A DNA stretch of 64,000 nt from Candidatus Latescibacterota bacterium (GTDB lineage Bacteria; Latescibacterota; Latescibacteria; Latescibacterales; Latescibacteraceae): positions 10,770 to 74,769 of the forward strand of contig JBHPFF010000001.1 of the NCBI GenBank assembly GCA_042572165.1. The letters are read 5' to 3'. Numbering within the stretch: the first letter of the stretch is position 1; each line of letters opens with the position of its first letter. Of this stretch, positions 1 to 64,000 are shown piece after piece. The position numbers and the translations under genes are program-made. The notes beneath the pieces are model-generated. The model did no database searches, was not told the DNA's origin, and saw only the letters and a program-made list of their open reading frames with translations.

Positions 1-120
1 TGATGTCGTTTGATAAATCGGAACAGCCCGTGATCCAGTTGAAGGATCGGGCTCCTGTCCGGCATGAAGAGATCTTGTAGCTAATCCTCTGTATTCTGTA
101 CCCATTGAAATATCTCCTTT

Positions 121-570
121 TTAGATACTATATTCAATTAATCCTCGATTCATCAGCTTACGCTGTCGTTCTGTAAGATCTTCCAGTGTAATCGAATTGA
201 GCACATTTTCTATCGTCTCTTTAATTTCTTTCCATACATAAAATGTTGCACAATCCACCATTCTTTTACACTCGTAGTTACCAGTACATGAAACCACATC
301 GAAAGGCCCCTCCAGTGACCGTACAATATCACCGAGGGTTATCTCGGAAGGAGCTTTCGCCAGTTCATATCCTCCCTTGGCTCCCCGCGTGCTTATTAGG
401 ATTCCAGATGTCCGAAGTGTATTAAGTATCTGCTCAAGGTATCGCTCAGATATCTCCTGACTTTCAGAAATCTCGCGGACCATGACAGGTCCTGAACCAT
501 ATTTGAGTGACAGTTCAAGAGCCGCTCTGGCTCCATACCTTCCTTTTGTTGAAATTTTCATTTTGACCAC
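121..570 (-). CDS. Rrf2-family transcriptional regulator (IscR/NsrR-like)
   Basis: N-terminal ISTKGRYGARAALELS helix-turn-helix, typical of Rrf2 proteins. A C-x5-C-x5-C motif (SCTGNYECKRMVDC) matches the Fe-S ligand spacing of IscR/NsrR. 149 aa. Confidence 0.85.
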   Translation of the reverse strand: MVKMKISTKGRYGARAALELSLKYGSGPVMVREISESQEISERYLEQILNTLRTSGILISTRGAKGGYELAKAPSEITLGDIVRSLEGPFDVVSCTGNYECKRMVDCATFYVWKEIKETIENVLNSITLEDLTERQRKLMNRGLIEYSI

Positions 571-1403
571 CTGTTTTATCAGTTGATGATACTGTTTTAC
601 GGAGAGGTGTTCATTTTTCAGATAAACCTTTTATTAATTTTCAACTCTTTTTTATAGCAGAGAGAATAAAATTTATTTTATATATTACTAATTCTATCGG
701 AATTATAATTTATATGTTTTCTTTTTCATTGTCAAGCATTTTTAAGGATAGTATTTAAGAAAATTGCATACTTATGTTTTGAAAACAGTGACAAGTATGA
801 CTTGAAACATAAATAATTTTACTGTAAATTTACATAAACAAGACCATAGCTCTATAGGGAATTGGAGTTAAATTCTCTTTAACTCAGAAGTATTTTGACT
901 TTTGATTATTGGGAATGTCATCGTACTATTATAATAATTATTTCATTCTACTAAATAGTCAGTTCTATAAAATATTTGTAAATTTACTTTCCTAATTCCA
1001 GATTGCTATATCAATCTTTTCTCTTATGTTGAATATAATCAAGTGAGTGGTTTAGACACTACATGTCTGTTCCTCTATAAGTTCTTGGTAATAAAAGAAA
1101 ATAATGAAAATAGTAAGAATTTTTAATCCTACTAAAAAATATATCGATGGGGAATTTTTTAATTGACATACAGGAAATCTGAACATAGGCACTCTGAGGC
1201 CTGCAAATCTTAAAACCACATTTTCTTAATTTCAGACTATTCTGTAGTTTTTTTAAAATAAAAGTTTTACAAAGACGAACTTGAAAATTTCTAACGATTA
1301 GCCCATCCCATATTTCACTGCGGCGAAAAAACTGAGAAATATTCTGCTGAATATTTAACTTGAAGTTACTTCAAAAAGAGATTATATTTTATATATATCA
1401 GTT

Positions 1404-1892
1404 TTGTTTAATATGCTCATACTCTTAATGAATCAAAAAATGAAAACAGCTTTTCCACAAGTTCATAAAATAACAGCATGGATAGCCCTGTTTGCCGGGC
1501 TTCTGACATGCACAGGTCAAGCGGGAGAGTTTGTGATTTGCCTTGGCGAGGACGGCCACATTGCGATTGAGGCTGTTGTTAACAGGCAGTGTGAATGCAA
1601 CAGAGAGGTAAATATCCCTGAAAGACTTTACGTTTCGCTTCAAGATGAGGTTGTGTCTTCCCACCATCATGAATGTGATCATTTTGATATCCCTATTTTC
1701 ATGAATGATACTGGTGAGTTTATTACTCAGGTTAAATATATTGTAACTCATAACCAGATCACTTCTCTTTTTGACAGCACTTTCATAAACACTTATTTTG
1801 ATGAAATAATTCAAGAAGTACTTATTATTGAGCCGCCTCCAGACATAAATCCGGTGCTCGTATCTATCCTCACAGTTATTTCCTTATCCTGA
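1404..1892 (+). CDS. hypothetical exported protein with Cys/His motifs (CECN, HHHECDH)
   Basis: ORF with a hydrophobic N-terminal segment (AWIALFAGLLTC) after an internal Met near 1440. Contains His/Cys clusters. Sits upstream of a metal efflux operon. No recognisable family. Confidence 0.4.
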   Translation: MFNMLILLMNQKMKTAFPQVHKITAWIALFAGLLTCTGQAGEFVICLGEDGHIAIEAVVNRQCECNREVNIPERLYVSLQDEVVSSHHHECDHFDIPIFMNDTGEFITQVKYIVTHNQITSLFDSTFINTYFDEIIQEVLIIEPPPDINPVLVSILTVISLS

Positions 1893-2127
1893 ATCTTTCC
1901 TAGCTTTCTGCTTCTGAGGTTTAACGCCAAAAAATGCAGTACAATAAATCATTTTGTCCTGAACATGTTTCCTTGTGCTGTTAAACAAAATGCGAAAATA
2001 TTAATTTCTTTTACCTGTGCTTACATGATTCTCAAACAATAAAATGTAAATCTTTCCGAAGAAGTTTACGTTACTATGAGTCGATGGTCTTGTTTTACCA
2101 TGGCTTTTTACATTGCGGAGATAATAT

Positions 2128-3387
2128 ATGATGCGAAATAGATTGATTTGTTTAGTGTTATTAATTTTGCTTGTTTCCTTACCTGCGCAAGGTATTACTC
2201 AGAAAATCACACTAAAGCAGGCAATAGAAGAGACAATTGCTCATAATCCGGAGATTTTAAAAGCTGGCGAGGAACTCAAGGCTGTCAATGCCGGATTCTG
2301 GAAAACTGTCTCACCTGAAAATCCCGGATTTTTTACCGAATATGAGGAGATACCGACAGGGCGACATTCCCTTTCAGGTTATAGTGAGAGAAAAATCGGT
2401 TTAGCACAGGAATTTGATTTTCCGCTGGCTTATTACTACCGCGGGCAGTGGTATAATCAAGAGATACAACAGGCAGATGCGGAATACCGCCTGCTTCGTA
2501 ACGAAGTGATTGTAGAGGTCAAGAAACGTTTTCTCAGGGTTCAGCTTTTAGAAAAAAAGAAACAGTTGTATGAAAACAGCGCTCTTTTAACTCGCCGTCT
2601 CTTTCAACAAGCACAAATCAGAGTTGAGTCAGGTGAGTCTGCACCGTATGATACTCTGAGAGTAAAAATAGATTTAGCAGAAGCAGAAAATAACATTCTT
2701 GCTGTTACAAAGGAATATGAAACCGCTCTTTTTAGCCTGAAGCTTCTTATGGGAAGAGGAAAATCCGATACGATCCATCTTGCGGGAGAACTTACCTTTT
2801 CTCCAATATCGTTACACGGGGATTCCCTAAAACAAATGGCAATGGTTCACCATCCTGTTCTGAAGAAAGCAGCTTCATCGGTCAATCAAAAAAACATTGA
2901 AAAAAAGCTGTCGTATCTAAAATTTATGCCAAATTTCGAGTTGAGCTATTTCAGGCAGGATTTTAGAGATGTAACTTCACCCAAAGCATGGGGTGGAGAA
3001 ATCGGTTTTTCAATTCCTTTATGGTCGTTTCTTATGGGAAGAGGAGCTACTAGGGCTGCATCTCATGAGATAGAAGCCGCCCGGTGGCAAATCGAAGTAG
3101 AGAAGAGAAAAGTGCTGCTTGAAGTTGAGGGTGCTTTTTCAGTCCTCTTTGTTGCCGAGAGACATGTAAATAATTTTCATCAAAATATTTTGCGTGAGGT
3201 TGAAGAACTCGTACGTATTGCATCACGCAGTTACGAAGAGGGAGAGATGGGATACCTGGAGGTAACCGAGGCTTATAGAACCAGAAACAGGACAATGGTC
3301 AGATATTACGATAGGTTATTTGAATATTGTGTCGCTCAAGCCGACCTGGAAAAAGCGGTAGGAGTTCCACTTTTAGGTGATAAATAA
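2128..3387 (+). CDS. outer membrane efflux protein (TolC/CzcC-type outer membrane factor)
   Basis: Signal peptide, then LKQAIEETIAHNPEI, the typical opening of outer membrane factor proteins. About 420 aa with repeated coiled-coil-like halves. First gene of the adaptor-pump operon. Confidence 0.8.
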   Translation: MMRNRLICLVLLILLVSLPAQGITQKITLKQAIEETIAHNPEILKAGEELKAVNAGFWKTVSPENPGFFTEYEEIPTGRHSLSGYSERKIGLAQEFDFPLAYYYRGQWYNQEIQQADAEYRLLRNEVIVEVKKRFLRVQLLEKKKQLYENSALLTRRLFQQAQIRVESGESAPYDTLRVKIDLAEAENNILAVTKEYETALFSLKLLMGRGKSDTIHLAGELTFSPISLHGDSLKQMAMVHHPVLKKAASSVNQKNIEKKLSYLKFMPNFELSYFRQDFRDVTSPKAWGGEIGFSIPLWSFLMGRGATRAASHEIEAARWQIEVEKRKVLLEVEGAFSVLFVAERHVNNFHQNILREVEELVRIASRSYEEGEMGYLEVTEAYRTRNRTMVRYYDRLFEYCVAQADLEKAVGVPLLGDK

Positions 3388-3481
3388 GATACCGGCAGTC
3401 TACAACCAGCTAGAAGCGTTGAAGAGTAAAATTGTAAAACATCGGCGGAAGCTTAATGCCGTATTTCGGAGGTATAATCAC

Positions 3482-4885
3482 ATGAAACGTCTAAAACTGT
3501 TAATCGTTCTGATCCTTTATGTCCTTTGGGGAACCTGCATCAACGGATGTAGCGACAATCACGAATCTGATATACATGATCATGAGCATTCCGAAAATGT
3601 TCAACCAAGCACGGAACATAATGAGGAAGCAGGGGAATACGAAGACCATGACCATGAAGATGATGACAACAGTGACCATGAACAAGACCATGAAGATGAA
3701 CATGAACACATTGAGCAGGAAGATAATGATCATAATCACGATTCTGATAGTGAAGGATACGAGGAGACTGATCATGAGCACGAAGAAGGTGACGCAAACA
3801 ATCATCAGGAAGAAGAGTCGGTTAGTAGTGGTGATGAGTGGGAGGAATTGATAGGTCTTGAAACAGCCGAAGCTCTTTTGATGCCTCTCGAACTGACAAT
3901 TTCTGTTCCGGGCCAGATAGTTCCGAATCAAAACCAGATTGCCGTTGTCAGCCCTTTTGTCGAGTCAAGTATCAATGAAGTATTTGTTAATATTGGTGAT
4001 AAAGTTGAATCAAATGAAATGCTGCTATGCCTTATCAGTCCTGAGATCGGGATGTTACGTGCCGAATACGGTAAGGCAAAAGCTGAACTGGATATTAGAA
4101 GTCAGAACTTTAAAAGACAGTTAGAATTGTTCGAGGGGAAAATTATTTCACGTAAATCGTATCAAGAAGCTGAACTTGAACAGAAAAATTCAGAGATTCA
4201 TTATAATTATGTAGTACAAAAGCTTCTTGCAGTAGGTGTCCAAAATAATGAAATAGAAAATCCGCCAACCGGCCAATGTGATGATGTCGGCTCTACCATT
4301 CATATTTGTGCGCCAATATCAGGTATTGTTACCTCCAGAAATGCAAGTATTGGTCAGAAAGTGGATTCATCCAAACAACTGTTCGAAATTATGAATCTTG
4401 ATAATGTATGGTTAGAAGCGGATATTTTTGAAAAAGATTTAACAAAAATACAGGTGGGACAAACGGTTAAAGTTAAAGTGTCTGCTTACCCACAAAGTAT
4501 TTTCACCGGTAAAATATTCTATATTGCAAACACCCTGAACAGTGATACAAAAACCATAAATATTTTAGTTGAAATCGATAATAAACAGGAAAAACTTAAA
4601 CCCGGTATGTTTGCTGAAACCAATATTGTAGTCGGGGAAAAACCGAGTACCCTGGTGGTTCCAAAAGAAGCGGTTCTGGAAGATGAAAATTTGAAAATAG
4701 TGTTTGTCAGGGAAGAAGAAGAATATCACCGTCATGTTGTCACAACCGGAACTGAGTCTGTTGAAATGGTTGAGATTTTATACGGTTTGGCGCCGGGTGC
4801 TATTGTAGTAACGAAAGGTAATTATCAGTTGAAATCAAAATTAATAATGAGCGAACTTGATCCCCATGCAGGTCATAGCCATTAA
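3482..4885 (+). CDS. RND efflux periplasmic adaptor lipoprotein (CzcB/CusB/ZneB-like) with His/Asp/Glu-rich N-terminal tract
   Basis: Probable true start is MKRLKLL at 3482; the listed ORF start at 3377 overlaps the upstream gene. Lipobox-like LWGTCINGCS. About 110 aa of H/D/E-rich low complexity (DHEHSEN...DHDHEDDD...HEDEHEH). C-terminal HlyD-like beta-barrel/lipoyl region (LEADIFEKDLTKIQVGQTVKV). Confidence 0.85.
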   Translation: MKRLKLLIVLILYVLWGTCINGCSDNHESDIHDHEHSENVQPSTEHNEEAGEYEDHDHEDDDNSDHEQDHEDEHEHIEQEDNDHNHDSDSEGYEETDHEHEEGDANNHQEEESVSSGDEWEELIGLETAEALLMPLELTISVPGQIVPNQNQIAVVSPFVESSINEVFVNIGDKVESNEMLLCLISPEIGMLRAEYGKAKAELDIRSQNFKRQLELFEGKIISRKSYQEAELEQKNSEIHYNYVVQKLLAVGVQNNEIENPPTGQCDDVGSTIHICAPISGIVTSRNASIGQKVDSSKQLFEIMNLDNVWLEADIFEKDLTKIQVGQTVKVKVSAYPQSIFTGKIFYIANTLNSDTKTINILVEIDNKQEKLKPGMFAETNIVVGEKPSTLVVPKEAVLEDENLKIVFVREEEEYHRHVVTTGTESVEMVEILYGLAPGAIVVTKGNYQLKSKLIMSELDPHAGHSH

Positions 4886-4899
4886 TCGGGAGTAAGTCA

Positions 4900-7800
4900 A
4901 TGATAAATAGATTAATAGAATACTCTTTAAAGAACCGCGCAATAGTTATTTTAGCAGTTCTCATTTTATCGGGGATTAGTTACAAGTATTTCAGAGAACT
5001 CCCGGTAGATGTGTATCCAGACCTGAATGCTCCGATAGTGAATGTTATGACCGAAAATCATGGCATGGCACCAGATGATATCGAAACGTTAATTACGTTC
5101 CCCCTTGAAAGTTCATTCAATTCACTGCCCCATGTAAAAAGGGTCAGATCGAATTCAGCACTGGGATTGTCGAAAATCAGCATAGAATTCGAGTACGGAA
5201 CAAATATTTATTTTGCACGCCAGCTTGTATCGGAAAAACTTCAGTTGGTTGCTCCTTTATTGCCGGAGGATACTGAGGCTCCTTTTATTGGCCCCATATC
5301 CTCGATGTTCGCTGATGCAATTGAGTTTACGATTAGTGGAGATGACCTTTTTTCTATACGCGACTTTGCGGAATGGAATTTAAAGCCACGGCTTCAGACG
5401 GTTCCGGGTGTGTCCACTGTGATCAATTTCGGTGGATATTTGAAACAATATCATATTCTTCTCGATCCCAATAGAATGCTGAAATACGGTATTCATGTCC
5501 AGGATGTCATAGATGCCTTGGGAGAAAATAATATTAACTCATCAGGAGGTTATCTGTTAAAAGGACCGGTGGAGAATATAATCAGGGGGATGGGGAGAAT
5601 TAAATCCATCGATGATATAAATAATATAATCCTGAAACATAATAAGAGTGTGCCGATTTATATAAGCAATGTAGCCGATGTCGAAGTCGGCGCTTTTCAA
5701 CGGAGAGGTACATCGGGTGTCAGTGGGGAAGAGGTTGTGGTTGTGACTGTCCAGAACCAGTACAATTCAAATGTACTGAAAACAATAAAGGGAGTTGAAG
5801 AAGTATTAGCCAATCTAAAAGGAGCAGTTACCGACGATTTAAAGATTGAAACATTTTATACGCAACTGGACATGATAATGAAGTCAGTCAACAATATTTC
5901 AGGTGCGATAATTCTCGGAGCGATCCTGGTCATATTGGTTCTCTATGTTTTCCTTAATAATATCGGGAGTACTCTGGTGGTTTCGCTGGCAATCCCGCTT
6001 TGCGGGCTCATTGCCATGATATTTTTTAAGATATTCAATCTGACATTAAACATCATGACATTGAGTGGTATTGCTATCGGCTTGGGAATGATAGTTGACA
6101 GTTCTATTATTATGGCGGAGAATATTTACCGGCATGTGCAGGAGGGTGATAGATTACACGAAGCACTCATACGGGGAGCACAGGAAGTGGGCAATCCGAT
6201 CTTTTATGCCACACTCATTCTTCTTGCTGTTTTTGCTCCGATTTTTACCTTACAGGGAATAGAAGGAAAGATGTTCATTCCCCTGACTTTCGCAGTATCA
6301 GCAACGGTATTCGGATCGTTGTTGATTTCTCTTATTATTACGCCGGTCCTGGCATCAATTATATATAAGAAAAACAACAGGAAGTCTAATAAAAACCGGG
6401 TTTTACTGGCAATCAAAAAGATGTATAACCCCGTTTTAATTTTTGCTTTAGCACATCCGGTACGATTAATAATCACATGCTTGGTATTAATCGCACTGGG
6501 TATACTGGTATCATTTAGGGTCGGTACGGAGTTTATGCCGGAAATGGACGAATCTTCATTGCTCATGGACGTTCTTTTACCTCCCGAGGCCTCGCTGGAA
6601 GAATCGAGCAGAATAGCATCGCTCTTATCTCTCAGAGTTTCAGAGATTCCTGAAGTTATAAAAGTAGTAAGGAGCACAGGAAGAGCAAGGGGAGCTGAGC
6701 ACGCTGCGCCTGTTAATCTCACTCATTCAAACTGCATACTGGTCCCCAAGGAAGAAAGGCGGACATCAATTGAGGAAATCAAAGAAAAAATCAGGCGCAA
6801 GGTCTCGGGCGTTCCGGGAGTAAGTGTAATACTTAACGCTCCTCTCCAGCACAGGATAAACCACGTTGTCACGGGAACAAGATCGGCGATTGCGGTTAAA
6901 ATATTCGGAGAGAATTTGAACTCCCTTACAGAACTTGCTGAAACAATCCAAACTATAATGGGCACTGTACAAGGCGTTACCGACCTACAGATGGAACAAG
7001 TTGCAGGTGTCCCGCAGCTTCAGATACATTTTAACCGCAGGAAGCTGGCACGATACGGTTTAAATGTGAAAGATGTTTCGGATGTAATTGAAGTCGCGTT
7101 AAACGGAAAAGTAGCGACGGAACTGATTGAGACACAGAAACGCTATGAGGTTTTCGTCAGATTCAAAGAAGAATTTCGCAATAACAGAAAGACGATAGAA
7201 AATATTTTAATCGAAACCCCATCGGGATACAGAATTCCCCTAAGTGAAATTGCCGATTTTGTAGATGACAGAAATCCTGCCATTATCAGACGTGAAGACG
7301 CAATCAGACGTGCCATGATTCAATGTAATGTGACCGGAAAAGACATGGGCAGCGTTGTCGATGATATCAAAAACAGGATTTCTCAATTAACCCTGCCTGA
7401 AGGATATTTTATTACGTTCGGAGGCACCTATGAGAACCAGATTAGAGCTATGAAACAACTTACCGTTGTTGTCATTTTGACAATTATCATTGTATTCTGC
7501 CTTCTTGTAATAAGTTTTCGCTCTTTTAAAAATGCACTTTTGATAATCATCTGCATTCCGCTTGCATTGGTGGGAGGAATTTTGATCCTTTATATCACCG
7601 GAAATACTATTTCCGTACCATCGATCGTTGGTTTTATCGTATTGATCGGAATTTCTGTCCAGGATGGTATAGTCCTCGTAAGCCACATAAACAGGTACAG
7701 GAAAGAAGGGGCGCCTCTAAGAGATGCGATAATAAAGGGAGGAAATACCAAGATCCGTCCGGTTCTCATGACTACTTTTACCACAATGCTGGGGTTGTTA

Positions 7801-7941
7801 CCATTAGCTATGCGCAATGTTACGGGCTCAGAAATTCAAAAACCACTGGCATTTGTCATAATGTTTGGACTGTTATTTTCAACGATTATCACGCTTATTG
7901 TGATACCGACGTTATATCTGGCATTAGAAAAAGAGGAATAG
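4900..7941 (+). CDS. heavy-metal efflux RND transporter, CzcA/CusA family
   Basis: 1013 aa with 12-TM RND topology. N-terminus (LIEYSLKNRAIVILAVLILSGISY...DVYPDLNAPIVNVMTE) is typical of the HME-RND family. Confidence 0.9.
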   Translation: MINRLIEYSLKNRAIVILAVLILSGISYKYFRELPVDVYPDLNAPIVNVMTENHGMAPDDIETLITFPLESSFNSLPHVKRVRSNSALGLSKISIEFEYGTNIYFARQLVSEKLQLVAPLLPEDTEAPFIGPISSMFADAIEFTISGDDLFSIRDFAEWNLKPRLQTVPGVSTVINFGGYLKQYHILLDPNRMLKYGIHVQDVIDALGENNINSSGGYLLKGPVENIIRGMGRIKSIDDINNIILKHNKSVPIYISNVADVEVGAFQRRGTSGVSGEEVVVVTVQNQYNSNVLKTIKGVEEVLANLKGAVTDDLKIETFYTQLDMIMKSVNNISGAIILGAILVILVLYVFLNNIGSTLVVSLAIPLCGLIAMIFFKIFNLTLNIMTLSGIAIGLGMIVDSSIIMAENIYRHVQEGDRLHEALIRGAQEVGNPIFYATLILLAVFAPIFTLQGIEGKMFIPLTFAVSATVFGSLLISLIITPVLASIIYKKNNRKSNKNRVLLAIKKMYNPVLIFALAHPVRLIITCLVLIALGILVSFRVGTEFMPEMDESSLLMDVLLPPEASLEESSRIASLLSLRVSEIPEVIKVVRSTGRARGAEHAAPVNLTHSNCILVPKEERRTSIEEIKEKIRRKVSGVPGVSVILNAPLQHRINHVVTGTRSAIAVKIFGENLNSLTELAETIQTIMGTVQGVTDLQMEQVAGVPQLQIHFNRRKLARYGLNVKDVSDVIEVALNGKVATELIETQKRYEVFVRFKEEFRNNRKTIENILIETPSGYRIPLSEIADFVDDRNPAIIRREDAIRRAMIQCNVTGKDMGSVVDDIKNRISQLTLPEGYFITFGGTYENQIRAMKQLTVVVILTIIIVFCLLVISFRSFKNALLIIICIPLALVGGILILYITGNTISVPSIVGFIVLIGISVQDGIVLVSHINRYRKEGAPLRDAIIKGGNTKIRPVLMTTFTTMLGLLPLAMRNVTGSEIQKPLAFVIMFGLLFSTIITLIVIPTLYLALEKEE

Positions 7942-7970
7942 TGGAGGGAAAATATAAAGTGACAACCACC

Positions 7971-8621
7971 ATGAAAAAAATAATAGTCTTACTTGCCTTC
8001 ATTCTATCATTGAGCAATGTTGTGACTGCTCAAGTATGCGGTCCTTCTTGCCCCGTTTGCTCGGGTAGTACTGATGGTTCCCTGCTTGCACCTCGATCTT
8101 TTCTTTTTACAACCATGAGCATTCCTGGCGGAGAGGAAGAAAATGGTGTTTTTAACTTACGATACGGGGCTTTTTCGAGGTTTGATGTGGGGACCGGATA
8201 TACCGCTAAAAGCAATAAAATTATCTGGAATGCAAGGTTTCAGGCAGTTTTAGAAGAGTCATGGAAACCTGGAATTATACTTGGCACCGGAAGCGTCAGA
8301 ACCGGAAAAAGTGACCAGTCGCTATACCTTCATATTACTAAATCATGGGAATTCTCGGAAAGTTTCGCTTTGCGAATTACTGCAGGTGTCGCAAGCCTTG
8401 TTCCGGAATATGAAAAAATATATGGATTAGGTAGTATAACAACGTCAATCGCTGAAAAATTTAGTCCTTTCGTGAGTTACGACGGAATAAACTTTCACGA
8501 AGGTTTAGCGTGGATACCACTGGAATGGCTCACTGTTTCTGCTTTACTGATTGAAAGTAAAGATCCTGCACTGGCAATAGGTATAAAACATAGTTTTACA
8601 AGTAATTTGACCATTGACTAA
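7971..8621 (+). CDS. hypothetical secreted protein with CGPSCPVC motif
   Basis: Start overlaps or abuts the czcA stop. Signal peptide MKKIIVLLAFILSLSNVVTA, followed immediately by C-x3-C-x2-C. No family recognised; presumably operonic with the efflux genes. Confidence 0.45.
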   Translation: MKKIIVLLAFILSLSNVVTAQVCGPSCPVCSGSTDGSLLAPRSFLFTTMSIPGGEEENGVFNLRYGAFSRFDVGTGYTAKSNKIIWNARFQAVLEESWKPGIILGTGSVRTGKSDQSLYLHITKSWEFSESFALRITAGVASLVPEYEKIYGLGSITTSIAEKFSPFVSYDGINFHEGLAWIPLEWLTVSALLIESKDPALAIGIKHSFTSNLTID

Positions 8622-8677
8622 AATCGCATAAAACATTTTAGTAGTATGAAGCAGGATAATTCTGCCGGAGGCAATGA

Positions 8678-9796
8678 ATGAAAAAAATATACATTGATTA
8701 CAACGCCAGTACCCCGATTGCACCAGAGGTGGTGGATGCCATGCGGTCATTCTTGACCGACCACTATGGCAATCCCTCAAGCAACCACTGGGCTGGAATA
8801 CCCGCGAAAGAAGCGGTGGAACAAGCTCGTTGTAAAGTGGCAGATTTACTGGGCTGCTTACCAGAGGAAATCATCTTCACAAGTGGAGGTACCGAGTCCA
8901 ACAATCATGCAATCAAGGGAGTTTTTTTCAATAATCAGAGCAAAGGCAACCATATAATCACAACCGCAATAGAACATCCGGCTGTCATTCAACCCTGCCG
9001 TTTCCTGGAGAGGTTGGGTGCTGAAGTAACCTATTTGCCTGTTGATGAAACAGGAATGATTGATTCTGGTGATGTACGAAAGGCTATCACTTCCCATACA
9101 ATACTGGTTAGTATAATGCATGCGAATAATGAGGTGGGGACGATTCAGCCCATTGAAGATATTTCACATATCACCCGCGAGCGAGAAATATTGTTTCACA
9201 CAGATGCCGCTCAATCAGTTGGAAAGATTCCTACCAGGGTTTCGGATCTGGGCGTAGACCTGTTGTCATTAGCTGGACACAAAGTATATGCTCCGAAAGG
9301 TGTCGGTGCTCTCTATATCAGGCAAGGAGTCCAGCTTGAACCATTCATCCATGGGGCGGGACACGAATCCGGTCATCGTGCCGGGACAGAGAATGTAATT
9401 CTCAATGTGGGACTCGGTACAGCGTGTGGATTAGCCCAATCATGGATAGGAATGATGCAAGTCAAAGAGCTTCAAGACCTCTTCTGGGATAAATTGGTTG
9501 AAGAGTTTGGAGACAGAGTCGTCCTCAACGGCCATCCCAGGGAACGGCTACCGAATACGCTCAACGTTTCATTTGTAGGTATGTCCGGAGCCGATATCCT
9601 GTCAAAACTAGAGGGAGTGGCTGCATCTACTGGTTCAGCATGTCATGAAGATTCTGTAGAGCTTTCGCCTGTTCTTAAGGCAATGGATATACAGGAGGAA
9701 TTGGGGATGGGAGCTATCCGTTTCAGTCTGGGAAGATCCACAACAAAAAGTGAAATTGAATATGTGATAGATCAATTAAAGCTTGTGATTGGGTAA
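8678..9796 (+). CDS. cysteine desulfurase (NifS/IscS-like, class V aminotransferase)
   Basis: N-terminus YIDYNASTPIAPEV...GNPSS.HWAG. PLP-lysine region SLAGHKVYAPKGVGALYIR. C-terminal SACHEDSVELSPVLKAM (active-site Cys). 372 aa. Confidence 0.9.
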   Translation: MKKIYIDYNASTPIAPEVVDAMRSFLTDHYGNPSSNHWAGIPAKEAVEQARCKVADLLGCLPEEIIFTSGGTESNNHAIKGVFFNNQSKGNHIITTAIEHPAVIQPCRFLERLGAEVTYLPVDETGMIDSGDVRKAITSHTILVSIMHANNEVGTIQPIEDISHITREREILFHTDAAQSVGKIPTRVSDLGVDLLSLAGHKVYAPKGVGALYIRQGVQLEPFIHGAGHESGHRAGTENVILNVGLGTACGLAQSWIGMMQVKELQDLFWDKLVEEFGDRVVLNGHPRERLPNTLNVSFVGMSGADILSKLEGVAASTGSACHEDSVELSPVLKAMDIQEELGMGAIRFSLGRSTTKSEIEYVIDQLKLVIG

Positions 9797-10140
9797 TTAC
9801 GCTGTTAAAGGAAATTTGGAATTGGTTTTATTAAAATGGTAAAATTGATAAAGTATATCACGTTATCTTAATATATCTCAGTTTGTGTCAGCAATGGTGG
9901 GAAATAGATGAAAAGGTGTGAAATGTGAACATTGAACAATTTTTTGTAATTGCAGAGACCATGCTGTTTTAGTTGATTTTTAATAAGTTACAAAAGTTAA
10001 ATAAAGCATTGCGCACATGACTGGCAGTCAGGAGGTCACAGATTTGTATTATTATTAAATCAATCAATTAACTAAATTGTATATTGACAAGATAATAGTC
10101 CGGAATTTACGTGCCAGTAATGAAAAAATTGAAAGAAAAA

Positions 10141-10177
10141 ACCATCGAAATTTAATCAGAACTCGATGGTTTTTTTA
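10141..10177. terminator. intrinsic-terminator-like hairpin flanked by an A-run and a T-run (could act bidirectionally)
   Basis: aaaaaACCATCGAaatttaatcagaacTCGATGGTttttttt: a perfect 8-bp stem followed by T7 on the plus strand, with A6 on the other side. Confidence 0.5.
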
Positions 10178-10255
10178 TAGGTAAAATCTTTGATTTACTG
10201 ACTGTTTACTGACTGTATTAGCTATTCGTAAGTTATTGTTTATATTGATTTGATA

Positions 10256-10290
10256 TGGTGGAGGCGGCGGGAATCGAACCCGCGTCTTTT
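10256..10290 (-). other. orphan tRNA 3'-end fragment (T-arm + acceptor 3' strand + CCA); no 5' half present
   Basis: The minus strand reads GACGCGGGTTCGATTCCCGCCGCCTCCACCA. This gives T-stem GCGGG/CCCGC, loop TTCGATT, acceptor CGCCTCC, discriminator A and CCA. The upstream sequence is AT-rich and cannot form D or anticodon arms. Confidence 0.6.
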
Positions 10291-10439
10291 TTTCATTTTA
10301 CTAATTTCTATACCAATTTGCTTTTTTTGACTCTTTGATTTTCTTCAAAATTGAATTATTTTTCTTTTTATAATATTTCGACTTCTTTTAACGTAATTTC
10401 AAATGCCAAATGATGTTTCCTATAACCAGCTTATTTCAC

Positions 10440-10940
10440 TTTGTGGATCGTCAATCAAGTGTCAGTCACAGAGATAAATCGTTACCTCCATATAAAAGCC
10501 CAACAAAAGCGAAGAGTGGACCTGTTTTCCCTCTTGCAAGTCTCATGCAGGTACGCTCATTCAATTGTCCTCCCCTCAATACTATCTCCTGCTCAATCTC
10601 TGTTGTTAAGACTTCCTTGCCCTTTGAAACAAAAGGGCTAATATAGCGGTCACACCATCTACATTCAGAAGCACATCGGTGGCATCGCATAAGAGCAGAT
10701 CACCAATAAGGACTGCATTCAATCTTACAGAGAGTCGGTTGCCCACGTCAGATCAAGCCGTTGTCGATTACATCGTCATGGCAGAGGTTTGCGGTATGAA
10801 CCAATTCAGTTGCTATACACGCACTCACCAATTTCTCGATATTCGCATATACCATATAACATTCTGCCAATCGAGTAGCCAGAAAGGTGCACAACATTTT
10901 ACCTGGTATAAGAAGATCCCGGATTAATTTCACATCCATA
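10440..10940 (-). pseudogene. polyprenyl synthetase pseudogene (paralog of 17511..18392; frameshifted and 3'-truncated)
   Basis: Two out-of-frame minus-strand ORFs, 10748..10939 and 10466..10690. The first reads PGKMLCTFLATRLAE...ELVHTANLCHDDVIDNG. The second reads EIEQEIVLRGGQLNERTCMRLARGKTGPLFAFVGL. Together they align with residues ~40-190 of the intact synthase at 17511..18392. The second DDxxD half is missing. Confidence 0.8.
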
Positions 10941-11023
10941 ATGAAGATATAACTTTATCGGTTCTCGCTAAAAGAAAATATCTTACCAGTGGGATGAATT
11001 CATCTGATGTTATTTTTTTGTCA

Positions 11024-11644
11024 TTATAATGCAACAGCCAGATTATTTTTAACATAAACATCCTCATAAATAGCAAGCACTTTTCTTACAGCAAAACACA
11101 CACAATCGCAGGATATGGTTGCACCGGAGACTTTACGGATGTCTCTTTTAATCCCTTTTCCACTCTTTACGCTGATATGATCTGAACTTCCCTTACCGAA
11201 AAATTGTTTAAGGAAATTATTACGCGCTATCGGCTTTCCGCGTTTTTCCTTTAACTCCGTAACGGCTAAGTTGTTAACTTTTCCTGTGGTTGTGTCAATT
11301 GCAATAATAAATATAACAGGGCCCCATTTACCGGGTTGTTCCTCCATTAGTGCCATGCGTACTGGCTTACCATCTTTAATTCCAACCAAAAAGTCATACG
11401 TGGTGACATCAGCAACAGCTTCTGATTCAGAGCCTTTTTGGAAGTGAACAAGGTGACCGCCCATTCTTTCTTTAATAACGGCAATTTCAGCATCGGTCAA
11501 TGTGTGATTTATTGTTTTTATCTCATCGACGTCAGGGAACATCTCTTTAAGAGCCTGCTCTTTCGTTAAGAGCGTAATAGCAAAGACGTTCGAGCAAAAA
11601 AGCAAGCCCATTATTGCTAAAATTAATAGTTTTGTTTTTTTCAT
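11024..11644 (-). CDS. secreted FMN-binding domain protein (FMN_bind, RnfG/NqrC/PplA-like flavinylation motif)
   Basis: Probable start MKKTKLLILAIMGLLFCSNVFA (signal peptide). The ORF as listed extends to 11719 and overlaps apbE. Motif KVSGATIS is a flavinylation site of the (S/T)GAT type. Confidence 0.75.
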   Translation of the reverse strand: MKKTKLLILAIMGLLFCSNVFAITLLTKEQALKEMFPDVDEIKTINHTLTDAEIAVIKERMGGHLVHFQKGSESEAVADVTTYDFLVGIKDGKPVRMALMEEQPGKWGPVIFIIAIDTTTGKVNNLAVTELKEKRGKPIARNNFLKQFFGKGSSDHISVKSGKGIKRDIRKVSGATISCDCVCFAVRKVLAIYEDVYVKNNLAVAL

Positions 11645-11663
11645 TTTACAGTTTCTCCTTTTT

Positions 11664-12659
11664 TTAATTATTATTGTTGTCAACGTGCATTCCTTTAGAA
11701 TAAACTCTTTCCTCGTCATCGGTTATCAGAAAAACTTCAATAGAGTGAAGTTTTTTTAGAATTTCGAGGGTTTTTTCTTTGCCAAGGACAAAAAAAGCGG
11801 TTGCCCAGGCATCTGCCAATACCGGATCAGGCGAAATAACAGTAACGCTTGCAAGGCCCTCAGCAGGAAATCCTGTTTCGGGATTGAGAATATGATGATA
11901 TTTTTTCCCATCCTCCTCGAAAACTCTCTCATAATCTCCAGAAGTAACTACGGCCATATCCGTAAGTTCTAGAGAACCTATTACTCCTTCACCTCGTGGA
12001 TTCCTAATGCCGATTACCCATGGTTTATTATTATACGCCCCAAGTGCATAAATGTCACCACCGCCATCTATCAACGCTGAAGTAATTCCGGATTGTTCAA
12101 GTACCCGTTTGGCCTCGTTGAGTGCGTAGCCTTTAGCAATAGATCCCAAATCAATTTTTGTAGTTGCTTTCTTTTTTTTAAGTTCTCCTTTCTCTATAAA
12201 AATATTTTCATAACCAATAGATTTTAAAGTATTATCTAAATCTTCTTTGTTTGGTACCTTTGGGGATTCGTCGAAAAAGCCCCAAAGTGTGATTAAAGGG
12301 AAAACGGTTATATCAAAATTCCCATCGCTCTTTATGCTGACGTCAAGAGCCTTTTGAACAAGTTCGACAATTTCACAGTCGGTACTAGGACTATCATCGG
12401 CATTAAACTTATGAACAGGGCTTTCGGGATTCAAAGCATTGAACTTTATATCAATTTCCTCAATCCTCTCAAAAGCCTTTTCAATGCCTTTTAGAACATC
12501 AATGTCTCCTGGTACCTGAATTGTGAAGAAGGTATCCATCAAAAAACGAGTCTGAGACTGAATATTATCAGGATCTTCTTTTAAAAATATCCATAAGATT
12601 AAAACAAGTACGATAATGCCGACAGTAAAACTAACAGCCCAAAATCTCTTTCTTAACAT
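11664..12659 (-). CDS. apbE: FAD:protein FMN transferase ApbE
   Basis: N-terminal TM anchor. Motifs FLMDTFFTIQV, SALIDGGGDIYALG and SGDYERVFEEDGKKYHHILNP are typical of the ApbE family. 331 aa. Confidence 0.85.
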   Translation of the reverse strand: MLRKRFWAVSFTVGIIVLVLILWIFLKEDPDNIQSQTRFLMDTFFTIQVPGDIDVLKGIEKAFERIEEIDIKFNALNPESPVHKFNADDSPSTDCEIVELVQKALDVSIKSDGNFDITVFPLITLWGFFDESPKVPNKEDLDNTLKSIGYENIFIEKGELKKKKATTKIDLGSIAKGYALNEAKRVLEQSGITSALIDGGGDIYALGAYNNKPWVIGIRNPRGEGVIGSLELTDMAVVTSGDYERVFEEDGKKYHHILNPETGFPAEGLASVTVISPDPVLADAWATAFFVLGKEKTLEILKKLHSIEVFLITDDEERVYSKGMHVDNNNN

Positions 12660-12687
12660 CTTTTAAATCTAAAAAAACATGGTGGCA

Positions 12688-13791
12688 TTAGAATGTCGAC
12701 CTCCAGCCGGCTGTTAAACGGTTGAATTTCAATGTCTCGTCACCAGAAGCTCCCCATTGTCGCCAATCAGCGATGTCATACTGTATCTGTATCATAGAAC
12801 CTGATGCAATATTGATTATAAGTCCCGGAGAAATAGTAACATATTCCTCTTCACCCGGGTTGGTTGTGATAAAACCATTGAAATTATGCAATGCATAATC
12901 GTAATGAAGCATTGCTTTTCCCCACCAGGAAAAGTCCCAGAGGAGCTTTGCATAATATCCGAAAGGTGTAGCATCTTCAAGTGTACTTGCGGCAATACTA
13001 TTTTCCCAGTTACCACCTGCAACCTCGGCACGAGCGGCGAAATTACCCCATACATACCCAGCACCAGCTGAATATCGGGTCATATTATATTTCCCGTCAT
13101 CGTCCCATTTCCCTCTCGCTAAAGATCCCTGGAACCTGAAAGCGCCGATCTCCGGTTCGACATGAATCATTGCAGTAGGTGAATTATTATTATCGTTGTA
13201 CAGATTTTTTTGTCCGCCTTTTCCGCCATTCAAAAGATAAATATAGGTTGGTAATGAGAGGAATGGGAGTTCAAGCGGTTTGTAAAGCTCGATACCGGTT
13301 TCATGCATAGCTCCAAGAAAATTATTTATGGAGAATTTGCCACCGTTTGTCTCTTCCTCCCAGAAAAGCTCGGCTCCGTAATCCCATGTAAACTGTGGCT
13401 TGAGAATACCAATAGACATTTCAATATCATAGGGCATCATCACCGTAAAAACAGCTCTTCTGAATTCATCGAACTTAGGGCTGATATTAGAGCCTTTTGT
13501 GTTTCCCAGGTCTGTCCCAAATCGGGGTGTTGCACCTGTTTTGGCATTGAACATAGGTTGAAGCTCAACTGATATTCTATCTGAAATCTCAGATGATATA
13601 TAGATAATTGTCTCTGTGAAAGCCATGCCGGCAGACTCATGACCTTTAATTCCGTTCATCTTTCCATCTTTATAATCAAACAAGGTCAGTTTGACGTGGG
13701 CACCTGTCGTTAATCCCTGTGCCGAAACCTGAGTGACTATCAAAATGAGAAACATGCAGAAAGTCATAAACAACAATAATTTTCTTAACAT
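12688..13791 (-). CDS. hypothetical outer-membrane beta-barrel (porin-like) protein
   Basis: Signal peptide ending VSAQG. Alternating amphipathic segments. C-terminal ...AGWRSTF, the aromatic terminal residue expected of OM barrels. No named family. Confidence 0.5.
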   Translation of the reverse strand: MLRKLLLFMTFCMFLILIVTQVSAQGLTTGAHVKLTLFDYKDGKMNGIKGHESAGMAFTETIIYISSEISDRISVELQPMFNAKTGATPRFGTDLGNTKGSNISPKFDEFRRAVFTVMMPYDIEMSIGILKPQFTWDYGAELFWEEETNGGKFSINNFLGAMHETGIELYKPLELPFLSLPTYIYLLNGGKGGQKNLYNDNNNSPTAMIHVEPEIGAFRFQGSLARGKWDDDGKYNMTRYSAGAGYVWGNFAARAEVAGGNWENSIAASTLEDATPFGYYAKLLWDFSWWGKAMLHYDYALHNFNGFITTNPGEEEYVTISPGLIINIASGSMIQIQYDIADWRQWGASGDETLKFNRLTAGWRSTF

Positions 13792-13890
13792 AGCAAATAA
13801 CTCCTTTTGTTTTTATCTTCTACCTGCATTGAAACTCTGCTGTGTTTTAAGACATTCCTGTTTTTAGAGACCTGTCTGTATCAATAGTTA

Positions 13891-14361
13891 CTAGGCCTTT
13901 CTCAGCCAGATATCATATAAATTGAGAAGCTGGATAATCAATAGCGTTATTGCAAGAGTGGAGCCTGCTATAACCAATACTGTTGCAAAAGCAGTTGATA
14001 CATACGGGATTAAATACATCAAACCGATATCTATAGGAATAAGAACGAAAGGAAAAACACCTAAGAAGCATTTGAGTTTATCACTAACACCGGTAAACAT
14101 AAGAACGGTTAGTGGTATTGCAAAACAAAAAATCCCGTAAAATGGCAAATAGATATGTGCATGCTCGGTCACTTCCATATATTCCATATAACCATATGAT
14201 TCCGCAATCAACGAAGGATTGAACTCAGTGCTTATATAGATTTGTATTGCAAAGACTATATAAACCAGACCGACAAAGCATAAAAGAGCTGTTATAAAAA
14301 GTTTTTTACATAAAGGTAATTCCGAAAGCTTAAAATCTTGCATTTTACTTCTCCTTAACAT
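13891..14361 (-). CDS. hypothetical integral membrane protein (~4 TM helices)
   Basis: Hydrophobic 156-aa ORF in operon position between the barrel protein and the small CxxCH protein. No recognisable motifs. Confidence 0.45.
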   Translation of the reverse strand: MLRRSKMQDFKLSELPLCKKLFITALLCFVGLVYIVFAIQIYISTEFNPSLIAESYGYMEYMEVTEHAHIYLPFYGIFCFAIPLTVLMFTGVSDKLKCFLGVFPFVLIPIDIGLMYLIPYVSTAFATVLVIAGSTLAITLLIIQLLNLYDIWLRKA

Positions 14362-14454
14362 GTGAAAATGAGGGGTTTATGTTTCTCTTTGCCCAATAAG
14401 CATCATTTTTGTAATGGGCCTATCTTTTAATCATTCGTAAACAGATCACTCGTG

Positions 14455-14871
14455 CTAATGACAGAGCATACAGGAATAATCGCCGTTTATATCGTACCCA
14501 TGAAAATCACTGTTAGTACCTATATTGACATCTGCATTGGTAACGCTAATATCTTTTGACCCATATCCCTTGTCTCCCGGAGTAACCGTATATGAGCCTG
14601 CACCGACATCACTAAAAACATAGGTTCCTGTTGCATCTGTAAGTGCGGACGCCTGGCTTTTACCAGTCAATTGAACAGTAAGACCTACTATGGGATTTCC
14701 TGAGCCATCAGTGAATTTACCGGTTATATTGTATGTTCCGCTGGCATCAACTCCTTTGTCATAATCATCATTTGCACTGAAAATACAGCTAACAACCGAT
14801 AAGATTAACAAAATGTGTAAAAGAACAAGAAATATTTTCAATTTGAACCCCCTTTCAAAAAAATGGTTCAT
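14455..14871 (-). CDS. small secreted (possibly lipo-)protein with Ig-like/CarbopepD_reg-like domain and C-terminal CxxCH
   Basis: Signal peptide with LSVVSC. GSGNPIVGLTVQLTGKSQASALTDATGTYVFSDVGAGSYTV resembles carboxypeptidase-regulatory-like beta-sandwich domains. The protein ends ...NGDYSCMLCH-stop (verified on DNA: tgt atg ctc tgt cat tag). Confidence 0.55.
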   Translation of the reverse strand: MNHFFERGFKLKIFLVLLHILLILSVVSCIFSANDDYDKGVDASGTYNITGKFTDGSGNPIVGLTVQLTGKSQASALTDATGTYVFSDVGAGSYTVTPGDKGYGSKDISVTNADVNIGTNSDFHGYDINGDYSCMLCH

Positions 14872-15044
14872 CTGTCCTGGTTCATCGTGAAATGGGATTT
14901 ACAGCTTCATAAATTAGTCACTAATAACGGGGATTTTCAATCCCTCTTGACATAAGATATTACTGTGGCTGTAAAAGCCAAGCCCTTAGGGTGCTTCGCA
15001 GCCTTGAAAGGTCGAGCTTGTTAATAGTTTTCTGGTCTCCTTTC

Positions 15045-15385
15045 TTTTAGCTTTTATTTCTTCACGAGCCTTTCCTGCTCGCGGTCAAGTCTCCGCTTTT
15101 GCCCATGAAGACGACCCCGCGTCTTTTGTTTCAGGCCATTCATGCCTTCTTGGCGATAGTTCCTTCACCACCGCACAACTGATGTACGGGATACCTCAAG
15201 AATCAATGCAACTTCAACTTGTTTCATGACCCGCCGTAGCATCCGTAAACAGCGACATCTGAGTTCGTATTGCGCTTCGCTACTTATCTTTCTTGCATCT
15301 CGTTTTTCCATACAATAAAGATAACAATTTTATCCTAATTATGCGATATATTTATTCGCCGGCTTAATAGTATCCAGCCGCCTAT
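15045..15385 (-). mobile_element. IS630-family element remnant (degraded 5' end, in-frame stop in transposase start)
   Basis: About 80-85% identical to 22232..22430. Shared strings include cctttcctgctcgcggtcaagtctccgcttttgc, tttcaggccattcatgccttct and cgccggcttaatagtat. The reading frame equivalent to MRWW... hits TGA after 3 codons. Confidence 0.55.
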
Positions 15386-15562
15386 ATGTATACTCCCCAT
15401 AAAACATATTTACTTCTGGATGTTGAGAATAAATTTCTTTTTATTATGTAAGAGTAAACTATTATTATTCCAAATTCACTCTCCATCTATATATCACTTC
15501 GAAAAAGAGAGACAGTTACATATCGTGGATAAGTCGGCATTATCGTCAGTTTTCAAAGCGAA

Positions 15563-15952
15563 TTAAGAGAGTATTTTTGATATCTTATTACTTAACAAAT
15601 CGAGATCCACAGGTTTCTCAAGGAAATCCTCAACTGGAAGCCAATATTCACTGCTATCGCTTGAACTGAATCCGAGTGGAAATTTCTCGTTTACAGCAGT
15701 CAGCAGCAAAATGGGAATATCTTTGAGTTTTTCGCAGGAATGTTTTATCCGACGGGCAAATTGAAATCCAGCTGAATTGTTTTCCGGAAACATAACATCC
15801 AGTATGATAAGATCAGGTCGTCGTTTATTCATGCTCTTTTCTGCGCTCTTTATGTCTAGTTCAATTTTTACTTCGTGACCGGTATCGCGTAATACAGTTG
15901 CTGCTGCAGTTGCGAAATCTTCATCATCATCAATAATCATGAGATAAGACAT
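15563..15952 (-). CDS. stand-alone response regulator receiver (CheY-like)
   Basis: MSYLMIIDDDEDF...PDLIILDVMFPE...: phospho-acceptor Asp context. 129 aa with no output domain. Confidence 0.8.
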   Translation of the reverse strand: MSYLMIIDDDEDFATAAATVLRDTGHEVKIELDIKSAEKSMNKRRPDLIILDVMFPENNSAGFQFARRIKHSCEKLKDIPILLLTAVNEKFPLGFSSSDSSEYWLPVEDFLEKPVDLDLLSNKISKILS

Positions 15953-17429
15953 TTTGCTTCTCCTTATTTTTATTCACATGTTTTATTGAAGATGGAAACA
16001 CTAATTCAAATTTTGTTCCTTCTTTAGGTATACTGGTAATTCGCACATTAATATGATGTACCTGAGCCACATTTTTAACTATGGCTAGCCCCAATCCCGT
16101 CGAATTTTTATTGTGACGTACGGCTTCGTCAGTCTTGTAATACTCATCAAATATTTTTGGGAGTTTATCGCCGGGGATGCCTATACCCCTGTCCTTGATA
16201 GTAATTACAGGACCTGTTTCTGTTGATGGTCTACAATATACACGCACTCGCCCCTTTTCATACGAATAGATGACTGCGTTGGAAATTAAATTTACTAAAA
16301 GCATCTTCATATGATCTTCAACAGCCACTACATATGCCTGTTCTAATTCCTTATCAAAAACGATCTTTCGTTTTTCCGCTAAGGGGAGAACTTGAACCAT
16401 ACACCATCTGATTATTTCAGCCAGATCAAGTTTTTTCCAGCAAAGCGTATCCTTCTTCACTGAATGTAAATTAACAAGCTGTAACATTTCTTGTATTTCC
16501 TGTCCAAGTTTTTTGCTTCTGTTGGAAATTCTTTCCAGAACTTTAAGAGCCTTGTCAGGAAAGACTCCGCAATATCCTTTAAGGAGTAATTGTATATTGG
16601 CGTCAATCGCAGCAAACGGGGATTTTAATTCGTGCGTAATGCGAAGAAGATGTCTTGTTTTTTCTCTCTGGATCTCTAAAAGACGTTTATTGGTTTTAAC
16701 CAGTTCAAATTCTCTCTCAAGAACCATTTTCGATAGATATGACGCAAGATACCAAACTATGAACCAAATTCCTAACGAAGACATAACATTAATAATGGTT
16801 ATAGTTACATTATTTTCAATTTGAATCCGCAAGCTTCTGTCGATATACATGCCAGCTGAGGGAATTATTCCGTATTTTTCAACACATACACATGCCACAT
16901 AGAGAATACCTGCTAAAATAGTTACAATAAGGCTTTGTTTGCTTGAGAAAAAAATACAGGCTAAAACAATATGGAAAAGATATGTAAACGGTATAAATGT
17001 CTCCAAACTTCCTGAATAATGGATAACACCGGTTAGGATTATCAGATCAATGATTACTTGAGCCCATATATTATTCATGATACTGTCGTAAGTTTCGGCT
17101 CTTTTCATCTGCATAATATGCTTCAGATATGCAATATTTATGATAATTAACATCCCTGCAGTAACAATAGCCCACGAAGTTTGAGGGTGAAGTCCAAAGA
17201 ATTGAATACTGTCGGGGAAAAATCCGAGTATTCCAAATATGGTTAATAGTCCAATCACAATCCAGCGCAAATGGCAAAACCACAACGCATATTTCATCAA
17301 TATGGGTAAAGGGAGTTGTGTAAATACTCTTTTTTGAGTATCTTTTTGAGACAAGTTCACTTCAGGTATTACCGATAATTCATAAACATTCATTTTTGTT
17401 TCAGCCTTTAATAACATTGAACATTCCAT
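15930..17429 (-). CDS. sensor histidine kinase with multi-TM N-terminal sensor region
   Basis: About 7 hydrophobic helices. H-box RITHELKSPFAAIDANIQLL. HATPase_c motifs (DRGIGIP, GLGLAIVKNV). Confidence 0.85.
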   Translation of the reverse strand: MECSMLLKAETKMNVYELSVIPEVNLSQKDTQKRVFTQLPLPILMKYALWFCHLRWIVIGLLTIFGILGFFPDSIQFFGLHPQTSWAIVTAGMLIIINIAYLKHIMQMKRAETYDSIMNNIWAQVIIDLIILTGVIHYSGSLETFIPFTYLFHIVLACIFFSSKQSLIVTILAGILYVACVCVEKYGIIPSAGMYIDRSLRIQIENNVTITIINVMSSLGIWFIVWYLASYLSKMVLEREFELVKTNKRLLEIQREKTRHLLRITHELKSPFAAIDANIQLLLKGYCGVFPDKALKVLERISNRSKKLGQEIQEMLQLVNLHSVKKDTLCWKKLDLAEIIRWCMVQVLPLAEKRKIVFDKELEQAYVVAVEDHMKMLLVNLISNAVIYSYEKGRVRVYCRPSTETGPVITIKDRGIGIPGDKLPKIFDEYYKTDEAVRHNKNSTGLGLAIVKNVAQVHHINVRITSIPKEGTKFELVFPSSIKHVNKNKEKQNVLSHDY

Positions 17430-17510
17430 ATATTTAGAGTATAGTATTCGATAATCCTATTATGGATGTTCTTTATCATTAAAAAATTTTCTGTTTCTCG
17501 TCGGTAAAAT

Positions 17511-18392
17511 TTAACATAATACTTTTATTTCTAAGTTATTACGGTCGAAAGACCATTGGAGATCACTTTTAATAAACTCTTTAAGGCCTTTACGGTTCCG
17601 GGGCCATTCGTTGAGACAATCAAGAGCAGAAATGCATAGCTCCACTATTTTTTTATTAATTCTTTGTGGTGTCTCCATAGACTGTGGAAGTGTGAATTTC
17701 CCGCGCCGCAGGTCACTTCCAAGGGTTTTACCGTAACGTTGTTCATCACCGATAATATCGATAAGATCATCGGCGAGTTGATATGCAGTGCCGATAAGGT
17801 ATCCTGACTCCTCAAGGGCTGCTGAGAGAGCGCTATTGTCACCCCCGCAGACTAATCCAACAAAAGCGAAAAGCGGTCCGGTTTTCCCACGACTAAGCCT
17901 CATGCAGGTGGTTTCATCCAATTGTCTTCTTCGCAAAACCAACTCTTGCTCGATCTCTGCCTGGCAGACCTCTCTGACTTTTGTTATGAAAATTTCTGTA
18001 TAACGACCCTTCTGAGTTTTCTGAATCATATCCATCGCCTCGCACAAAAGCAGGTCGCCTGTCAGAACAGCCTGCGAAGGGTTTGTGGCTTTCCAAAACG
18101 TTTGGACTCCCCTTCTTATCTGGCCATTGTCAATAACATCGTCATGCAACAAGCTTGCAGTATGAACCAGTTCGACCGCTGCACATGCCCTCACCAGCGT
18201 TTCACTGTTGACAGATATCTTATCATACGATGCCAGTCGATCAGCCAGACGTGTGCGCAGCATTTTACCTGGCATAAGAGATTCTCGAGTAATTTCACAA
18301 CCAAAAGAGTAAATTACTTTTTCGGTCCGTGTCAAAAGAAAATCTCTAACCAGTGAAACGAATTCATTTAATGATGTTATTTTAGCTGTCAT
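17511..18392 (-). CDS. polyprenyl diphosphate synthase (trans-isoprenyl diphosphate synthase)
   Basis: First DDxxD motif LLHDDVIDNGQIRRG and second motif YQLADDLIDIIGD. Also GKMLRTRL and the RGKTGPLF region. 293 aa. Confidence 0.85.
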   Translation of the reverse strand: MTAKITSLNEFVSLVRDFLLTRTEKVIYSFGCEITRESLMPGKMLRTRLADRLASYDKISVNSETLVRACAAVELVHTASLLHDDVIDNGQIRRGVQTFWKATNPSQAVLTGDLLLCEAMDMIQKTQKGRYTEIFITKVREVCQAEIEQELVLRRRQLDETTCMRLSRGKTGPLFAFVGLVCGGDNSALSAALEESGYLIGTAYQLADDLIDIIGDEQRYGKTLGSDLRRGKFTLPQSMETPQRINKKIVELCISALDCLNEWPRNRKGLKEFIKSDLQWSFDRNNLEIKVLC

Positions 18393-18419
18393 TTTTCTGT
18401 TAAATTAAGTTTCATGTTG

Positions 18420-18890
18420 ACAAACACGTTATCATAAAGAGCAAACACTTTTTTCACTGCAAAACAAGCACAATCGGAAGATATAGTTGCCCCGCTGATG
18501 GCGCGGATATCTTTACTAATTCCTTCCCCACTTTTTACGCTGATAGGATCTGAACTCACTTTGCCAAAAAACTGTTTTAAAAAAATTCTGATGTGCTATC
18601 GGACGACCTAGTTTCTCTTTATAAGACATTACAGCTAAATTAATAAAGTTTCCCTGTATTTGCATCTATATGCTATGATAAATTCAACCGGTCCCCATTT
18701 CCCCGGGTGTTCCTCGATAATTGCCATTCGGACTACCATGTTGTTTTTCATGCCAATGTAAAAATCATATGCAGTCGTTTCGGCGACATTTTCAGATTGT
18801 GATCCTTTCTGGTAATGAACAAGGGAACCGCCCAATCTTTCTTTAATGTTTGCGATTTCCTAATCCGTCAAAATATGATTTGTGTTTTTC
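18420..18890 (-). pseudogene. FMN-binding protein pseudogene (paralog of 11024..11644; premature stop, N-terminus replaced by IS fragment)
   Basis: Nucleotide and protein homology to the intact copy (MGGSLVHYQKGSQSENVAETTAYDFYIGMKN...EEHPGKWGPVEFII). An in-frame TAG replaces the Ala codon in ...ILTD*EIANIKERLGG. The signal-peptide region is absent. Confidence 0.75.
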
Positions 18891-19323
18891 ACTTCTTATC
18901 TGTTGTCGCACAATCGATAGTTTCGAGATACGCTCGTCCCATGTTTTTTCCGTCTGTTTCAAAAGCGGCGGCAACCAGAGACTTGTCCTCAACACCGCGA
19001 CCACGCTTGCCCGGGCGACGACCTCCGACAAAGGTTTCGTCAACCTCCACCTCGCTGGTAAGAGGGAACATCTGTGATGAGGCCCTAATTGACCGGATTT
19101 TATGTAACAGGAGCCATGCCGTCTGGTAGGATCGTATGTCGAATTTACGTTTCAATTCCATAGCGAACATATCTTTCTTCGATGTAGCAACCAGATAGAC
19201 CGACCAGGAAAGCGTCAAAAGTGGATGACGCAGGCGATGAAAAACTGTTCCGGCAGTAACAGACGTTTGATGTCGGCACGCCGTGCATTGAAAACGGCGT
19301 TGTTTTTCAATGAAATATGCCAT
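18889..19323 (-). pseudogene. IS1595-family (ISXO2-like) transposase, N-terminal 144-aa fragment only
   Basis: Zn-ribbon FQCTACRHQTSVTAGTVFHRLRHPL. Helix region YQTAWLLLHKIRS. The start of the DDE domain, EVEVDETFVGGRRPGKRGRG, typical of IS1595 transposases. The ORF then stops and abuts the FMN-bind pseudogene. Confidence 0.65.
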
Positions 19324-19528
19324 TGATTATTGCATTTCGGATATCAAAATCCGTCAGGCCAACGCTTTTCAACAAGATACTGAAAACATTCAACTTCTGA
19401 CGGAAAACGATTGAGAAATTCATATAAATTCATATAAGGAAAGAACCGGTTTCAACCGGATAAAATTATATTAAACTAAGTGTTATAAAATATTATACGC
19501 TCTTTTTTGCTCTTCATTAAAACTGTTT

Positions 19529-20809
19529 TTAGTTTATTTTTTCATCGATAAAAAGTTCTTTAATAGACTCAACAAGCCGGTCTCGCACTTCTCCCGATTC
19601 GGAAGTTCTCATTGTGATAGTAGGATTGTGAAGGATTTTTCTCACAATACGGCGGGTTACAAGATTAATAGCCTCATAGGTTTCAGCACTCACTCTATTG
19701 TTGATTATTTTGAGTTCTTCCAGACGAATATTTTCGCATTTTTTGCGAAGATTATTGATTACTGGAATAACCTCGCGCTCCTCAAGCCATGTGCAGTAAT
19801 CATCAATCTTTTCCCCGATAATTTCTTTTGCCTTCACGGCCTCGGTTTTTCTTCGATCACGGTTTCCCACTGTCACATCCTCGAGATTATCAATGTTAAA
19901 TAAATGAGTGTTTTTTATTTCAGCCACATCAGGTTCAATATTCCTCGGAACACCAAGATCGATAAGGACAAGTGGATTCCCATTACGATGTTTGATATTC
20001 TTAATCAGAAGATTTTTTGTAATTAACGGAAGCCTTGAAGCAGCGGAGGTGATAATTATATCCACGTTGTCGAATATTTCAGCCATACTCTCAAATGGTA
20101 TGATTTTCCCTGACAATTCTTCAGCCAATTCATTTGCGCGTTCGGATGTTCTGTTTGTTATGTAGAGTTCTTTAATACCGTTATCAACCAGTTGTTTTGC
20201 ACATATTTTCCCGATTTTGCCGGCTCCGACCAGAAGAACTTTCCGTTTTTCGAGCCCGCCAAAAATCTTTTTCCCTAACAAAACTGCTGCTGAACTGACA
20301 GAAACGATACCTTCGCTGATTGAAGTTTTGTTTCTTATCAGCTTTCCAACCTGAAATGCCTGATGGAAAAGCCGGTTAAGAACCGAACCTGTGCATCCGG
20401 TTTCACAGGCTTTAGCATATGAATATTTTATCTGTCCGAATATTTGCGTTTCACCCAGTATCATTGACTCAAGACCGCTTGTTACATTAAAGAGATGTTC
20501 TATAACCTTATTCCCTGTATAGAAGAAAAAGTGCCTGAGAAAAGCTTCCTCCATACCCGATACCTCGAGGATGTAGCGATTTATTTCCTCACGTACTTCA
20601 TCAGGCGGTTTGCAGATAAATGCATAAATTTCCGTACGGTTGCAGGTCGAAACAACCACGCATTCGCGTATACCGTTTAAATTATGGATCTCTTTCAGTG
20701 CCGCAGAGATACTTTCTTTGTTGAACGAAAACCTTTCGCGAATTTCAACCGGTGCGGTTTTATATGAAATCCCTATAAGGATAAAGTTTTCTTTGCGCAA
20801 TCTAACCAT
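19529..20809 (-). CDS. hemA: glutamyl-tRNA reductase
   Basis: N-terminus ILIGISYKTAPVEIRERFSF, active-site region VVSTCNRTEIY and NADPH-binding VLLVGAGKIGKICAKQL. 426 aa. Confidence 0.9.
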   Translation of the reverse strand: MVRLRKENFILIGISYKTAPVEIRERFSFNKESISAALKEIHNLNGIRECVVVSTCNRTEIYAFICKPPDEVREEINRYILEVSGMEEAFLRHFFFYTGNKVIEHLFNVTSGLESMILGETQIFGQIKYSYAKACETGCTGSVLNRLFHQAFQVGKLIRNKTSISEGIVSVSSAAVLLGKKIFGGLEKRKVLLVGAGKIGKICAKQLVDNGIKELYITNRTSERANELAEELSGKIIPFESMAEIFDNVDIIITSAASRLPLITKNLLIKNIKHRNGNPLVLIDLGVPRNIEPDVAEIKNTHLFNIDNLEDVTVGNRDRRKTEAVKAKEIIGEKIDDYCTWLEEREVIPVINNLRKKCENIRLEELKIINNRVSAETYEAINLVTRRIVRKILHNPTITMRTSESGEVRDRLVESIKELFIDEKIN

Positions 20810-20978
20810 ATTTCAAATTTCCTGTAATATCTGACACTTGGTCATTTTTTTAGCGGGTGAGGAACCGAAAGATTATATACGGCTCCTCAACCCGTATAAA
20901 ACAAACATCAACAAAATTATGTGTACCTGTTTGCTTACCTTAGAGATACACATCCCTTTTTAAAAGGGTAGTCAAGAG

Positions 20979-22004
20979 TTATTTAAGCGATTCAATGGAG
21001 TTCGTCAGCAACGCTTTCACATATTTAGGATTGTGAACTCCATCGCTCCTGTCCTCCAAACACATCTGGTAATTCATCCTTGCACCAGCAACGTCTGAAG
21101 AATAGGTTCCGGTGACAGCACTGCCGCCTTCTTCTGTCATTATACCTGCTGTAATGAGTAGTGCCGCAAGTTCTGAAAGCAACTCCTCGACTTCCGTTTG
21201 AGCATCATTTAAATCAAACGACTCGAGATCAGCATGACACGACACGCAGCCTGCTACATTAGGTTCAATTGTACCATGATAATCATACCCCGTCTTCATG
21301 GTATGTCCGCCGGCCTGAACACCGTACGGTGTCGCCATGTGGCAGGTCGGGCAGCCATCGGTTATCATGGTCGTATGCGCTGAATTCGTATACGACTCAG
21401 GGCCGCTGACTTCGTAAGCGCCGAAACCGGCCAGAATATTACCCTGCGGGCCGTGATGTGCCCCGAAGCGTGATGAAGTTACTTCATAATCACCACCGCC
21501 TACCGCAAGCGTGTAACCATAATCTCTCGCCTGATGACAGGTAGCACAAAGACTGCCCTTGCCAAAGTCTACGGTTGTTGAAGCACCCATCATACTGCTT
21601 ACCATGTCAATAGAACCAGTAACAACCACGTCATAATCTGTCTCGTCATAATTAGTATGGATGTTATGGCAGGTACGGCAATTGGGTTGCGTAGGATTCA
21701 CGATACCTGTAACTTCTTTACCGGCAACGTGCTGCCTGAATCCTTCACTTGTATGACATAGAGCACAACTCGCTGATCCACCTCGTTCAGAATTGCCAGC
21801 TGTTGCATGAGTCGATGCCTGATATTGGCTCTGTCTGGCAAGAAGTTCAGTAGAAACGCTGTGACAGGTTCCACATAAGCCCGTTCCATCGGCGCCATCT
21901 TCTCCTGTCGGTCCTTGCTCTCCTTCACATCCGAGAAACAATGAAACGACACAAACCAGGAAAACCCAGGCGAACACAATTGAGATAGCTTTTGTTTTTT
22001 TCAT
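20979..22004 (-). CDS. hexaheme c-type cytochrome lipoprotein
   Basis: Signal peptide with lipobox LFLGC. Six CxxCH motifs (CGTCH, CALCH, CRTCH, CATCH, CPTCH, CVSCH). 341 aa. Confidence 0.85.
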   Translation of the reverse strand: MKKTKAISIVFAWVFLVCVVSLFLGCEGEQGPTGEDGADGTGLCGTCHSVSTELLARQSQYQASTHATAGNSERGGSASCALCHTSEGFRQHVAGKEVTGIVNPTQPNCRTCHNIHTNYDETDYDVVVTGSIDMVSSMMGASTTVDFGKGSLCATCHQARDYGYTLAVGGGDYEVTSSRFGAHHGPQGNILAGFGAYEVSGPESYTNSAHTTMITDGCPTCHMATPYGVQAGGHTMKTGYDYHGTIEPNVAGCVSCHADLESFDLNDAQTEVEELLSELAALLITAGIMTEEGGSAVTGTYSSDVAGARMNYQMCLEDRSDGVHNPKYVKALLTNSIESLK

Positions 22005-22110
22005 TAGCTTCCCCTTTCGTTAAAAGATTAATAAAATTGAGACAGTTTTTGTTTTTTTCAATAGTTTCCCCTTACATTTAAAGATTGAACTAAATTTTTT
22101 ATGAACGTTT

Positions 22111-22430
22111 TTATGCAGGAAAATTGTGTGCCATTGTTCTAATAGGAAGTTTCACATCGTAATGCTGCACAATCGCTTCCTGAACGGCTTTCCGTGTCCT
22201 CAGTGCAAACGGTAGTTTCAAATGATCGGGCGTTTTATCCACGAGCATATGCTGAATACTCCTTTCCTGCTCGCGGTCAAGTCTCCGCTTTTGCACATGA
22301 CGACGACCCCGCTTCTTTACTTTCAGGCCATTCATGCCTTCTCGACGATAGCTTATCCACCAACGCACTACTGATGTGCGGGATACCTAAATTATGCTAC
22401 ATATTTACTCGCCGGCTTAATAGTATTTCT
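22111..22430 (-). mobile_element. IS630-family element 5' fragment (transposase N-terminal HTH ~85 codons, rest deleted)
   Basis: The ORF 22111..22368 contains ...DKTPDHLKLPFALRTRKAVQEAI, the conserved N-terminal motif of IS630 transposases. Its flanks match the copy at 15045..15385, including cgccggcttaatagtat. Confidence 0.6.
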
Positions 22431-22516
22431 TTATGGACAAGATATAACTTTGGGTGAAAAATATTCAGCCAAAATACATATCTAACACTTTAGTATTTAT
22501 TAAGTAATGAGTCACA

Positions 22517-22533
22517 TTGTGAAAATATTCACA
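22517..22533. promoter_or_regulatory. Rex operator-like palindrome TTGTGAAAATATTCACA
   Basis: Matches the Rex consensus TTGTGAA-N4-TTCACAA at 16 of 18 positions. Lies between the GlcD-like gene and the IS630 fragment, upstream (minus-strand sense) of the cytochrome/hemA genes. Confidence 0.5.
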
Positions 22534-22948
22534 TGCAAAGATATATAAATACTTACTGGTTTCGACTATTTTCGGAAAAATATATGTTGTGTGGTCACTC
22601 AAGTCAAGACATTATTTACTTTTTTTCATTCAAATAATGCGTCCCCGATAAAACATTATTAATTATTAGTATGTCGATTATATATGTGATATTATGCTTC
22701 AAAACTTATATTATGGAAAAAGAAGGACCCCCACTTTAATTTCCCCCTAACAGGGGGGATACCGAAGGCAGGGGGATTCAAAAAGTACTCATTGTGATAA
22801 AAAAATGCAACTTGTTTAATTGCCGGAATAATAGTTCTCATCCGGAAATTGCCAATTTTGAGGCATGAAAGATACGAAATCCATTTTGCGAAAGTGGTGC
22901 AGATAAAGACCATGTTCGCTTTCTGATTCAAAGTCTACCTAAGTCGTT

Positions 22949-24406
22949 TTACACATCAAAAATCTTACCCGGATTCAGGATGTTATTGGGGTCAACAGCA
23001 CGTTTGATCTTTCGCATAAACTCAAGCTCAGCTTCTGTTGAAAATATTGGCATAAACTTTTTGCGTTTATGGCCAATACCGTGCTCACCAGAAATTGTCC
23101 CGCCAAGATTTTTTGCGGCTATATACAAATCTTTTTGTACACGAGGAAGTTTTCTATTCCAATCCCCATCAGTATTTTTTGGATTTTTTACAATATTTGT
23201 ATGTAAATTGCCATCCCCAGCATGACCATGGATCACAATCTGCATGTTATGTTTTTTTGATATTTTTTCGATTTCAGATATAAGGTCGGGGATTTGCGCT
23301 ATAGGGACAACAATATCTTCGATACTTTCATAGCGGTTGTAATTTCTCCTGGCCTCCCCAAGATTGCGTCGAATTCTCCATAATCTCTCCTGAGTTGTGT
23401 AATTATCGGCAACATACACTTCCTGAGCTCCATTATCCATACATAAGTTTCCAATAGTATCATATTCTTTTTCGACCACCTGTTCATCGCTCCCATCAAC
23501 TTCAATAAGCAACATGGCACCAGAGTTTTCGTAAGGTATATTTTCGTTAAGATACTTGCACGCGTAATGTATACTTATATAATCCATAAACTCAATAGTG
23601 GTAGGAATAATGCCGCACTGTGTCATGATTTTTGGGACGATCTCAATGGCACTCTTAACATCAGGAAAAAGAACAAATAAATCAACCTTTGCTTTTGGAA
23701 GTGGAAGAAGCTTGATAATTACTTTGGTTATGATTCCAAGAGTCCCTTCGGAACCAACCAGGAATGATCTCAGGTTGTAGCCGGTAACATCTTTTACCCT
23801 CTTCCCACCTACCTCGACTATTTCTCCGGTTGGCGTAACAAATTCCAAACCAATTATGTACCGTTCGGTTACCCCATATTTTACTGCTTTACCTCCACCT
23901 GCGTTTTCAGCAACATTACCACCGATAAAACAGGTTTCAACACTCATAGGATAACCGGCAAAGTAAAGTCCCCTATTTTTTACTTTTTCATTTAATTCAT
24001 TTGTTACAACGCCGGGTTCTACAACTGCCATCATATTCTGCTCATCTATCTCAATAATCTTATTCATTCTTTCAACAGATAACACAACACCACCAAATAT
24101 GGGAACTGCTCCTCCGGAAAGACCACTGCCCGCTCCCCGAGGTGTTACAGGAAATAACTTATCATTTGCAAGTTTAACAATTTCAGCGATTTCTCCGACA
24201 GTTTTCGGTTTAATAACTACTTCTGGCATGTGTGCATATTTTTCTTCGGGTATTTCATCATGGGAATACGGTTCCTTCTTTTCTTTGTCGGTAATGACAA
24301 ATTGATCCCCAACGATATCTCTAAGCCTTTTAAGAACAACCTGATCTATCTTATTATATTGGATTTTTACCATTTTATTATCCTTTTTTTCTTTTATCAA
24401 TATCAT
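22949..24406 (-). CDS. FAD-linked oxidase (GlcD / D-lactate dehydrogenase family)
   Basis: FAD-binding PCMH-type motifs (VTPRGAGSGLSGGAVP). C-terminal FAD-oxidase_C region (EHGIGHKRKKFM). Probable start MVKIQYN near 24373. Confidence 0.85.
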   Translation of the reverse strand: MILIKEKKDNKMVKIQYNKIDQVVLKRLRDIVGDQFVITDKEKKEPYSHDEIPEEKYAHMPEVVIKPKTVGEIAEIVKLANDKLFPVTPRGAGSGLSGGAVPIFGGVVLSVERMNKIIEIDEQNMMAVVEPGVVTNELNEKVKNRGLYFAGYPMSVETCFIGGNVAENAGGGKAVKYGVTERYIIGLEFVTPTGEIVEVGGKRVKDVTGYNLRSFLVGSEGTLGIITKVIIKLLPLPKAKVDLFVLFPDVKSAIEIVPKIMTQCGIIPTTIEFMDYISIHYACKYLNENIPYENSGAMLLIEVDGSDEQVVEKEYDTIGNLCMDNGAQEVYVADNYTTQERLWRIRRNLGEARRNYNRYESIEDIVVPIAQIPDLISEIEKISKKHNMQIVIHGHAGDGNLHTNIVKNPKNTDGDWNRKLPRVQKDLYIAAKNLGGTISGEHGIGHKRKKFMPIFSTEAELEFMRKIKRAVDPNNILNPGKIFDV

Positions 24407-25076
24407 TGATTCGCTTCGATATTACATCAAAATAATTGTCTATTTTTCAAATGAATGCAACCTTTTTCTGATATCAGCCAATTATGGGTAATGTTTTGCA
24501 TGTTTAGATTACACTGGTTACTAATTTTTCTTACAATCAAATCATCTGCTGAGAGTTTCCAGAGCAATACGGTCACTGCGATAAGTCAGAGTAACGACAC
24601 GGACGTCCTCGCCATGGATATGGGTTTTGATCGGGCTCTCATATGTGATGTCAAACGACTACATAAAACTTTACGAATAAATATACGCTATTACTTACAG
24701 CTCAACCATAACTTATATGAGTGTAAAAAAGGTGGATGGTCAGCTAATTATTTTTCTTGACAATGAGGTATTCTTCTATTTATAATTATCGGATTATAAT
24801 TATCGGAAATGTTTTAAGAGATATCCGGAAGATTTTGAGGAAAGTTTTAGCTCGATTAATTAATAAACTTTGTTTTTTCGTGCAAAGAAACTAAGTCAAA
24901 AATAAAATAAATAATTATTTATCAATTAATTACAAGAAGAATATTTAATGGTTGTGTTTGTATCAAGATTATTCAAAAAATTCTTTATTTGCATGAATCT
25001 GCCAAATCTTCGGATATCTGCTTTCTATTCAAAATTTGTGAATTCAGGTTAGATAATAAGTTTTTTTATTTAATAG

Positions 25077-25092
25077 TGTGATAAATTTCACA
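25077..25092. promoter_or_regulatory. Rex operator-like palindrome TGTGATAAATTTCACA immediately upstream of rex
   Basis: TGTGA-N6-TCACA spacing identical to Rex boxes, about 25 nt upstream of the rex start. A partial half-site TTTGTGAATTCA lies at about 25032-25046. Confidence 0.55.
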
Positions 25093-25114
25093 GGTAGAGA
25101 ATTTGATAAGGAAT

Positions 25115-25786
25115 ATGAAAAAGATTGCGGAAGCAACTATTGTTAGGTTATCAATTTACAACCGCACTCTTCATAAGCTGGAAAGAGAAGGAGTGGAAAT
25201 TATTTCCTCATTTGAAATGGGGGATAAAATTGGGTTTAGTGCAGCTCAGATACGAAAGGATTTGTCCTTTTTTGGTGATTTTGGTGAGACAGGAAAAGGT
25301 TATTATGTGAGGGATTTAATAAATGCTATTTCACGAATCTTAGGAGTTGATAGGAAGTGGGATGTGGTATTAGTAGGTGCAGGTAATTTGGGGGCGGCTT
25401 TGTTTTATTATCCAGAATTTGGAGACCGGGGATTTAATATTGTAGTTGTTTTTGATAATGATCTTCGCAAGATTGGAAAGAGATTGGAGAATATTGTTAT
25501 ACAGGATATATCTGAATTACCTAAAACAGTTAAGGAACTTAACATAAGAATTGGGATTATTACTGTACCCGCACAAGTTTCTCAAGGGATTGCTAATTTG
25601 CTTACCTCTTCCGGGGTAAGGGCAATCTTAAACTTTGCTCCGTCCGTGATTACTGTTCCCGAAGGTATGGAACTACGCAATGTCGGCCCTTGCACGAAAT
25701 TAGAAAGTCTCACTTACTTCTTAACCAATGATGCAAAGGTGAGGACTGATGTTTTTATGAAAACAGAGAATAGCAGCGGATATTGA
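25115..25786 (+). CDS. rex: redox-sensing transcriptional repressor Rex
   Basis: N-terminal winged helix (RLSIYNRTLHKLEREG...SSFEMGDKIGFSAAQIRKDLSFFG). Rossmann fold VVLVGAGNLGAAL. 224 aa. Only 11 bp separate it from the rnfC-like gene. Confidence 0.9.
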   Translation: MKKIAEATIVRLSIYNRTLHKLEREGVEIISSFEMGDKIGFSAAQIRKDLSFFGDFGETGKGYYVRDLINAISRILGVDRKWDVVLVGAGNLGAALFYYPEFGDRGFNIVVVFDNDLRKIGKRLENIVIQDISELPKTVKELNIRIGIITVPAQVSQGIANLLTSSGVRAILNFAPSVITVPEGMELRNVGPCTKLESLTYFLTNDAKVRTDVFMKTENSSGY

Positions 25787-25797
25787 GGATATAGTAT

Positions 25798-27192
25798 ATG
25801 GGAATTTTTACTAAAACGAAATTTCAGGGCGGATATAAATTCAAAAACTTTGAAGGCGCAGCCAAACCGGTTTTGCATGAAATGCCCGTGCCTGAAAAAA
25901 TTGATATCCCCCTTTCAGATATTTTTTCGGATACTTTTGTACTTGCAGTCAGAGAGGGCGATACACTGCGTGCCGGGGATAGAATCATCAAATCGAACAA
26001 CGATTCAAAAGTTTCGCTTATTTCTCCTGTCAACGGTACTGTTTCAAAAGTCAACTCAGATAGAATTATTATTGCATCCGATGGGTCTTCAAATATTAAC
26101 CCTTTAAATGGCCATAAAGAAAACCCCTGGCATTTGGACCGTTCTGAAGTTTTCGATATTTTCTGTGAAACAGGATGCTCATTATTGTGCAGCAACCAAT
26201 TTACTTCAGTAAGCGACTGCGATAAAATCAAATATATTATTATTAATGCGGTTCATAACTCTCCCTTGAACCAGTCATGGATGCCTGATATAATCGGAAA
26301 CAGCGTTATTTTTTCACATGGTCTGAGAACCGTGAACGCATTATTCCCCGAGGCAGAAACAGTTATTGCGATAAACAACAGGAACAGAAAGTACTTTGAT
26401 GCTCCCGAAATAAAAGAGCATGCAAAAATCAAAATCATGTCGGACCGTTATCCCCAGGAACATCCCGAACTTCTTTCGAGGGATACGGTGAATAGAGGGC
26501 TCGTTTCCACGGATGGTGAAAGTGATGATTCAATCCTTATAATGCACTTTTCCGATGTTGTTCACATTGCCGAAGTCATGACACAGGGACGCCCCTTAGT
26601 TGACAGGATTCTTATGATCGCCGGTCCCGGAGTTTCCGAACCCGGGTGGTACCGCGTTCGAATTGGAACGACCCTTGAAGAAATAAAAAAGCAGCTTTTA
26701 AAAAGCGATATTAATAGCCCCTGGAGAATAATAAGGGGGAATCCGCTTTTAGGCGAAGGATTACAATCGCTTGATACATCAATTCTGCCTTCCGACAGTG
26801 AAATATCAGTAATCCGCGAACATGCGACCAGGGAATTATTCAGTTTCATGCGGCCAGGATTCGCTGCTGACAGCTATACAAAATTCACTGTTGCGGAACT
26901 TATTCCTCTGTTTACCAAGAAGCTTGAAACAAATCTTCATGGCGGTGTTCGCCCTTGCGTACAGTGCAATTACTGCGATCAAGTCTGTCCGGTAGATATA
27001 TATCCTTTTCTGATATGGAAGCATGTAAAGGTGAATGAGATTGAGGAGAGTTTCCGGTTCAGGCCTTATAAATGTATTGAATGTGGGTTGTGCGATTATG
27101 TATGTCCATCAAAGATTGATATTTTACAATCAGTTATAAATGCCAAAGATGAGTATCGGAAGCTGAGGAGTGCTGATGAACTTTCTGATTGA
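25798..27192 (+). CDS. rnfC: RnfC-like subunit (C-terminal 2x[4Fe-4S]; canonical NADH/FMN-binding glycine motifs not recognisable)
   Basis: RnfC N-terminal barrel-sandwich region (VREGDTLRAGDRIIKSN...VNGTVSKV). C-terminal CVQCNYCDQVCP and CIECGLCDYVCP. No GGAGFP-type motif can be found in the middle domain. Confidence 0.7.
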   Translation: MGIFTKTKFQGGYKFKNFEGAAKPVLHEMPVPEKIDIPLSDIFSDTFVLAVREGDTLRAGDRIIKSNNDSKVSLISPVNGTVSKVNSDRIIIASDGSSNINPLNGHKENPWHLDRSEVFDIFCETGCSLLCSNQFTSVSDCDKIKYIIINAVHNSPLNQSWMPDIIGNSVIFSHGLRTVNALFPEAETVIAINNRNRKYFDAPEIKEHAKIKIMSDRYPQEHPELLSRDTVNRGLVSTDGESDDSILIMHFSDVVHIAEVMTQGRPLVDRILMIAGPGVSEPGWYRVRIGTTLEEIKKQLLKSDINSPWRIIRGNPLLGEGLQSLDTSILPSDSEISVIREHATRELFSFMRPGFAADSYTKFTVAELIPLFTKKLETNLHGGVRPCVQCNYCDQVCPVDIYPFLIWKHVKVNEIEESFRFRPYKCIECGLCDYVCPSKIDILQSVINAKDEYRKLRSADELSD

Positions 27193-28258
27193 TCGTTTCA
27201 GGGAAATAATCGAATACTATGACGAGAAGTTTGAACACACAAAGTTCAGACCCGCAATGGATACCGTGTCAACATTCTTTTTCTCCCTCAAAACGGTTAC
27301 ACCGCTTTCAGGTCCTCATATCAGGGATAGTTCAGATCTTAAACGTTACATGTTACCTGTAATGTTTGCTGCCGCACCGACAGTGTTGGCATCCATTTAC
27401 TTTTTCGGATGGCGATCTCTTGCTGTCCTGATTTTGAGTTATGTTGTCGGGATTTTCATTGAACTTGGCTTTGCGATACACAATAATGATGAAGTAACTG
27501 AAGGTATGTTTGTCACCTGCATGCTCTACCCCATGATACTACCACCGACAATACCGTTCTGGATGGCTGCTGTCGGCATAGCGGTGGGCATTATCATTGG
27601 TAAAGAAGTATTTGGAGGAACAGGTAAAAACATATTTAATCCGGCAATTGTCGGGAGAGTATTCCTCGCGGTCACATTTCCCGTTGAAATGGCATCGAAA
27701 TGGGTTACGCCGTACAACGGACTTATGGGAGGACTCGTACACTGGGGGAAATCCGGAGATGCGGTGACTGCTGCATCACCTCTTATCGATTTCAAAGGCG
27801 GTGAGACGGCAGCCAGATTATTTGACATGTTTATTGGAAATACGAGCGGTTCACTGGGAGAAACCTCAGCAATTCTCATTATTCTTGGCGGTATATTTCT
27901 TATTTTTACACGGGTCAGTAACTGGCGACTTCCGCTTTCAACCATACTGTCCGCTATAATATTAGCAGCAATTATGAATGCTGCAAATCCCGAAGAATTT
28001 GCTTCGCCACTCTATCATCTGGCCGGTGGAGGCCTTCTTTTCGGAGCGTTTTTCATGGTCACCGATCCTGTCACAAGCCCGTTCACTAATATCGGAAAAT
28101 GGATTTACGGGATATTGATTGGCATCATAATCATTGTTATTAGGAATATGTCGGGTTATCCAGAAGGTACGATGTTTGCCATATTGCTTATGAATATATT
28201 TTCACCTATAATCGATGATGCCGTTTTGGCGTTTAAATTCAGAAAGGCAGGTGAATGA
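27170..28258 (+). CDS. rnfD: Rnf complex subunit D (NqrB family)
   Basis: Polytopic membrane protein. FNPAIVGRVFL. C-terminal FMVTDPVTSPFT, the FMN-attachment Thr region conserved in RnfD/NqrB. Confidence 0.85.
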   Translation: MLMNFLIDRFREIIEYYDEKFEHTKFRPAMDTVSTFFFSLKTVTPLSGPHIRDSSDLKRYMLPVMFAAAPTVLASIYFFGWRSLAVLILSYVVGIFIELGFAIHNNDEVTEGMFVTCMLYPMILPPTIPFWMAAVGIAVGIIIGKEVFGGTGKNIFNPAIVGRVFLAVTFPVEMASKWVTPYNGLMGGLVHWGKSGDAVTAASPLIDFKGGETAARLFDMFIGNTSGSLGETSAILIILGGIFLIFTRVSNWRLPLSTILSAIILAAIMNAANPEEFASPLYHLAGGGLLFGAFFMVTDPVTSPFTNIGKWIYGILIGIIIIVIRNMSGYPEGTMFAILLMNIFSPIIDDAVLAFKFRKAGE

Positions 28259-28833
28259 TGAACAGCCGCGCATGGATGATAGGATTGCTGATTATCATGG
28301 CTATCGTGTGCTCATCATCGCTTGCACTGGTGAATAACATTACTTCCCCGATTATAGAAAAAAATAATGAAATCAAGTATATGCGGACAGTTTTGGATGT
28401 ATTTGATTTGCCTTATGACAGCGAAAACGACGATTCGATTATAGGTAATTTCGAAAAAAACATCGAGGATATAGAAGAACAGGGATTAGTGATGTTTAAA
28501 GAAATTGAAACAGGCAGCATTGCTGTTTCTGTCGAAGGGGGCGGTTTTCAGGGGAATATTTCCATTGTAGTTGCTCTCGATAGTGATACAATTAAAGGTT
28601 TTAAGGTTGTGGCTCAGGAGGAAACACCAGGGCTTGGCGGACGGATCTCGGAAGAAGGTTTTCAGAATTCGTTTGTCGGCAAGAAGGTTTCCGGAGGTAT
28701 CCGCATGACACGGTCGGGAAATGCGGGGACAGACGAATTTGATGCGATTGCAGGTGCAACCGAAACATCCCGTGCCGTTGAGAAGATTTTGAACAGCGGT
28801 TTCGAAAGGTATTTTGAAGTTGTTAAAAAATAA
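28255..28833 (+). CDS. rnfG: Rnf complex subunit G (NqrC family, FMN-binding)
   Basis: N-terminal TM anchor. FMN_bind motif FDAIAGATETSRAV ((S/T)GAT flavinylation site). 192 aa. Confidence 0.85.
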   Translation: MMNSRAWMIGLLIIMAIVCSSSLALVNNITSPIIEKNNEIKYMRTVLDVFDLPYDSENDDSIIGNFEKNIEDIEEQGLVMFKEIETGSIAVSVEGGGFQGNISIVVALDSDTIKGFKVVAQEETPGLGGRISEEGFQNSFVGKKVSGGIRMTRSGNAGTDEFDAIAGATETSRAVEKILNSGFERYFEVVKK

Positions 28834-28936
28834 ATTGCAGAGTTACAGAGTGGCAGGGTGAAAATAAGAGGGACAGAGCATAAGGTATAAAGTAGAAGTA
28901 AAGACTTGCATTTTGAATTAAAACACGGAATTTAAC

Positions 28937-29545
28937 ATGAGTATATTTCAAACAAGAGAATGGAAAATATTTTACGATGGTTTTTGGACTAACAATGCCA
29001 GTTTCCGTATGATGCTCGGATTGTGTTCCACACTGGCTGTGACCAACAGCGTTCGCAACTCGTTTGCCATGTCGATAGGTGTCGTATTTGTAGCGGTAGC
29101 GACTTCGACCATAGTCAGTATCATAAGAAAAATTATTCCGTCGCGTATCCGTCTGGCGGTTTTTATGATGATAATCTCAACATTTACTATTGTCGTAGAC
29201 CAAGTATTGAAAGCATATTACCCCGATATTTCAGGTTCTCTCGGCCCCTATGTAGGCCTTATCATCACTAACTGCTTGGTAATGGGGCGCGCCGAAGCCT
29301 TTGCTATCTCGAATCCCGTATACCCGTCCATCATCGATGCTTTGGGTGTTTCGGGCGGATATGGATTCTCGCTGCTTCTTTTAGCAGCTATCAGGGAATT
29401 GCTCGGATTCGGTACTATTTTCGGTATCACTTTACTTGGTGACTGGTGGACACCCTGGCTTATCATGGTACTGCCGCCCGGTGCGTTTTTCGTTCTCGGC
29501 CTTTATATCTGGCTTCTCCGGTCTATTTCGAAAGAGGGAGCTTGA
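28937..29545 (+). CDS. rnfE: Rnf complex subunit E (NqrD family)
   Basis: 202-aa polytopic membrane protein with a conserved N-terminus (NNASFRMMLGLCSTLAVTNSV) typical of RnfE/NqrD. Confidence 0.85.
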   Translation: MSIFQTREWKIFYDGFWTNNASFRMMLGLCSTLAVTNSVRNSFAMSIGVVFVAVATSTIVSIIRKIIPSRIRLAVFMMIISTFTIVVDQVLKAYYPDISGSLGPYVGLIITNCLVMGRAEAFAISNPVYPSIIDALGVSGGYGFSLLLLAAIRELLGFGTIFGITLLGDWWTPWLIMVLPPGAFFVLGLYIWLLRSISKEGA

Positions 29546-29548
29546 TCA

Positions 29549-30139
29549 ATGGAATTCGATTTAGTTAACCTGTTTGTCATTTTCTTCGCAAGTATGTTAA
29601 CCCAGAATATAGTGTTGACATACTTTCTCGGAATATGCCCGTTTGTTGCGGTATCGAAAGAAGTCCCGATTGCTTTCGGTATGGGAATGGCAGTCAGCTT
29701 CGTAATGGTCATGACCATAGGATTCAACTGGCCGCTTTATCATCTGATACTTGTTCCGCTCAATGTCGAATATCTGGCGTTCATTGTTTTCATCATGGTC
29801 ATTGCTACATTTGTGCAGATAGTTGAGATTTTTATAGACCGTTACTCACCTGTGCTTTATGTTTCGCTCGGAGTTTTCCTCCCGCTTATCACGGTGAATT
29901 GTGCGATACTGGGACTTTCACTTATATCGGTGCTGCGTGAATATAGTTATCCCCAGAGCATGGTTTTTGCTCTCGGGAGCGGTATCGGTTTTACACTTGC
30001 TATTGTAGCGATGGCTGGCATAAGGCAAAAACTTCAGTTCTCAAGTGTTCCCAAAGGCCTGCAGGGTCCGGGGATAACAATGATTATTGCAGGAATAATG
30101 GCCATGGCGTTTATGGGTTTTGCCGGCATAGTAAAATAG
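29549..30139 (+). CDS. rnfA: Rnf complex subunit A (NqrE family)
   Basis: 196-aa polytopic membrane protein (NIVLTYFLGICPFVAVSKE...). Paralogous fold to the preceding gene. Confidence 0.85.
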   Translation: MEFDLVNLFVIFFASMLTQNIVLTYFLGICPFVAVSKEVPIAFGMGMAVSFVMVMTIGFNWPLYHLILVPLNVEYLAFIVFIMVIATFVQIVEIFIDRYSPVLYVSLGVFLPLITVNCAILGLSLISVLREYSYPQSMVFALGSGIGFTLAIVAMAGIRQKLQFSSVPKGLQGPGITMIIAGIMAMAFMGFAGIVK

Positions 30140-30166
30140 TAAACCTTTATTTCAGGATAGACTGCT

Positions 30167-31129
30167 TTGACATTATTGACACCTATATCAGTTCTTTCGA
30201 TGGTAAGTCTCATTTTAGGGATTCTCCTCGTTTTGGCGGATAAGTTTCTTGCCGACTATGGCGAGTGTAAAATTAACATTTCCGGTGAAGACGAATTCAC
30301 TATCCGTGGCGGAGACGTACTGCTTACATACCTTACCGCACATGGTATTAACGTACCTGCAGCCTGCGCCGGCAAAGCGAGCTGTGGGTACTGCAAGGTT
30401 AAGGTATTGAACGGAGACGGGCAGGTTTTGCCTACGGAGAAAGGATTTTTAACTCGTGATGACATTAAGGAGGGGATACGGCTTGCATGTCAGGTCAAGG
30501 TAAAGAGCGACATGGAGATTTTCATGCCCGACTTTATCGAGACTGTCAAAAACATAGTCGCAAATGAACTGTATGATCCGAGCCTGAATTGGCGGTTTAA
30601 CATTTCAGACCGTGAAACTGCCGATACTGAGAAAAAGAAAGCGAAGAAAAAGAAAGCAAAGATAAAGAGTGAGCCTGAAGGTCTAGACAATATATATGAA
30701 ATAATAAGGAGTAATAATGATTCCCGGGGCTCAATTATGCCGATTTTACAACAAATCAACAATGAATATAATTATTTGCCTGATTATGCTCTAAAATGTG
30801 TTTCTAATGAAATGAACATTCCATTAAGCGAGATTTTTCGTATTGCCACTTTTTATAATGTTTTCAGCCTGACTCCGAGGGGAAAAAATATAATAAAAGT
30901 GTGTTTGGGGACAGCATGTCATGTTAAGGGAGCACCTTTGGTTGTTGATGCGATTGAAAGAGAACTGGGTATCAGTCCGGGGCAGACAACGGAGGATTTG
31001 AATTTTACTCTTGAAACAGTTGCTTGTCTCGGATGCTGTGGTTTGGCTCCTGTAATTACTGTCGGCGAGAATATATATGGCAAAATAACCCAAAGTAAAA
31101 TTCCAAAATTAATTAAAGAATATACTTAA
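30167..31129 (+). CDS. membrane-anchored fusion protein: NqrF-type N-terminal [2Fe-2S] ferredoxin domain + Lys/Glu-rich linker + NuoE/HydC-type thioredoxin-like [2Fe-2S] domain
   Basis: TM helix. INISGEDEFTIRGGDVLLTYLTAHGINVPAACAGKASCGYCKVKV...LACQVKVKSDMEIFMP matches the NqrF ferredoxin domain. Linker KKKAKKKKAKIK. C-terminal VCLGTACHVKGAPLVV...VACLGCCGLAPV is the NuoE 4-Cys 2Fe-2S signature. Occupies the position where rnfB is expected. Confidence 0.75.
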   Translation: MTLLTPISVLSMVSLILGILLVLADKFLADYGECKINISGEDEFTIRGGDVLLTYLTAHGINVPAACAGKASCGYCKVKVLNGDGQVLPTEKGFLTRDDIKEGIRLACQVKVKSDMEIFMPDFIETVKNIVANELYDPSLNWRFNISDRETADTEKKKAKKKKAKIKSEPEGLDNIYEIIRSNNDSRGSIMPILQQINNEYNYLPDYALKCVSNEMNIPLSEIFRIATFYNVFSLTPRGKNIIKVCLGTACHVKGAPLVVDAIERELGISPGQTTEDLNFTLETVACLGCCGLAPVITVGENIYGKITQSKIPKLIKEYT

Positions 31130-31155
31130 TACTTAATTGTAAAATAAGGTTCACC

Positions 31156-31539
31156 ATGCCCAAAATAAAGATTGAGGATCTGGATAAAATAAGTGAAAGA
31201 ATACGTAAAACTACTGTTTTACGTGAGGGTGCTGGAAGAGCAAAGATTACCGTTCACATGGGTACATGCGGGATATCGGCAGGAGCACGTCAAATAATGA
31301 GTACTTTAATTGACGAGATTGACAAAAGAGATATAAAAGATATTATTTTAACCACATCGGGCTGCGCTGGACTATGCAGCAAAGAACCGATGGCAACTGT
31401 AGAGTTGAGTGGAAAGGCTCCGGTCAAATATGTCGATTTAACACCTGAGAAAACAGTTAAAATTTTCACTGAACATGTACTCGGTGGTAAAATTGTAAAC
31501 GAATATGCATTAGCAATAGGAAGTGAAAGAATATCCTAA
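31156..31539 (+). CDS. thioredoxin-like [2Fe-2S] ferredoxin (small hydrogenase/NuoE-fold accessory protein)
   Basis: Cys pattern HMGTCGISAGA...TSGCAGLCSKEP. 127 aa. Typical companion of HydB-type subunits. Confidence 0.7.
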   Translation: MPKIKIEDLDKISERIRKTTVLREGAGRAKITVHMGTCGISAGARQIMSTLIDEIDKRDIKDIILTTSGCAGLCSKEPMATVELSGKAPVKYVDLTPEKTVKIFTEHVLGGKIVNEYALAIGSERIS

Positions 31540-31542
31540 AAA

Positions 31543-33336
31543 ATGGAAAAGCACAGAACACATTTAATGCTATGTGCAGGGACTGCATGTGTATCAAATA
31601 AATCCTTCAGGATCAAAGAGGTTCTGGATGAAGAACTTGAGAAACATGGTCTTCAGGATGAAATTCTGGTTGTATTAACAGGTTGTAACGGATTTTGTGC
31701 AGTCGGGCCGGTCATGACAGTCAAACCCGATGGGATATTCTACCAGAATTTGAAAGAAGAGGATATTCCTCATTTGGTCGAGGAACACTTCTTAAAAGGA
31801 AGACCGGTCAAAAAGCTGATGTATACTATACCGGAAGAAAAAGAAGTCATTCCGATTATGATGGATATCGGCTTTTTTGCTCATCAGAAATTAATTGCTC
31901 TGAAAAACAGAGGGCTGATTGATCCTGAGAAAATCGATGAAAGCATTGCAAGAGACGGTTACAGAGCCATTGCCAAGGTTCTTACATCCAGCACTCCTGA
32001 AGAGGTAATACAGGAAATTAAAGTTTCCGGAATTAGGGGAAGGGGTGGCGCAGGTTTTCCGACTGGATTGAAATGGGAATTTTGCCGAAAATCAGAAGGT
32101 GAAACTAAATATTTAATCTGTAATGCCGATGAGGGTGATCCGGGTGCATTTATGGATCGAAGCATTATAGAATCAGATCCGCATCTGGTTCTGGAGGGAA
32201 TGACCATCGGCGCTTATGCAATGGGAGCCAATGAAGGATATGTCTATATCAGAAATGAATATCCGCTGGCAATGAAAAGACTTGAAATAGCTATTAATCA
32301 AGCGCGTGATTACGGTTTCCTCGGGGATAACATTTTTGATACCGATTTCAGCTTTGATGTCCATATAAAAAAAGGTGCTGGAGCATTTGTCTGCGGAGAG
32401 GAAACCTCTTTAATGTCTGCTATTGAGGGAATTCCTCCCGAACCGAGACAACGACCACCGTTTCCAACTGAATCCGGCCTATACGGAAAACCCACCAATA
32501 TTAATAATGTTGAGACATTGGCTACTATTCCGTCTATCATACTTAGAGGAGCCGAATGGTTCTCATCCATCGGGACGGAAAAGAGCAAAGGTACAAAAGT
32601 ATTCTCGCTGGTAGGAAAGATAAATAATACCGGACTTGTCGAGGTGCCGATGGGTATTACCATGAGAGAAATTATTTATGATATTGGTGACGGTATTCCG
32701 AATGGAAAGAAATTCAAGGCTGTTCAGACCGGCGGTCCGTCAGGCGGTTGTATACCCGCTGAATTGTTAGACATTCAGGTTGATTATGAACGTCTGGCTG
32801 AGGCAGGTTCTATCATGGGATCTGGCGGGATGATTGTTATGGATGAAAATACCTGCATGGTTGATATTGCCAGATATTTTATTAAATTTACTAACGATGA
32901 ATCCTGCGGTAAATGTTCGACATGCCGTGAAGGCTCGATGGCAATTTATACAATTCTCGAAAAAATATGTAGCGGGAAAGGCGAGAAAGAAGATTTAATT
33001 TTTTTAGAGGAACTTTGTCCGGTAATAATAGATGCTTCAATGTGCGGGTTGGGACAGACATTACCGAATCCGGTGCTCACCTCTATTCGATATTTCAGAG
33101 ATGAATACGAAGAACACATACATGATAAAAAATGCCGTGCTGGTGTATGTAAGACATTAATAACATTTAGTATTGACAGTGAAAAATGTACGGGATGTAC
33201 ATTGTGTGCCAGGAACTGTCCCCAGACAGCTATTTCCGGGGAGAGAAAGACACCACACACAATAGATCAGGAAAAATGCATTAAATGCAGTGTCTGCCGT
33301 GATGTATGCAAATTCAAGGCGGTAGTTGTACAGTGA
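31543..33336 (+). CDS. NuoF/HydB-like NADH-dehydrogenase flavo-iron-sulfur subunit (N-terminal Trx-like 2Fe-2S, FMN/NADH site, C-terminal 2x[4Fe-4S])
   Basis: GRGGAGFPTGLKW (NADH/FMN site). ESCGKCSTCREGS (N3 cluster). N-terminal CAGTAC...CNGFCAVGP. C-terminal CTGCTLCARNCP and CIKCSVCRDVCK. 597 aa. Confidence 0.9.
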   Translation: MEKHRTHLMLCAGTACVSNKSFRIKEVLDEELEKHGLQDEILVVLTGCNGFCAVGPVMTVKPDGIFYQNLKEEDIPHLVEEHFLKGRPVKKLMYTIPEEKEVIPIMMDIGFFAHQKLIALKNRGLIDPEKIDESIARDGYRAIAKVLTSSTPEEVIQEIKVSGIRGRGGAGFPTGLKWEFCRKSEGETKYLICNADEGDPGAFMDRSIIESDPHLVLEGMTIGAYAMGANEGYVYIRNEYPLAMKRLEIAINQARDYGFLGDNIFDTDFSFDVHIKKGAGAFVCGEETSLMSAIEGIPPEPRQRPPFPTESGLYGKPTNINNVETLATIPSIILRGAEWFSSIGTEKSKGTKVFSLVGKINNTGLVEVPMGITMREIIYDIGDGIPNGKKFKAVQTGGPSGGCIPAELLDIQVDYERLAEAGSIMGSGGMIVMDENTCMVDIARYFIKFTNDESCGKCSTCREGSMAIYTILEKICSGKGEKEDLIFLEELCPVIIDASMCGLGQTLPNPVLTSIRYFRDEYEEHIHDKKCRAGVCKTLITFSIDSEKCTGCTLCARNCPQTAISGERKTPHTIDQEKCIKCSVCRDVCKFKAVVVQ

Positions 33337-33704
33337 AAATAAAAGATATCCTGGTAGAACTCGAGGCGGAACAGGTATGGGCTACCAACTGTCCCGGCTA
33401 TGAAAACTGTGAAGTAAACGCTTGTCATGCAAGCGATCAGATAAGCGATGTACTCACATTTCACGGCGAAGGCTCACTCCTTTTGACGGGATTGACAAAT
33501 TCTCAGGTAATCAGGACCGCCGAGATTCTCGATTTTGTAGCTATATGCTTTGTCCGGGGCAAAATACCTCAGCCTGATACTATTAAATTGGCAGAAGTAA
33601 AAGGTATAATGATGTTTGCAACTCCTTATTCGATGTACACTGCATGCGGAAGACTCTATGCGAAGGGTATCCCTGCGGGGCGTCCTAAAAAGGGTGATGA
33701 ATAA
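33333..33704 (+). CDS. DRTGG-domain protein
   Basis: Probable GTG start overlapping the NuoF-like stop. Small alpha/beta domain (GEGSLLLTGLTNSQVIRTAEILD) of the kind seen beside [FeFe]-hydrogenase HydABC loci. Paralogous to 34617..34964. Confidence 0.55.
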   Translation: MKIKDILVELEAEQVWATNCPGYENCEVNACHASDQISDVLTFHGEGSLLLTGLTNSQVIRTAEILDFVAICFVRGKIPQPDTIKLAEVKGIMMFATPYSMYTACGRLYAKGIPAGRPKKGDE

Positions 33705-34612
33705 TGAACAGTGAAATTACAAAGATCAACGAACTCATCCTTGAACTCCGTGTCGGCGATGTCATGAAAAAGGATCTTATCACTGTGACTCCATCTTCAC
33801 CGATGAAAAATCTTCGGGAAATTCTGAGGGATAACCATATCTCCGGTACTCCCGTCGTCGAAGGGGAAGACCTTGTTGGAATAATCAGCATCGAAGATTT
33901 CATCAAGTGGTTGAGAAACGGTGAAACGGATGTATCAATTAAAATGCGGATGACCAGAGATGTAGTCACCATCTACGATGATGAAATGCTCATACAAGCG
34001 CTCACTAAATTAAACAAGTACGGATTTGGCAGACTCCCGGTAATATCCCGTGAGACCGGCAAACTCAAAGGTTTGATCACTAAAGGCAACATTCTCGAGG
34101 GACTGCTCATAAAACTTGATATAGATTACCGTCATGTCGAGAAAAAACAGGCTGTTTCAAACAGTTTGTTTGAAAACATTGTTGCCGATAAAAGCGCTTT
34201 GATTCTTGAATATATTGTTAACGATAAGGACATAAGCCGCGCAGGATCGACAGCGGTTGAACTGAAAACCACCCTGAAAAAGTTAGGGATATCTCCGAAA
34301 ATTGCGAGATGTGTGGCGATTGCGACCTATGAGGCCGAGATGAACATTATTTTCTTTGCTAAAAGCGGGAAAATAAAAGCGAACATCGGAGCCGATTCTA
34401 TTTGCATAAGCTTTAATGATCACGGTCCGGGGATACCGGATATCGAAAAGGCGATGAGCCAGGGGTATTCAACCGCTCCTGAATGGGTAAGAGAACTCGG
34501 ATTTGGAGCCGGAATGGGCCTTAATAATATAAAGACATGCTCGGACTATATGAATATCAATTCTACAGTCGGGAAGGGAACACGACTGAATATCAAAATT
34601 AACCTCGAGTAA
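33704..34612 (+). CDS. CBS-pair + GHKL ATPase (anti-sigma/Ser-kinase-like) regulatory protein
   Basis: Two CBS motifs (VGDVMKKDLITVTP...; TRDVVTIYDDEM). C-terminal HATPase_c (DHGPGIPDIEKA...GAGMGLNNI...GKGTRLNI). Confidence 0.7.
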   Translation: MNSEITKINELILELRVGDVMKKDLITVTPSSPMKNLREILRDNHISGTPVVEGEDLVGIISIEDFIKWLRNGETDVSIKMRMTRDVVTIYDDEMLIQALTKLNKYGFGRLPVISRETGKLKGLITKGNILEGLLIKLDIDYRHVEKKQAVSNSLFENIVADKSALILEYIVNDKDISRAGSTAVELKTTLKKLGISPKIARCVAIATYEAEMNIIFFAKSGKIKANIGADSICISFNDHGPGIPDIEKAMSQGYSTAPEWVRELGFGAGMGLNNIKTCSDYMNINSTVGKGTRLNIKINLE

Positions 34613-34616
34613 TATC

Positions 34617-34964
34617 ATGAGTTTGGCCGAAATTGCCCGTAAGCTTCAGTTTGATGTGATGTCAGGTGAGGAATCACTGACATGTGAGATTAGAGGTGGT
34701 TATGCCAGTGACCTTATCAGTGATGTGATAGCAAATGCTCAGGAAGGTGATTTGTGGGTGACACTTCAGACTCATCAGAATACAGTCGCCGTCGCGAGTA
34801 TGAAAGATTTGGCTGGAATCGTTTTTGTCAATGGTCGTCAGCCTGATGAGGATACTCTCGAAAAAGCGAAGGAAGAAAATATTCCGCTAATGGTTAGCGA
34901 TCTACCTTCATTCGAACTGATCGGCCGGCTTTATGAACTTGGTATTCGTGGAGTAAATGCTTGA
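34617..34964 (+). CDS. DRTGG-domain protein (second copy)
   Basis: 115 aa, ASDLISDVIANAQEGDLWVTLQTH...FVNGRQP. Similar to 33333..33704. Confidence 0.55.
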   Translation: MSLAEIARKLQFDVMSGEESLTCEIRGGYASDLISDVIANAQEGDLWVTLQTHQNTVAVASMKDLAGIVFVNGRQPDEDTLEKAKEENIPLMVSDLPSFELIGRLYELGIRGVNA

Positions 34965-35680
34965 GGACATTTTATGCTGATTTACACATACATACCTGCC
35001 TTTCACCCTGTGCTGAAAATGATATGTCACCCCCGGTGGTGGTGGAACAGGCGCACGCGAGCGGACTTGATATAATAGCAGTTTGTGATCATAATTCGGC
35101 TGACAATGTCGGGGCTGTAATCGGCGCTGCCGAAGATTCAGGGCTTTCGGTAATCGGAGGAATGGAGATAACATCGAGCGAGGAGGTTCACATACTGGGG
35201 CTCTTTCGAGATATAGCACTCCTCGGAAAAGCTCAGGAAGTTGTATACGATAACCTTCCCGGTGAAAATAATCCTGATTATTTCGGTGAGCAGTTATTAG
35301 CTGATAAATATGGTAATATAACAGGAAACATCAACAGGCTTCTGATTGGAGCCACTGTTCTTTCGCTTGAAGAAATCGTTTGTATGATCCACGAGTTTGG
35401 GGGAATAGCAATAGCATCTCATATCGACCGGCCGAGTTTCAGTGTTATCAGCCAGCTCGGATTCATTCCCGAGGTGCTTGAGCTGGACGGTGTCGAGATA
35501 CATTCTGGTAAGCTAGAGGGACTACCGGAGAATATGCCGATTGTATTTTCATCGGATGCACACCGTCCGGAGGATATCGGCAACAGGCGCACACGGTTTC
35601 ACATAGAAGTAGGAACACTCGATGAAATCAGACTGGCGCTACGAAATAAGGGATGTCGGGAAATCCATTCAGGACAATGA
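34961..35680 (+). CDS. PHP-domain (polymerase/histidinol-phosphatase-like) phosphoesterase
   Basis: YADLHIHTCLSPCA...IAVCDHNSADN...ASHIDRP: the His/Asp metal-binding motifs of the PHP family. Confidence 0.75.
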   Translation: MRTFYADLHIHTCLSPCAENDMSPPVVVEQAHASGLDIIAVCDHNSADNVGAVIGAAEDSGLSVIGGMEITSSEEVHILGLFRDIALLGKAQEVVYDNLPGENNPDYFGEQLLADKYGNITGNINRLLIGATVLSLEEIVCMIHEFGGIAIASHIDRPSFSVISQLGFIPEVLELDGVEIHSGKLEGLPENMPIVFSSDAHRPEDIGNRRTRFHIEVGTLDEIRLALRNKGCREIHSGQ

Positions 35681-36129
35681 GAGATTTATCGCTTCATATT
35701 ATTGATATTGCAGAAAATTCGATTCGTGCCGGGGCCGATCTGATTGAGATCATACTTGCCGAGGATGAGAAAAACGACAGGCTGACAGTTGAGGTTATCG
35801 ATAACGGGAAAGGGATGAATCCCGAGATTCTTAAAAAGGCATCGGATCCGTTTTACTCCGGCAAAGACGGAAAAAGAATCGGGCTTGGATTGTCAATGCT
35901 TGCTCAGGCGGCACGAGAAGCCGATGGGGAAATGGAAATATCCTCTACTCCGGGGCAGGGGACAAAAGTGAAAGCTGTTTTCCGCAGTAGTCATCCAGAC
36001 TTGAAACCTATTGGAGAAATGGCGGCAACTGTTCAGGCTCTTGTGGTAGGAAATTCAGAAATCGATTTTGTATTTGAATATAGAAGAGGATTGGAGATTA
36101 CCCGTATAGACACACGAGAGATCAAGTGA
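35653..36129 (+). CDS. GHKL-type ATPase domain protein (HATPase_c only)
   Basis: IDNGKGMNPEIL...GLGLSMLAQA...GQGTKVKAVF. Likely true start MRDLSLH at about 35677. Confidence 0.65.
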   Translation: MSGNPFRTMRDLSLHIIDIAENSIRAGADLIEIILAEDEKNDRLTVEVIDNGKGMNPEILKKASDPFYSGKDGKRIGLGLSMLAQAAREADGEMEISSTPGQGTKVKAVFRSSHPDLKPIGEMAATVQALVVGNSEIDFVFEYRRGLEITRIDTREIK

Positions 36130-36229
36130 CAACGAGTAATATGATTATTGTTACAATCAACTCCCAGCAGTTTGAGGTTGAAGACGGAAAAAATCACTCT
36201 AAGCATAAGCTGTTTTATAGGGATTAATT

Positions 36230-36790
36230 ATGGTAAACATAACAATAAATGAAAAAGAATTACAGGTTGAAGAGGGAAAAACCATTCTTGAGGTCGCTCA
36301 GGATGAGGGCATAGAGATTCCCACCTTATGTTACCACAAAGAATTGTCTTCATACGGCGCCTGTAGATTGTGTCTTGTTGAAATAACTGGTGGCGGAAAA
36401 CCGGGACTTGTTGTGTCATGTCTTTCCAAAGTTGCCGATGACCTGATTATAAAGACTAATACTGAAAGAGTGATGAAGTCACGAAAGATTATTATCGAAT
36501 TGCTTCTGGCTCGTTCCCCCAACTCAAAAATAATTCAGAAACTGGCTCAAGAATACGATGTTGGAAAACCGCGATTTCAGCCTGAAAACCAGGAAGAATG
36601 CATTCTTTGTGGACTTTGCATCCGTGTCTGTTCCGAAGTTGTCGGAAGATGTGCAATAAATTTCGCAAAAAGAGGTGTCGAAAGAAAAGTACAGACACCT
36701 TTTGAAGAAATTTCTGAACCATGTATCGGATGCGGTGCCTGTGCTTATCTCTGTCCAACCAATGTAATTAAAATTGAGTCGGCTGATTAG
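36230..36790 (+). CDS. HydA/NuoG N-terminal-like iron-sulfur protein ([2Fe-2S] + His-ligated [4Fe-4S] + [4Fe-4S]); no H-cluster domain
   Basis: TLCYHKELSSYGACRLCLVEI (2Fe-2S). CILCGLCIRVC and CIGCGACAYLCP ferredoxin motifs. The ORF stops at 186 aa. The 370-nt gap downstream encodes no H-cluster motifs in any frame. Confidence 0.8.
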   Translation: MVNITINEKELQVEEGKTILEVAQDEGIEIPTLCYHKELSSYGACRLCLVEITGGGKPGLVVSCLSKVADDLIIKTNTERVMKSRKIIIELLLARSPNSKIIQKLAQEYDVGKPRFQPENQEECILCGLCIRVCSEVVGRCAINFAKRGVERKVQTPFEEISEPCIGCGACAYLCPTNVIKIESAD

Positions 36791-37163
36791 TTTTTAGACC
36801 GCATATCCAGATTGGCATGGCGCAGAGGACAAACCGCAAGTTCTCTTTGAGTTCCGTCTTTGTGATAGTAAGGCGTTGTAACTGTCGGATAGCGTTTTTT
36901 AACCAGGAAAATTATCAGGATTTATACTATATAGAAAAGAGAAAAAATATGGTCCTTATCGGCCTGCACCAATCCATTGAGTACCTGTTTCTGCACCTCT
37001 GTAGTTGGAGGGACGTTTAATAACGAGGGATTGGATCTCTTTGTTATAGAATTGGGAAATGACAGTTGTTATGTGGAGATTCTAACGGATAAAGGCAAGA
37101 AACTTATCGGAGGAGACACCCGATTCAAGAACTATCCTAACCCATTTTTTAATGTAAGGAACT

Positions 37164-38714
37164 ATGAATAACTTTAAGGAAAAAATGCACGGAAAAGAGT
37201 TCATCATCACTTGTGAATTTGTTCCGGGGCGTGGAGGCGCAGGACGAAGTATTGAAGAAACGATAGAATTTGGGAAAAAGGTTGTATCTTCCAATCTACC
37301 AATCCATGCCATCAGTATTACCGATAATCCCGGGGGGAATCCGGCTATTAGTCCCGATGTCCTCGGGAAAGAGCTTCACGCAATGGGTATGGAGGTCCTG
37401 ATTCATTTTGCATGTACCGATTGCAATAGAAATATGATTGAGTCAAGGGCTTATGCCCTGGCCAGAGATGGCATGAATAACCTATTGGTTGTTACTGGTG
37501 ATTATCCTGTGAGTGGTTATAAGGGGATGGCCAAGCCAATCTTTGATCTCGACTCAGTGCAGGCGATCCGCTACCTGAAAGAAATGAATGAAGGCTTGGA
37601 AATTCCCGGTAGAAAGAAAGGGACTTTCGACAAGCTTCCTGAAACGGATTTCTTCGTTGGATGTGTTGTTTCACCATTTAAAAGAACTGAAGCTGAGTTG
37701 ATGACCCAGTATTTCAAATTGGAGAAGAAGGTTCTGGCCGGGGCTAATTTCATTATTCCACAACTTGGGTATGATATAAGTAAATTCGCTGAGGTGTTGA
37801 AATATATGAAGTATAGAAACATAAACTTGCCAATCTTAGGGAATGTTTATGTCCTTAATAAAGCGGTAGCTCGTTTTATGAATAGAGGCAATGTGCCTGG
37901 TTGTGTGGTGACCGATGAACTGTTGGGGAAAATTGAAGAAGAAGCAAAAGCCTCTGATAAGGGTAAGGATGCGCGGCTGGATAGGGCTGCGCAGCTTATG
38001 GCGATATTTAGAGGATTGAAGTTTAATGGAGTCCATATCGGTGGTTTTGGCCTGAGATTCGAGGATTTTGAGCATATTATTAAACGATCTGAAGAAATGA
38101 TGGATGATTGGCGTGAATATATCCATAATTTCCATTATAAGCAAGAAGATGAATACTATTATTTCCCTGATGATCCGGAATTGACCTTTGAGGAAGAAAA
38201 ACTTGTCCCAGTGGAAGTATCGGGAAAAAGGAGAAAGTCTTTGCATTTCGATATGAGCAGAGTTTTCCACCGCGTTGTCTTTACTGAAGGGGTGTTGGGA
38301 TGCAGATTTGCCCGGCTTATCTATAGCGCGCTCGATAAGCGGAAATTAGCAGGGTGGTTGTGCTACTTCTATGAGAGGCAAGTGAAGAGGTTACTTTTCG
38401 ATTGCCAGGAATGTGGAGACTGTGCCCTTTTTGACTTAGCTTTTTTGTGCCCTATGTCAAAATGCGCTAAATTTCAAAGAAATGGCCCTTGTGGCGGCAG
38501 TAGAAATGGTATGTGTGAGGCCGACGATACAAAAAGGTGCGTATGGACATTAGTTTATGATCGGTTCTCTTCCACCGATAATCTGGATTATCTCCGCAAG
38601 GAATATGTTCCTCCCGTAGATTGTTCCTTATCGTTGACTTCTTCCTGGGCGAATTTTTTCTTAGGGAGAGATCATACCAGTAAAAAAATTACAAGTAGTG
38701 AGGGGGGAAAGTAA
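37164..38714 (+). CDS. metF: methylenetetrahydrofolate reductase fused to a MetV-like Cys-rich C-terminal domain (MetF-MetV fusion)
   Basis: N-terminal about 300 aa is a MetF TIM barrel (FIITCEFVPGRG..., LLVVTGDYP, FIIPQLGYD). The C-terminal about 150 aa has CQECGDCALFDLAFLCPMSKCAKFQRNGPCGGSRNGMCE, the Zn/FeS-binding pattern of the MTHFR small subunit MetV. Confidence 0.8.
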   Translation: MNNFKEKMHGKEFIITCEFVPGRGGAGRSIEETIEFGKKVVSSNLPIHAISITDNPGGNPAISPDVLGKELHAMGMEVLIHFACTDCNRNMIESRAYALARDGMNNLLVVTGDYPVSGYKGMAKPIFDLDSVQAIRYLKEMNEGLEIPGRKKGTFDKLPETDFFVGCVVSPFKRTEAELMTQYFKLEKKVLAGANFIIPQLGYDISKFAEVLKYMKYRNINLPILGNVYVLNKAVARFMNRGNVPGCVVTDELLGKIEEEAKASDKGKDARLDRAAQLMAIFRGLKFNGVHIGGFGLRFEDFEHIIKRSEEMMDDWREYIHNFHYKQEDEYYYFPDDPELTFEEEKLVPVEVSGKRRKSLHFDMSRVFHRVVFTEGVLGCRFARLIYSALDKRKLAGWLCYFYERQVKRLLFDCQECGDCALFDLAFLCPMSKCAKFQRNGPCGGSRNGMCEADDTKRCVWTLVYDRFSSTDNLDYLRKEYVPPVDCSLSLTSSWANFFLGRDHTSKKITSSEGGK

Positions 38715-38798
38715 ATGAACAAAATACTTGTCATTGATAATAACTCTATCTTTGTGAACTCAGTAAAACCACATTCGAAGCGAATTCTTACAGGGTAG
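38715..38798 (+). pseudogene. possible remnant of a response-regulator N-terminus (27 codons)
   Basis: An ATG directly follows the metF stop. It encodes MNKILVIDNNSIFVNSVKPHSKRILTG-stop, resembling the start of REC domains. An AT-rich non-coding stretch of about 430 nt follows. Confidence 0.25.
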
Positions 38799-39228
38799 TT
38801 ACTTCATAGAACGGAGCAGAAGGTCTCGAAAACGTAAGGTGAGAAAAACCCTGAAAACTCAGCCGATCTATAAGAACATCTTCAAGAGCCTGATAGCTAA
38901 TCTTCAAATACTGGAGTACAGGATATTTCATAGCGATGATAATGGGAATACTTAGCCTTCCACGCTTCGAATCTTTATACATCCTTATTACATATAGACA
39001 TCTATATAGCCCTTCTATTCCTAAACTTGAGAAGATAAATAGCCAAATAATTTGCTTACAACTTGCAATAATCATCCTTATAGAAAGAAGTGACATAAGA
39101 TAAGCAGGATTAGAATAAGTCCTGAAGTTTATATAGAGCAAGGTTTAAGTCGGTTAGAAATTTATTTCCAATTGATATTAAGGAATGTGAATATGAAGAT
39201 ATAACTAAACCTGGGAAGAATTTAGATA

Positions 39229-40152
39229 ATGAATCTTAATTGGTATACATACCTTTTTTCTTACTATGCAAAGAGTCGCCTCTTTAATATTAAAAGACCT
39301 GTTTTGGCAGGGGTAAAGATCACCAATGCCTGTAATCTTAAATGTAGACATTGCCCATTTTGGAGAATGGAAGAGAAGAGTCTCTCTTTTTCACAAGTAA
39401 AAGAATCTTTTAAGAACCTTTATGATATTGGTATTAGATTATTGATTATTGAAGGTGGCGAGCCATTTTTATGGAAAGATGACGGCTATGATATCAGAAA
39501 TATTGTGAAAGAAGCAAGGGAATTTTTCTTTAGTGTAGGAATAACTACAAATGGAACATTTCCTTTGGAGGTTGATTCTGATATTATCTGGATAAGTATC
39601 GATGGCCTGAAGAAAACTCACGATCTCATTCGGGGTGAGACTTTCGAGAAAATTATAGCTAATATAGAAGCATCTTCACACGAAAAAATTTATGCCCATA
39701 TAACGATTAACTCTCTCAATTGGAAAGAGGTGCCGGATCTGGTGGCATTTCTTTCATCCAAGGTGAAAGGGATAACGATCCAGTTTCATTATCTATATAA
39801 TGGATTAGAGGATAAGCTATTTCTCCCCCATAGTGAACGAAAGAAGATTTTAGATAATCTTATTAATATGAAAAGGAATGGTTTCCCTATCGCCAACTCT
39901 TGCGCTTGTCTACAGGCACTGAAGGATAATCGATGGAAATGCCATTCGTGGATGATTGCCAGCGTTGGATCCGATAGTAAGATTACTCAGGGTTGTTATG
40001 TCAAAAACAGGGGAGAAATTTCCTGCGAAAGATGTGGATTTTCCGCTCATACAGAGATATCTTTGGCTTACAGCGGAGTAATTGAGTCACTCCGAGTTGG
40101 GAATAAAATATTTGACCCGAAGAAAAGGAAGCAAACCTATGCCCAAAGTTGA
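39229..40152 (+). CDS. radical SAM protein with Cys-rich C-terminal (SPASM/twitch-like) region
   Basis: CxxxCxxC motif VKITNACNLKCRHCPFW. GGEPFLW glycine-rich SAM motif. Six C-terminal Cys (CACLQ...CHSWM...CYVKNRGEISCERCGF). Confidence 0.75.
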   Translation: MNLNWYTYLFSYYAKSRLFNIKRPVLAGVKITNACNLKCRHCPFWRMEEKSLSFSQVKESFKNLYDIGIRLLIIEGGEPFLWKDDGYDIRNIVKEAREFFFSVGITTNGTFPLEVDSDIIWISIDGLKKTHDLIRGETFEKIIANIEASSHEKIYAHITINSLNWKEVPDLVAFLSSKVKGITIQFHYLYNGLEDKLFLPHSERKKILDNLINMKRNGFPIANSCACLQALKDNRWKCHSWMIASVGSDSKITQGCYVKNRGEISCERCGFSAHTEISLAYSGVIESLRVGNKIFDPKKRKQTYAQS

Positions 40153-41854
40153 CTTAATTCTCCTTCATGCCCCAAGTGTTTATGACTTTCGAAAAAAGGC
40201 AATTATATATGGCCCAATAAGTGATGTCGTACCCTCAACGCAGATATTCGAAATGTACCCGATTGGTTTCATGACCATACTGGAATATCTCCAGAGGCAT
40301 GGCTATTTAGTGCGGATTATTAATGTTGCTCTCAAGATGTTGCGAAATCCACGATTCGATGCGGAAAAATTGATCAGGTCATTAAATCCTGCAGCATTTG
40401 GTCTGGATTTACACTGGATGGTCCATGCACAGGGCAGCCTGGAATTGGCAAGCATAGTGAAAAAATATCATCCTGAAACTCCTGTCATCTTCGGAGGTCT
40501 TTCCGCCTCATATTATCATGAGGAACTCGTCCTTTATCCACAAGTGGATTACGTTATCCGGGGCGATTCGGCAGAAGAACCCCTTCGTCAGCTCCTCTCG
40601 GCAATCAAAGAGAAAAGGTCTCCCGAAGATGTGCCCAACCTCACCTGGAAAAATAGTAATCAGGTTCGGATAAATGAACTATCCTATGTGCCCTCGGATT
40701 TAAACAGCATCGCTTTCGACTACCGCAAGATTATGCGATCAAGCACTCGACATTTTGACATAGTTGGTCATATGCCTTTCAGGGATTGGCTCGATTATCC
40801 CATTCTAGCTGCTCTTTCCTGCCGGGGATGTGTTCATAACTGTATAATCTGCGGCGGGTCGGCTTCTGCGCATCGACGCATCTGTGGAAGAAGCTCGCCT
40901 GCATACCGGAGTGCCGAGTTAGTAGCTCAAGATATCGTCTTGATTTCACAATATATCAGAGCCCCTATTTTTCTCTTGGGGGATATTCTGCAAGCTGGCC
41001 CTGAATACGCCCGGGATTTATTAAGTAAGTTTAAGGGGAAAAATATCAAAAATCATATAGCCTTTGAGTTTTTCTCTCCTCCTTCAAGGCAATTTCTGGA
41101 GATGGTGGCGGAGACTATCCCTAACTTCAATATGCAGATATCTCCGGAATCACATGATGAAGATATCCGCAGGACTTTTGGGAGGGCCTTTAATAACGAT
41201 TCTCTTGAAAGAAGTATCAAGGATGCCCTTGAATTAGGGTGTAAACGAGTAGACGTGTTTTTTATGATCGGTCTGTCCGGGCAGACTTCCCAATCAGTAA
41301 TGGAAACGATCAGATACTGTGAAGAGTTGCTGGAGAAATATGGTCGAGACGGCAGCGGTAAGATTCATCCTTATATCTCTCCCTTGGCGCCGTTTCTAGA
41401 TCCGGGGAGTAGGGCATTTGAAGACCCTGAAAAATACGGTTACAGATTATTCTACAAAACTTTGGAGGAACATCGGCAGGCTCTTTTACAACCGAGTTGG
41501 AAATATTTACTCAACTACGAGACAGAATGGATGAGTCGTGATGAGTTAGTTGCCTCTACATACGAAGCTGCCCTTGAACTTAATCGGTTAAAGGCTAGAT
41601 ATGGTTTAATAAAACTAAAGGAAGCAGAAAAGATAGAGTTTCGAATCGAAGAGGAAAAAGAGCTTATCTGGCGGATTGATGAGATTGTTTCAATCAAAGA
41701 CAAAAAGCTACAAGAAAAAAAGATAGAAAAACTAAGAAACCAGTTCAATCAACTGAGTAATTCAACTATTTGTAGAAAGGAAGAGTTAAGGTGGCCGGTA
41801 AGATTAGTTAGATTTAACCTAATCAAGGTTATTCGGGAAGCCTTTTTAAATTAA
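40136..41854 (+). CDS. B12-binding domain / radical SAM domain protein
   Basis: Likely start MPKVDLILLH (the ORF as listed begins at 40082 and overlaps the upstream gene). N-terminal Rossmann-like B12-binding region (ILLHAPSVYD...IFGGLSASY). Radical SAM cluster motif CRGCVHNCIICGG. Confidence 0.8.
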   Translation, partial: PMPKVDLILLHAPSVYDFRKKAIIYGPISDVVPSTQIFEMYPIGFMTILEYLQRHGYLVRIINVALKMLRNPRFDAEKLIRSLNPAAFGLDLHWMVHAQGSLELASIVKKYHPETPVIFGGLSASYYHEELVLYPQVDYVIRGDSAEEPLRQLLSAIKEKRSPEDVPNLTWKNSNQVRINELSYVPSDLNSIAFDYRKIMRSSTRHFDIVGHMPFRDWLDYPILAALSCRGCVHNCIICGGSASAHRRICGRSSPAYRSAELVAQDIVLISQYIRAPIFLLGDILQAGPEYARDLLSKFKGKNIKNHIAFEFFSPPSRQFLEMVAETIPNFNMQISPESHDEDIRRTFGRAFNNDSLERSIKDALELGCKRVDVFFMIGLSGQTSQSVMETIRYCEELLEKYGRDGSGKIHPYISPLAPFLDPGSRAFEDPEKYGYRLFYKTLEEHRQALLQPSWKYLLNYETEWMSRDELVASTYEAALELNRLKARYGLIKLKEAEKIEFRIEEEKELIWRIDEIVSIKDKKLQEKKIEKLRNQFNQLSNSTICRKEELRWPVRLVRFNLIKVIREAFLN

Positions 41855-42032
41855 TTTTATTTAAAAAAAGTTGTAGATATCTTTGGTGTACCCCGTCAGA
41901 ATAATGAGACGGTAAAGAAGTGGCTCTGTCAGTATTTTTGTGTAAATGGTTAATTGTTAGTAGTTGTTGTTTACTCCTCACCCCCTCATGAGGGGGTGCA
42001 TTATTGTAATATAATTATATAGGAACTCTCCC

Positions 42033-42622
42033 TTAGAAGCGAATCGAAAATTGATACATTGTCAAGAGCCAGTTTCTAATAGGCATCGTCCATTTCTTCT
42101 TAATATTCTTTAATGCCATATAAAGTAATTTAATTGCAGCTTCATCACTTGGAAAGATGTTTCTGTTTTTTGTCACTTTTCTGATGGAATTATTCATAGA
42201 TTCAATGGCGTTTGTTGTGTAAATAACCTTGCGAATATCCTCGGAATACGAAAAGAACGGGATGATCCTGGACCAGTTATTGCGCCAGGATTTACTGATC
42301 ATGGGGTTGCGGCTATCCCATTTACGCTCAAAATCACTGAGGGCTTCTTCTGCTTGCTTAACGGTTGAAGCACGGTACACGTTTTAAGGTCAGCGGCTAT
42401 TATTTTACGATCCTTATAGGACACGAACTTCAATGAATTCCTGACCATGTGGACGATACAAAGTTGTACATCGGCCTGCGGGAATACGGATTCAATAGCC
42501 TCCAGCAGGCCTTTCAGCCCGTCCACATTGTTCTGACGAGGTACACTAATAATAGCTCCCGGCATAAGAATTGAAGTCTGTTCTATCACCACATATTCCA
42601 GTGAATTCTGCTGGGATCCCAT
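42033..42622 (-). pseudogene. IS256-family transposase pseudogene (N-terminus missing, internal frameshift)
   Basis: Two overlapping frames. 42299..42622 has ...DGLKGLLEAIESVFPQADVQLCIVHMVRNSLKFVSYKDRK. 42033..42380 has ...YTTNAIESMNNSIRKVTKNRNIFPSDEAAIKLLYMALKNIKKKWTMPIRNW. Both are hallmark IS256 (mutator) transposase blocks. Confidence 0.8.
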
Positions 42623-43245
42623 TTGTCTTTCGGTTTTTCTTCGCCAGTCGGATATCCAATAGAGATAACATTCAGCGGATATACTTCGGGGGGGAGTCCC
42701 AGCACCCTTTTGACATATGCAGTTGGGCCTTCATTGAGGTAGATGCCTGTCCATACGGCACCAAGTCCAATGGCCTCCGCAGCCAGGAGGATATTCTCTG
42801 AGGCTGTTGAACAGTCCTGAACCCATACCTCACTCTTAAATCCAATACGTGTATCCCCACATACTGCAATAGCAGCCGCAGCGGAACTTAACATCCGTGT
42901 GTAGCGTGTTGATAAAGAGAGGGAGTCGAGCATAGCGGGATCTGTAATAACTACAAATGCCCATGGTCTCTTATCCCCTGCCGTTGGGGCAGCCATGCCC
43001 GCTTTCAAGAGGATTTCAAGTTGTTCATTGCTTACCGGCTTATTAAGATATTTCCTCACGCTCTTACGGCTGTGGATAACGGTTAGAGTGTCAGGGATTT
43101 TTGACGGGATCTGGGCAAACAACAGTTCAGGAATGAAAGTGAATCCCACTAATACAAGAACAAAAAAAAATAATATTTTTACTGTTTTCATTGACCTGCC
43201 CCCACTCTTTGGATCACTTGTTGTGTTTCTTAATCTAAAAATCAT
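42586..43245 (-). CDS. nitroreductase-family protein with N-terminal signal peptide
   Basis: Likely start MKTVKILFFFVLVLVGFTFIPELLFA at about 43191. Nitroreductase fold motifs (HSRKSVRKYLNKPVS...LLKAGMAAPTAGDKRPWAFVV). The 3' end overlaps the IS256 remnant. Confidence 0.75.
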   Translation of the reverse strand: MIFRLRNTTSDPKSGGRSMKTVKILFFFVLVLVGFTFIPELLFAQIPSKIPDTLTVIHSRKSVRKYLNKPVSNEQLEILLKAGMAAPTAGDKRPWAFVVITDPAMLDSLSLSTRYTRMLSSAAAAIAVCGDTRIGFKSEVWVQDCSTASENILLAAEAIGLGAVWTGIYLNEGPTAYVKRVLGLPPEVYPLNVISIGYPTGEEKPKDKWDPSRIHWNMW

Positions 43246-43549
43246 TTGCTATTGTGAATATTGATGATACAGCTCCAATAGCAGTTGCTTTCGAAATTGA
43301 ATGCTTTTGACTTTCTTCCTTTTGGATATGAACGAGATTTCTGAAATCACGAAAAGTATGAGATAATCTTGTAATAGCTAATTTCAAAAGACCGTTGTCT
43401 TCACAAGCTTTAATATATTCATTAAAATTCTCTTTTTTGGGAGAAACATCTTTAAAAATAAGGTACTGTCTTATAAGTTCTTCGATAACACCTCCAGCTA
43501 GAATTATAGCCGGTTTATAAAAACCATTTTTTGAGAAATAATATGTATG

Positions 43550-44173
43550 TTAAATATCACGAAATATTATTTTTCTAGTATGGTCATCCTTAATAAAATA
43601 TATTTTTCTTCCAAATTTTATCTTACTTGTTTCATATTCCTTCCCGATGTCAGACCAATAGCCTTTTTTCAAAGACGAATTAGTTTTTGGCATACTTTTC
43701 TCCTCTATGGAATACGATATATTATGCTTGGAATTTTGATCTTCAATTGCAATAGAGATTTCATCTAAACCTAAATTACATATCATATTTATACTTGATT
43801 TTAACCTATTAATAGATGCTTCTGATGCAATACCCTTTAATCCCGTTTTTTGAATATGTTCATGTAATATTTGTATCTTACTATTTGTCTGGGAGCAAAT
43901 AAATTTCTTATAATCTGATATAATTTGTTCTTTAACTAAGTCAAGCACAATAGAGTTTTTTAACATACTATCAATCAGAGATTCTATGTATATCTTTGAT
44001 AGTTCTCTTACGTCATCAGCAAGTTTTTCAGAAAATTTATTAAGTGCAGCACCAGAGGTTAACATTCCTCTTTTTTGAAAACTACTTAAGATTTCTTGTC
44101 GTTGTTTTTGATGGTTATCTGATAAAACTGAACTTTTTATTTTAAATAGTTTATACACTCGGTTAAAATCCAT
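43550..44173 (-). CDS. hypothetical protein (low GC); reading frame appears to continue in another frame to ~43250 (possible frameshifted gene)
   Basis: 207-aa Lys/Ile/Ser-rich ORF. Directly downstream, a second stop-free frame of about 95 codons without a start codon (PAIILAGGVIEEL...RLSHTFRDFRNLVHIQKEE...) runs to about 43250. Confidence 0.4.
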   Translation of the reverse strand: MDFNRVYKLFKIKSSVLSDNHQKQRQEILSSFQKRGMLTSGAALNKFSEKLADDVRELSKIYIESLIDSMLKNSIVLDLVKEQIISDYKKFICSQTNSKIQILHEHIQKTGLKGIASEASINRLKSSINMICNLGLDEISIAIEDQNSKHNISYSIEEKSMPKTNSSLKKGYWSDIGKEYETSKIKFGRKIYFIKDDHTRKIIFRDI

Positions 44174-44606
44174 AATAATTCCCCCTATTCATTCATTACA
44201 CCATAATACAATTCACCACTCAATAATATTACTTGATTCTTACCATAAATCAACATATTGTTAAAATAATCCCCATAAACGTTATAATAACAAAGATGGA
44301 TTTCAATAAACTTGAAGCTACTCTATCCTATGGAATGCATCAGATATACCAAGTGACCTATACTTCTGCACATTGAAAGCGAATGGACTCACTGAGACGA
44401 GGAAGATGGAATAGTATTTTAATAGGATTAATATGGATATTAGAAATATTCATTCATTAATGAAATGGACTCCATAGACAATCCTAAAAGTATTTGATAT
44501 GGGGAATATCAGCTAAAATTGATTTTAGAACTTTCAAATAAATGTTTTCAACAATTTTCATCTATTTGTATGTAACTAAAACATCTTATTCCTTGGAGAC
44601 TTTACA

Positions 44607-45902
44607 ATGCTAGAAAAAAGTAACGTTTATGTAATTTGTTTTTTATCTCCGCTTTTCTTATTTGGCCTCTTACTAATGTTTTTATGTTTGAATTCCACAG
44701 ATTTATCCGCCCAGGAAAATAAATTATCTTCAATGCAAGAAAATGCTGTTCGAGTTTTCCTTGATGTAACAAGACGCTACCAGGAGTACATCAAGACAGA
44801 AATTCCGTTCGTCAATTATGTTCGGGACAGAAAGGAAGGACAGGTTCATATAATGCTCACCCAGCAGCGAACCGGCAGCGGGGGCACAGAATATACTTTA
44901 ACGTTCATAGGACAGCAAAACTTTACTGGCGAGGATGACACATTAAAATGTGTATCCCAGCAGATGGACACAGAAGAAATCATTCGTCAGAATATTGTGC
45001 GAACAATTAAAGTTGGTTTGGTTAGATATGTTTCAAAAACTCCACTCCTTGAAAATATTTCAATCAATTACAGGGAAAAGACAAATCCTGCATCTGTCGT
45101 AGACAAGTGGGATTATTGGGTTTTCAATATCAATAGTAACGGCAGGTTTAGCGCAGAGGAATCAAGTAAAGAACTTAGTCTTGGAGGATCATTTTCTGCC
45201 GACCGTGTCACTCCCTATTGGAAAATAGCTCTCGGAATAGATGCAGATTACAATCAAGAAGAATACGAAACAGATGAACGTACAATTTCAAGTTATTTAC
45301 GGTCTCAAGGGTTTGAGGGATTAATTGTGAAAAGCCTCAGTGAACACTGGTCGACCGGTTTTTATGCCTCGGCACTCTCTTCAGTCTATTCAAATACAAA
45401 ATTCTCATACATTATAGCGCCGGCGATTGAATACAACGTGTTTCCATATTCAGAATCAACACGAAAAGAATTCCGTTTTCTTTACAAAGTGGATTATACC
45501 GATATTCAATATGATGAAGAAACTATTTATGACAGAATCCACGAGTATTTATTTGATGAAAGCCTTTCCGCTACCCTTGAGCTTAAGGAAAAATGGGGTA
45601 CAGTAAGTGTTTCATTGGATGGTTCACACTATTTTCACGATTTCAGCAAAAACCGATTACGATTACATTGTGAATCAACCTTTCGTTTTTTTGAAGGGTT
45701 TTCTCTGAATTTACATTTTCAAATGATTAGGATTCACGACCAGCTGTTTTTGCCCAAGGAAGGTGCAACCGAAGAGGAAATCCTTTTGCACCAGAGGCAA
45801 CTTGCCACTCAATACGACTACTTTGCTTCAATAGGTTTTAGATATACATTCGGATCGATATATAACAATGTTATCAATCCCCGCTTCGGTGGTAATGGGT
45901 GA
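44607..45902 (+). CDS. hypothetical exported protein, probable outer-membrane beta-barrel
   Basis: Signal peptide (LFLFGLLLMFLCLNSTDLSAQE). Alternating-polarity strands toward the C-terminus (YDYFASIGFRYTF). No named family. Confidence 0.45.
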   Translation: MLEKSNVYVICFLSPLFLFGLLLMFLCLNSTDLSAQENKLSSMQENAVRVFLDVTRRYQEYIKTEIPFVNYVRDRKEGQVHIMLTQQRTGSGGTEYTLTFIGQQNFTGEDDTLKCVSQQMDTEEIIRQNIVRTIKVGLVRYVSKTPLLENISINYREKTNPASVVDKWDYWVFNINSNGRFSAEESSKELSLGGSFSADRVTPYWKIALGIDADYNQEEYETDERTISSYLRSQGFEGLIVKSLSEHWSTGFYASALSSVYSNTKFSYIIAPAIEYNVFPYSESTRKEFRFLYKVDYTDIQYDEETIYDRIHEYLFDESLSATLELKEKWGTVSVSLDGSHYFHDFSKNRLRLHCESTFRFFEGFSLNLHFQMIRIHDQLFLPKEGATEEEILLHQRQLATQYDYFASIGFRYTFGSIYNNVINPRFGGNG

Positions 45903-46094
45903 CGCGAAGGTGGTTTTCGAGGCGGACCTCAATAGTGAAAGATAAATAGTATAACATTCTCATAGAACTTTAAGATAGATATAATTAACGCATGTTATAA
46001 TCTTCTAATTGTTCTGACGGTGTACACACCAAACTCGCAAAGAACCCTCTCAGGAAGGCTCTTCGCGTGTTGTGCCTGATGTGACAAAACCTGG

Positions 46095-47030
46095 CTAATT
46101 CATAAACCAAAACACCTTGATAGCCTTGTTCGACAGATTGATGTTTGCGTGCGGAGTTCGGTTATCCGAAGGGACTTTGTAGGCGGTACCAAAATTGAAG
46201 GGGCGGAGTTCCTTTCCTAGTAGACTTGAAACACCATCCGTTAGCGAGAACCAGATTTCTTCCACTGTCCCTGAACTTCCGCCATGGCTGTGCGGCTGGC
46301 TCATAGTCATCGGGGTAAACCACACCGGACCGCAACTTATTGTGGCGAGAACACCTCTGCGGAAGAGCGTTTTGTAGTTGTGCGTCCAGTGTACATCGTT
46401 GCTTGAGAAGTTTGCCGAAGCTTCATCAGCCCAGACGACTTCCTTGCTCGGAGTGAAATCATCGGGCAGGTTTTCCGTAATACAGAAGAAGCTCAGGTCA
46501 TCCTCACTTGTGCAATGCATGCTGAAGGCGACATCGGGAGGAACGACGATACCGACGCCCGAATAGATTTCGTAGGTTTTCCCACCAGACTCAATAGTAC
46601 CCATGCCACCCGCGCAATAGAATATCCGCTGTTCCTTCACAGCAGGATCAATCCGTGCTTCTGTAACTCGCTGGCCGACAGGAAGAATAACGAAGGATAG
46701 GAGCTTGATGTTTGTAAGGCATGCGCTTCTACGAACTGGATGAAGCGGATCAGGTCCCACGAGTGGTGTGAGGATGTCGCGCTCGATCATTGCCCGAAAG
46801 AGGCCGCGATTGTTGGACTCTTTGTAGCTGCCCATGAACATGTCGATGTCGGGTTCCGTTTCTGGGTTGTAAGGTCTCCCATCAAGCCGTTCGGGTCCGG
46901 TTTGCTCGTCTCTTGGAACTGTTCCTCCTCTACGCTGACCTCTTGCCGGATTCTGGCCAGGTGCCTGAGCAAAAACCATTGAGGAGTAAATCAACAAGAT
47001 AACAACGCACAATCTGACAATTTTAACCAT
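46095..47030 (-). CDS. secreted cupin-fold (bicupin-like) protein
   Basis: Signal peptide ...MVFAQAPG. Cupin metal-binding motif PHSHGGSSGTVEEIWF. A markedly GC-rich gene relative to the window. Confidence 0.6.
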   Translation of the reverse strand: MVKIVRLCVVILLIYSSMVFAQAPGQNPARGQRRGGTVPRDEQTGPERLDGRPYNPETEPDIDMFMGSYKESNNRGLFRAMIERDILTPLVGPDPLHPVRRSACLTNIKLLSFVILPVGQRVTEARIDPAVKEQRIFYCAGGMGTIESGGKTYEIYSGVGIVVPPDVAFSMHCTSEDDLSFFCITENLPDDFTPSKEVVWADEASANFSSNDVHWTHNYKTLFRRGVLATISCGPVWFTPMTMSQPHSHGGSSGTVEEIWFSLTDGVSSLLGKELRPFNFGTAYKVPSDNRTPHANINLSNKAIKVFWFMN

Positions 47031-47572
47031 GGTGTATCTCTCCTTTACATGGTAGATAAATGTGTAATGAACGGATATTCCCCATATAGAATATTATGAG
47101 GAGTTAAATTCTAAACAATCTTATTGATAAATCAATATTACCTATCTCAAGTTCTTTTTCAAGTATTTTCTGCTTACACTCCATTCCCGTAATAATTCCC
47201 CATATTGATAATTCCTTCTATTCAACTTCACCTTGACTTTTCCTAATATTGTGATAAGTTAAAAGCGGGATGTGCAGAGGTTTTTACGATTAACATTACG
47301 CCCTCAACAAGGGTCTGCTGGCTAACACAAGAAGTGGTCCAAAGAGTGGGAGCAGGTTATTTCAGTAAAATCACATCTCGCAGCTAGCCTCATCAATACT
47401 TTTCTCAATGCAGGAATGAGAGTCTTTCCCTCGTTATTATGGAATACTCTTGACTGGCTCGGCTAAGAATATGAACGAGCATCGCCCTCCGGGTAATTCA
47501 CCCTTCAATGTCTTCAATTGGTTTGGACATCATTAAACATTCTACAGCAGATTTGCGACTAGATTTAACCTC

Positions 47573-48811
47573 TCACCAATGTGTCAATGATCCATCGGGA
47601 CGTGTGTGGATCAGGCTGGTGCTTGGTTCAGTTATTTCACCAATCAGTTTCACCTGAGCCAGATCGAGTGTAACACCTAGGCCAGGACGGTTGTTCGGAA
47701 AAACCTTCGCTTCACGCGAATCATAGCACTCCGGCATGTACTCCGGACCGCCGCGAGCGCCTTCGAATATCACTACCCCCGGGAATGTGGATAGAACATG
47801 TACGAGCGCCGCGGTCGCGATGGGGCCGGTGAAGTGCGGAACGATTCCCACAGCATGTGTTTCACACATTGCCATGATTTTCATCATCTCGGTAATACCG
47901 CCCACATTTGGCAGTGTGGCACGGATGTAATCTATGTCGTGGTTTTCCACGAGATCGTTGAAGTCATAACGCTGGCCCCATTCCTCGCCGGGAGCTAACG
48001 GACAGGTAGTCATTGTACTCAGCTTCGGTATATCCTGATTCCTATGCTCGTCACGCACGGGGTCTTCCACGAACAAGGGATCGAACTCCTCAATCATGCG
48101 ACAGGCACGTAAGGAATCGTTGAAATCAAATCGCTGGTGGAAGTCTATGCACCATTCACCGTTATCACCGACTCCCTCACGCGCGGCTTCGGCTATCTGG
48201 GCGACATAGCGCGCCTGCTCACGCGTGTAATAGGTGCCTCCCGTGGTAGCAGTGTTATCCGTGGTGCTCGTGCGATAGGCACGGAAACCAGCATCCATCA
48301 CCGCGCTGGCATTATCACGTATTCTCTGGCGAAAATCGGTTGCCTTGCTACGGGTGCCGGCTCCGGTGGCGTATCGTTCGCAGTAGTTACGGACCGTGCC
48401 GCCGAGAATCTGATGCACCGGCACATCAAGTGCCTTGCCCTTGATGTCCCAAAGTGCTATGTCAAGCGCTCCCTGTGCGTGAATCTTCTCGCGACCCGGC
48501 GGGTAGAACCACCCTATGTACATCTCTTGCCACAGGTGTTCGATCTTGAAGGGATCCTTGCCTATCAGCGTACCGGCGCATTGTGTCAAGGTGTCTTTCA
48601 ATCCACCGTCAGCGATGCCCGTGATGCCAATATCCGTCTCGACCGTCACGATCATGTTACTCTGATTAAAGGTCTGGTTCAAACGTGGCGGCTCGTAGAT
48701 GCGGATGCGGGTGATTTTTGCCTCCGGGAGCGCAGCCTCGGAGGGCCGTTGGCGCACGATTCCAGCGCTCGATGCGACTGCCAGTGACTTAAGGAACGAT
48801 CGTCTGTTCAT
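47573..48811 (-). CDS. enolase-superfamily enzyme (mandelate racemase / muconate lactonizing enzyme family) with twin-arginine signal
   Basis: MNRRSFLKSLAVASSAG (Tat motif). MR/MLE N-terminal capping domain (ALDIALWDIKGKALDVPVHQILGG). Barrel-domain acidic ligands (IDFHQRFD, FVEDP). GC-rich. Confidence 0.8.
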   Translation of the reverse strand: MNRRSFLKSLAVASSAGIVRQRPSEAALPEAKITRIRIYEPPRLNQTFNQSNMIVTVETDIGITGIADGGLKDTLTQCAGTLIGKDPFKIEHLWQEMYIGWFYPPGREKIHAQGALDIALWDIKGKALDVPVHQILGGTVRNYCERYATGAGTRSKATDFRQRIRDNASAVMDAGFRAYRTSTTDNTATTGGTYYTREQARYVAQIAEAAREGVGDNGEWCIDFHQRFDFNDSLRACRMIEEFDPLFVEDPVRDEHRNQDIPKLSTMTTCPLAPGEEWGQRYDFNDLVENHDIDYIRATLPNVGGITEMMKIMAMCETHAVGIVPHFTGPIATAALVHVLSTFPGVVIFEGARGGPEYMPECYDSREAKVFPNNRPGLGVTLDLAQVKLIGEITEPSTSLIHTRPDGSLTHW

Positions 48812-49845
48812 ACTTGCTTCCTCCTTAACGTTAAAAAATTACGAACTCTTTTCTTTCATTGTCGTGGATGCTCATTCATCGTGAAATATACCAGTACGTA
48901 ACTGAATGAACGAAACGGACAAATCACAGAATCTTCATCAGTAATTTCATTCGATATTACTGTATGTCGTCAGAACATTTTGTACATAGTAGGTGTAGTT
49001 TTCAGGAATAACAACTGTTTTTTCAAGCCTCCTTTCTCGAGGTTATATACTCGTCTCATCTTCAATGTTTCATTTTTGATCATATCTCCCTGCGACAGAC
49101 GCTCACTGTTTCGGTACATCTGGGAACAGTAAAAAAATCAAGAAATCTCATCAAAACACACTATTTCTTACTATTTCTTACTTTTTCTGTACTTTTAGGA
49201 AAAATTTTTCCCCAATAAGGGATTATATATGTAACTAATTATATGTGTTATAGTTACTTTTTTTTATACTTTCATAGCAAATATACTGAACTAAAGGAAC
49301 GTTATCTTTAACCCGCAAATGACTCAAGTAAGAGACTAAAAGTTATTTTAACCAAATCCTAATATATATCAGTCCAATCCCCACTGTGCAAAGCAAAGTC
49401 CCTCCCCATGTAAGCAATAAACCAGAGGCCTTTCAAAATCCCAGCAAGACAAGAGAGGGCATGGATTGATATTATAGAGCCGGCGCCGAGCATAAGCCCA
49501 CCGCTGTCCCCGATGGGTCAATGAGCCGGCTCTTTGAGGGTTGTGTTGGCCTATTCTATGGTGCCAAGGATGCTGTTAAACGCCTTTAAAGCGATTATCT
49601 TTTCATTAATAGGGTTTGGGTGAGGTGCTACTGAATAGAAATAGATAGTATAGCCTATTATTACCATCGTCATAAGTAGGTTTTGAGCAAACAATGGTAG
49701 GTTACGGCAAATGGTTGCGTATAGGGTTGTGGGACCTATAAGTTTTTTTAGTTTTTTTAACTAATTTTCAGCTTCTTTGCCGGGACTAAATATATTATAT
49801 TAAATAATAATGAAAAATATTTAACCTAAGTCCCTGTTTTTATTA

Positions 49846-49920
49846 TGGAGCGGGAGACGGGGATCGAACCCGCGACATCAAGCTTGGGAAGCTTGCGTTC
49901 CACCTCTGAACTACTCCCGC
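49846..49920 (-). tRNA. tRNA-Gly (anticodon CCC), CCA encoded
   Basis: The minus strand reads GCGGGAGTAGTTCAGAGGTGGAACGCAAGCTTCCCAAGCTTGATGTCGCGGGTTCGATCCCCGTCTCCCGCTCCA. This gives a 7-bp acceptor stem, D-arm GTTC/GAAC, anticodon stem CAAGC/GCTTG with loop TTCCCAA, T-arm GCGGG-TTCGATC-CCCGT and discriminator U. Confidence 0.9.
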
Positions 49921-49984
49921 TTATCGGTCATAATATACTTTTAATCCTTAACGTACGTCAAGTTTTTTCATTTCTTCTAAAAAT

Positions 49985-50917
49985 TTATCTCTCCTGCATG
50001 AACCACTGTTCCAGTTCGTCAAGTTTATCCGGAACAGCCGGGGCTTCCGAGGTGTCGATCCACTGGACATCCTGAACTGAACGAAACCAGGTCAACTGCC
50101 GTTTAGCATACCGCCTCGTATTCCGTTTGACATCCTCAAGGCATTTCCCGAAAGAGTCCCTGCTGTCGAGATACGGGAACCATTCCTTGTATCCTACCGT
50201 ATCAAGTGCGGGGACATCACGGGAATATCCTCTGCCCAGGACAGATTTAAGCTCGTCCACCAACCCTCTTGACACCATGTCATCTACTCGGTCATTGATA
50301 CGGGTGTATAATCTTTCACGAGCCATGTTCACTCCGATAGTGAAATAGGTGTAATCTCCTCCGCTGAATTTCTCATTTTCACGTATTTCGGTAAATGTTC
50401 TGCCGGTGGAGTAGAAGATTTCCAGGGCACGTACGACACGGACTGTATCATGTTCATGAAGTTCTGAAGCACGTGCAGGATCGATCGAGGCAAGTTTCCT
50501 GTAAAGAACTGAGGGTCCCTCCCGGGCAAGTTCCTTATTAAGGTTTTCTCTCACGCCGTACTCAGGAGTAATACCACCGGTCAGACCCTCGCGGAAAGCG
50601 GTCAGATAAAAACCTGTTCCCCCGGATATAACCGGCAGTCTTCCCCGGGCAATTATGTCATTCACCACTGTTGATGCCCTGTGCATCCAATCCCCGGCAC
50701 TGAAGTGTTCGTCGGGATCGATTATATCGATAATATGGTGAGGTATCTTTTTACGGTCTTCAGGCGCAGGTTTTGCTGTTCCGATATCAAGGTACCTGTA
50801 TACTTTCCGGGAGTCGGCGCTAACGATCTCGCCATCGAATCTCAGAGCAGTTTCCAGGGCAAGCCTCTTTTTGCCCGATGCCGTGGGACCGGCAATAATG
50901 ACTACTTTGGGCTTCAC
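49985..50917 (-). CDS. miaA: tRNA dimethylallyltransferase
   Basis: P-loop VVIIAGPTASGKKRLALE. DSRKVYRYLDIGTAKP and HHIIDIIDP motifs. 310 aa. The stop overlaps the mutL start. Confidence 0.9.
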   Translation of the reverse strand: MKPKVVIIAGPTASGKKRLALETALRFDGEIVSADSRKVYRYLDIGTAKPAPEDRKKIPHHIIDIIDPDEHFSAGDWMHRASTVVNDIIARGRLPVISGGTGFYLTAFREGLTGGITPEYGVRENLNKELAREGPSVLYRKLASIDPARASELHEHDTVRVVRALEIFYSTGRTFTEIRENEKFSGGDYTYFTIGVNMARERLYTRINDRVDDMVSRGLVDELKSVLGRGYSRDVPALDTVGYKEWFPYLDSRDSFGKCLEDVKRNTRRYAKRQLTWFRSVQDVQWIDTSEAPAVPDKLDELEQWFMQER

Positions 50918-52707
50918 CGTCCGAATCTCCGGTCAAGCTCCTCAATGGTAAGCTTTATAATGATTGGACGTCCGTGGGGGCAGACGAAAGGCGAAGTGGT
51001 AGCGAAAAGACGGTCGACAAGATACTGCATTTCACCGTGAGTCAAGGGTTTGCCTGCCTTGATCGCCGAGCGGCAAGCAATGGCAGCGGCAAGTTTCTCG
51101 ATGTATCCCGAGCTAATCCTGCCGTGCAGGCGCATTTCATCAATATATTTTGTCAGGATTTTACCGTCCTCAAACTCAATATGCCATGAAGGAACGGCAT
51201 CAACGATTACCGACCTCTCGCCAAACTCCCTGATACCGAATCCGATCTGATTGAGGAATTCGATCATGGGTTCGAGAATGTCATAATCCGCAGTGGAAAA
51301 ATCAAGAACCAGCGGAAATAACAGCTGCTGGGCTGAGGCTTTCCTGCCTCGGAAATGTTCCATAATTTCCTCGAACAGTACACGTTCGTGAGCGACATGC
51401 TGGTCAATAATGACAGCACCTTCCTTTACTGTGGTAATGATATAGCGATCCTTGAGCTGCCAGAAGACAGGCCTCTCGTCAGTGGATTCTTCTTTCCCAT
51501 GTTGTGGGGGAAACTCAACCAAAGCGCTTTTAGGCGTCTCGATGGGAAACGCAAAATCGATCTGGGAATTTTGTCCCTGGGAACCTCTGGATTCCCTCTG
51601 CACACGAAGAAGTTCTTCCTGCCATCTGTCCGGTGGCAGGTTATACATGGTAATTGGCCGGGCTGATGAGGAGTACCCGGTCTCAGGTTTTGGTGCTGTG
51701 CCGAGGTCGGGCGCCGCGATCATAGTATGAAATATCTGCGCAATGTTCTCTCTGAGTGCCTGTAAGATCTTGTATTCCCGATGGATACGGACTTCACGTT
51801 TCGTTGGATGCACATTGACATCAACCCGTGATGGATCGATCTCAAAATAAAGCACGAAAGCCGGGTACATCCCCTTTAACAGAGAAGGCCCGTACCCGTC
51901 AAATACTGCTCTCATTATACTTTTTGAACTGATAGGCCTGCCGTTCATGATAATGTACTGGTGGTCAGGGGATCTTCTTGCCGTATCGGGCTTTCCGATA
52001 AATCCACTAACCTCGATACCGTCACCGGAAAAACCGAAAGGAACCATCAGCTTTGTCAGGGTATCGCCGAATATCTGATGAAGCATTTCCTCTCTTTTGA
52101 GGGTGCCTTTAAAGGAAAAAACTGTCTTGCCCCCTGACATGACTGTCAGAAACAAACCGTACGAGCTGACCGCCACTTCATAAAGTATACGTTTTATATA
52201 CTTGAGTTCGGTTTTCTCTGACCGTAGAAATTTCCGCCGTGCCGGCAGGTTAAATAACAGGTTTTTTACCTCTATCACGGTTCCTTCATCGCGTCCGGCT
52301 TCTGTCACATCCCTGAGTGTGCCGCCGTCAATAACCAGCCGTGTACCAAACGTGTCTTCCTTGCGTTTCGTTTCAATAAACGACTGAGAAACCGAGACGA
52401 TCGAAGGTAGCGCCTCACCACGGAAACCGAGAGTCGTGATATTCTCGATATCAGATATTTTCTCTATCTTTGAGGTTGCATGGCGCTCAATTGCGAGAAG
52501 AGCGTCTTCTCGGCTCATCCCGATACCGTCGTCGGATACTCTGATTAATCGTGTGCCACCAGCCTCGATATCAACTGTTATTCTACCGGCACCGGCATCA
52601 ATCGAGTTTTCGACAAGTTCTTTAACCACAGAGGAAGGACGTTCGACAACCTCTCCCGCTGCAATTTTATTTACCACTGCATCAGGTAGTACTTTTATTT
52701 TAGACAA
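50914..52707 (-). CDS. mutL: DNA mismatch repair protein MutL
   Basis: GHKL ATPase N-terminus (LPDAVVNKIAAGEVVERPSSVVKELVENSIDAGA). 597 aa. C-terminal dimerization domain. Confidence 0.9.
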   Translation of the reverse strand: MSKIKVLPDAVVNKIAAGEVVERPSSVVKELVENSIDAGAGRITVDIEAGGTRLIRVSDDGIGMSREDALLAIERHATSKIEKISDIENITTLGFRGEALPSIVSVSQSFIETKRKEDTFGTRLVIDGGTLRDVTEAGRDEGTVIEVKNLLFNLPARRKFLRSEKTELKYIKRILYEVAVSSYGLFLTVMSGGKTVFSFKGTLKREEMLHQIFGDTLTKLMVPFGFSGDGIEVSGFIGKPDTARRSPDHQYIIMNGRPISSKSIMRAVFDGYGPSLLKGMYPAFVLYFEIDPSRVDVNVHPTKREVRIHREYKILQALRENIAQIFHTMIAAPDLGTAPKPETGYSSSARPITMYNLPPDRWQEELLRVQRESRGSQGQNSQIDFAFPIETPKSALVEFPPQHGKEESTDERPVFWQLKDRYIITTVKEGAVIIDQHVAHERVLFEEIMEHFRGRKASAQQLLFPLVLDFSTADYDILEPMIEFLNQIGFGIREFGERSVIVDAVPSWHIEFEDGKILTKYIDEMRLHGRISSGYIEKLAAAIACRSAIKAGKPLTHGEMQYLVDRLFATTSPFVCPHGRPIIIKLTIEELDRRFGR

Positions 52708-52716
52708 AGGATGACC

Positions 52717-55341
52717 TCATTCATAATTCTCTGTGACTTTTCTCTTCAATTGCTCCAGCAGCAAAAGCGCCTTAATCGGTGTGAGGTTGTTAATGTCGAT
52801 TTCGCGGAGTTCTTCCACAACCGGATGTTCGGGCAGTTCAAACAGGGTCATTTGAGGGGTGTGCTCCTTTTTCCCACTGTGGCGTATGGCAATCCGTGGC
52901 TTATTGTCAAACGTGAATTCGTTTGATTCAAGATTGGAAAGAATCTCCTTTGCCCGTGCGATCACCTGCGGCGGAAGTCCCGCAAGTCTCGCAACCTGGA
53001 TTCCAAGGCTCTGATCAGAACCTCCGTCCATGATTTTCCGTAAAAAGATTACTTCATCGTTCCATTCCTTGACCGCCACATTATAGTTTTTTACCCGTGG
53101 AAGCAACTGCTCAATCTCCGTCAGTTCATGGAAGTGTGTCGCAAAGAGCGTTCTGGCAGATGATTGCTTGATCTGATGCAGGAATTCCACAATCGCCCAT
53201 GCAATACTCAAACCATCGAATGTAGATGTTCCTCTTCCAACCTCATCGAACAGGATAAGACTTTTCGGTGTACAGTTGTTGAGAATATTCGCCGTTTCGT
53301 TCATTTCCATGAGGAATGTGGATTCACCTCCGGCAAGATTGTCAGAAGCCCCCACGCGGGTAAAAATCCTGTCAACCACGCCAATACTGGCAGACGAGGC
53401 AGGAACGAACGAACCCGCCTGTGCCAGCAGAACGATAAGTCCCACCTGCCTGAGGTATGTTGACTTACCCGCCATATTCGGGCCGGTTATGATAAGTATC
53501 TGCTCATTGTCTCCAACGATAAAAGTATCATTTGAGACAAACTTTCCGGCGGGAAGAAGACTTTCGACAACCGGATGACGCCCGTCCTTGATATCAATAA
53601 TCATACTTTCATCGATCTCCGGGCGCACGTATCCATTTTCAGTAACCGTCCGCGCAAACGAATGGAGAACATCAATAACTGCGACAGCGGATGAAAACGC
53701 CTGAATTTCTTTCACCCGGCCTGCGACCTTTTTCCTCAGATCCGTAAAAAGCCCCCGCTCAAGATCGGCGATACGCTCGGAGGCTCCGAGAACCCTGGTC
53801 TCGTATTCCTTGAGTTCAGGAGTAATGAACCGCTCGGCGTTTACCAGGGTCTGTTTGCGCATGTAATCGTCAGGGACACGGTCGAGATTGGATTTCGACA
53901 CCTCGATGAAATAACCGAATACGTTATTATACTTTATTTTCAGGTTGGTAATTTTGGTCCTCTGGCGCTCCTTTTCCTGAAGATCGGCAATCCACGTTCT
54001 TCCCGAGCGAGATATTTCACGAACTTCATCCAGCCCGTCATGGTACCCGTCACGGAATATCCCGCCATCGGAGATGGCCATCGGCGGCTCATCGACTATC
54101 GCATCGGTAATGGTTGAAGCTATGTCGCGCAGGTCACCAATCTGTTCCCTGTACCGTGAAAGTATATTTGAAACAAAACTGCTCAGTAGTTCTCTGAGTT
54201 CCCATGAACATTCGAGGGATTCGGCAAGGGAAACTATATCACGAGGGTTTGCATGCTCAAGGCATACACGGCTTATCAGCCGCTCCACATCGCGGATACG
54301 GTCAAGGATGCTTTTTAATTCCTCATTGGTTCCGGGATTATCCACCAGTTCCTGAACTCCGTCGAGCCTTTCATTGATATGCTCAGTGTCAAGGAGAGGG
54401 CTGGTTATCCAGTCTTTCAACAACCTTCCCCCCATGGGAGTAATCGTATTATCGATAACACCAAACAGCGTGCTCCTTGTACACGTGATGTCGTTTATCG
54501 AAGAAACAATCTCAAGATTTTTCAGCGTCCTTGCATCGATAAACATTTTTTCGTCGGGACGGTACCTTTTTATGGCGGTAATGTGGTCTAGCGAGGCTTT
54601 CTGTGTTTCCACCAGGTAGGCTAAGGTGCCACCGGCTGCGGAGATTCCAAGTTGGCTATCTTCAATTCCGAATCCCTTGAGATTGGTTACCTTGAAATGT
54701 TCACGGATCCTGTCTTCCGCAAAATGTTTATCGAATATCCACCCTTCACGATAAGTTATCATTACATTATTAAGGCGTGTTTTGACAACATCCTCAATCT
54801 CCTGCGGCTCGTTTTCGGAAAGCAGTATCTCTGCCGGGTTAATTCGCTCCAGTTCATCCAGCCAGTTCCTGCCCGAGGGGATTTCACCTGCCCGAAACTC
54901 CCCGGTTGAGAGATCCACTATCGCCATCCCGGCATCATCGCCATTGAACGAAAGAGCGGCCATAAAGTTATTGCTCGTAGCATCGAGAACCTCCTCACTC
55001 ATTGCCGTTCCCGGTGTAACGACCTGCACCACCTCACGCTTCACCGGACCGGGGGATTTCCCCGGGAGACTGGTCTGTTCACAGATAGCCACTTTGTATC
55101 CGGCACGGAGAAGCTTTGAAAGATAGCCGTTGACAGCATGATAGGGCATACCTGCCATGGGGACAGGATTTTTTTTGTTCTTTTCACGCGATGTCAGTGT
55201 TAAACCGAGCTCACGGGAGACGGTTTTGGCATCATCATAGAACATTTCGTAAAAATCACCCATCCTGAAAAAGAGTATGGCGTCGTTATACTCTTTCTTG
55301 ATATCGAGATACTGTTTCATTACGGGGGTGAAATCGGACAT
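52717..55341 (-). CDS. mutS: DNA mismatch repair protein MutS
   Basis: Mismatch-binding N-terminus (TPVMKQYLDIKKEYNDAILFFRMGDFYEMFYDDA). Walker A ITGPNMAGKSTYLRQ. 874 aa. Confidence 0.92.
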   Translation of the reverse strand: MSDFTPVMKQYLDIKKEYNDAILFFRMGDFYEMFYDDAKTVSRELGLTLTSREKNKKNPVPMAGMPYHAVNGYLSKLLRAGYKVAICEQTSLPGKSPGPVKREVVQVVTPGTAMSEEVLDATSNNFMAALSFNGDDAGMAIVDLSTGEFRAGEIPSGRNWLDELERINPAEILLSENEPQEIEDVVKTRLNNVMITYREGWIFDKHFAEDRIREHFKVTNLKGFGIEDSQLGISAAGGTLAYLVETQKASLDHITAIKRYRPDEKMFIDARTLKNLEIVSSINDITCTRSTLFGVIDNTITPMGGRLLKDWITSPLLDTEHINERLDGVQELVDNPGTNEELKSILDRIRDVERLISRVCLEHANPRDIVSLAESLECSWELRELLSSFVSNILSRYREQIGDLRDIASTITDAIVDEPPMAISDGGIFRDGYHDGLDEVREISRSGRTWIADLQEKERQRTKITNLKIKYNNVFGYFIEVSKSNLDRVPDDYMRKQTLVNAERFITPELKEYETRVLGASERIADLERGLFTDLRKKVAGRVKEIQAFSSAVAVIDVLHSFARTVTENGYVRPEIDESMIIDIKDGRHPVVESLLPAGKFVSNDTFIVGDNEQILIITGPNMAGKSTYLRQVGLIVLLAQAGSFVPASSASIGVVDRIFTRVGASDNLAGGESTFLMEMNETANILNNCTPKSLILFDEVGRGTSTFDGLSIAWAIVEFLHQIKQSSARTLFATHFHELTEIEQLLPRVKNYNVAVKEWNDEVIFLRKIMDGGSDQSLGIQVARLAGLPPQVIARAKEILSNLESNEFTFDNKPRIAIRHSGKKEHTPQMTLFELPEHPVVEELREIDINNLTPIKALLLLEQLKRKVTENYE

Positions 55342-55348
55342 GGGTAAT

Positions 55349-56500
55349 CTATTCCAGTGCTATGACGATTGCTTTATCACCGCTGACTTTTGTGACCTGT
55401 CTGGCTATATCATCGGCTTCTTCACGGTTTGTGTAGTAACCTACAAGAACTATAAAGTAATGTGTGCTCCTGGCGGTTTTCATTTCGATACGCGCATCAA
55501 AACCCGCATCTTTGAGTTTATTATACAATTTTAACGTATTCATACGGACGGTTAGCGCTGCTGCCTGAACAGAGAACTTCGCTTTCTCCTCAAGAGGTTT
55601 ATCTTCAGCCGATAACTCGACAACCGCTGTCACGTGTTCATTATCCGGTGCATGCCAGTTGGATTCAACGGAATCTGTGGCGGCTATTTCACTGTCAAAC
55701 GCATAACCGCTGTCACGTGCTATAATATTTCCCTTTTCACGAATTGCATGTGCCTGGAAACTATCAGGATAATTTTTCAGCAGCCTTTCAGTAAACCATG
55801 CCGCATTCTCCTCATTCCCCAGTTCACGCTGAGTGGTGGCAATTACCTCTATTGCGCGCGGGGTTACAGCACTGCTTTCATCCTCTTCCTCAAGGACTTT
55901 ACGGGCTGCAGCAAGAGCCTTCTCCCAATCCTTCATTTCCATATAACATTCCATCACACCGGTTGAGGCAAGCGTTCTTTGTAATCCTCCAGAATCCAGT
56001 TCCAGACACATTTCAAATTTTTCCAGAGCATCTTTTGGCGCTCCTGAAACGAGATGAACAACTCCCAGACGGTAAAGAGCCTCACAAGAGCAATTACTTG
56101 TTGGGTAGGTGTTAATCACACGTTCGCAGAGATCCGCAGCGGTTGAAAGATTTCCGCAGGAAAAATTCATCTCCGCCCGTGCAAAAACCGACTCGGCAGC
56201 CAGATTGGAATCCGGTTCGGAAGTGTTGTAATGAACCGATAATATTTCCGCCTCTTTATAAAGCGCAAGAGCCGTATTAAAATCATCTTCAAGCTGGGCA
56301 AGGTAAAAGAACGCACGGGGATTATCGGGATTTGTACGCCTGTACTGACGTAACGATTTCTTTGCCTCTTCGAACTGCCCCTCCTCCATCAGTTTAACAC
56401 AATCCTCCAGCCGGATATCCGGTGGATCGGTATACGAGAACTTCACAAAAATCAAAATAAAAACAAGGATAACCGGGATAACTATGAAAATCCTTTTCAT
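55349..56500 (-). CDS. TPR-repeat protein with C-terminal SPOR (peptidoglycan-binding) domain
   Basis: N-terminal TM anchor and several TPR-like helical repeats. C-terminal FSVQAAALTVRMNTLKLYNKLKDAGFDARIEM...YFIVLVGYYTNREEAD, a SPOR fold pattern. Confidence 0.65.
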   Translation of the reverse strand: MKRIFIVIPVILVFILIFVKFSYTDPPDIRLEDCVKLMEEGQFEEAKKSLRQYRRTNPDNPRAFFYLAQLEDDFNTALALYKEAEILSVHYNTSEPDSNLAAESVFARAEMNFSCGNLSTAADLCERVINTYPTSNCSCEALYRLGVVHLVSGAPKDALEKFEMCLELDSGGLQRTLASTGVMECYMEMKDWEKALAAARKVLEEEDESSAVTPRAIEVIATTQRELGNEENAAWFTERLLKNYPDSFQAHAIREKGNIIARDSGYAFDSEIAATDSVESNWHAPDNEHVTAVVELSAEDKPLEEKAKFSVQAAALTVRMNTLKLYNKLKDAGFDARIEMKTARSTHYFIVLVGYYTNREEADDIARQVTKVSGDKAIVIALE

Positions 56501-57786
56501 TCAGCAATTCCTATCAGTGATGCTCCTGTGGTGGAGTTGATCCTCACAGTGGCGAACGAACCGATATCCAATCCGTTTTTTGCAGCGGTAAAAACAACCG
56601 GTACAGCCGTATCGGTAAACCCGAACCAGCCTTTTCTGTCTTTACTTAAAGCTTTTATCAATACAACGTGAGCGGTGCCTATTAGTTCCCTGTTCTTTTC
56701 ATGGGATATTTCTCTCTGTAGTTCTATTGCTTCTTTCAGGCGCTCGATCCTCATCTGTTCAGAGACACTCCCAGGTAAACCGCATGCCTTTGTGCCAACG
56801 CGTTCCGAATAGCGGTAGAGGAACGCAAAATCGTATCTGACCGATTTCATAACCGATAGAGTTGCCCGAAAATCCTGTTCCGCCTCACCCGGAAAACCGA
56901 AAATCAAGTCAGTAGTAAGACTGATGCTGTCAACGCTTTTTTGTGTTTTCTCTACCAGCGCCAGGTATTCCGAAATGGTATACCCACGGTTCATCGCCTT
57001 GAGTACGGGGTCCGAGCCGGACTGAAGCGGTAGATGAAGATGCGGGCACACATTATCACGACCGGCCATGACAGCGAGAATATCGCCGGTCAGATCCTTC
57101 GGATGTGAGGTCAAAAACCGTATCCACCCGATACCTGTATCTGCAACCCTGTCCAGTAATGCGGCAAAATCCACCTTTCCGTCCCGGTAGGAATTGACAT
57201 TCTGGCCCAGCAGGGTAACCTCACGGCAGCCATTTTGTTTCAGATCTTCGATCTCTGCGATGATACGTTCTGATGGGATGCTTCGTTCCCTGCCTCTTGT
57301 ATAAGGAACGATGCAGTAAGAACAGTAATTGTTGCATCCCCGCATAACCGCTACCCACGCAGAGAACGGAACACTGCGCACAGGCTTAATGTCGCCATAC
57401 GTTTCCTCGAAATAAAGCTCAGTATCGACCACAGGCTCCACCGAAGCCCTGCGGATCATCTCCCCGAGCCTGCGGTATGAATCAGGTCCTGCGACAATTT
57501 TCACCACTTTCGACAGAAGGTCTCCTTTGAGCCTCTGCGCCATACAGCCTATTATACCGAATATAATCTCCGGTCGTTCTTTTTTAAGCTTCGACAATTC
57601 CGCAACACGCCCATGAATGCGCATCTCCGCATTTTCCCGCACACCGCAGGTGTTCAGGAGGATAACATCGGCATCGGAAATGTCAGGCGTGACACTGAAC
57701 CCGTCATTTTCAAGTATCGCTGCCGCAGTCTCCGAATCCAGTTTGTTCATCTGGCAGCCGTATGTTTCGATATATACATTCATCAA
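56497..57786 (-). CDS. miaB: tRNA-2-methylthio-N6-dimethylallyladenosine synthase (radical SAM methylthiotransferase)
   Basis: MTTase N-terminal YIETYGCQMNKLDSE. Radical SAM CNNYCSYCIVP. C-terminal TRAM domain. 429 aa. Confidence 0.9.
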   Translation of the reverse strand: MMNVYIETYGCQMNKLDSETAAAILENDGFSVTPDISDADVILLNTCGVRENAEMRIHGRVAELSKLKKERPEIIFGIIGCMAQRLKGDLLSKVVKIVAGPDSYRRLGEMIRRASVEPVVDTELYFEETYGDIKPVRSVPFSAWVAVMRGCNNYCSYCIVPYTRGRERSIPSERIIAEIEDLKQNGCREVTLLGQNVNSYRDGKVDFAALLDRVADTGIGWIRFLTSHPKDLTGDILAVMAGRDNVCPHLHLPLQSGSDPVLKAMNRGYTISEYLALVEKTQKSVDSISLTTDLIFGFPGEAEQDFRATLSVMKSVRYDFAFLYRYSERVGTKACGLPGSVSEQMRIERLKEAIELQREISHEKNRELIGTAHVVLIKALSKDRKGWFGFTDTAVPVVFTAAKNGLDIGSFATVRINSTTGASLIGIAE

Positions 57787-57924
57787 GTCTGTTGGTGAAT
57801 TCAGAATTCTGATTATCCGCTAACTGTATTGGTTATTTTATAAAAACTCTTATACCGGTAATAATTGTAAAATCTTGTGTGAGTCAACAGTTTTTTTGAC
57901 TTTGCATTCAAAAAAAGGAAAAAA

Positions 57925-57958
57925 AGGAAAAGCGGTCCGGAAACCGAACCGCCTTTTA
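57925..57958 (-). terminator. rho-independent terminator downstream of rpsA
   Basis: The minus strand reads GGCGGTTCGG-TTT-CCGGACCGC, followed by TTTTCCTTTTTTTCCTTTTTTT. Confidence 0.6.
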
Positions 57959-57985
57959 GACCTCTTAAAATAATATTAATCTGGA

Positions 57986-60397
57986 TTATTTGGTTTTTTC
58001 AACCTGTCCGGTTTCGGAATCAACTAGATCAGCATCCTCTGATGATACTACATCTTTATCCTCCGTGACATCTTCCGGGGAGTCGACCTTATCATCAGGA
58101 GTTTCAATTGAAACATCTTCTTCAGTGTCGGTAGTTCCAACCTCTTCTTTCTCTTCCGCCTCCGCTTCGGGAATTAATGCGGAATCACTTTCATCAGGAA
58201 CACCTTCAGCTTCTTCTGAAACGGTTTCAACCGGAACTGTATCCTCCGGAGATTCTTCATCTTTTTCCCCTGCGACATCTTCCGGGGAGTCGATCTTATC
58301 ATCAGGAGTTTCAATTGAAACATCTTCTTCAGTGTCGGTAGTTTCAATCTCTTCTTTCTCTTCCGCCTCCGCTTCGGGAATTAATGCGGAATCACTTTCA
58401 TCAGGAACACCTTCAGCTTCTTCTGAAACGGTTTCAACCGGAACTGTATCCTCCGGAGAGACCTCGGAATCCGAAGGGGCATCCTGAGTTTCCTCAACGG
58501 GCTCAGCTGCCGGTTCGATTTCGCCGGAGGGTTCGGCGGTTTCCTTCACTGCAGTTTCCGTTTCAGAAGCCTCCTTCTCCGAAGGAGTCTCCAGGGCTTC
58601 ACCGACTGTATCACCTATCGTCACTGGTTTGGGCTTGTGTTTGGCCATAAACTCTTCAAGTTCTGCCCTGTCTCTTTCTTCGAAATACTCTCTGACACTG
58701 AGAATGATCTTACGCTGGTCTTTGTCGAATTCTACAACTTTTAAAGGGATTTCATCGTCAATACTGAAAGCATCGACAGGTTTTTTAATGTCCTCACCGA
58801 GCTGGAATGAGGGTACAAATCCCTCAATATCGTTTTCAAGTGCAACAACAACGCCTCGATCGAGGATACGGATAATGATGCCTTTTGTAATCATTCCCAC
58901 AGCAAAGCGCACTTCAAGCGTCTCCCACGGGTCTTCGAAAATCTGCTTATGCCCCAGAGAAATACGCCTGTTTTCCTTGTTAATGTCAAGAATTTCAACT
59001 TCGACTACCTGTCCTCTCTTCATGATCTCGGAAGGATGCTTGATACGCTTTGTCCAACTCATGTCGGAGATATGTACCAGACCGTCGATACCTTCTTCAA
59101 TCTCAACAAAAGCACCGAAATTAGTGAGATTACGGACTTTGCCCTGGACACGACTTCCGATAGGATGTCTCTCATTTATGGTAGCCCAAGGATCCGGTTC
59201 AAGCTGTTTGATGCCGAGCGAGATTTTCTCTCCCGTTTTGTCCACATTCAGCACCTTGCACTCAATTTCATCACCGATACTAAACAATTTGGAAGGATGT
59301 CTTGTAGGCTGAGTCCAACTCATCTCGCTTATGTGGACAAGGCCTTCTATACCGTGCTCAAGTTCCACGAAAATACCGTAATCGGTAATTGAAACAACCT
59401 TGCCGTTGATAACTGAATCCAGTGAATAGCGTTCCTCCACACCTTCCCATGGATAGGGTGTTAGCTGTTTCATCCCAAGGGATATTCTCGTTTTCCCCTC
59501 TTCAAAATTAAGTACCTTAACGTCTATCGTATCACCGATCGAAACGAGTTTGGAAGGATGATTGATGCGGCCCCATGACATATCGGTTATGTGAAGCAGT
59601 CCATCAACACCACCCAGATCTATAAATGCACCGAAATCGGTGATATTCTTAACTATTCCTTGCCTGACCTGATCAATCTCGAGTTCGGCAAGAACTTTTT
59701 CACGCATCTTGGAGCGTTCTTCCTCGAGTACTGCGCGGCGTGATACAACAATATTCCGCCGGGTCTTATTGAGCTTGATTATCTTAAAATTACTTGTCTT
59801 GGATATATACTGGTCGAAATCTCTTACCTGGCGGATATCAATCTGTGAGCCCGGCAGGAAAGCATCGACACCAAGGATGTTGACAACTATACCTCCCTTG
59901 ATGCGTCTCATCATTTGGCCTTCAACTTCCTCATTATTATCATAAATATCTTTGATTCTGTCCCAGACTTTCATGAAGTCTGCTTTTTGTTTGGATAGAA
60001 CCAGCTGTCCTTCCTGGTTTTCGAAATTATCAAGATATACCTCAATAGTATCACCAATATCAATGTCGAGATTTTCACTAAATTCACTGAGGCTGATTAT
60101 TCCTTCACTCTTGAAACCGATATCAACGACGACAGCGCTATCAGTTACCTTCAAAACTGTGCCGGTTATAATGTTCCCCAGTTCGAATGTCTTCATGGTT
60201 TTATCGTACATTTCGAGCATCGAGGAGAATTCATTTTCGCTGTATTCACCTTCTTCTAAAAACCGTAAAGCTTTTTTTGTCAAGTGGTCACGAATGTTCA
60301 CATCGGGAGTGGGATCATTTTCTGTTTTTTGAGGTAATTCTTCCGAATCTGATGATTCGAGGGTTTCGGGTTGTGGGTTTAGGGTTTTTTCGGTCAC
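57986..60397 (-). CDS. rpsA: 30S ribosomal protein S1 with ~240-aa acidic, repeat-containing C-terminal extension
   Basis: Six S1 domains (e.g. GTVLKVTDSAVVVDIGFKSEGIISLSEF, GKVRNLTNFGAFVEIEEGIDGLVHISDMSW). The protein continues beyond about residue 560 with Glu/Asp/Ser/Pro/Thr-rich sequence. Confidence 0.9.
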   Translation of the reverse strand: MTEKTLNPQPETLESSDSEELPQKTENDPTPDVNIRDHLTKKALRFLEEGEYSENEFSSMLEMYDKTMKTFELGNIITGTVLKVTDSAVVVDIGFKSEGIISLSEFSENLDIDIGDTIEVYLDNFENQEGQLVLSKQKADFMKVWDRIKDIYDNNEEVEGQMMRRIKGGIVVNILGVDAFLPGSQIDIRQVRDFDQYISKTSNFKIIKLNKTRRNIVVSRRAVLEEERSKMREKVLAELEIDQVRQGIVKNITDFGAFIDLGGVDGLLHITDMSWGRINHPSKLVSIGDTIDVKVLNFEEGKTRISLGMKQLTPYPWEGVEERYSLDSVINGKVVSITDYGIFVELEHGIEGLVHISEMSWTQPTRHPSKLFSIGDEIECKVLNVDKTGEKISLGIKQLEPDPWATINERHPIGSRVQGKVRNLTNFGAFVEIEEGIDGLVHISDMSWTKRIKHPSEIMKRGQVVEVEILDINKENRRISLGHKQIFEDPWETLEVRFAVGMITKGIIIRILDRGVVVALENDIEGFVPSFQLGEDIKKPVDAFSIDDEIPLKVVEFDKDQRKIILSVREYFEERDRAELEEFMAKHKPKPVTIGDTVGEALETPSEKEASETETAVKETAEPSGEIEPAAEPVEETQDAPSDSEVSPEDTVPVETVSEEAEGVPDESDSALIPEAEAEEKEEIETTDTEEDVSIETPDDKIDSPEDVAGEKDEESPEDTVPVETVSEEAEGVPDESDSALIPEAEAEEKEEVGTTDTEEDVSIETPDDKVDSPEDVTEDKDVVSSEDADLVDSETGQVEKTK
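58050..58465. repeat. in-frame tandem duplication (~216 bp x 2, ~97% identical) inside the rpsA 3' extension
   Basis: Unit gtgacatcttccggggagtcgaccttatcatcaggagtttcaattgaaacatcttcttcagtgtcggtag... recurs from about 58272. It encodes SPEDTVPVETVSEEAEGVPDESDSALIPEAEAEEKEE(I/V)(E/G)TTDTEEDVSIETPDDK(I/V)DSPEDV twice. Confidence 0.85.
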
Positions 60398-60411
60398 GTA
60401 CGAATTCCTCC

Positions 60412-61737
60412 TTAAGAATTATATTTGGCCTTCTCCTTCAAGGCCATTTGCTTTTTATGTAACTTACCAATATCGTACATTATTCTTTTAGATACAAGTA
60501 AATAATGAATTTTCTTTGTTGGGGCTTCAATTTCTTTCGGACTGAAAATAGGAAGAAAATGTATGGTTATTTTTGTGAGGAATGGCTTAGCCCTGAAAGA
60601 TCCTTCGATATAGCACGGCACAACAGGCACATCAGCCATTATAGTGCACATGCCGACTCCTAACTTGGGTTTACCGAGTTCTCCTGTTTTTGTTCTGGTT
60701 CCCTCGGGAAATAGCATAAGTCCTCTTCCTTCTTTGAGCTTTTGAATCATTTCCTTGAGAGCTTGGCGAGAGAATCCTTGACGGTCAATCGCTATTGACT
60801 TGGACACTAATAGAAATATATTAGCTATAGGAACAGGAAAAAGTTCTTTCTTAGCTAAAAATGACATTTCACGGGGAACAATGCTTCCGATAAGGGGAGG
60901 ATCCAAAAATGATGCATGGTTTGATGCTACTATGAAACCACCCTCTTTCGGAATATGCTCAATTCCCTTGACAGAAAGCCTGAAGAGAATCTTTGCATTC
61001 AATAAAACAAAATATTGGCAAATACGGTATATAAATCCTATATTTGAACGTTTTTGATGTTTTTTCTCTGCCTTGCGCACATGCGATACAATTGCCACAA
61101 CCTGTTCATCCAGCGTCATATCGCTCGTATCAAAAACAACTGCATCATGAGCTTTTTTCAACGGTGCAAGTTCACGCTCTATATTAGCACGGTCTCTCTC
61201 TATAATTTCTTGTCTGAGATCTTCAAGCTTAATATCAATTCCTTTCGCAATCAGTTCGTTAAATCGTCTTTTAACTCTGATATCGATTGAAGCATCGAGG
61301 TAAATCTTGAATTCAGCGTGAGGAAAAACAACAGTTCCTATATCTCTTCCTTCCATGACCACACCACCGTTTTGCCCGAACTTACGCTGCAGTTCAGTGG
61401 CGAGGTCACGCACGCATTTCATGGCACTTACCGATGATACTGCTTTTGTCACATCCCTGTCGCGAATTCTCTCGGTTACATCGGTACCATTAAGCATGAT
61501 GCGATGCCCCTGGAGTGTGAAATGTAACGTTATCTTTGATTTCAAAACAACCTTCTCAACGGATTTTTCTTCCGTCGGGTCAACACCGTTATTCAGAACA
61601 TCAAGAGTAAATGCGCGGTACATTGCGCCGGTGTCAACATAAATGTATTTGAGAGTCTCTGCCACCCTCTTGGCGGTTGTTGTTTTTCCTGAACCTACCG
61701 GACCATCTATGGCTATTATCGGCTTTCGCATCGTCAT
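60412..61737 (-). CDS. cmk: bifunctional cytidylate kinase / 1-acyl-sn-glycerol-3-phosphate acyltransferase fusion
   Basis: N-terminal Cmk (IIAIDGPVGSGKTTTAKRVAE...YVDTGAMYRA). C-terminal LPLAT domain with NHASFLD (HX4D) and LFPEGTRT motifs. 441 aa. Confidence 0.85.
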   Translation of the reverse strand: MTMRKPIIAIDGPVGSGKTTTAKRVAETLKYIYVDTGAMYRAFTLDVLNNGVDPTEEKSVEKVVLKSKITLHFTLQGHRIMLNGTDVTERIRDRDVTKAVSSVSAMKCVRDLATELQRKFGQNGGVVMEGRDIGTVVFPHAEFKIYLDASIDIRVKRRFNELIAKGIDIKLEDLRQEIIERDRANIERELAPLKKAHDAVVFDTSDMTLDEQVVAIVSHVRKAEKKHQKRSNIGFIYRICQYFVLLNAKILFRLSVKGIEHIPKEGGFIVASNHASFLDPPLIGSIVPREMSFLAKKELFPVPIANIFLLVSKSIAIDRQGFSRQALKEMIQKLKEGRGLMLFPEGTRTKTGELGKPKLGVGMCTIMADVPVVPCYIEGSFRAKPFLTKITIHFLPIFSPKEIEAPTKKIHYLLVSKRIMYDIGKLHKKQMALKEKAKYNS

Positions 61738-62471
61738 GGACCATCCTCAATGTGGAAAAGAGAAACCGTTTTTTTTAACGTCTCAATCTCTTTATCATAA
61801 AGTGGTCTGTACCCACCCAAAGGCAAATCATCCGCTGTGATGCCGCCAAACGATATACGTTCAAGTACTTTCACCGGATGTCCAAGGCGTGCGAGCATAC
61901 GGCGTACTTGCCGCTTGCGTCCCTCGTGCATGGTAATCTCGATAAGCGACACATCCTCGCCGCTTTCAATTATATTCATTTTTGCCGGCACTGTGGGACC
62001 GTCTTCAAGAATCAAACCCTCATGCACCCTTTGTACGTCTTTTGTGCTTACTCTGCTCTCAACTTCTGCACGATACACTTTCTCTACTCCAAAAGATGGA
62101 TGTGTTAGACGGTATGCCAGATCACCGTCGTCGGTAAATAGGAGAACTCCGTAGGTGTTAGCATCGAGTCTGCCTACAGGGTAAACTCCTTTAGTCTCGG
62201 AACCAAGCAAATCAATAACCGTAGGTCTACCGTGGGTGTCGATCCGTGAAACGATAACTCCCATAGGTTTGTTCAAAATATAATAACGTTTTTCACGATT
62301 TATTACAAGGAGTTCACCATCAATGCTGACTGAATCTCTTGATGGCTCGATGGTTCTTGCGGGATCGGTAACAACTGTGCCGTTAACCCTGACCATTCCC
62401 TCTCGAATGATCTTTTCACCCTTTCTCCTTGATGCATATCCGCTTGCCGAAATGTAGCGATTAAGCCTCAC
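61734..62471 (-). CDS. rluB: rRNA pseudouridine synthase (RluB/RsuA family, N-terminal S4 domain)
   Basis: S4 domain MRLNRYISASGYASRRKGEKIIREGMVRVNG. Catalytic Asp context PVGRLDANTYGVLLFTDDG. Confidence 0.8.
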   Translation of the reverse strand: MRLNRYISASGYASRRKGEKIIREGMVRVNGTVVTDPARTIEPSRDSVSIDGELLVINREKRYYILNKPMGVIVSRIDTHGRPTVIDLLGSETKGVYPVGRLDANTYGVLLFTDDGDLAYRLTHPSFGVEKVYRAEVESRVSTKDVQRVHEGLILEDGPTVPAKMNIIESGEDVSLIEITMHEGRKRQVRRMLARLGHPVKVLERISFGGITADDLPLGGYRPLYDKEIETLKKTVSLFHIEDGP

Positions 62472-62501
62472 GTATTACGGGATGTCTCCTGTGCTGAATT
62501 G

Positions 62502-63125
62502 TTATTCGTTGTTGTGGTCAGAAAGTATATCGAGGGTATCGTCTGTAGATTCTCCCGTTGATGTTTCCAGAGATAGCTGAGCCGGTGGGGTTTCCTGAAT
62601 TTCTGTGCCGTCGAACATTGAGGCGAGTTCATCCGCTCCCGGCAGTTCTTTAATTTCTTTTAAACCGAAATAACGGAGGAATTCCTGGGTAGTGCCATAC
62701 AGCAAAGGCTTTCCAACAGATTCGCCTCTACCCTTTATCTCGATGAGATCACGGTTATGGAGTGTACGGATTGAAGCGTCGGAATCCACACCCCTGATGG
62801 CGTCTATTTCCGTCTTGGATATGAGCTGCTTATAAGCAATGATAGCCAGGGTTTCAAGAGATGCGCGTGACAGTTTCGGTCTCGATTTTATATGGAATAG
62901 TTTTTCAATAAAAGGGCCGTACTGGGCTAACGTTTCAAACTGAAATCCGCCAGCAACCTCAACAATTCTGAACGTCCTTCCCTCTTTCTCATAGCGACAG
63001 TTCAGGCTGTCAATAATATCCAGAAGTTCTGTGGCCGCGAGCCCATCGGTGATCTCGCAGAGCTTTTCCAACTCAACCGGCACATCTGTTGCGAAAAGAA
63101 CTGCTTCAATTATTTTTTCTCTCAT
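62502..63125 (-). CDS. scpB: segregation and condensation protein B
   Basis: IIEAVLFATDVPVELEKL winged-helix N-terminus, typical of ScpB. 207 aa. Confidence 0.85.
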   Translation of the reverse strand: MREKIIEAVLFATDVPVELEKLCEITDGLAATELLDIIDSLNCRYEKEGRTFRIVEVAGGFQFETLAQYGPFIEKLFHIKSRPKLSRASLETLAIIAYKQLISKTEIDAIRGVDSDASIRTLHNRDLIEIKGRGESVGKPLLYGTTQEFLRYFGLKEIKELPGADELASMFDGTEIQETPPAQLSLETSTGESTDDTLDILSDHNNE

Positions 63126-63948
63126 CTTCAGACCTTTTATAAATCATGATTCGTCCAAACTGTTTTGATTGACGCACGTAAATTTTTCTGTTCTTTATCA
63201 ATTCGAGAACAGCAATAAACGTCACAATAATAATAATACGAGACTGACCGCTAACCATTTTGACAAAATCCAGTTTACCGTGCTTATCAATAGCTGCTAA
63301 GATTTCATTCTGTTTCATTTCCGGGGTTATATTGAGAATTTCAACCTTGTGGGCATCCTTTTGCGGTACTGTCCTGAGCACATCACGGACTATAGTAAGC
63401 ATATCGAAAAGCAGATAATCCGGTGCAGTCTCTTTCTCCTTCCTGAATGCCGATACTCTGTGTTTTTCTCCGCCTCTCGGGTAAACACTGCGCCGGGCAT
63501 CTTCCTTTTCAGCCAACTTCTCGGCAACACCTTCCAGCTTCTCAAGTTCCATTAAATGCCTGATAAGCAATTTTCTCGTATCATCCTCATCTAGTTCGTT
63601 ATCATCAGCCTCCGGAGCTAAAAACAGACTACGGGATTTTATCTTCATCAGAATTGAGGCAACAACAATAAAGTCTCCTGCACTTTCAAGATTGATAAGT
63701 TTTATCAATTCAACGTACTCTAAATATTCCCTGGCAATCTCCGAAAGAGAAATTTCGTGAATATCGAGTTCTTTTTTCCTTATGAGATAGAGCAGAAGGT
63801 CGATTGGCCCCTCAAAAATGGAAAGCTTGACACGGTAATCATCATCCGGTTCCAATGAATCCATCTCTTCACCAGGAAACCGGTTGTTTTCTGTTGGATC
63901 GTGTGCAGGTGGAAAATCGGTAAGTGCAGGCATGGTTGAAAACATCAT
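63106..63948 (-). CDS. scpA: segregation and condensation protein A
   Basis: LSIFEGPIDLLLYLIRKKELDIHEISLSEIAREYLEYV: the conserved N-terminal motif of the ScpA kleisin. 280 aa. Confidence 0.85.
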   Translation of the reverse strand: MMFSTMPALTDFPPAHDPTENNRFPGEEMDSLEPDDDYRVKLSIFEGPIDLLLYLIRKKELDIHEISLSEIAREYLEYVELIKLINLESAGDFIVVASILMKIKSRSLFLAPEADDNELDEDDTRKLLIRHLMELEKLEGVAEKLAEKEDARRSVYPRGGEKHRVSAFRKEKETAPDYLLFDMLTIVRDVLRTVPQKDAHKVEILNITPEMKQNEILAAIDKHGKLDFVKMVSGQSRIIIIVTFIAVLELIKNRKIYVRQSKQFGRIMIYKRSEDERKNN

Positions 63949-64000
63949 CCTATTTTGATATAGGTCCGCCAGGTAGCTCGCAATGGGGCTCGTGCGAGAA

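Follow-up and report, generated by a model that had tools for sequence, protein, structure and literature searches.

The 64,000-nt stretch of DNA analyzed here (the window), part of a metagenome-assembled (MAG) contig from Candidatus Latescibacterota, probably carries a conserved locus in two incomplete versions, a resident version A and a version B, that belong to different lineages and retain complementary halves. The original prediction described adjacent genes for an FMN-binding (FMN_bind) protein and a polyprenyl synthase as a pair present twice; this repeated pair is the overlap zone of the two truncated ten-gene loci and not a duplicated unit. What the window appears to catch in a tidy state is an ordinary evolutionary process, in an uncharacterized locus for a predicted periplasmic flavoprotein system. 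The features of the region are the following:

22100..22430, minus strand: second IS630-like transposase remnant (similarity to the remnant at 15069..15373)
20979..22004, minus strand: multihaem cytochrome c, first gene of the locus (Pfam MtrC/MtrF domain II/IV family and Cytochrome_C7)
19529..20809, minus strand: hemA, glutamyl-tRNA reductase, anchor of the resident locus (sequence identity to relatives)
18889..19323, minus strand: IS1595-family transposase fragment, N-terminal ~140 amino acids only (NCBIfam NF033547, 77.9 bits; Pfam DDE_Tnp_IS1595)
18389..18895, minus strand: FMN_bind pseudogene, copy 2, A lineage (84.5 to 85% nucleotide identity to L001)
17511..18392, minus strand: intact polyprenyl diphosphate synthase, copy 2, A lineage (Pfam PF00348, E = 1.2e-41)
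15930..17429, minus strand: histidine kinase, A lineage (Pfam HATPase_c, HisKA, 6TM_PilS)
15563..15952, minus strand: single-domain response regulator, A lineage (Pfam Response_reg)
15069..15373, minus strand: IS630-like transposase remnant at the joint of the A and B halves (reading of the translated sequence)
14455..14871, minus strand: CarboxypepD_reg-fold lipoprotein, B lineage (Pfam PF13620)
13891..14361, minus strand: four-TM membrane protein of the Aq_1264_TM family, B lineage (homologues carry PF27139 in precomputed annotation)
12688..13791, minus strand: porin-fold outer-membrane barrel, B lineage (AF2 model, Foldseek)
11664..12659, minus strand: ApbE FAD:protein FMN transferase, B lineage (Pfam PF02424, E = 7.8e-86)
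11024..11644, minus strand: intact secreted FMN_bind protein, copy 1, B lineage (Pfam PF04205)
10445..11024, minus strand: polyprenyl synthase pseudogene, copy 1, B' lineage (alignment to the intact L055 synthase)
10256..10286, minus strand: orphan 3′-terminal 31 nt of a tmRNA, comprising T-arm, acceptor strand, and CCA (cmscan RF00023, E = 1.5e-7)

As predicted, the two copies of the pair share the same orientation and are collinear: in copy 1, the intact FMN_bind gene is followed by a wrecked synthase, while in copy 2 a wrecked FMN_bind gene is followed by an intact synthase, so that each of the two genes is kept intact once. The start-to-start offset is 7364 to 7371 nt (~7.37 kb). Pairwise alignment revealed significant similarity between the two regions (tblastn E = 1e-37 for the synthase and 2e-51 for FMN_bind), with four ungapped blocks of 71 to 74% identity. 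The mean column identity in a MAFFT alignment was 74%, and global gene-by-gene alignments gave 69% for FMN_bind and 67% for the synthase; the 75 to 80% DNA identity initially claimed is therefore somewhat high. Within the window, every family of the locus matches one place, except for FMN_bind and the synthase, which match two, and exactly one intact copy is present for each of the ten genes. The reciprocal loss proposed for the pair thus stands for these two genes, but the complementarity is wider than claimed and covers the entire locus.

In the relatives L001 to L005, each of which has a single locus, the FMN_bind and synthase genes are internal to a larger unit. The gene order in relatives is cytochrome c, hemA, CXXCH lipoprotein, 4-TM protein, porin-like barrel, (ApbE), FMN_bind, polyprenyl synthase, histidine kinase, and response regulator; L048 and L054 have the full order from the cytochrome and hemA through to the regulator. 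ApbE is absent from L001, L002, and L005, and the cytochrome gene is found upstream of hemA also in L005, L048, L054, and L123. In all contigs reaching that far, A-type and B-type loci are both located directly after hemA. The porin-ApbE-FMN_bind arrangement is kept in 35 genomes from more than 10 phyla. Module order varies: in L123 and L124, the synthase, kinase, and regulator genes are immediately upstream of cytochrome-hemA-lipoprotein-4TM-porin-ApbE, and in L008, L009, L059, and L067, kinase-regulator-synthase lies upstream of 4TM-porin-ApbE-FMN_bind. Given the natural variation seen in L123 and L124, the window might in part preserve a more ancient gene order. In L123, the synthase, kinase, and regulator represent a third, more distant type (52 to 58% to all others). 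One Desulfobacterales MAG contains two loci (L023 and L031), and no contig with two complete Latescibacterota loci was found among the contigs compared.

Each copy of the pair is closer to genes of other organisms (77 to 91%) than to its partner in the window (60 to 66% at the amino acid level). In neighbor-joining trees, the synthase remnant grouped with L055 and the intact synthase with L001, L047, and L005 (bootstrap of 100 in both cases), the intact FMN_bind gene fell within the L003/L055 clade of the B lineage (bootstrap of 98), and the FMN_bind remnant grouped with L001, L046, and L047 (bootstrap of 77). With both copies nearer to sequences from elsewhere than to one another, the explanation initially preferred, in which a two-gene unit underwent segmental duplication long ago, is not supported; the acquisition of a second copy, offered as a secondary option, fits the evidence. 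The genes around each copy share its lineage. On the resident side, hemA is 87% identical at the amino acid level and 89% at the nucleotide level to L002 of the A lineage versus 72% (amino acids) to L003 of the B lineage. Amino acid identities to A-lineage L001 are 77% for the intact synthase (versus 60% to B relatives), 77% for the kinase (versus 61% to L003), and 84% for the regulator (versus 65% to L003). When translated, the intact synthase displays both DDxxD motifs; its ATG overlaps the stop codon of the FMN_bind remnant (ATGA).

This remnant lacks the first ~41 codons, including the start codon and signal peptide, and contains an in-frame TAG (18862..18860) and three +1 insertions (~18670, ~18648, and ~18585), one of which falls in a T7 run. 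Its substitutions are third-position-rich (20/15/40 by codon position) and indistinguishable from those in intact genes (p = 1.0 and 0.79), so that the inactivation looks recent. As read at the junction, the remnant is directly abutted by the IS1595 fragment, which spans positions 3 to 117 of the 215 in the NF033547 profile and occupies the place where the resident lipoprotein, 4-TM, porin, and 5′ FMN_bind genes are expected.

Damage to the copy 1 synthase is far more extensive than the single frameshift at about 10700 reported originally. Compared to its closest intact relative, the L055 synthase (84% amino acid and 91% nucleotide identity, versus 60% amino acid identity to the partner in the window), the remnant has five frameshifting indels (−1 nt at 11017, +1 at 10942, +1 at 10914, −11 nt at 10721, and +2 at 10655) and two or three premature stops, including CGA>TGA at 10750..10748 and TCA>TGA at 10468..10466. 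Homology ends after ~10455, with the 3′ third and the second DDxxD motif lost, and the kinase and regulator genes expected next are absent there. Differences are distributed evenly over codon positions (17/12/21 versus 11/11/46 in the adjacent intact gene, p = 0.008), and the ratio of synonymous to nonsynonymous changes is 11:30 versus 35:23 in the neighboring intact gene (p = 0.001); this pseudogene therefore shows relaxed selection. As the original prediction held, both pseudogenes are real: sequencing error would not produce lesions of such number and variety.

The B half shares 90.5% nucleotide identity with L003 over 3822 nt. The porin is 97% identical to L003 at both the amino acid and nucleotide levels, versus 70% (amino acids) to A relatives; its AF2 model (pLDDT of 87.5) matched PorB, Omp32, and OprP in Foldseek (E = 7e-12 to 1e-9), and alignments of homologues reveal a conserved [S/T]GA[S/T]P motif. 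ApbE, which has a single match in the window, is 91% identical to L003 at the amino acid level, and the 4-TM protein is 86% identical to L003 versus 55% to A-type versions. The intact FMN_bind protein matches P0001, encoded in a MAG of Candidatus Latescibacterota, at 100% identity; it is 88% identical to L003, 83% to L055, and 72% to A relatives, and its SGATIS flavinylation motif is invariant in the alignment of homologues. The lipoprotein, with a C-terminal CXXCH kept in seven of seven homologues, is 70% identical to L003 and 82% to L123. Since nucleotide identity to L003 is uneven along these 4 kb, ranging from 76% in the lipoprotein gene to 97% in the porin gene, and the synthase remnant is nearest to L055 instead, the B half is itself a mosaic, for which a single clean transfer would be too simple.

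Scars had been proposed at both pseudogene ends. The IS1595 fragment bears this out at copy 2; at copy 1, the supposed tRNA fragment is a tmRNA 3′ end (high posterior probability over the last ~31 nt only) separated from the end of the synthase remnant by ~165 nt and not at the breakpoint. It is unique in the window, where ARAGORN detected no tmRNA gene, and the B half is flanked by no integrase and no complete mobile element. GC and GC3 are alike in both halves, and composition is uniform across the joint. The two IS630-like remnants, in the same orientation, are 88.5% identical over 131 nt and 92% over 37 nt. The second is inserted between the cytochrome gene and its conserved upstream region, as the sequence preceding the cytochrome gene in L123 matches positions 22458..22640 at 81% identity. 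A true Rnf operon, which encodes a separate RnfG, is located at 25798..30139.

These observations suggest the following events. The A version occupies the usual site adjoining hemA. With two gene sets present, either copy of each gene would have been dispensable. A deletion ending inside the IS1595 copy would have removed the resident genes from the lipoprotein gene through codon ~41 of FMN_bind, after which the FMN_bind stump would have gained the stop codon and the three 1-nt insertions, while the synthase, kinase, and regulator stayed intact. The B version, which begins ~30 to 55 nt upstream of its own lipoprotein gene, directly downstream of the A regulator and past the IS630-like remnant, would have kept the lipoprotein, 4-TM protein, porin, ApbE, and FMN_bind, while its synthase decayed and was truncated and its kinase and regulator were lost. 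The outcome would be a permuted hybrid locus with one intact copy of each of ten genes. Because A and B versions share the hemA-adjacent site in their own genomes, we infer that a B-lineage Latescibacterota donated the B half, through horizontal transfer or through recombination.

It is possible, though rather unlikely, that no horizontal transfer took place and that A and B are ancient paralogues, perhaps once in tandem, of which descendants kept A, B, or complementary halves. In that case, the window would capture an intermediate stage of a process in which tandem duplication is followed by random loss and gene order is permuted as well. The adjacent modules in permuted order in L123 and L124, the upstream kinase-regulator-synthase of L008, L009, L059, and L067, the two loci of the Desulfobacterales MAG, and the similar GC and GC3 of the halves agree with such a history. 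However, the shared position directly after hemA makes A and B look like positional orthologues and not two-site paralogues, none of the contigs compared carries two complete Latescibacterota loci, and the L123 synthase, kinase, and regulator are of the third type. In addition, the contrast between 97% identity in the porin and 72% in hemA, both measured against L003, would require hemA paralogues too.

An assembly chimera, in which two populations were joined at the IS630-like repeat and the complementarity of stumps from different organisms is coincidental, is improbable. The source is a MAG contig, the joint sits at a repeated IS remnant, and related A and B populations co-occur in metagenomes (L004 and L041 come from one sample), but the two remnants, at only 88% identity, are not a repeat that an assembler would collapse within the contig, composition is even across the joint, and two organisms each lacking exactly the half that the other kept would be a striking coincidence; the pseudogenes would be real even then. 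Duplication of only the FMN_bind and synthase segment within this genome, followed by reciprocal decay, would account for two collinear same-strand copies 7.37 kb apart with one intact gene each. It is very hard to reconcile with the grouping of each copy with other organisms (bootstraps of 98 to 100), the split of flanking genes into the same two lineages, and the internal position of the pair in the single, larger locus of relatives. Least credible is that both copies are truly intact and that errors created the stops and frameshifts: the insertion in the T7 run could be one, but not the −11 and +2 indels, stops, missing 3′ third, and relaxed-selection pattern of the synthase remnant, nor the loss of the FMN_bind start codon and signal peptide beside a truncated transposase, and long intact ORFs extend across the rest of the window.

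If the window indeed holds complementary halves of two versions, the hybrid gene set may still function as a unit. The SGAT threonine of the secreted FMN_bind protein would likely receive covalently bound FMN from ApbE, which might also flavinylate the porin at its TGAT motif. The isoprenoid chain of a membrane quinone feeding the pathway would come from the synthase, and the pathway would be controlled by the kinase and regulator.

No description of this ten-gene cluster was found in the literature searched. Clusters for ApbE-dependent extracytosolic flavinylation contain NapH-like, MsrQ-like, PepSY-like, DsbD, or NQR/RNF-like transmembrane modules, and DUF3570 and DUF2271 proteins are further ApbE substrates (Meheust et al. 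2021, PMC8238504). The locus resembles these clusters in that ApbE adjoins a secreted FMN_bind protein with an [S/T]GA[S/T] motif, cytochromes are co-located, and the extra protein with the same motif parallels the DUF3570 and DUF2271 substrates. It differs in having none of the five named modules; in their place are a porin-fold barrel that has no Pfam family, an Aq_1264-type 4-TM protein, a CXXCH lipoprotein, the synthase, and a two-component system. RnfG and NqrC share the FMN_bind fold family and the flavinylated threonine motif, but the FMN_bind protein of the window scores far under the cutoffs of these families (52 versus 205 bits) and is adjoined by no Rnf or Nqr partners.

The Listeria locus for flavin-based extracellular electron transfer, reportedly described by Light and colleagues in 2018, is said to comprise fmnB/ApbE, pplA, dmkA, dmkB, ndh2, eetA, and eetB. 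It likewise unites ApbE with a secreted FMN_bind protein and with a dedicated polyprenyl diphosphate synthase (a DmkB-like role). The locus studied here has no homologues of a UbiA-type prenyltransferase, Ndh2, or EetA/EetB, and it belongs to a diderm organism and includes an outer-membrane porin and c-type cytochromes.

The truncated IS1595 transposase, located exactly at the deletion that took the 5′ half of the resident locus, recalls IS-adjacent deletions, except that here the deletion ends inside the IS and not at its terminus. The orphan tmRNA 3′ end resembles the repeat left by ssrA-integrating elements, but the window contains no integrase, second repeat, or ssrA gene. Finally, the region is similar to cases of reciprocal gene loss after duplication or acquisition in that there are two homologous copies, each gene survives in one of them, and the pseudogenes are at different stages of decay. 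In contrast to such cases, the copies do not stem from duplication in this genome but from lineages ~35 to 40% apart in protein sequence, the losses are not gene by gene but a contiguous 5′ half versus a 3′ half via deletions at IS elements, and the outcome is a permuted hybrid locus.

The original prediction held that a polyprenyl synthase/FMN-binding protein gene pair occurs twice in the window, each copy having lost a different gene. A repeat search recovered four ungapped collinear blocks between 10743..11518 and 18109..18889, 71 to 74% identical and at a constant offset of 7364 to 7371 nt; in a MAFFT alignment, the mean column identity of the two copies was 74%. With the intact synthase as a tblastn query, a second copy with internal stops was found in the window at 10454..10948 (E = 1e-37), while the intact FMN-binding protein located a second copy with stops and frame changes at 18407..18895 (E = 2e-51). 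Pfam supports polyprenyl_synt, FMN_bind, ApbE, and a truncated IS1595 transposase in the window, and all genes under discussion lie on the minus strand. Two significantly similar same-strand copies with one intact gene of each kind are thus present, and the observation is confirmed. Each of the two genes is intact in exactly one copy within the window, and both copies lie on one MAG contig. Their DNA identity, predicted as 75 to 80%, is lower, about 67 to 74% by the alignments. The features concerned are as follows.

10256..10286 (−), tmRNA 3′ fragment
~10445..11024 (−), synthase remnant (copy 1)
11024..11644 (−), intact FMN_bind gene (copy 1)
12688..13791 (−), porin, upstream of ApbE
13891..14361 (−), 4-TM protein, Aq_1264 type
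14455..14871 (−), CarboxypepD_reg lipoprotein
15069..15373 (−), IS630-like remnant
17511..18392 (−), intact synthase (copy 2)
18389..18895 (−), FMN remnant (copy 2)
~22100..22430 (−), IS630-like remnant

Contigs of relatives carry one conserved locus, as a single copy, in the order multihaem cytochrome c, hemA, CarboxypepD_reg lipoprotein, 150-aa Aq_1264_TM protein, 366-aa protein of no family, ApbE (not always present), FMN_bind, polyprenyl synthase, histidine kinase, and response regulator. Loci of the A type (contigs L001, L002, and L005) are without ApbE, and their FMN and synthase genes overlap; loci of the B type (L003 and L004) have ApbE. Along the minus strand, the window holds an IS630-like remnant, cytochrome, hemA, IS1595 fragment, FMN remnant, synthase, kinase, and regulator, followed by the other IS630-like remnant, lipoprotein, 4-TM protein, porin, ApbE, FMN_bind, synthase remnant, and tmRNA fragment. 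In an identity comparison, these genes split cleanly between the two types.

Identity of window genes to the A and B types
hemA: A 87% aa, B 72% aa
Intact synthase: A 77%, B 60%
Kinase: A 77%, B 61%
Regulator: A 84%, B 65%
FMN remnant: 84.5% nt to L001 (A)
Lipoprotein: A 60%, B 70%
4-TM protein: A 55%, B 86%
Porin: A 70%, B 97%
ApbE: B 91%, absent from L001, L002, and L005
Intact FMN_bind: A 72%, B 88%

The B segment (14861..11046) is 90.5% identical to L003 over 3822 nt, and a Candidatus Latescibacterota MAG encodes a protein 100% identical to the intact FMN_bind protein. The synthase remnant fitted neither type before contig L055 was compared, in which a B-like FMN gene (83% identical) overlaps an intact synthase; the latter matches the remnant at 84% (aa) and 91% (nt). 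The accessions are GCA_018656855.1 for L002, GCA_042564075.1 for L005, SDBT01030934.1 for L003, and SDBU01107287.1 for L055. With only ~66% nt identity to each of A, B, and its partner, the remnant had seemed an old pseudogene; this reading was dropped after the 91% match, by which the remnant is best assigned to a third sub-lineage and judged only moderately old. In NJ analysis, the synthase remnant grouped with L055 (bootstrap 100) and the intact synthase with L001, L005, and L047 (100); the intact FMN gene fell within the B clade (98), and the FMN remnant joined L001, L046, and L047 (77).

The two copies are only 60% (synthase) and 66% (FMN) identical to each other in amino acids, while sequences of other organisms reach 77 to 88% aa and 91% nt, and the separating clades have bootstraps of 98 to 100. 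The copies are therefore not products of a segmental duplication in this genome. A duplicated unit with ends common to both copies was likewise rejected, as the ends are an IS1595 deletion junction at 18895 and the decay and truncation of the synthase remnant at ~10455; the flanking genes continue the A locus one way and the B locus the other. On this comparison, the copies are best described as the stretch shared by two incomplete loci, an A locus lacking its 5′ half and a B locus lacking its 3′ half. The predicted interpretation, duplication or acquisition followed by complementary decay, is thus partly supported: the reciprocal loss stands, and the duplication within the genome does not.

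When all locus proteins were used as tblastn queries, each family was found once in the window, save FMN and synthase with one intact gene and one pseudogene each. Each of the ten genes is thus intact exactly once in the composite that the window holds. A search near the B half revealed no remnant of a second hemA, cytochrome, kinase, or regulator, and GC and GC3 gave no distinction between the two halves.

Lesions in the synthase remnant were called against L055, its closest intact relative, and those in the FMN remnant against L001.

Lesions in the two pseudogenes
Synthase remnant, 11017 (−), 1-nt deletion
Synthase remnant, 10942 (−), 1-nt insertion
Synthase remnant, 10914 (−), 1-nt insertion
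Synthase remnant, 10750..10748 (−), CGA to TGA
Synthase remnant, 10721 (−), 11-nt deletion
Synthase remnant, 10655 (−), 2-nt insertion
Synthase remnant, 10468..10466 (−), TCA to TGA
FMN remnant, 18862..18860 (−), TAG stop
FMN remnant, ~18670, 18648, and 18585 (−), three 1-nt insertions

Homology of the synthase remnant collapses past ~10455, so that the first DDxxD motif is kept and the last third, including the second motif, is gone. The FMN remnant starts at codon ~42 of the L001 gene, directly behind the stop of the truncated IS1595 open reading frame, and has lost its signal peptide. Its three insertions jointly restore the frame, and its C-terminal half translates into a well-conserved sequence that includes the SGATIS motif. 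Both genes are thus pseudogenes, as predicted, with many more lesions than had been listed, and sequencing error cannot account for either. Differences between the synthase remnant and L055 were distributed 17/12/21 over codon positions 1/2/3, with a synonymous:nonsynonymous ratio of 11:30, compared to 11/11/46 and 35:23 for the adjacent intact FMN gene (P = 0.008 and 0.001). The corresponding values for the FMN remnant, 20/15/40 and 31:33, were indistinguishable from those of intact A-lineage genes. These patterns suggest that the synthase remnant has been drifting for some time; the FMN remnant looks to have been disabled recently.

Mobile-element debris was found at all junctions: the truncated IS1595 at the A deletion, the two IS630-like remnants, and the orphan tmRNA 3′ end. 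The window holds no integrase or complete element. The predicted IS1595 fragment at the copy 2 scar was recovered by Pfam and, in NCBIfam, scored 77.9 bits (cut-off 75) over profile positions 3 to 117 of 215 only; it is a truncated family member. The two IS630-like remnants are in direct orientation, 88 to 92% identical over their shared parts, and bracket the cytochrome, hemA, IS1595 fragment, FMN remnant, synthase, kinase, and regulator. What had been taken for a tRNA fragment at the copy 1 scar matches the last 31 nt of a tmRNA and lies ~165 nt past recognizable synthase sequence. It scored 23.7 bits against RF00023 (threshold 47), with only the last ~31 nt aligned confidently, and is best annotated as a tmRNA 3′ fragment, or as the 3′ end of an Ala-type tRNA, which the G3:U70 pairing in its acceptor strand would also fit. 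ARAGORN detected no tmRNA gene in the window, there is no ssrA gene, and neither a second copy of the 31-mer nor a second repeat was found in the window. A terminator-like hairpin lies nearby, at 10132..10175. At the other end of the composite, 22458..22640 is 81% identical to noncoding sequence upstream of the cytochrome gene in contig L123 (3540-3714), the cytochrome proteins being only 45% identical, and is a candidate for a conserved regulatory region. An IS630-like remnant separates it from the cytochrome gene in the window.

A-type and B-type loci both directly follow hemA in their own contigs. By position, therefore, they look like orthologues from different lineages. Since hemA and the cytochrome of the window are of the A lineage, we regard A as the resident version and the B half as acquired, which fits the 97% identity of the porin and 72% identity of hemA to the same contig, L003. 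The B half is itself a mosaic, its nucleotide identity to L003 ranging from 76 to 97% and its synthase remnant being of the L055 type. Old tandem paralogues with differential loss are an unlikely alternative to acquisition, though one that gains from contigs L123 and L124, where synthase-kinase-regulator lies upstream of cytochrome-hemA-lipoprotein-4TM-porin-ApbE (in L123, 456-9111, with a gap of ~950 nt), so that module order varies naturally. The open reading frame upstream of the L123 synthase is not FMN_bind. It is still less probable that the contig is a chimeric assembly joined at an IS630-like remnant: composition is uniform across the join, and the exact complementarity of the halves would then be a coincidence.

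The comparison covered 35 genomes and 80 metagenome contigs of more than ten phyla; what persists in them is a porin-ApbE-FMN_bind core, often with the 4-TM protein. Only among the Latescibacterota-like loci nearest to that of the window did a synthase stand directly behind FMN_bind. The Desulfobacterales MAG BS2bin.18 (JAZFSW01; L023 and L031) has two separate loci with the FMN_bind family, so multi-copy genomes occur outside Latescibacterota. In contig L041 (1183-1460), the synthase, of the same sub-lineage as the remnant, is a pseudogene with two large deletions. Its lesions differ from those in the window, and a search for common ones found none, so the two synthases decayed independently. 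An IS3-like element takes the place of the synthase in L042 (2578-3599), and FMN_bind is directly followed by the kinase, without a synthase, in L048, L049, and L051. From this recurrent decay and loss, the synthase looks like the most expendable member of the locus, which fits its decay in the window once a second copy was present. ApbE or FMN_bind is split over two to three frames in L038 (2365-3462), L040 (1690-2294), L044 (3-730), and L051 (17-673); these may be further pseudogenes or metagenome assembly errors. No account of this locus turned up in the literature searched.

The intact synthase matched PF00348 with 143 bits (cut-off 27) and carries DDVID and DDLID in its translation; it reached no NCBIfam equivalog cut-off. 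The copy 1 FMN_bind protein matched PF04205 with 33 bits (cut-off 22). SGATIS is invariant in its alignment, ApbE is encoded immediately upstream, and an N-terminal hydrophobic signal with AxA can be read from the sequence; domain, motif, export signal, and nearby ApbE together make it a predicted ApbE substrate of the FMN_bind class. Assignment to RnfG/NqrC was rejected, given a best NCBIfam score of 52 bits (cut-off 205) and ApbE and synthase as neighbors. A Rex-like regulator, followed by an RnfC-D-G-E-A operon, lies elsewhere in the window, at 25103..30139 (+). ApbE is needed by RnfD and RnfG as well, and the sole ApbE of the window is that of the B half.

Neither Pfam nor NCBIfam returned a match for the porin or the 4-TM protein. 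The porin was confidently modeled as a 16-strand barrel (pLDDT 87.5, pTM 0.81) that Foldseek matched to PorB, Omp32, OmpF, and OprP (E = 7e-12 to 1e-8, TM-scores ~0.55 to 0.68). This fold search settled the fold, a profile search of PDB sequences having given marginal OprO/OprP matches only (E = 0.08); some homologues carry Pfam Porin_O_P. The window protein has GWRxTF at its C terminus, and a loop motif, [S/T]GA[S/T]P, is nearly invariant in alignments, here TGATP at residues 84 to 88. The C-terminal CXXCH of the lipoprotein is invariant in seven of seven homologues, which makes this protein a probable monohaem cytochrome. Histidines are conserved in the 4-TM protein (TEHAHxYLP).

In exported proteins, the [S/T]GA[S/T] threonine is where ApbE attaches FMN (Meheust et al. 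2021, PMC8238504). In the locus, ApbE would flavinylate the FMN_bind protein at the SGATIS threonine, and the loop motif suggests that the porin may be a second substrate, possibly a flavinylated outer-membrane porin. The synthase could make a quinone tail. Together with the cytochrome and hemA, the locus proteins look like a module for electron transfer in the envelope, controlled by a two-component system. More tentatively, and with the odds against it, the locus could be an undescribed trans-envelope electron conduit of diderms, combining an ApbE-flavinylated porin loop and FMN_bind with the CXXCH lipoprotein, the histidine-rich 4-TM protein, and a quinone-tail synthase. If so, halves from lineages 35 to 40% apart in sequence would be interchangeable in vivo. 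Survival of the hybrid argues that the lipoprotein/4-TM/porin/ApbE/FMN_bind and synthase/kinase/regulator modules can work together across lineages.

For genome evolution, the window offers a snapshot of a gene cluster rebuilt from two divergent versions, with complementary halves removed by deletions at insertion sequences, pseudogene stumps marking the overlap, and gene order permuted. For annotation, it warns that the ends of larger truncated loci can pass for "duplicated pairs". In terms of physiology, it points to a widespread, uncharacterized ApbE-centered locus whose porin bears a flavinylation-type motif.

Among known systems, the Listeria-type FLEET set comprises Ndh2, EetA/EetB, DmkA (a UbiA prenyltransferase), FmnB, PplA, and DmkB. 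A Pfam search of every open reading frame of the locus recovered only ApbE, FMN_bind, and polyprenyl_synt from this set, and Ndh2, EetA/EetB, and DmkA were not found, so identity with FLEET was rejected. DUF3570 (PF12094) is a flavinylated barrel-like ApbE substrate with two [S/T]GA[S/T] motifs; in contrast, the window porin has one conserved motif and no Pfam match even at E ≤ 10, and was not assigned to that family. Complementary decay after acquisition or duplication is a known process, of which the present instance is an unusually tidy one.

Follow-up and report, generated by a model that had tools for sequence, protein, structure and literature searches.

What does a double-membraned bacterium do with a secreted FMN-binding protein whose gene lies next to those of a flavin transferase and an outer-membrane porin? 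[quoted passage not shown] The features considered are as follows.

10256..10283, minus strand: tRNA/tmRNA 3'-end fragment of 28 nt (T-arm plus ...GCCTCCACCA), by direct reading
10466..10939, minus strand: polyprenyl synthase pseudogene (type B) with several frameshifts and stops, ending before the second DDxxD
11024..11644, minus strand: secreted RnfG/NqrC-fold FMN-binding protein, 206 aa (PF04205, E 9.6e-8)
11664..12659, minus strand: ApbE FAD:protein FMN transferase (PF02424, E 7.8e-86)
12688..13791, minus strand: outer-membrane porin-fold beta-barrel, 367 aa (AF2 model and Foldseek)
13891..14361, minus strand: 4-TM inner-membrane protein, family Aq_1264_TM (PF27139 in relatives)
14455..14871, minus strand: monoheme c-type lipoprotein, 128-138 aa, with a CarboxypepD_reg (transthyretin-like) domain (PF13620, E 1.3e-11)
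15563..15952, minus strand: stand-alone receiver-domain response regulator (type A; PF00072)
15930..17429, minus strand: multi-TM (PilS-like 6TM) sensor histidine kinase (type A; HATPase_c, HisKA, weak 6TM_PilS)
17511..18392, minus strand: intact trans-polyprenyl diphosphate synthase, long-chain-type (type A; PF00348, E 1.2e-41)
18389..18895, minus strand: FMN_bind pseudogene (type A) with one in-frame stop and two frameshifts
18889..19323, minus strand: IS1595-family transposase remnant (partial PF12762 match)
19529..20809, minus strand: HemA (glutamyl-tRNA reductase), a conserved neighbour upstream of the cluster in Latescibacterota
20979..22004, minus strand: hexaheme lipoprotein cytochrome with an MtrC/MtrF domain II/IV-like module (PF22113, 39.5 bits vs cutoff 30)
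25798..30139, plus strand: Rnf-type operon (RnfC/NqrA-like, RnfD, RnfG, RnfE, RnfA), listed for context as a second likely ApbE client

A mosaic of two paralogous clusters

At the window locus two paralogous clusters, type A and type B, are merged into one mosaic, and each makes up for what the other has lost. The type-A remnant comprises a dead FMN_bind gene, the intact polyprenyl synthase, the histidine kinase, and the response regulator, and the truncated type-B copy comprises the monoheme lipoprotein, the 4-TM protein, the porin, ApbE, the intact FMN_bind gene, and a dead polyprenyl synthase. Each cluster gene survives intact exactly once in the window, such that the two remnants combined give the full set. 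All eight intact cluster genes exhibit dN/dS values of 0.14-0.26 against relatives, and purifying selection acts on them.

The polyprenyl synthase paralogs previously described as flanking the operon are the scar of this merger; the 10466..10939 copy is a pseudogene with approximately 50% amino acid identity to the intact enzyme over residues 27-185 only. The 28-nt fragment, in a region where no full tRNA or tmRNA gene was found, marks the truncated end of the type-B cluster as an att-like scar. On the other side, the earlier inventory missed the dead FMN_bind gene, which is 5'-truncated with its first ~42 codons gone. The adjoining IS1595 remnant stands where, by synteny with two relatives (L001 and L006), the type-A lipoprotein, 4-TM, and porin genes were lost; ApbE is absent from type-A clusters. 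HemA shares 89% nucleotide identity with L006 and is likewise upstream of the cluster in another relative (L036). The kinase and response regulator, formerly taken for spacers, are both conserved cluster members in relatives: the kinase (approximately six hydrophobic segments) is kept there, as is the position of the regulator, which shares 84% amino acid identity with that of L001.

The flavoprotein, its transferase, and their envelope partners

The topology check proposed in the sequence-only reading gave signal peptides for the FMN_bind protein and the porin, a hydrophobic segment at residues 8-26 of ApbE, four transmembrane segments in the small membrane protein of the operon, and a lipobox in the CxxCH protein. 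The claim of a secreted FMN_bind protein with an (S/T)GAT site was also borne out. More specifically, the 11024..11644 product is extracytoplasmic and carries VSGAT at residues 172-176, of which S173-G174-A175-T176 is invariant in 24 of 24 homologues in the family alignment, and it is a predicted ApbE substrate with Thr176 as the acceptor. The Asp of the canonical flavinylation motif D-x-x-[ST]-G-A-[ST] (PMC12052999) sits two residues off. The only significant PDB matches, whether by sequence or by structure (AF2 model, pLDDT 83.8), are RnfG and NqrC, and dN/dS is 0.22 against L036. An RnfG-type housekeeping identity, left open in the sequence-only reading, was rejected because the window encodes a separate RnfG at 28255-28833 in its rnf operon; the TIGR01947 score is 32 bits for the cluster flavoprotein versus 101.8 for that true RnfG, and on rnfG models it reaches 32-52 bits against model cutoffs of 102-205. 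Since its N-terminal hydrophobic segment is short, the signal peptide is probably cleaved, leaving no RnfG-type anchor. PplA is a two-domain lipoprotein; the cluster flavoprotein has a single RnfG/NqrC-fold domain and no lipobox, and is therefore not a PplA homologue.

ApbE does lie beside the FMN_bind gene on the same strand, as had been noted. The enzyme is membrane-anchored and periplasm-facing, with the 8-26 segment as N-terminal anchor or signal, and exhibits a dN/dS of 0.14; the Rnf complex, encoded 14 kb off, may be another of its clients.

The porin-like outer-membrane protein was confirmed as a secreted barrel with a C-terminal Phe (AF2 pLDDT 84.5). Its best Foldseek matches are the 16-strand porins PorB, Omp32, OprP/O, OmpF/C, and OmpM1, with E values down to 2e-11 and a TM-score of about 0.6 versus diffusion porins. 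An MtrB-type sheath was rejected, as this general-porin fold is too small to enclose an MtrA-like wire; the window barrel also gave no MtrB_PioB match. No other gene accompanies that of the flavoprotein as regularly as the porin gene does (in about 33 of 35 related loci); even ApbE is less constant.

Distant members of the family still encode the 4-TM protein beside the porin and the flavoprotein. Its K97 is invariant and Y34, F80, D111, G133, and W152 are nearly so, and the family comparison revealed no invariant His or Cys. A distant 4-TM/flavoprotein-like pair (L040) is without the SGAT site and stands in a copper-efflux context. Among the cluster proteins no transmembrane electron carrier was identified, and the function of the cluster therefore stays inferred.

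The CxxCH-terminated protein does end in CMLCH, but it is a lipoprotein rather than merely secreted: across 11 sequences there is no variation at the lipobox Cys, at His124, or in C134-x-x-C137-H138. NCBI places the start at 14841, and among the homologues seen the family occurs in Latescibacterota only. The hexaheme lipoprotein cytochrome exists as described (six CxxCH motifs, lipobox FLGC), although its distance from the CxxCH gene is 6.1 kb and not 7 kb. Latescibacterota relatives keep the order cytochrome-HemA-cluster, with hexaheme synteny in a JGI 417-kb contig and in L035, and this lipoprotein is a candidate terminal or outer partner. The intact polyprenyl synthase possesses both DDxxD motifs, with small residues (A, S) at -5/-4 of the first, and holds a DmkB/HepT/IspB-like position; it scores under every NCBIfam equivalog cutoff, and its dN/dS is 0.22.

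A cluster family across phyla and its known counterparts

The porin-ApbE-flavoprotein order recurs at about 35 loci in at least 10 diderm phyla, and this recurrence far exceeds chance. The invariant core is a 16-strand-type porin with an RnfG/NqrC-fold secreted flavoprotein bearing (S/T)GAT, usually with ApbE adjoining; all members come from uncultured MAGs and are known from sequence alone. NusG_II, inferred to be EetA, is found in clusters of Elusimicrobiota, KSB1, Cloacimonadota, Firestonebacteria, WOR-3, Desulfobacterales, and others. The same clusters also carry a PF07456-CbiQ fusion, equated here with EetB+FmnA, which in Listeria form a FAD exporter (PMC9973259). Some relatives' clusters encode a polyprenyl synthase, some a MenA above the TIGR00751 NCBIfam cutoff; an FNR-like NAD(P)H oxidoreductase is also present in relatives, and FAD synthetase lies within the cluster in L013 and L014. 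At eight Desulfobacterales loci, cytochrome b561 and a triheme cytochrome form a quinol-dehydrogenase-like pair upstream, and an MtrC/OmcA-like 10-11-heme lipoprotein (PF22113, E 1.5e-51) lies directly downstream; clusters of most phyla have no cytochromes. The rnf genes adjoin the cluster in L009, L014, and L024, lie within 10 kb of it in L004, and are 14 kb off in the window; most of the ~35 loci have none within 10 kb. No description of a porin-flavoprotein cluster was found in the literature searched; the gene cluster is previously undescribed and present in many double-membraned bacterial phyla.

As in Listeria monocytogenes (DmkA, DmkB, FmnA, FmnB, PplA, Ndh2, EetA, EetB), an extracytosolic ApbE (FmnB) adjoins a secreted FMN_bind substrate and a polyprenyl synthase is dedicated to the system, and relatives' clusters share NusG_II, PF07456-CbiQ, and MenA-type DmkA. 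The presence of these EET genes in relatives means that the flavin-EET reading is partly supported at the family level. In the window, the partners sought (EetA, EetB, Ndh2) and MenA were all absent from the 64 kb. Unlike the Listeria locus, the cluster is without Ndh2, has a one-domain substrate without lipobox in the window, and adds a porin, the 4-TM Aq_1264_TM protein, a two-component system, and c-type cytochrome lipoproteins in a diderm host. With RnfG/NqrC the flavoprotein shares its overall fold and C-terminal (S/T)GAT flavinylation site, but it falls far under rnfG cutoffs, is encoded apart from rnf, travels with a porin, has a shifted motif Asp, and bears only a short, probably cleaved hydrophobic segment.

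Porin-cytochrome conduits (MtrCAB, Geobacter Pcc, and OetABI of syntrophic SRB) likewise combine a barrel, a periplasmic redox protein, and lipoprotein multiheme cytochromes, matched here by the MtrC-module hexaheme of the window and the MtrC/OmcA-like decaheme of Desulfobacterales. However, the cluster barrel is of the 16-strand general-porin fold and not a 20-26-strand sheath, its periplasmic partner is a flavoprotein instead of a multiheme cytochrome, and cytochromes are absent in most phyla; OetABI has been described without any flavin component (PMC10553843). Meheust et al. (2021) and Huang et al. (2024) likewise used genomic context to find uncharacterised systems in which ApbE and an extracytosolic flavinylated carrier form a conserved cluster. 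The NapH-like, MsrQ-like, PepSY-like, DsbD, NQR/RNF-like, and DUF4405 membrane components of those systems are absent from our cluster, whose recurrent membrane proteins, porin and Aq_1264_TM, are mentioned in neither paper. Listeria-type flavin EET has been inferred in a Gram-negative candidate phylum from the 'NUO-DMK-EET-FMN' genes of Ca. Effluviviacota; in the portion of that report considered here (PMC11323493), homologues are given by gene name, without a porin-flavoprotein core, Aq_1264_TM, or cross-phylum cluster conservation.

A possible electron relay and its alternatives

We tentatively propose, with somewhat less than even confidence, that the locus is a periplasmic flavin-based electron relay fitted to a double-membraned cell; the probable role of the cluster is to export electrons from respiration. 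Thr176 of the flavoprotein would receive FMN from ApbE, and quinol would then reduce the flavoprotein on the periplasmic side of the inner membrane, the long prenyl tail of the quinone coming from the cluster's own polyprenyl synthase, with MenA added in relatives. The cofactor-less 4-TM protein would be the probable docking or quinol site for this step. Acceptors of the reduced flavoprotein, at or beyond the outer membrane, may be small redox-active solutes or shuttles, with the dedicated porin as their passage, or lipoprotein c-type cytochromes; candidates for the latter are the monoheme lipoprotein with the CarboxypepD_reg domain and the hexaheme MtrC-like lipoprotein nearby. Regulation of the gene set would fall to the multi-TM kinase and the receiver protein. 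Such a relay would operate like Listeria flavin-based EET while standing outside that locus family. Weighing against it are the absence of Ndh2, MenA, EetA, and EetB from the window, a 4-TM protein without invariant His or Cys, the small barrel of diffusion-porin type, the cytochrome-free clusters of most phyla, the shifted motif Asp, the loci near rnf, the L040 pair, and the type-A clusters without ApbE.

The same genes might instead serve reductive metal handling, in which the porin admits Fe(III) or Cu(II) as ion or chelate, the periplasmic flavoprotein reduces it, and the 4-TM protein transports the reduced ion or passes it on, to be assimilated or detoxified; taken jointly, we regard these steps as unlikely. 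The three-gene core would supply one component per compartment, many uncharacterised flavinylation systems are linked to iron assimilation (PMC8238504), and the 4-TM protein has a Met/Glu/His-rich periplasmic loop with its conserved Asp and Lys membrane-embedded. In L040 a distant Aq_1264_TM adjoins a flavoprotein homologue that is degenerate and has a His-rich tail, next to CusCBA and a CopA-like P-type ATPase, but that homologue is without the flavin site and may have diverged in function. The window has a CusCBA-like system of its own (2128-7941), yet on the opposite strand, past the att-like scar, and non-syntenic in relatives. Moreover, no Feo, VIT1, P19, or TonB was noted among the annotated ORFs of the ~35 clusters, in which many flanking ORFs are unannotated, and the co-occurring polyprenyl synthase, MenA, and MtrC/OmcA-like cytochromes point to respiration.

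It is distinctly improbable, in our estimation, that ApbE mainly matures RnfG and RnfD of the nearby Rnf, that the FAD exporter of relatives serves Rnf, and that the additional FMN_bind protein acts as an RnfG-like subunit, either accessory or alternative. The proximity of rnf in the window, L004, L009, L014, and L024 is what this would predict, eetB and apbE frequently co-localise with rnf (PMC9973259), and RnfG and NqrC are the only structural relatives of the flavoprotein; however, Rnf needs no outer-membrane porin, its operon already has an RnfG, the cluster protein is without an RnfG-type anchor, and rnf is distant from most loci. Flavin scavenging or trafficking, with flavin import by the porin and by the ECF-type transporter of relatives and with ApbE as an Ftp-like FAD pyrophosphatase, is to us the least probable reading of all. 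Treponema Ftp, an ApbE-family protein, hydrolyses periplasmic FAD (PMC4767422), most ECF transporters are importers, and FAD synthetase lies inside the L013 and L014 clusters. Contrarily, the invariant acceptor threonine implies a covalent substrate and no shuttle, PF07456/EetB is a demonstrated flavin exporter, neither the window nor other Latescibacterota clusters have a transporter, and the quinone genes, kinase, and cytochromes are left unaccounted for. Finally, two pseudogenes, a truncated transposase, and the tRNA/tmRNA 3' fragment could mark ongoing loss at a locus whose function is already gone, which we hold to be very improbable: the losses are complementary, because exactly one intact copy per cluster gene remains, the dN/dS values of all eight intact genes are low, and the porin retains 97% amino acid identity to that of L036.

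Gene content and origin of the locus

Matches of 100% identity among NCBI proteins place the window in a Candidatus Latescibacterota metagenome-assembled genome. The locus lies on the minus strand, next to genes for HemA and a hexaheme cytochrome, and contains the following features.

Features of the locus and its neighbours, in window coordinates
22004..20979, minus, hexaheme lipoprotein cytochrome with six CxxCH motifs, lipobox FLGC and one MtrC/MtrF domain II/IV module (PF22113, 39.5 bits)
20809..19529, minus, HemA
19323..18889, minus, IS1595-type transposase, truncated
18895..18389, minus, FMN_bind gene, dead copy
18392..17511, minus, polyprenyl synthase, intact
17429..15930, minus, histidine kinase, multi-TM
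15952..15563, minus, stand-alone receiver protein
14871..14455, minus, small lipoprotein with a CarboxypepD_reg domain and CMLCH terminus
14361..13891, minus, 4-TM protein
13791..12688, minus, secreted barrel, 367 aa
12659..11664, minus, ApbE
11644..11024, minus, FMN_bind gene, intact copy
10939..10466, minus, polyprenyl synthase, dead copy
10283..10256, minus, tRNA/tmRNA 3' end of 28 nt (T-arm plus GCCTCCACCA); the complete gene is absent

A scan of positions 9800-22600 returned 46 promoter-like sites (36.2 ± 6.4 expected from shuffled sequence) and 10 terminator-like sites (8.5 ± 2.9 expected). These counts are close to the shuffled expectation and were not used; the genes are described as one putative operon from their short intergenic gaps of 19-99 bp.

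The FMN_bind and polyprenyl synthase pair forms a direct repeat with about 71% identity at a spacing of 7.37 kb. Of the decayed members, the upstream FMN_bind copy lacks the first ~42 codons and carries one stop and two frameshifts; the downstream synthase copy is interrupted by several frameshifts and stops and breaks off ahead of the second DDxxD motif. This repeat with its two mutually decayed copies is explained by comparison with relatives that carry one of two paralogous cluster versions. Type A is ordered HemA-lipoprotein-4TM-porin-FMN_bind-synthase-histidine kinase-response regulator and has no ApbE, and window positions 18895..15562 share 82.5% DNA identity with type A loci L001/L006. 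Type B is ordered HemA-lipoprotein-4TM-porin-ApbE-FMN_bind-synthase-histidine kinase-response regulator, and positions 14861..11046 share 90.5% DNA identity with type B locus L036. These identities indicate that the window holds types A and B in tandem. Losses are complementary between the two types, so that each gene is left with a single intact copy, and all eight intact genes show dN/dS values of 0.14-0.26 against their closest relatives, indicating that the composite cluster has been kept by selection. The window is a clear example of two paralogous clusters that merged through complementary gene loss.

Further traces of rearrangement were identified. In the type-B block (11046-14861), dS against L036 is 0.09 for the porin, 0.30 for the 4-TM protein, 0.31 for ApbE, 0.37 for FMN_bind, and 0.91 for the lipoprotein; this tenfold spread among adjacent genes suggests recent recombination inside the cluster. 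The IS1595-type remnant (18889-19323) stands where the syntenic type-A cluster has the lipoprotein, 4-TM protein, porin, and 5' part of FMN_bind. Just beyond the truncated synthase pseudogene, the 28-nt tRNA/tmRNA 3' end looks like an integration (att) scar.

Proteins encoded by the cluster

The intact FMN_bind product, hereafter the flavoprotein, has a short signal peptide, a single FMN_bind domain without a lipobox, and an RnfG/NqrC fold; its sequence profile and AF2 model (pLDDT 83.8) had no PDB matches other than RnfG and NqrC. The sequence-only reading had allowed that this protein might turn out to be a housekeeping RnfG, and this is not what we observed. The flavoprotein scores far below the rnfG cutoffs (32.1 bits on TIGR01947, cutoff 102; 52 bits on NF045876, cutoff 205), and the rnf operon of the window has its own RnfG (28255-28833), which reaches 101.8 bits on TIGR01947.

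The flavoprotein carries D-I-R-K-V-S-G-A-T in its C-terminal region, and S-G-A-T is invariant among 24 aligned homologues. The canonical ApbE substrate motif is D-x-x-[S/T]-G-A-[S/T], located in an extracytosolic domain, and a D-to-A change in this motif is reported to have only minor effects (PMC12052999). In the flavoprotein family, the conserved Asp is at -8 rather than at the canonical -6, which is occupied by Arg, Asn, or Thr. Given this two-residue shift, we treat flavinylation as predicted. A Cys eight residues past the acceptor Thr is nearly invariant in the family alignment. The adjacent ApbE matches PF02424 over its full length (E 7.8e-86) and has an N-terminal hydrophobic anchor.

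The barrel has a signal peptide and ends in Phe. Its AF2 model (pLDDT 84.5) has about 16-17 strands, with short helices in the internal loop (inward, L3-type), and its closest folds are PorB, Omp32, OprP/OprO, OmpF/C, and OmpM1 (E down to 2e-11, TM-score ~0.6). The signal peptide, the modelled barrel with its L3-type loop, and the aromatic C-terminus together predict a general (16-strand) porin, and the model points to a diffusion-porin fold unlike the MtrB-type sheath. Neither the barrel nor the 4-TM protein matches any Pfam or NCBIfam model; some barrel homologues match PF07396/PF13609. The 4-TM protein is a member of Pfam's new Aq_1264_TM family, which comprises just 67 representatives at 50% identity among 1.8 billion proteins and whose longer relatives (226-595 aa) likewise have no Pfam matches. 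K97, D111, G133, and W152 are conserved in this protein, with no conserved His or Cys among 23 homologues; a role as heme-b carrier, by analogy with MsrQ, PepSY, and DUF4405, was rejected on this basis.

The small lipoprotein has an invariant lipobox Cys, His124, and a terminal CxxCH, and the homologues found are from Latescibacterota only. We speculate that its terminal CxxCH and that of decaheme proteins from Desulfobacterales could be a shared barrel-threading tag; this is kept as speculation because such a terminal motif may mark no more than the final heme in an MtrC fold. The intact synthase (17511-18392) retains the two DDxxD motifs, the first preceded by small residues, as is typical of long-chain polyprenyl synthases that make quinone side chains, and falls under every NCBIfam equivalog cutoff. 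In the hexaheme lipoprotein, the single PF22113 module scores 39.5 bits (cutoff 30), and the protein is roughly half as large as MtrC.

Related clusters and known electron-transfer systems

Related loci were collected in two ways, with the flavoprotein alignment as query against species-representative genomes and through context look-ups of individual homologues; all homologues come from metagenome-assembled genomes. About 35 distinct loci carry the cluster; these counts depend on open reading frames that we called ourselves and labelled with HMMs built for this analysis. The loci are distributed across Latescibacterota, KSB1, Eisenbacteria, Cloacimonadota, Armatimonadota, Fibrobacterota, Firestonebacteria, Chitinivibrionales, Planctomycetota, WOR-3, Elusimicrobiota, and Desulfobacterales. 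The usual order is [PNPOx-like or MenA]-histidine kinase-response regulator-[polyprenyl synthase]-NusG_II-PF07456/CbiQ fusion-[Aq_1264_TM]-porin-ApbE-flavoprotein. The porin is present in ~33 of 35 loci, ApbE in ~29, the PF07456/CbiQ transporter in ~22, the 4-TM protein in ~16, the synthase in ~9, and MenA in ~3. The 4-TM protein, porin, and flavoprotein look like an ancient three-gene module, since a distant Aq_1264_TM member (P0196) also adjoins a porin homologue and a flavoprotein.

Quinone and flavin genes accompany several of these clusters. MenA lies inside the clusters of L002, L008, and L014, scoring above the TIGR00751 cutoff in L008 and L002, and in L002 (315-1823) it is fused to a PNPOx-like domain. 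Stand-alone PNPOx-like genes precede a kinase and a sigma-54 regulator in Firestonebacteria and Cloacimonadota. A FAD synthetase gene is placed between porin and ApbE in L013 and L014; L013 8398-8961, L014 6982-7590, and L016 2984-3463 are listed with the PNPOx-like and FAD synthetase genes. A FNR-like NAD(P)H oxidoreductase was found in L002 and L008. Cytochromes bracket the cluster in eight Desulfobacterales loci (L025, L028-L034; e.g., L031 2912-12896). Upstream are an octaheme lipoprotein, a triheme membrane cytochrome, and cytochrome b561; the gene directly downstream of the flavoprotein encodes a lipoprotein with 10-11 hemes and MtrC/OmcA domains (PF22113 E 1.5e-51, OmcA-like_N).

[quoted passage not shown] The ApbE of the window corresponds to the extracytosolic ApbE-family transferase (FmnB) of the Listeria locus, and the long-chain-type synthase at 17511-18392 may correspond to DmkB. 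PplA, in contrast, is a surface lipoprotein with two FMN_bind domains, whereas the flavoprotein of the window has one domain and no lipobox. A DmkA-type MenA occurs only in relatives, as no UbiA/MenA was found in the 64-kb window, and no Pyr_redox-type match indicative of Ndh2 was obtained among the ~40 window open reading frames scanned, mostly larger ones. EetA and EetB/FmnA, partners of the kind that the earlier reading proposed to look for elsewhere in the genome, gave no match in the 64-kb window with HMMs made from relatives; they are set within the cluster in ~22 related loci from other phyla. EetB belongs to PF07456, and FmnA is among the CbiQ-type T components; together the two export FAD for Listeria FmnB, and EetA is co-localised with EetB in 3,328 genomes (PMC9973259). 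By its position beside PF07456, we infer NusG_II to be EetA. The clusters of relatives hold almost the whole Listeria gene set, and some also have MtrC/OmcA-type cytochromes.

The resemblance to MtrCAB/Pcc conduits is limited. The 367-aa barrel, with ~16-17 strands and porin-like best folds, differs from a sheath of 20-26 strands; it has no MtrB_PioB match, and no periplasmic multiheme gene is present in the cluster of the window. The hexaheme lipoprotein, with one PF22113 module and about half the size of MtrC, can at most be predicted to share the surface location of MtrC/OmcA. Meheust et al. (2021) described NapH-, MsrQ-, PepSY-, DsbD-, and NQR/RNF-like flavinylation systems, none with a porin or Aq_1264_TM, in a text that mentions neither NusG nor prenyl genes; Huang et al. 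(2024) added DUF4405. No cluster gene has a Pfam domain of these classes, and the 4-TM protein has no conserved heme-ligand His pair. According to a 2024 genome paper, Listeria-type EET genes occur in Effluviviacota, a Gram-negative candidate phylum, called there the first case outside Gram-positives (PMC11323493), and the general idea of Gram-negative flavin EET has therefore already been published. The description of OetABI, a porin-cytochrome conduit of syntrophic sulfate-reducing bacteria, names no flavin component. Identity of the Desulfobacterales flanks with OetABI was considered but not adopted: the paper, compared at the level of description, mentions neither ApbE nor an FMN component. 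A limited literature search yielded no description of the porin-flavoprotein core. Judged from sequence, the locus would belong with ApbE-dependent extracytosolic electron transfer, with the window as a structurally unusual mosaic member.

Proposed function and neighbouring regions

The window encodes an extracytoplasmic RnfG-like protein that is genetically tied to a dedicated porin and is probably flavinylated. In relatives, this flavoprotein is tied to FAD export and menaquinone-type prenylation, and in two lineages to MtrC-type cytochromes. We hypothesize that the flavoprotein acts as a quinol-fed periplasmic electron relay, for which the 4-TM protein would be the sole candidate membrane partner, and that electrons may be delivered to acceptors that pass through the porin or sit on lipoprotein cytochromes. 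In outline, such a relay resembles the mechanism of Listeria flavin-based EET. The locus nevertheless falls outside that locus family by several of its defining traits, namely PplA architecture, Ndh2, and, within the window, MenA and EetA/B.

Four other explanations deserve consideration. Reductive metal handling would fit the setting of L040, where the gene after a distant Aq_1264_TM member encodes a degenerate 209-aa flavoprotein homologue with a His-rich tail and no SGAT (8001-9091), and where this flavin-less pair adjoins CopA-like P-type ATPase and CusCBA genes (9182-16465); the quinone and cytochrome links of the cluster speak against it. A housekeeping role tied to Rnf could likewise explain why the cluster is adjacent to rnf in L009, L014, and L024, but not readily the constancy of the porin. 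Flavin salvage is difficult to reconcile with the invariant acceptor Thr, as is simple gene decay with the low dN/dS.

A bolder form of the periplasmic relay, which we consider unlikely as a whole, is that porin and RnfG-like flavoprotein physically assemble into a gate for electrons at the outer membrane, comparable to MtrAB but flavin-based. In this scheme, the flavinylated domain would dock at or in the periplasmic mouth of the porin-sized barrel and pass electrons straight to surface lipoprotein cytochromes. These would be, in the window, the CarboxypepD_reg lipoprotein with its C-terminal heme tag and the hexaheme protein, and, in Desulfobacterales, the MtrC/OmcA-like decahemes. The 4-TM protein (Aq_1264_TM) would serve as a cofactor-less quinol:flavoprotein oxidoreductase anchor of a new kind. 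If true, this would be an unrecognised trans-envelope EET route in at least 10 uncultured diderm phyla.

Good accounts of flavinylation-based extracytosolic electron transfer exist only for Listeria-type systems of Gram-positives and for the Rnf/Nqr complexes, and the cluster, which is tightly conserved, bears on how a flavin-based route would cross or address an outer membrane. Should it prove respiratory, EET capacity would reach into many candidate phyla from sediments and groundwater, and the cluster would offer a minimal unit of three to five genes suited to heterologous expression.

Several neighbouring regions were also noted. The Rnf-type operon (25798-33336) is preceded by a Rex-type regulator (25103-25786) and includes an RnfC-like subunit with NqrA_N/RnfC_N, SLBB, and Fer4 matches and without Complex1_51K, followed by RnfB-like Fer2/2Fe-2S, NuoE-like, and NuoF-like proteins; L004 has the same gene set upstream of its cluster. 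The region 2128-8621 holds a CusCBA-like RND efflux set (OEP, CusB-type HlyD_D23, AcrB family) and, after it, a gene for a secreted 226-aa protein that carries a CGPSCPVC motif and matches nothing in Pfam; the efflux genes (2128-7941) were dropped as cluster members, as relatives show no synteny. Finally, positions 46000-58000, which hold housekeeping genes (MutS, MutL, MiaA, S1), have a G+C content of 0.45-0.50, compared with 0.35-0.43 across most of the window.

What the first reader, a model, noticed from the sequence alone, without database searches (positions are those of the whole stretch)
25798..33336. Non-canonical Rnf-type complex: RnfB replaced by an NqrF-Fd/NuoE fusion and followed by a NuoF-type subunit; RnfC-like gene lacks a recognisable NADH/FMN site
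Gene order is rex, rnfC-like, rnfD, rnfG, rnfE, rnfA. The position normally held by rnfB (TM anchor plus polyferredoxin) holds a different protein. It has an NqrF-like TM helix and plant-type 2Fe-2S domain (ACAGKASCGYCKVKV...LACQVKV), a poly-Lys/Glu linker, and a complete NuoE/HydC-type 2Fe-2S domain (CLGTACHV...CLGCCGLAP). A small Trx-like Fd and a full NuoF/HydB-type flavoprotein (GRGGAGFPTG) follow. The RnfC-like protein keeps its two C-terminal [4Fe-4S] motifs, but I cannot find the GGAGFP-type NADH/FMN signature in it. One possible model is a membrane Rnf/Nqr-like ion pump whose NADH-oxidising module is a docked NuoEF (HydBC-like) unit, with a ferredoxin-side RnfC that binds no nucleotide. 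I do not recall this architecture among described Rnf or Nqr variants.
Basis: partly seen in the sequence, partly recalled or inferred. Interest (0 to 1): 0.8.

Follow-up and report, generated by a model that had tools for sequence, protein, structure and literature searches.

The report
Nqr-type pump with hydrogenase-derived NADH module
This operon from an uncultured anaerobe joins a sodium/proton-pumping Nqr-type membrane complex to an NADH/ferredoxin flavoprotein module borrowed from electron-bifurcating hydrogenases, a conserved combination found in at least four to five bacterial phyla that I could not find described in the literature.

Summary
Window 25103-36790 (Ca. Latescibacterota MAG) is one tightly packed gene string. 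It runs rex, an RnfC/NqrA-like subunit, then the B/D, C/G, D/E and E/A pump subunits. Next comes a TM-helix + NqrF-type [2Fe-2S] + linker + NuoE/HydC fusion, a small Trx-like protein and a full HydB-type flavoprotein.

The A-like subunit has lost the FMN/NADH glycine motif but keeps all eight Cys of two [4Fe-4S] clusters. The same order recurs with every full-length fusion homologue that has flanks. These come from Planctomycetota, Desulfobacterota, Spirochaetota and unclassified MAGs. In two of them the Fer2 anchor and NuoE are separate adjacent genes.

Trees place the pump on the Nqr side of the Rnf/Nqr split. Its B subunit carries the NqrB-specific N-terminal helices that form the quinone pocket. 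MenA-like and polyprenyl synthase genes recur nearby.

Best reading: an Nqr-lineage ion pump whose NqrF FAD domain is replaced by a tethered BfuABC-type NADH/ferredoxin module ("Nqr-Bfu"), probably reducing menaquinone. The ferredoxin role and the job of the A-subunit clusters are inferred, not shown. It is a new variant of known kinds.

The parts
25077..25092 (+). Rex-type operator palindrome TGTGATAAATTTCACA, 10 nt upstream of the rex start
   Evidence: The exact core TGTGA-N6-TCACA occurs twice in the window against 0.08 expected. Two such boxes sit between rex and the A gene in relative L088.
25103..25786 (+). rex, the redox-sensing (NADH/NAD+) repressor and first gene of the string
   Evidence: NCBIfam NF003993 Rex scores 263.5 bits, above its cutoff of 217. 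Rex is also the first gene in L081 and L088.
25798..27192 (+). A' subunit: an NqrA/RnfC homologue without the FMN/NADH motif but with 2x[4Fe-4S]
   Evidence: Domain maps and alignments are. Eight Cys are invariant in 55 homologues. The AF2 model has pLDDT 87 and matches RnfC at TM 0.70-0.71 and NqrA at TM 0.66-0.67.
27170..28258 (+). B' subunit (NqrB/RnfD homologue) with an NqrB-type N-terminal extension and a flavinylation motif TAAS
   Evidence: PF03116 gives E 1e-104. The best PDB match is NqrB at 232 bits, against RnfD at 187/180/147. Residues 9-88 align with NqrB 5-84. The extension is conserved across the family.
28255..28833 (+). C' subunit (RnfG/NqrC homologue), a periplasmic FMN_bind protein with motif AGAT
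28937..29545 (+). D' subunit (NqrD/RnfE homologue) with both Cys for the intramembrane [2Fe-2S]
   Evidence: The Cys lie in 'GLCSTLAV' and 'ITNCLVMG'.
29549..30139 (+). E' subunit (NqrE/RnfA homologue) with both Cys for the intramembrane [2Fe-2S]
   Evidence: The Cys lie in 'GICPFVAV' and 'TVNCAILG'.
30167..31129 (+). F'-BfuC fusion: TM helix (4-27), NqrF-type [2Fe-2S] domain (33-119), flexible Lys/Glu linker (137-168) and NuoE/HydC [2Fe-2S] domain (173-320)
   Evidence: All eight ligand Cys are invariant in 32 homologues. In the AF2 model the linker has pLDDT below 50 and the whole model has pTM 0.37. At least 120 full-length homologues exist.
31156..31539 (+). Small thioredoxin-like protein (3 Cys + His); an optional accessory present in the window, L004, L006 and L081
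31543..33336 (+). BfuB/HydB-type flavoprotein: N-terminal [2Fe-2S], FMN/NADH site, N3-type [4Fe-4S] and C-terminal 2x[4Fe-4S]
   Evidence: It matches bifurcating NiFe-hydrogenase HydB 7t2r_B at 873 bits, aligned 4-594 of 597 with all Cys motifs kept.
33306..36129 (+). Five regulator-type genes (DRTGG-like, CBS+HATPase, DRTGG, PHP, HATPase) of the kind carried in HydABC operons
   Evidence: Pfam hits are. The same block is present in L006 and L081. HisK/HydD-type genes in hydrogenase operons are noted in PMC9304861.
36230..36790 (+). BfuA' : a HydA/NuoG N-terminal-like Fe-S protein ([2Fe-2S] + 2x[4Fe-4S]) with no H-cluster domain and no His-ligated cluster
   Evidence: It directly follows the flavoprotein gene in L001-L005, L019 and L072.

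Best explanation
The genes from rex to 36790 encode one membrane complex. Its core (A'B'C'D'E') is an ion-translocating redox pump of the Nqr lineage.

Its electron-input subunit keeps the NqrF membrane anchor and mobile [2Fe-2S] domain. In place of NqrF's FAD/NADH domain it carries a flexible tether to a HydC/NuoE domain. That domain recruits a HydB-type flavoprotein and a truncated HydA-type Fe-S subunit. Together these form a BfuABC module taken, with its regulators, from an electron-bifurcating hydrogenase operon.

Proposed route:
- NADH is oxidised at the BfuB FMN. Reduced ferredoxin is probably a co-donor, as in other Bfu enzymes.
- Electrons pass through the Bfu clusters to the swinging NqrF-type [2Fe-2S].
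- They continue to the intramembrane D'/E' [2Fe-2S], the C' FMN, the B' FMN and riboflavin.
- They end most likely on menaquinone at the NqrB-type N-terminal pocket, with Na+ or H+ export.

Rex switches the operon on when NADH/NAD+ is high.

Shown: the gene content, motifs, conserved synteny and fusion, the phylogenetic side, and the Rex box. Inferred: the physical complex, the direction of flow, quinone as acceptor, ferredoxin confurcation, the ion pumped, and the role of the two [4Fe-4S] clusters kept in A'.
For: - Domain architecture and cofactor ligands are intact in every subunit.
- The anchor plus Fer2 part is specifically NqrF-like, transmembrane helix included.
- Gene order A'-B'-C'-D'-E'-F'/BfuC-BfuB-BfuA' holds in all nine related loci with flanks, from Pirellulales, Anaerohalosphaeraceae, other Planctomycetota, Desulfofustis and other Desulfobacterota, Spirochaetota and unclassified MAGs.
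- In L019 and L072 the Fer2 anchor and NuoE are separate but still adjacent.
- Gaps are tiny and no terminator was found.
- BfuB, BfuC and BfuA' match structurally characterised bifurcating enzymes over their full length.
- The pump groups with Nqr. Quartets give 98% and a majority in 30/30 bootstraps. The paralogue-rooted clade has 199/200 and 194/200 support.
- B' has the N-terminal helices that form the quinone pocket in NqrB and are absent from RnfD (review PMC12174285).
- MenA-like prenyltransferase and long-chain polyprenyl synthase genes recur beside these clusters.
- A Rex box lies at the operon start, and Rex boxes occur in L088.
- ApbE is in the window.
- The Bfu family already has two predicted membrane-pump members, Nuo-Bfu and Mbh-Bfu, with the same logic (PMC9304861).
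Against: - There is no biochemical or expression data. All copies are from MAGs or metagenomes.
- The strictly conserved eight Cys in A' imply a working [4Fe-4S] pair. A pure quinone reductase would not need it, so the true exit could be a soluble acceptor.
- The MenA and polyprenyl neighbours are recurrent but not universal, and their scores are below the NCBIfam cutoffs.
- The match between the B' N-terminus and NqrB is weak (26 bits, E 5.5e-5).
- All NCBIfam Nqr equivalog scores are below cutoff.
- The trees are neighbour-joining only. The paralogue-rooted tree has few Rnf/Nqr references, and deep nodes are unresolved.
- How the Fer2 domain reaches the Bfu clusters was not modelled.
Confidence: 0.5

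Rival explanations
1. The input module is as in the best explanation, but electrons leave through the two [4Fe-4S] clusters of A' to a cytoplasmic acceptor rather than to a quinone. The acceptor could be a protein or cofactor of higher potential than NADH, or one that docks where RnfC's FMN domain used to work.
For: - All eight Cys are invariant across 55 homologues and three subtypes of A'.
- In Rnf these clusters are the exit route from riboflavin (PMC12174285).
- Subtype ii A' proteins keep a degenerate 51K-like pocket ('GIPTRFKSS', 'SEPYN').
- A Desulfobacula-type Rnf whose RnfC lacks the NADH domain has been proposed to use another acceptor (PMC5109826).
Against: - No conserved candidate acceptor gene sits in the neighbourhood. 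MetF is next to the cluster only in the window.
- The NqrB-type quinone-pocket helices are present.
- MenA-like genes recur nearby.
Confidence: 0.2
2. It is an Rnf-like ferredoxin:NAD+ oxidoreductase with swapped ends. Ferredoxin would interact with the nucleotide-free A' clusters, and NAD(H) would react at the docked NuoEF.
For: - A' has exposed-type ferredoxin-like clusters and no nucleotide motif.
- NuoF has a complete NADH site.
- Rnf is reversible (PMC11889175).
Against: - In all solved Rnf and Nqr complexes the low-potential donor enters on the B/F side and the acceptor sits on the C/A-D/B side (PMC12174285). Ferredoxin-to-NAD+ flow in the swapped geometry would run the pump backwards.
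- BfuB already carries its own ferredoxin-interaction domain.
- The pump is phylogenetically Nqr-side.
Confidence: 0.1
3. The complex works mainly in reverse. Quinol (or another donor) plus the ion gradient drives electrons back through the pump into the Bfu module. The module then bifurcates them to NAD+ and ferredoxin, giving reverse electron transport for biosynthesis or syntrophy.
For: - Bfu enzymes and Rnf are reversible (PMC9304861; PMC11889175).
- The hosts are anaerobes living near thermodynamic limits.
Against: - Rex control suggests induction when NADH is in excess, which fits NADH oxidation.
- Quinol (about -74 mV) to NAD+/ferredoxin is very strongly uphill.
Confidence: 0.1
4. The genes encode two unrelated enzymes that merely sit side by side. 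One would be a pump remnant lacking an input subunit, the other an ordinary soluble NuoEF/BfuABC oxidoreductase.
For: BfuABC modules occur next to many partners, and some have no obvious third substrate (PMC9304861).
Against: - The NuoE domain is covalently fused to an NqrF-type membrane anchor and [2Fe-2S] domain in at least 120 proteins.
- Synteny is identical in 9 of 9 loci across phyla.
- Only 27 nt separate the two gene sets, with no terminator.
- Without this fusion protein the pump would have no input subunit at all.
Confidence: 0.05

Closest known systems
[quoted passage not shown]
   Same: - The five-subunit pump core is shared.
- The F subunit has the NqrF-type N-terminal TM helix plus mobile [2Fe-2S] domain.
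- NqrB-type N-terminal helices are present.
- The A subunit has no FMN.
- The pump groups phylogenetically with Nqr.
   Different: - NqrF's FAD/NADH (FNR-like) domain is absent. NuoE + HydB + HydA' replace it.
- The A subunit keeps two [4Fe-4S] clusters.
- The NqrB, NqrD and NqrE loop insertions of canonical Nqr are missing.
- All NCBIfam Nqr equivalog cutoffs are missed.
Rnf complex (RnfABCDEG; A. woodii 9eri, C. tetanomorphum 7zc6, A. vinelandii 8ahx)
   Same: - Gene order C-D-G-E-A is shared.
- The subunits are compact and RnfD/G/E/A-sized.
- The C/A subunit has 2x[4Fe-4S].
   Different: - There is no RnfB.
- The C-like subunit has no FMN/NADH site.
- The D-like subunit has the NqrB N-terminal extension.
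- The pump falls outside the Rnf clades.
Bfu family of electron-bifurcating enzymes (HydABC, NiFe-HydABCSL, NfnABC; predicted membrane members Nuo-Bfu and Mbh-Bfu; Schut et al. 2022, PMC9304861)
   Same: - The BfuB is complete (873 bits to 7t2r_B).
- BfuC is present.
- BfuA is minimal, with A1/A2/A4-type clusters.
- HydABC-type regulator genes are present.
   Different: - The partner is an Nqr/Rnf-type pump. It is not among the partners listed in that paper or in the one supplementary file of that paper held by the library, which may not include its Supplementary Table 1.
- BfuC is fused to a membrane anchor and an extra [2Fe-2S] domain.
Desulfobacula toluolica Tol2-type Rnf (large RnfB with NAD-binding sites; RnfC lacking the 51K and SLBB domains), as described in PMC5109826
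   Same: The concept matches. A nucleotide site sits on the input (B) side, and the C subunit has no NADH domain, which implies a different C-side partner.
   Different: That variant keeps an RnfB polyferredoxin carrying the NAD-binding domain. Here there is no RnfB, and the NADH site is a separate HydB-type subunit held by an NqrF-like anchor.
Undescribed Nqr-like clusters with an Fe-S-bearing A subunit and a normal NqrF (loci L083, L084, L085, L088 found here)
   Same: - They are the nearest relatives of the window's B, D and E subunits.
- Their A subunit has [4Fe-4S] motifs.
- Rex and MenA-like neighbours are present.
   Different: Their input subunit is Fer2 + FAD_binding_6 + NAD_binding_1 (true NqrF type), and they have no NuoE/HydB/HydA' genes.

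Membership tests
Rnf complex | RnfB: membrane-anchored polyferredoxin as the ferredoxin-side subunit | tested here: not met
   No RnfB-type gene is in the cluster or anywhere in the window. The rest of the genome is not available.
Rnf complex | RnfC with an FMN/NADH site (Complex1_51K domain, GxGGAxFPT and NxxECEP motifs) | tested here: not met
   There is no PF01512 hit. The motifs are replaced by 'CSLLCSNQF' and 'NAVHNSPL'.
Rnf complex | RnfC C-terminal 2x[4Fe-4S] | tested here: met
   Both CxxCxxCxxxCP motifs are present and invariant in 55 homologues.
Rnf complex | Pump subunits cluster phylogenetically with RnfD/E/A | tested here: not met
   The subunits group with Nqr. Quartets give 98%, and the clade excluding three Rnf references has 199/200 and 194/200 support. 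These are NJ trees only.
Na+-NQR | NqrF: TM helix + [2Fe-2S] ferredoxin domain + FAD/NADH FNR-like domain | tested here: not met
   The TM helix and Fer2 part are present (TIGR01941 residues 7-129, 109.5 bits). No FAD_binding_6 or NAD_binding_1 domain is present, and a NuoE domain takes its place.
Na+-NQR | NqrA without redox cofactors | tested here: not met
   The FMN motif is absent, as in NqrA, but the eight cluster Cys are retained. The NqrA equivalog NF003761 scores 187.5 bits against a cutoff of 450.
Na+-NQR | NqrB with the extra N-terminal amphipathic helices that form the quinone site (absent in RnfD) | tested here: met
   Residues 9-88 align with V. cholerae NqrB 5-84 (26 bits, E 5.5e-5). 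The extension is conserved in family members. The definition comes from PMC12174285. Quinone binding itself was not tested.
Na+-NQR | Core cofactor ligands: flavinylation motifs in B and C, and four Cys in D/E for the intramembrane [2Fe-2S] | tested here: met
   B' has 'TAAS', with Ser where 140 of 146 relatives have Thr. C' has 'AGAT'. The Cys pairs in D' and E' are present.
Bfu (BfuABC) family | BfuB with FMN/NADH site, NADH_4Fe-4S, N-terminal [2Fe-2S] and C-terminal 2x[4Fe-4S] | tested here: met
   The full-length alignment to bifurcating HydB 7t2r_B keeps all Cys motifs.
Bfu (BfuABC) family | BfuC (NuoE-type [2Fe-2S]) and a BfuA feeding electrons to the core | tested here: met
   The NuoE domain scores 157.7 bits to HydC 8a6t_C, and its four Cys are invariant. 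BfuA' has [2Fe-2S] + 2x[4Fe-4S] and no His-ligated cluster, which is Type-2-like.
Bfu (BfuABC) family | Electron bifurcation/confurcation between NAD(H), ferredoxin and a third substrate | not testable with these tools
   This needs enzyme assays.
[FeFe]-hydrogenase HydABC | HydA with an H-cluster domain (Fe_hyd_lg_C) | tested here: not met
   The 186-aa protein covers only the N-terminal Fe-S domains. No Fe_hyd_lg_C hit occurs in the window.

The most novel reading that the evidence does not exclude
This would be a third kind of membrane-bound Bfu enzyme, an 'Nqr-Bfu'. It would couple flavin-based electron confurcation or bifurcation (NADH + ferredoxin) directly to an Nqr-type Na+/H+ pump and menaquinone. 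It belongs to a broad, unstudied radiation of Nqr-side pumps in anaerobes. In that radiation the A subunit still carries RnfC's Fe-S clusters, and the catalytic head of the F subunit is interchangeable between an FNR type and a hydrogenase-derived type. These would be living intermediates that make the Rnf-to-Nqr transition experimentally tractable.
Probability: 0.4. Interest if true: 0.85.

Novelty: new variant of a known kind. Interest (0 to 1): 0.72.

Why it matters
Rnf and Nqr are the two known members of a unique class of redox-driven ion pumps. Current reviews describe Nqr as arising from Rnf by loss of rnfB, gain of an FNR-type NqrF, and loss of all cofactors from NqrA (PMC12174285, PMC11889175).

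The clusters found here fall between those end states.
- They have an NqrF anchor and [2Fe-2S] without the FNR domain.
- Their A subunits have lost FMN but not the Fe-S clusters.
- Their NqrB quinone helices come without the later loop insertions.

They also extend the Bfu family to a new type of membrane partner. If the complex confurcates NADH and ferredoxin onto menaquinone while pumping ions, the energy budgets assumed for Latescibacterota, anaerobic Planctomycetota, Desulfobacterota and Spirochaetota in sediments would change. In metagenome studies these genes are currently annotated as 'Nqr', 'Rnf' or 'NuoE'.

The system would also give a natural experiment on what the NqrA/RnfC clusters do.

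Tried and rejected
- **MetF/MTHFR (37164-38714) as the acceptor partner.** Rejected, because it is absent next to the cluster in all other loci.
- **A hydrogenase function.** Rejected, because there is no H-cluster domain in the 186-aa protein or in the window.
- **Strict bipartition bootstraps for deep nodes of the B-subunit tree.** These were uninformative (3-11 of 60) because of rogue taxa. I used quartet frequencies and a paralogue-rooted D/E tree instead.
- **The idea that the Bfu-linked family is a single clade 'between' Rnf and Nqr.** Not supported. Bfu-type and NqrF-type clusters interleave (0-1 of 200 for monophyly), so I do not claim it is ancestral.
- **A Rex box in L081.** None found with up to one mismatch.
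- **The 18-mer Rex consensus with three mismatches.** Not enriched (7 found against 6.3 expected). Only the exact core palindrome is enriched.
- **Foldseek of the A' model.** It does not discriminate RnfC from NqrA (TM 0.70-0.71 against 0.66-0.67).
- **Literature searches.** Seven full-text searches and thirteen papers found no description of this architecture. They did find other variants: the NqrB-NAD-domain 'Nqr/Rnf-like' system, NqrBCDEF without NqrA, and the Tol2-type Rnf. Absence from this library is not proof of absence.
- **A search for a cultured host.** Only MAG and metagenome copies were found.

Full report
**What is there.** The window matches a Candidatus Latescibacterota MAG. The fusion protein is 100% identical to an NCBI entry of that name. 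Between 25103 and 36790 all genes lie on the + strand, with overlaps or gaps of 3-103 nt. No convincing terminator lies inside the string.

Pfam and NCBIfam give this order:
- Rex.
- An RnfC/NqrA-like protein (A').
- Homologues of RnfD/NqrB (B'), RnfG/NqrC (C'), RnfE/NqrD (D') and RnfA/NqrE (E').
- A 320-aa fusion protein.
- A 127-aa thioredoxin-like protein.
- A 597-aa NuoF/HydB-type flavoprotein.
- Five regulator-type genes (DRTGG, CBS+HATPase, DRTGG, PHP, HATPase).
- A 186-aa protein with a [2Fe-2S] and two [4Fe-4S] motifs.

**The fusion protein.**
- Residues 7-129 match the NqrF equivalog model over its first 129 positions, transmembrane helix included (109.5 bits).
- Residues 6-129 match V. 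cholerae NqrF residues 7-132.
- Residues 173-320 match HydC of the T. kivui bifurcating hydrogenase (157.7 bits).
- An AlphaFold2 model gives a confident N-terminal helix (4-27), a beta-grasp domain, a linker at 137-168 with pLDDT below 50, and a NuoE fold. The pTM is 0.37, so the domains have no fixed mutual orientation.
- In an alignment of 32 homologues (45-71% identity) all eight cluster-ligand Cys are invariant and the linker is variable.

**The A' subunit.** No Complex1_51K domain is detected.
- Against the solved RnfC of C. tetanomorphum, 'AGIVGMGGATFPTHVK' aligns with 'ETGCSLLCSNQF--TSVS'.
- 'NAAECEPY' aligns with 'NAVHNSPL', which resembles NqrA 'TAMDTNPL'.
- Both CxxCxxCxxxCP motifs are intact.
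- The protein also shares with NqrA a roughly 40-residue segment before the Fe-S domain.
- Eight Cys are invariant in 55 homologues.
- A confident model (pLDDT 87) superposes about equally on RnfC (TM 0.70-0.71) and NqrA (TM 0.66-0.67).

Three subtypes of A' accompany the fusion.
- The Latescibacterota type is seen here.
- A roughly 495-aa type has a degenerate pocket ('GIPTRFKSS', 'SEPYN') and still scores as Complex1_51K.
- A 441-aa Desulfobacterota type is very NqrA-like.

All three keep the clusters. So 'binds no nucleotide' is well founded for the window's protein and less certain for the family as a whole.

**The soluble module is a Bfu module.**
[quoted passage not shown] Every Cys motif of the N-terminal [2Fe-2S], the N3-type cluster and the C-terminal 2x[4Fe-4S] is kept. 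The next hits are HydB, NfnB and StnB of other bifurcating enzymes. Complex I NuoF/Nqo1 scores about half as much and covers only the core.
- The 186-aa protein matches a 247-aa NuoG-like subunit (9mqx_A) and the N-terminal part of HydA. It lacks the H-cluster domain and the His-ligated cluster. That corresponds to the minimal BfuA of 'Type 2' enzymes in Schut et al. 2022 (PMC9304861).
- The regulator genes are of the kind carried in HydABC operons. This suggests the whole block was captured from a hydrogenase operon.

**Conservation.** At least 120 cluster representatives carry the full-length Fer2+NuoE architecture at 45-70% identity.

In every one with enough flanking DNA the order is A'-B'-C'-D'-E'-fusion-(small protein)-BfuB-BfuA'.

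A further metagenomic contig (L081) reproduces the window's full layout, including rex and the regulators. In the Spirochaetota and unclassified MAGs the Fer2 anchor and NuoE are two adjacent genes. This shows that the two parts work together whether or not they are fused.

All copies are from MAGs or metagenomes and carry only generic 'NuoE' names.

**Rnf or Nqr?**
- Model and PDB scores are mixed. B' scores NqrB 232 against RnfD 187. D' scores NqrD 166 against RnfE 158. E' scores RnfA 183 against NqrE 179. C' is nearer RnfG.
- I searched 1.84 billion representatives with B' and built an NJ tree of 146 sequences. The canonical Nqr clade (56/60), the fusion-linked core (52/60) and an Rnf group containing A. 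vinelandii RnfD (52/60) are supported. In 98% of sampled quartets, with a majority in 30 of 30 bootstraps, the family pairs with Nqr rather than with either RnfD group.
- A D/E tree rooted by the RnfE/NqrD-RnfA/NqrE paralogy puts the family, its NqrF-type relatives and V. cholerae Nqr together, to the exclusion of three Rnf references, in 199/200 and 194/200 bootstraps.
- B' also has a roughly 45-residue N-terminal extension that aligns with NqrB residues 5-84 and is conserved in the family. The 2025 review states that two N-terminal helices of NqrB, absent from RnfD, form the quinone site (PMC12174285).
- The family lacks the loop insertions of canonical NqrB, NqrD and NqrE.

**Relatives change the evolutionary reading.** I looked up the genomic context of the nearest B' relatives.
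- L083 has an RnfC-like A with Complex1_51K and Fer4, B to E, and a true NqrF.
- L084 and L085 have Fe-S-bearing A subunits with a true NqrF.
- L088 (Omnitrophota) has rex, a subtype-ii A, B to E, an NqrF-type protein, then a MenA-like prenyltransferase and a polyprenyl synthase.

So A subunits with Fe-S clusters are a general feature of a poorly known Nqr-side radiation. Within it, FNR-type and Bfu-type input heads interleave on the tree. I therefore do not claim that the window's type is ancestral. I claim only that the input head has been exchanged.

**Acceptor and regulation.**
- MenA-like UbiA genes and long-chain polyprenyl synthases lie beside the clusters in L081 and L088. UbiA alone is present in L085, and polyprenyl synthase alone in L001 and L019. 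A homologue lies 7 kb upstream in the window.
- ApbE is 13 kb upstream.
- The exact Rex core palindrome TGTGA-N6-TCACA occurs twice in the window (0.08 expected), once just upstream of rex. Two such boxes precede the A gene in L088.

Together with the NqrB-type pocket, this favours NADH-driven quinone reduction that is switched on when NADH accumulates.

**Mechanism proposed (inferred).**
- NADH is oxidised at the BfuB FMN. By analogy with other Bfu enzymes, reduced ferredoxin is a co-donor at the BfuB C-terminal clusters.
- Electrons pass through the Bfu clusters to the tethered NqrF-type [2Fe-2S].
- That domain shuttles to the D'/E' intramembrane cluster, as in Nqr.
- The route continues through the C' FMN, the B' FMN and riboflavin to menaquinone, with ion export.

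This is the same logic Schut et al. proposed for Nuo-Bfu with low-potential menaquinone.

The conserved [4Fe-4S] pair in A' is not explained by this route. It may be an alternative exit, and that is the main rival model.

**Novelty.** I found no description of this architecture in:
- the 2025 RNF/NQR review;
- the 2014 Nqr evolution paper;
- the Bfu family paper, or the one supplementary file of it that the library holds;
- the two flavinylation surveys;
- the Rnf structure papers;
- several MAG and SRB genome papers.

The described variants that come closest are:
- the Tol2-type Rnf, with NAD-binding RnfB and RnfC lacking the 51K/SLBB domains (PMC5109826);
- NqrBCDEF without NqrA (PMC5924567);
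- the two-subunit Nqr/Rnf-like system (PMC8238504).

I classify the finding as a new variant built from two known kinds. The literature check is limited to the library available here.

Noticed in passing
window 22518-22533: A second exact Rex-type palindrome (TGTGAAAATATTCACA) lies between the FAD-linked oxidase gene (22949-24406, -) and the MtrC/MtrF-like multihaem cytochrome gene (20979-22004, -). This suggests that Rex also controls a cytochrome-based electron outlet.
   Followed up: partly
window 11024-14361 (- strand): ApbE flavin transferase (11664-12659) sits next to an FMN_bind protein (11024-11719) and two ORFs without Pfam hits (12688-13791, 13891-14361). This may be a separate flavinylated extracytoplasmic electron-transfer system. 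The ApbE could also serve the pump.
   Followed up: partly
window 37164-38714: A methylenetetrahydrofolate reductase fused to a DUF5981/MetV-like C-terminal domain follows the cluster after a 373-nt gap. It is not conserved next to the cluster in other loci.
   Followed up: yes
window 39229-41854; L081 19539-20960: A pair of radical SAM genes is conserved downstream of the cluster in both the window and L081. One is PTO1314-like with DUF3463. The other is a TIGR04190-family B12-binding radical SAM protein (691 bits, above its cutoff). In L081 the pair sits with a MenA-like prenyltransferase and a polyprenyl synthase. Function is unknown, possibly isoprenoid or quinone modification.
   Followed up: partly
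L083 6272-12655; L088 9001-14477: Nqr-like clusters combine an RnfC-like A subunit that still has a Complex1_51K domain with a normal NqrF (Fer2+FAD+NAD). That gives two nucleotide-type sites in one pump. What such a complex would catalyse is unexplained.
   Followed up: partly
window 31156-31539: The small thioredoxin-like protein and its homologues have only three Cys plus a conserved His ('VHMGTCGI(A/S)AG ... SGCAGLCS') instead of the usual four Cys. Cluster binding or a regulatory role is uncertain.
   Followed up: partly
window 27170-28258 (motif GDAVTAASPL): The FMN-attachment position of the B' subunit is Ser in the window, where 140 of 146 relatives have Thr.
   Followed up: partly
L019 9989-10910; L072 9995-10937: In a Spirochaetota MAG and an unclassified MAG the membrane-anchored Fer2 protein and NuoE are separate adjacent genes, with an 8-nt overlap and a 38-nt gap respectively. 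Elsewhere they are a fusion.
   Followed up: yes
L083 13888-15645: A full [FeFe]-hydrogenase large subunit gene (with Fe_hyd_lg_C) lies 1.2 kb downstream of an NqrF-type, Fe-S-A Nqr-like cluster.
   Followed up: no
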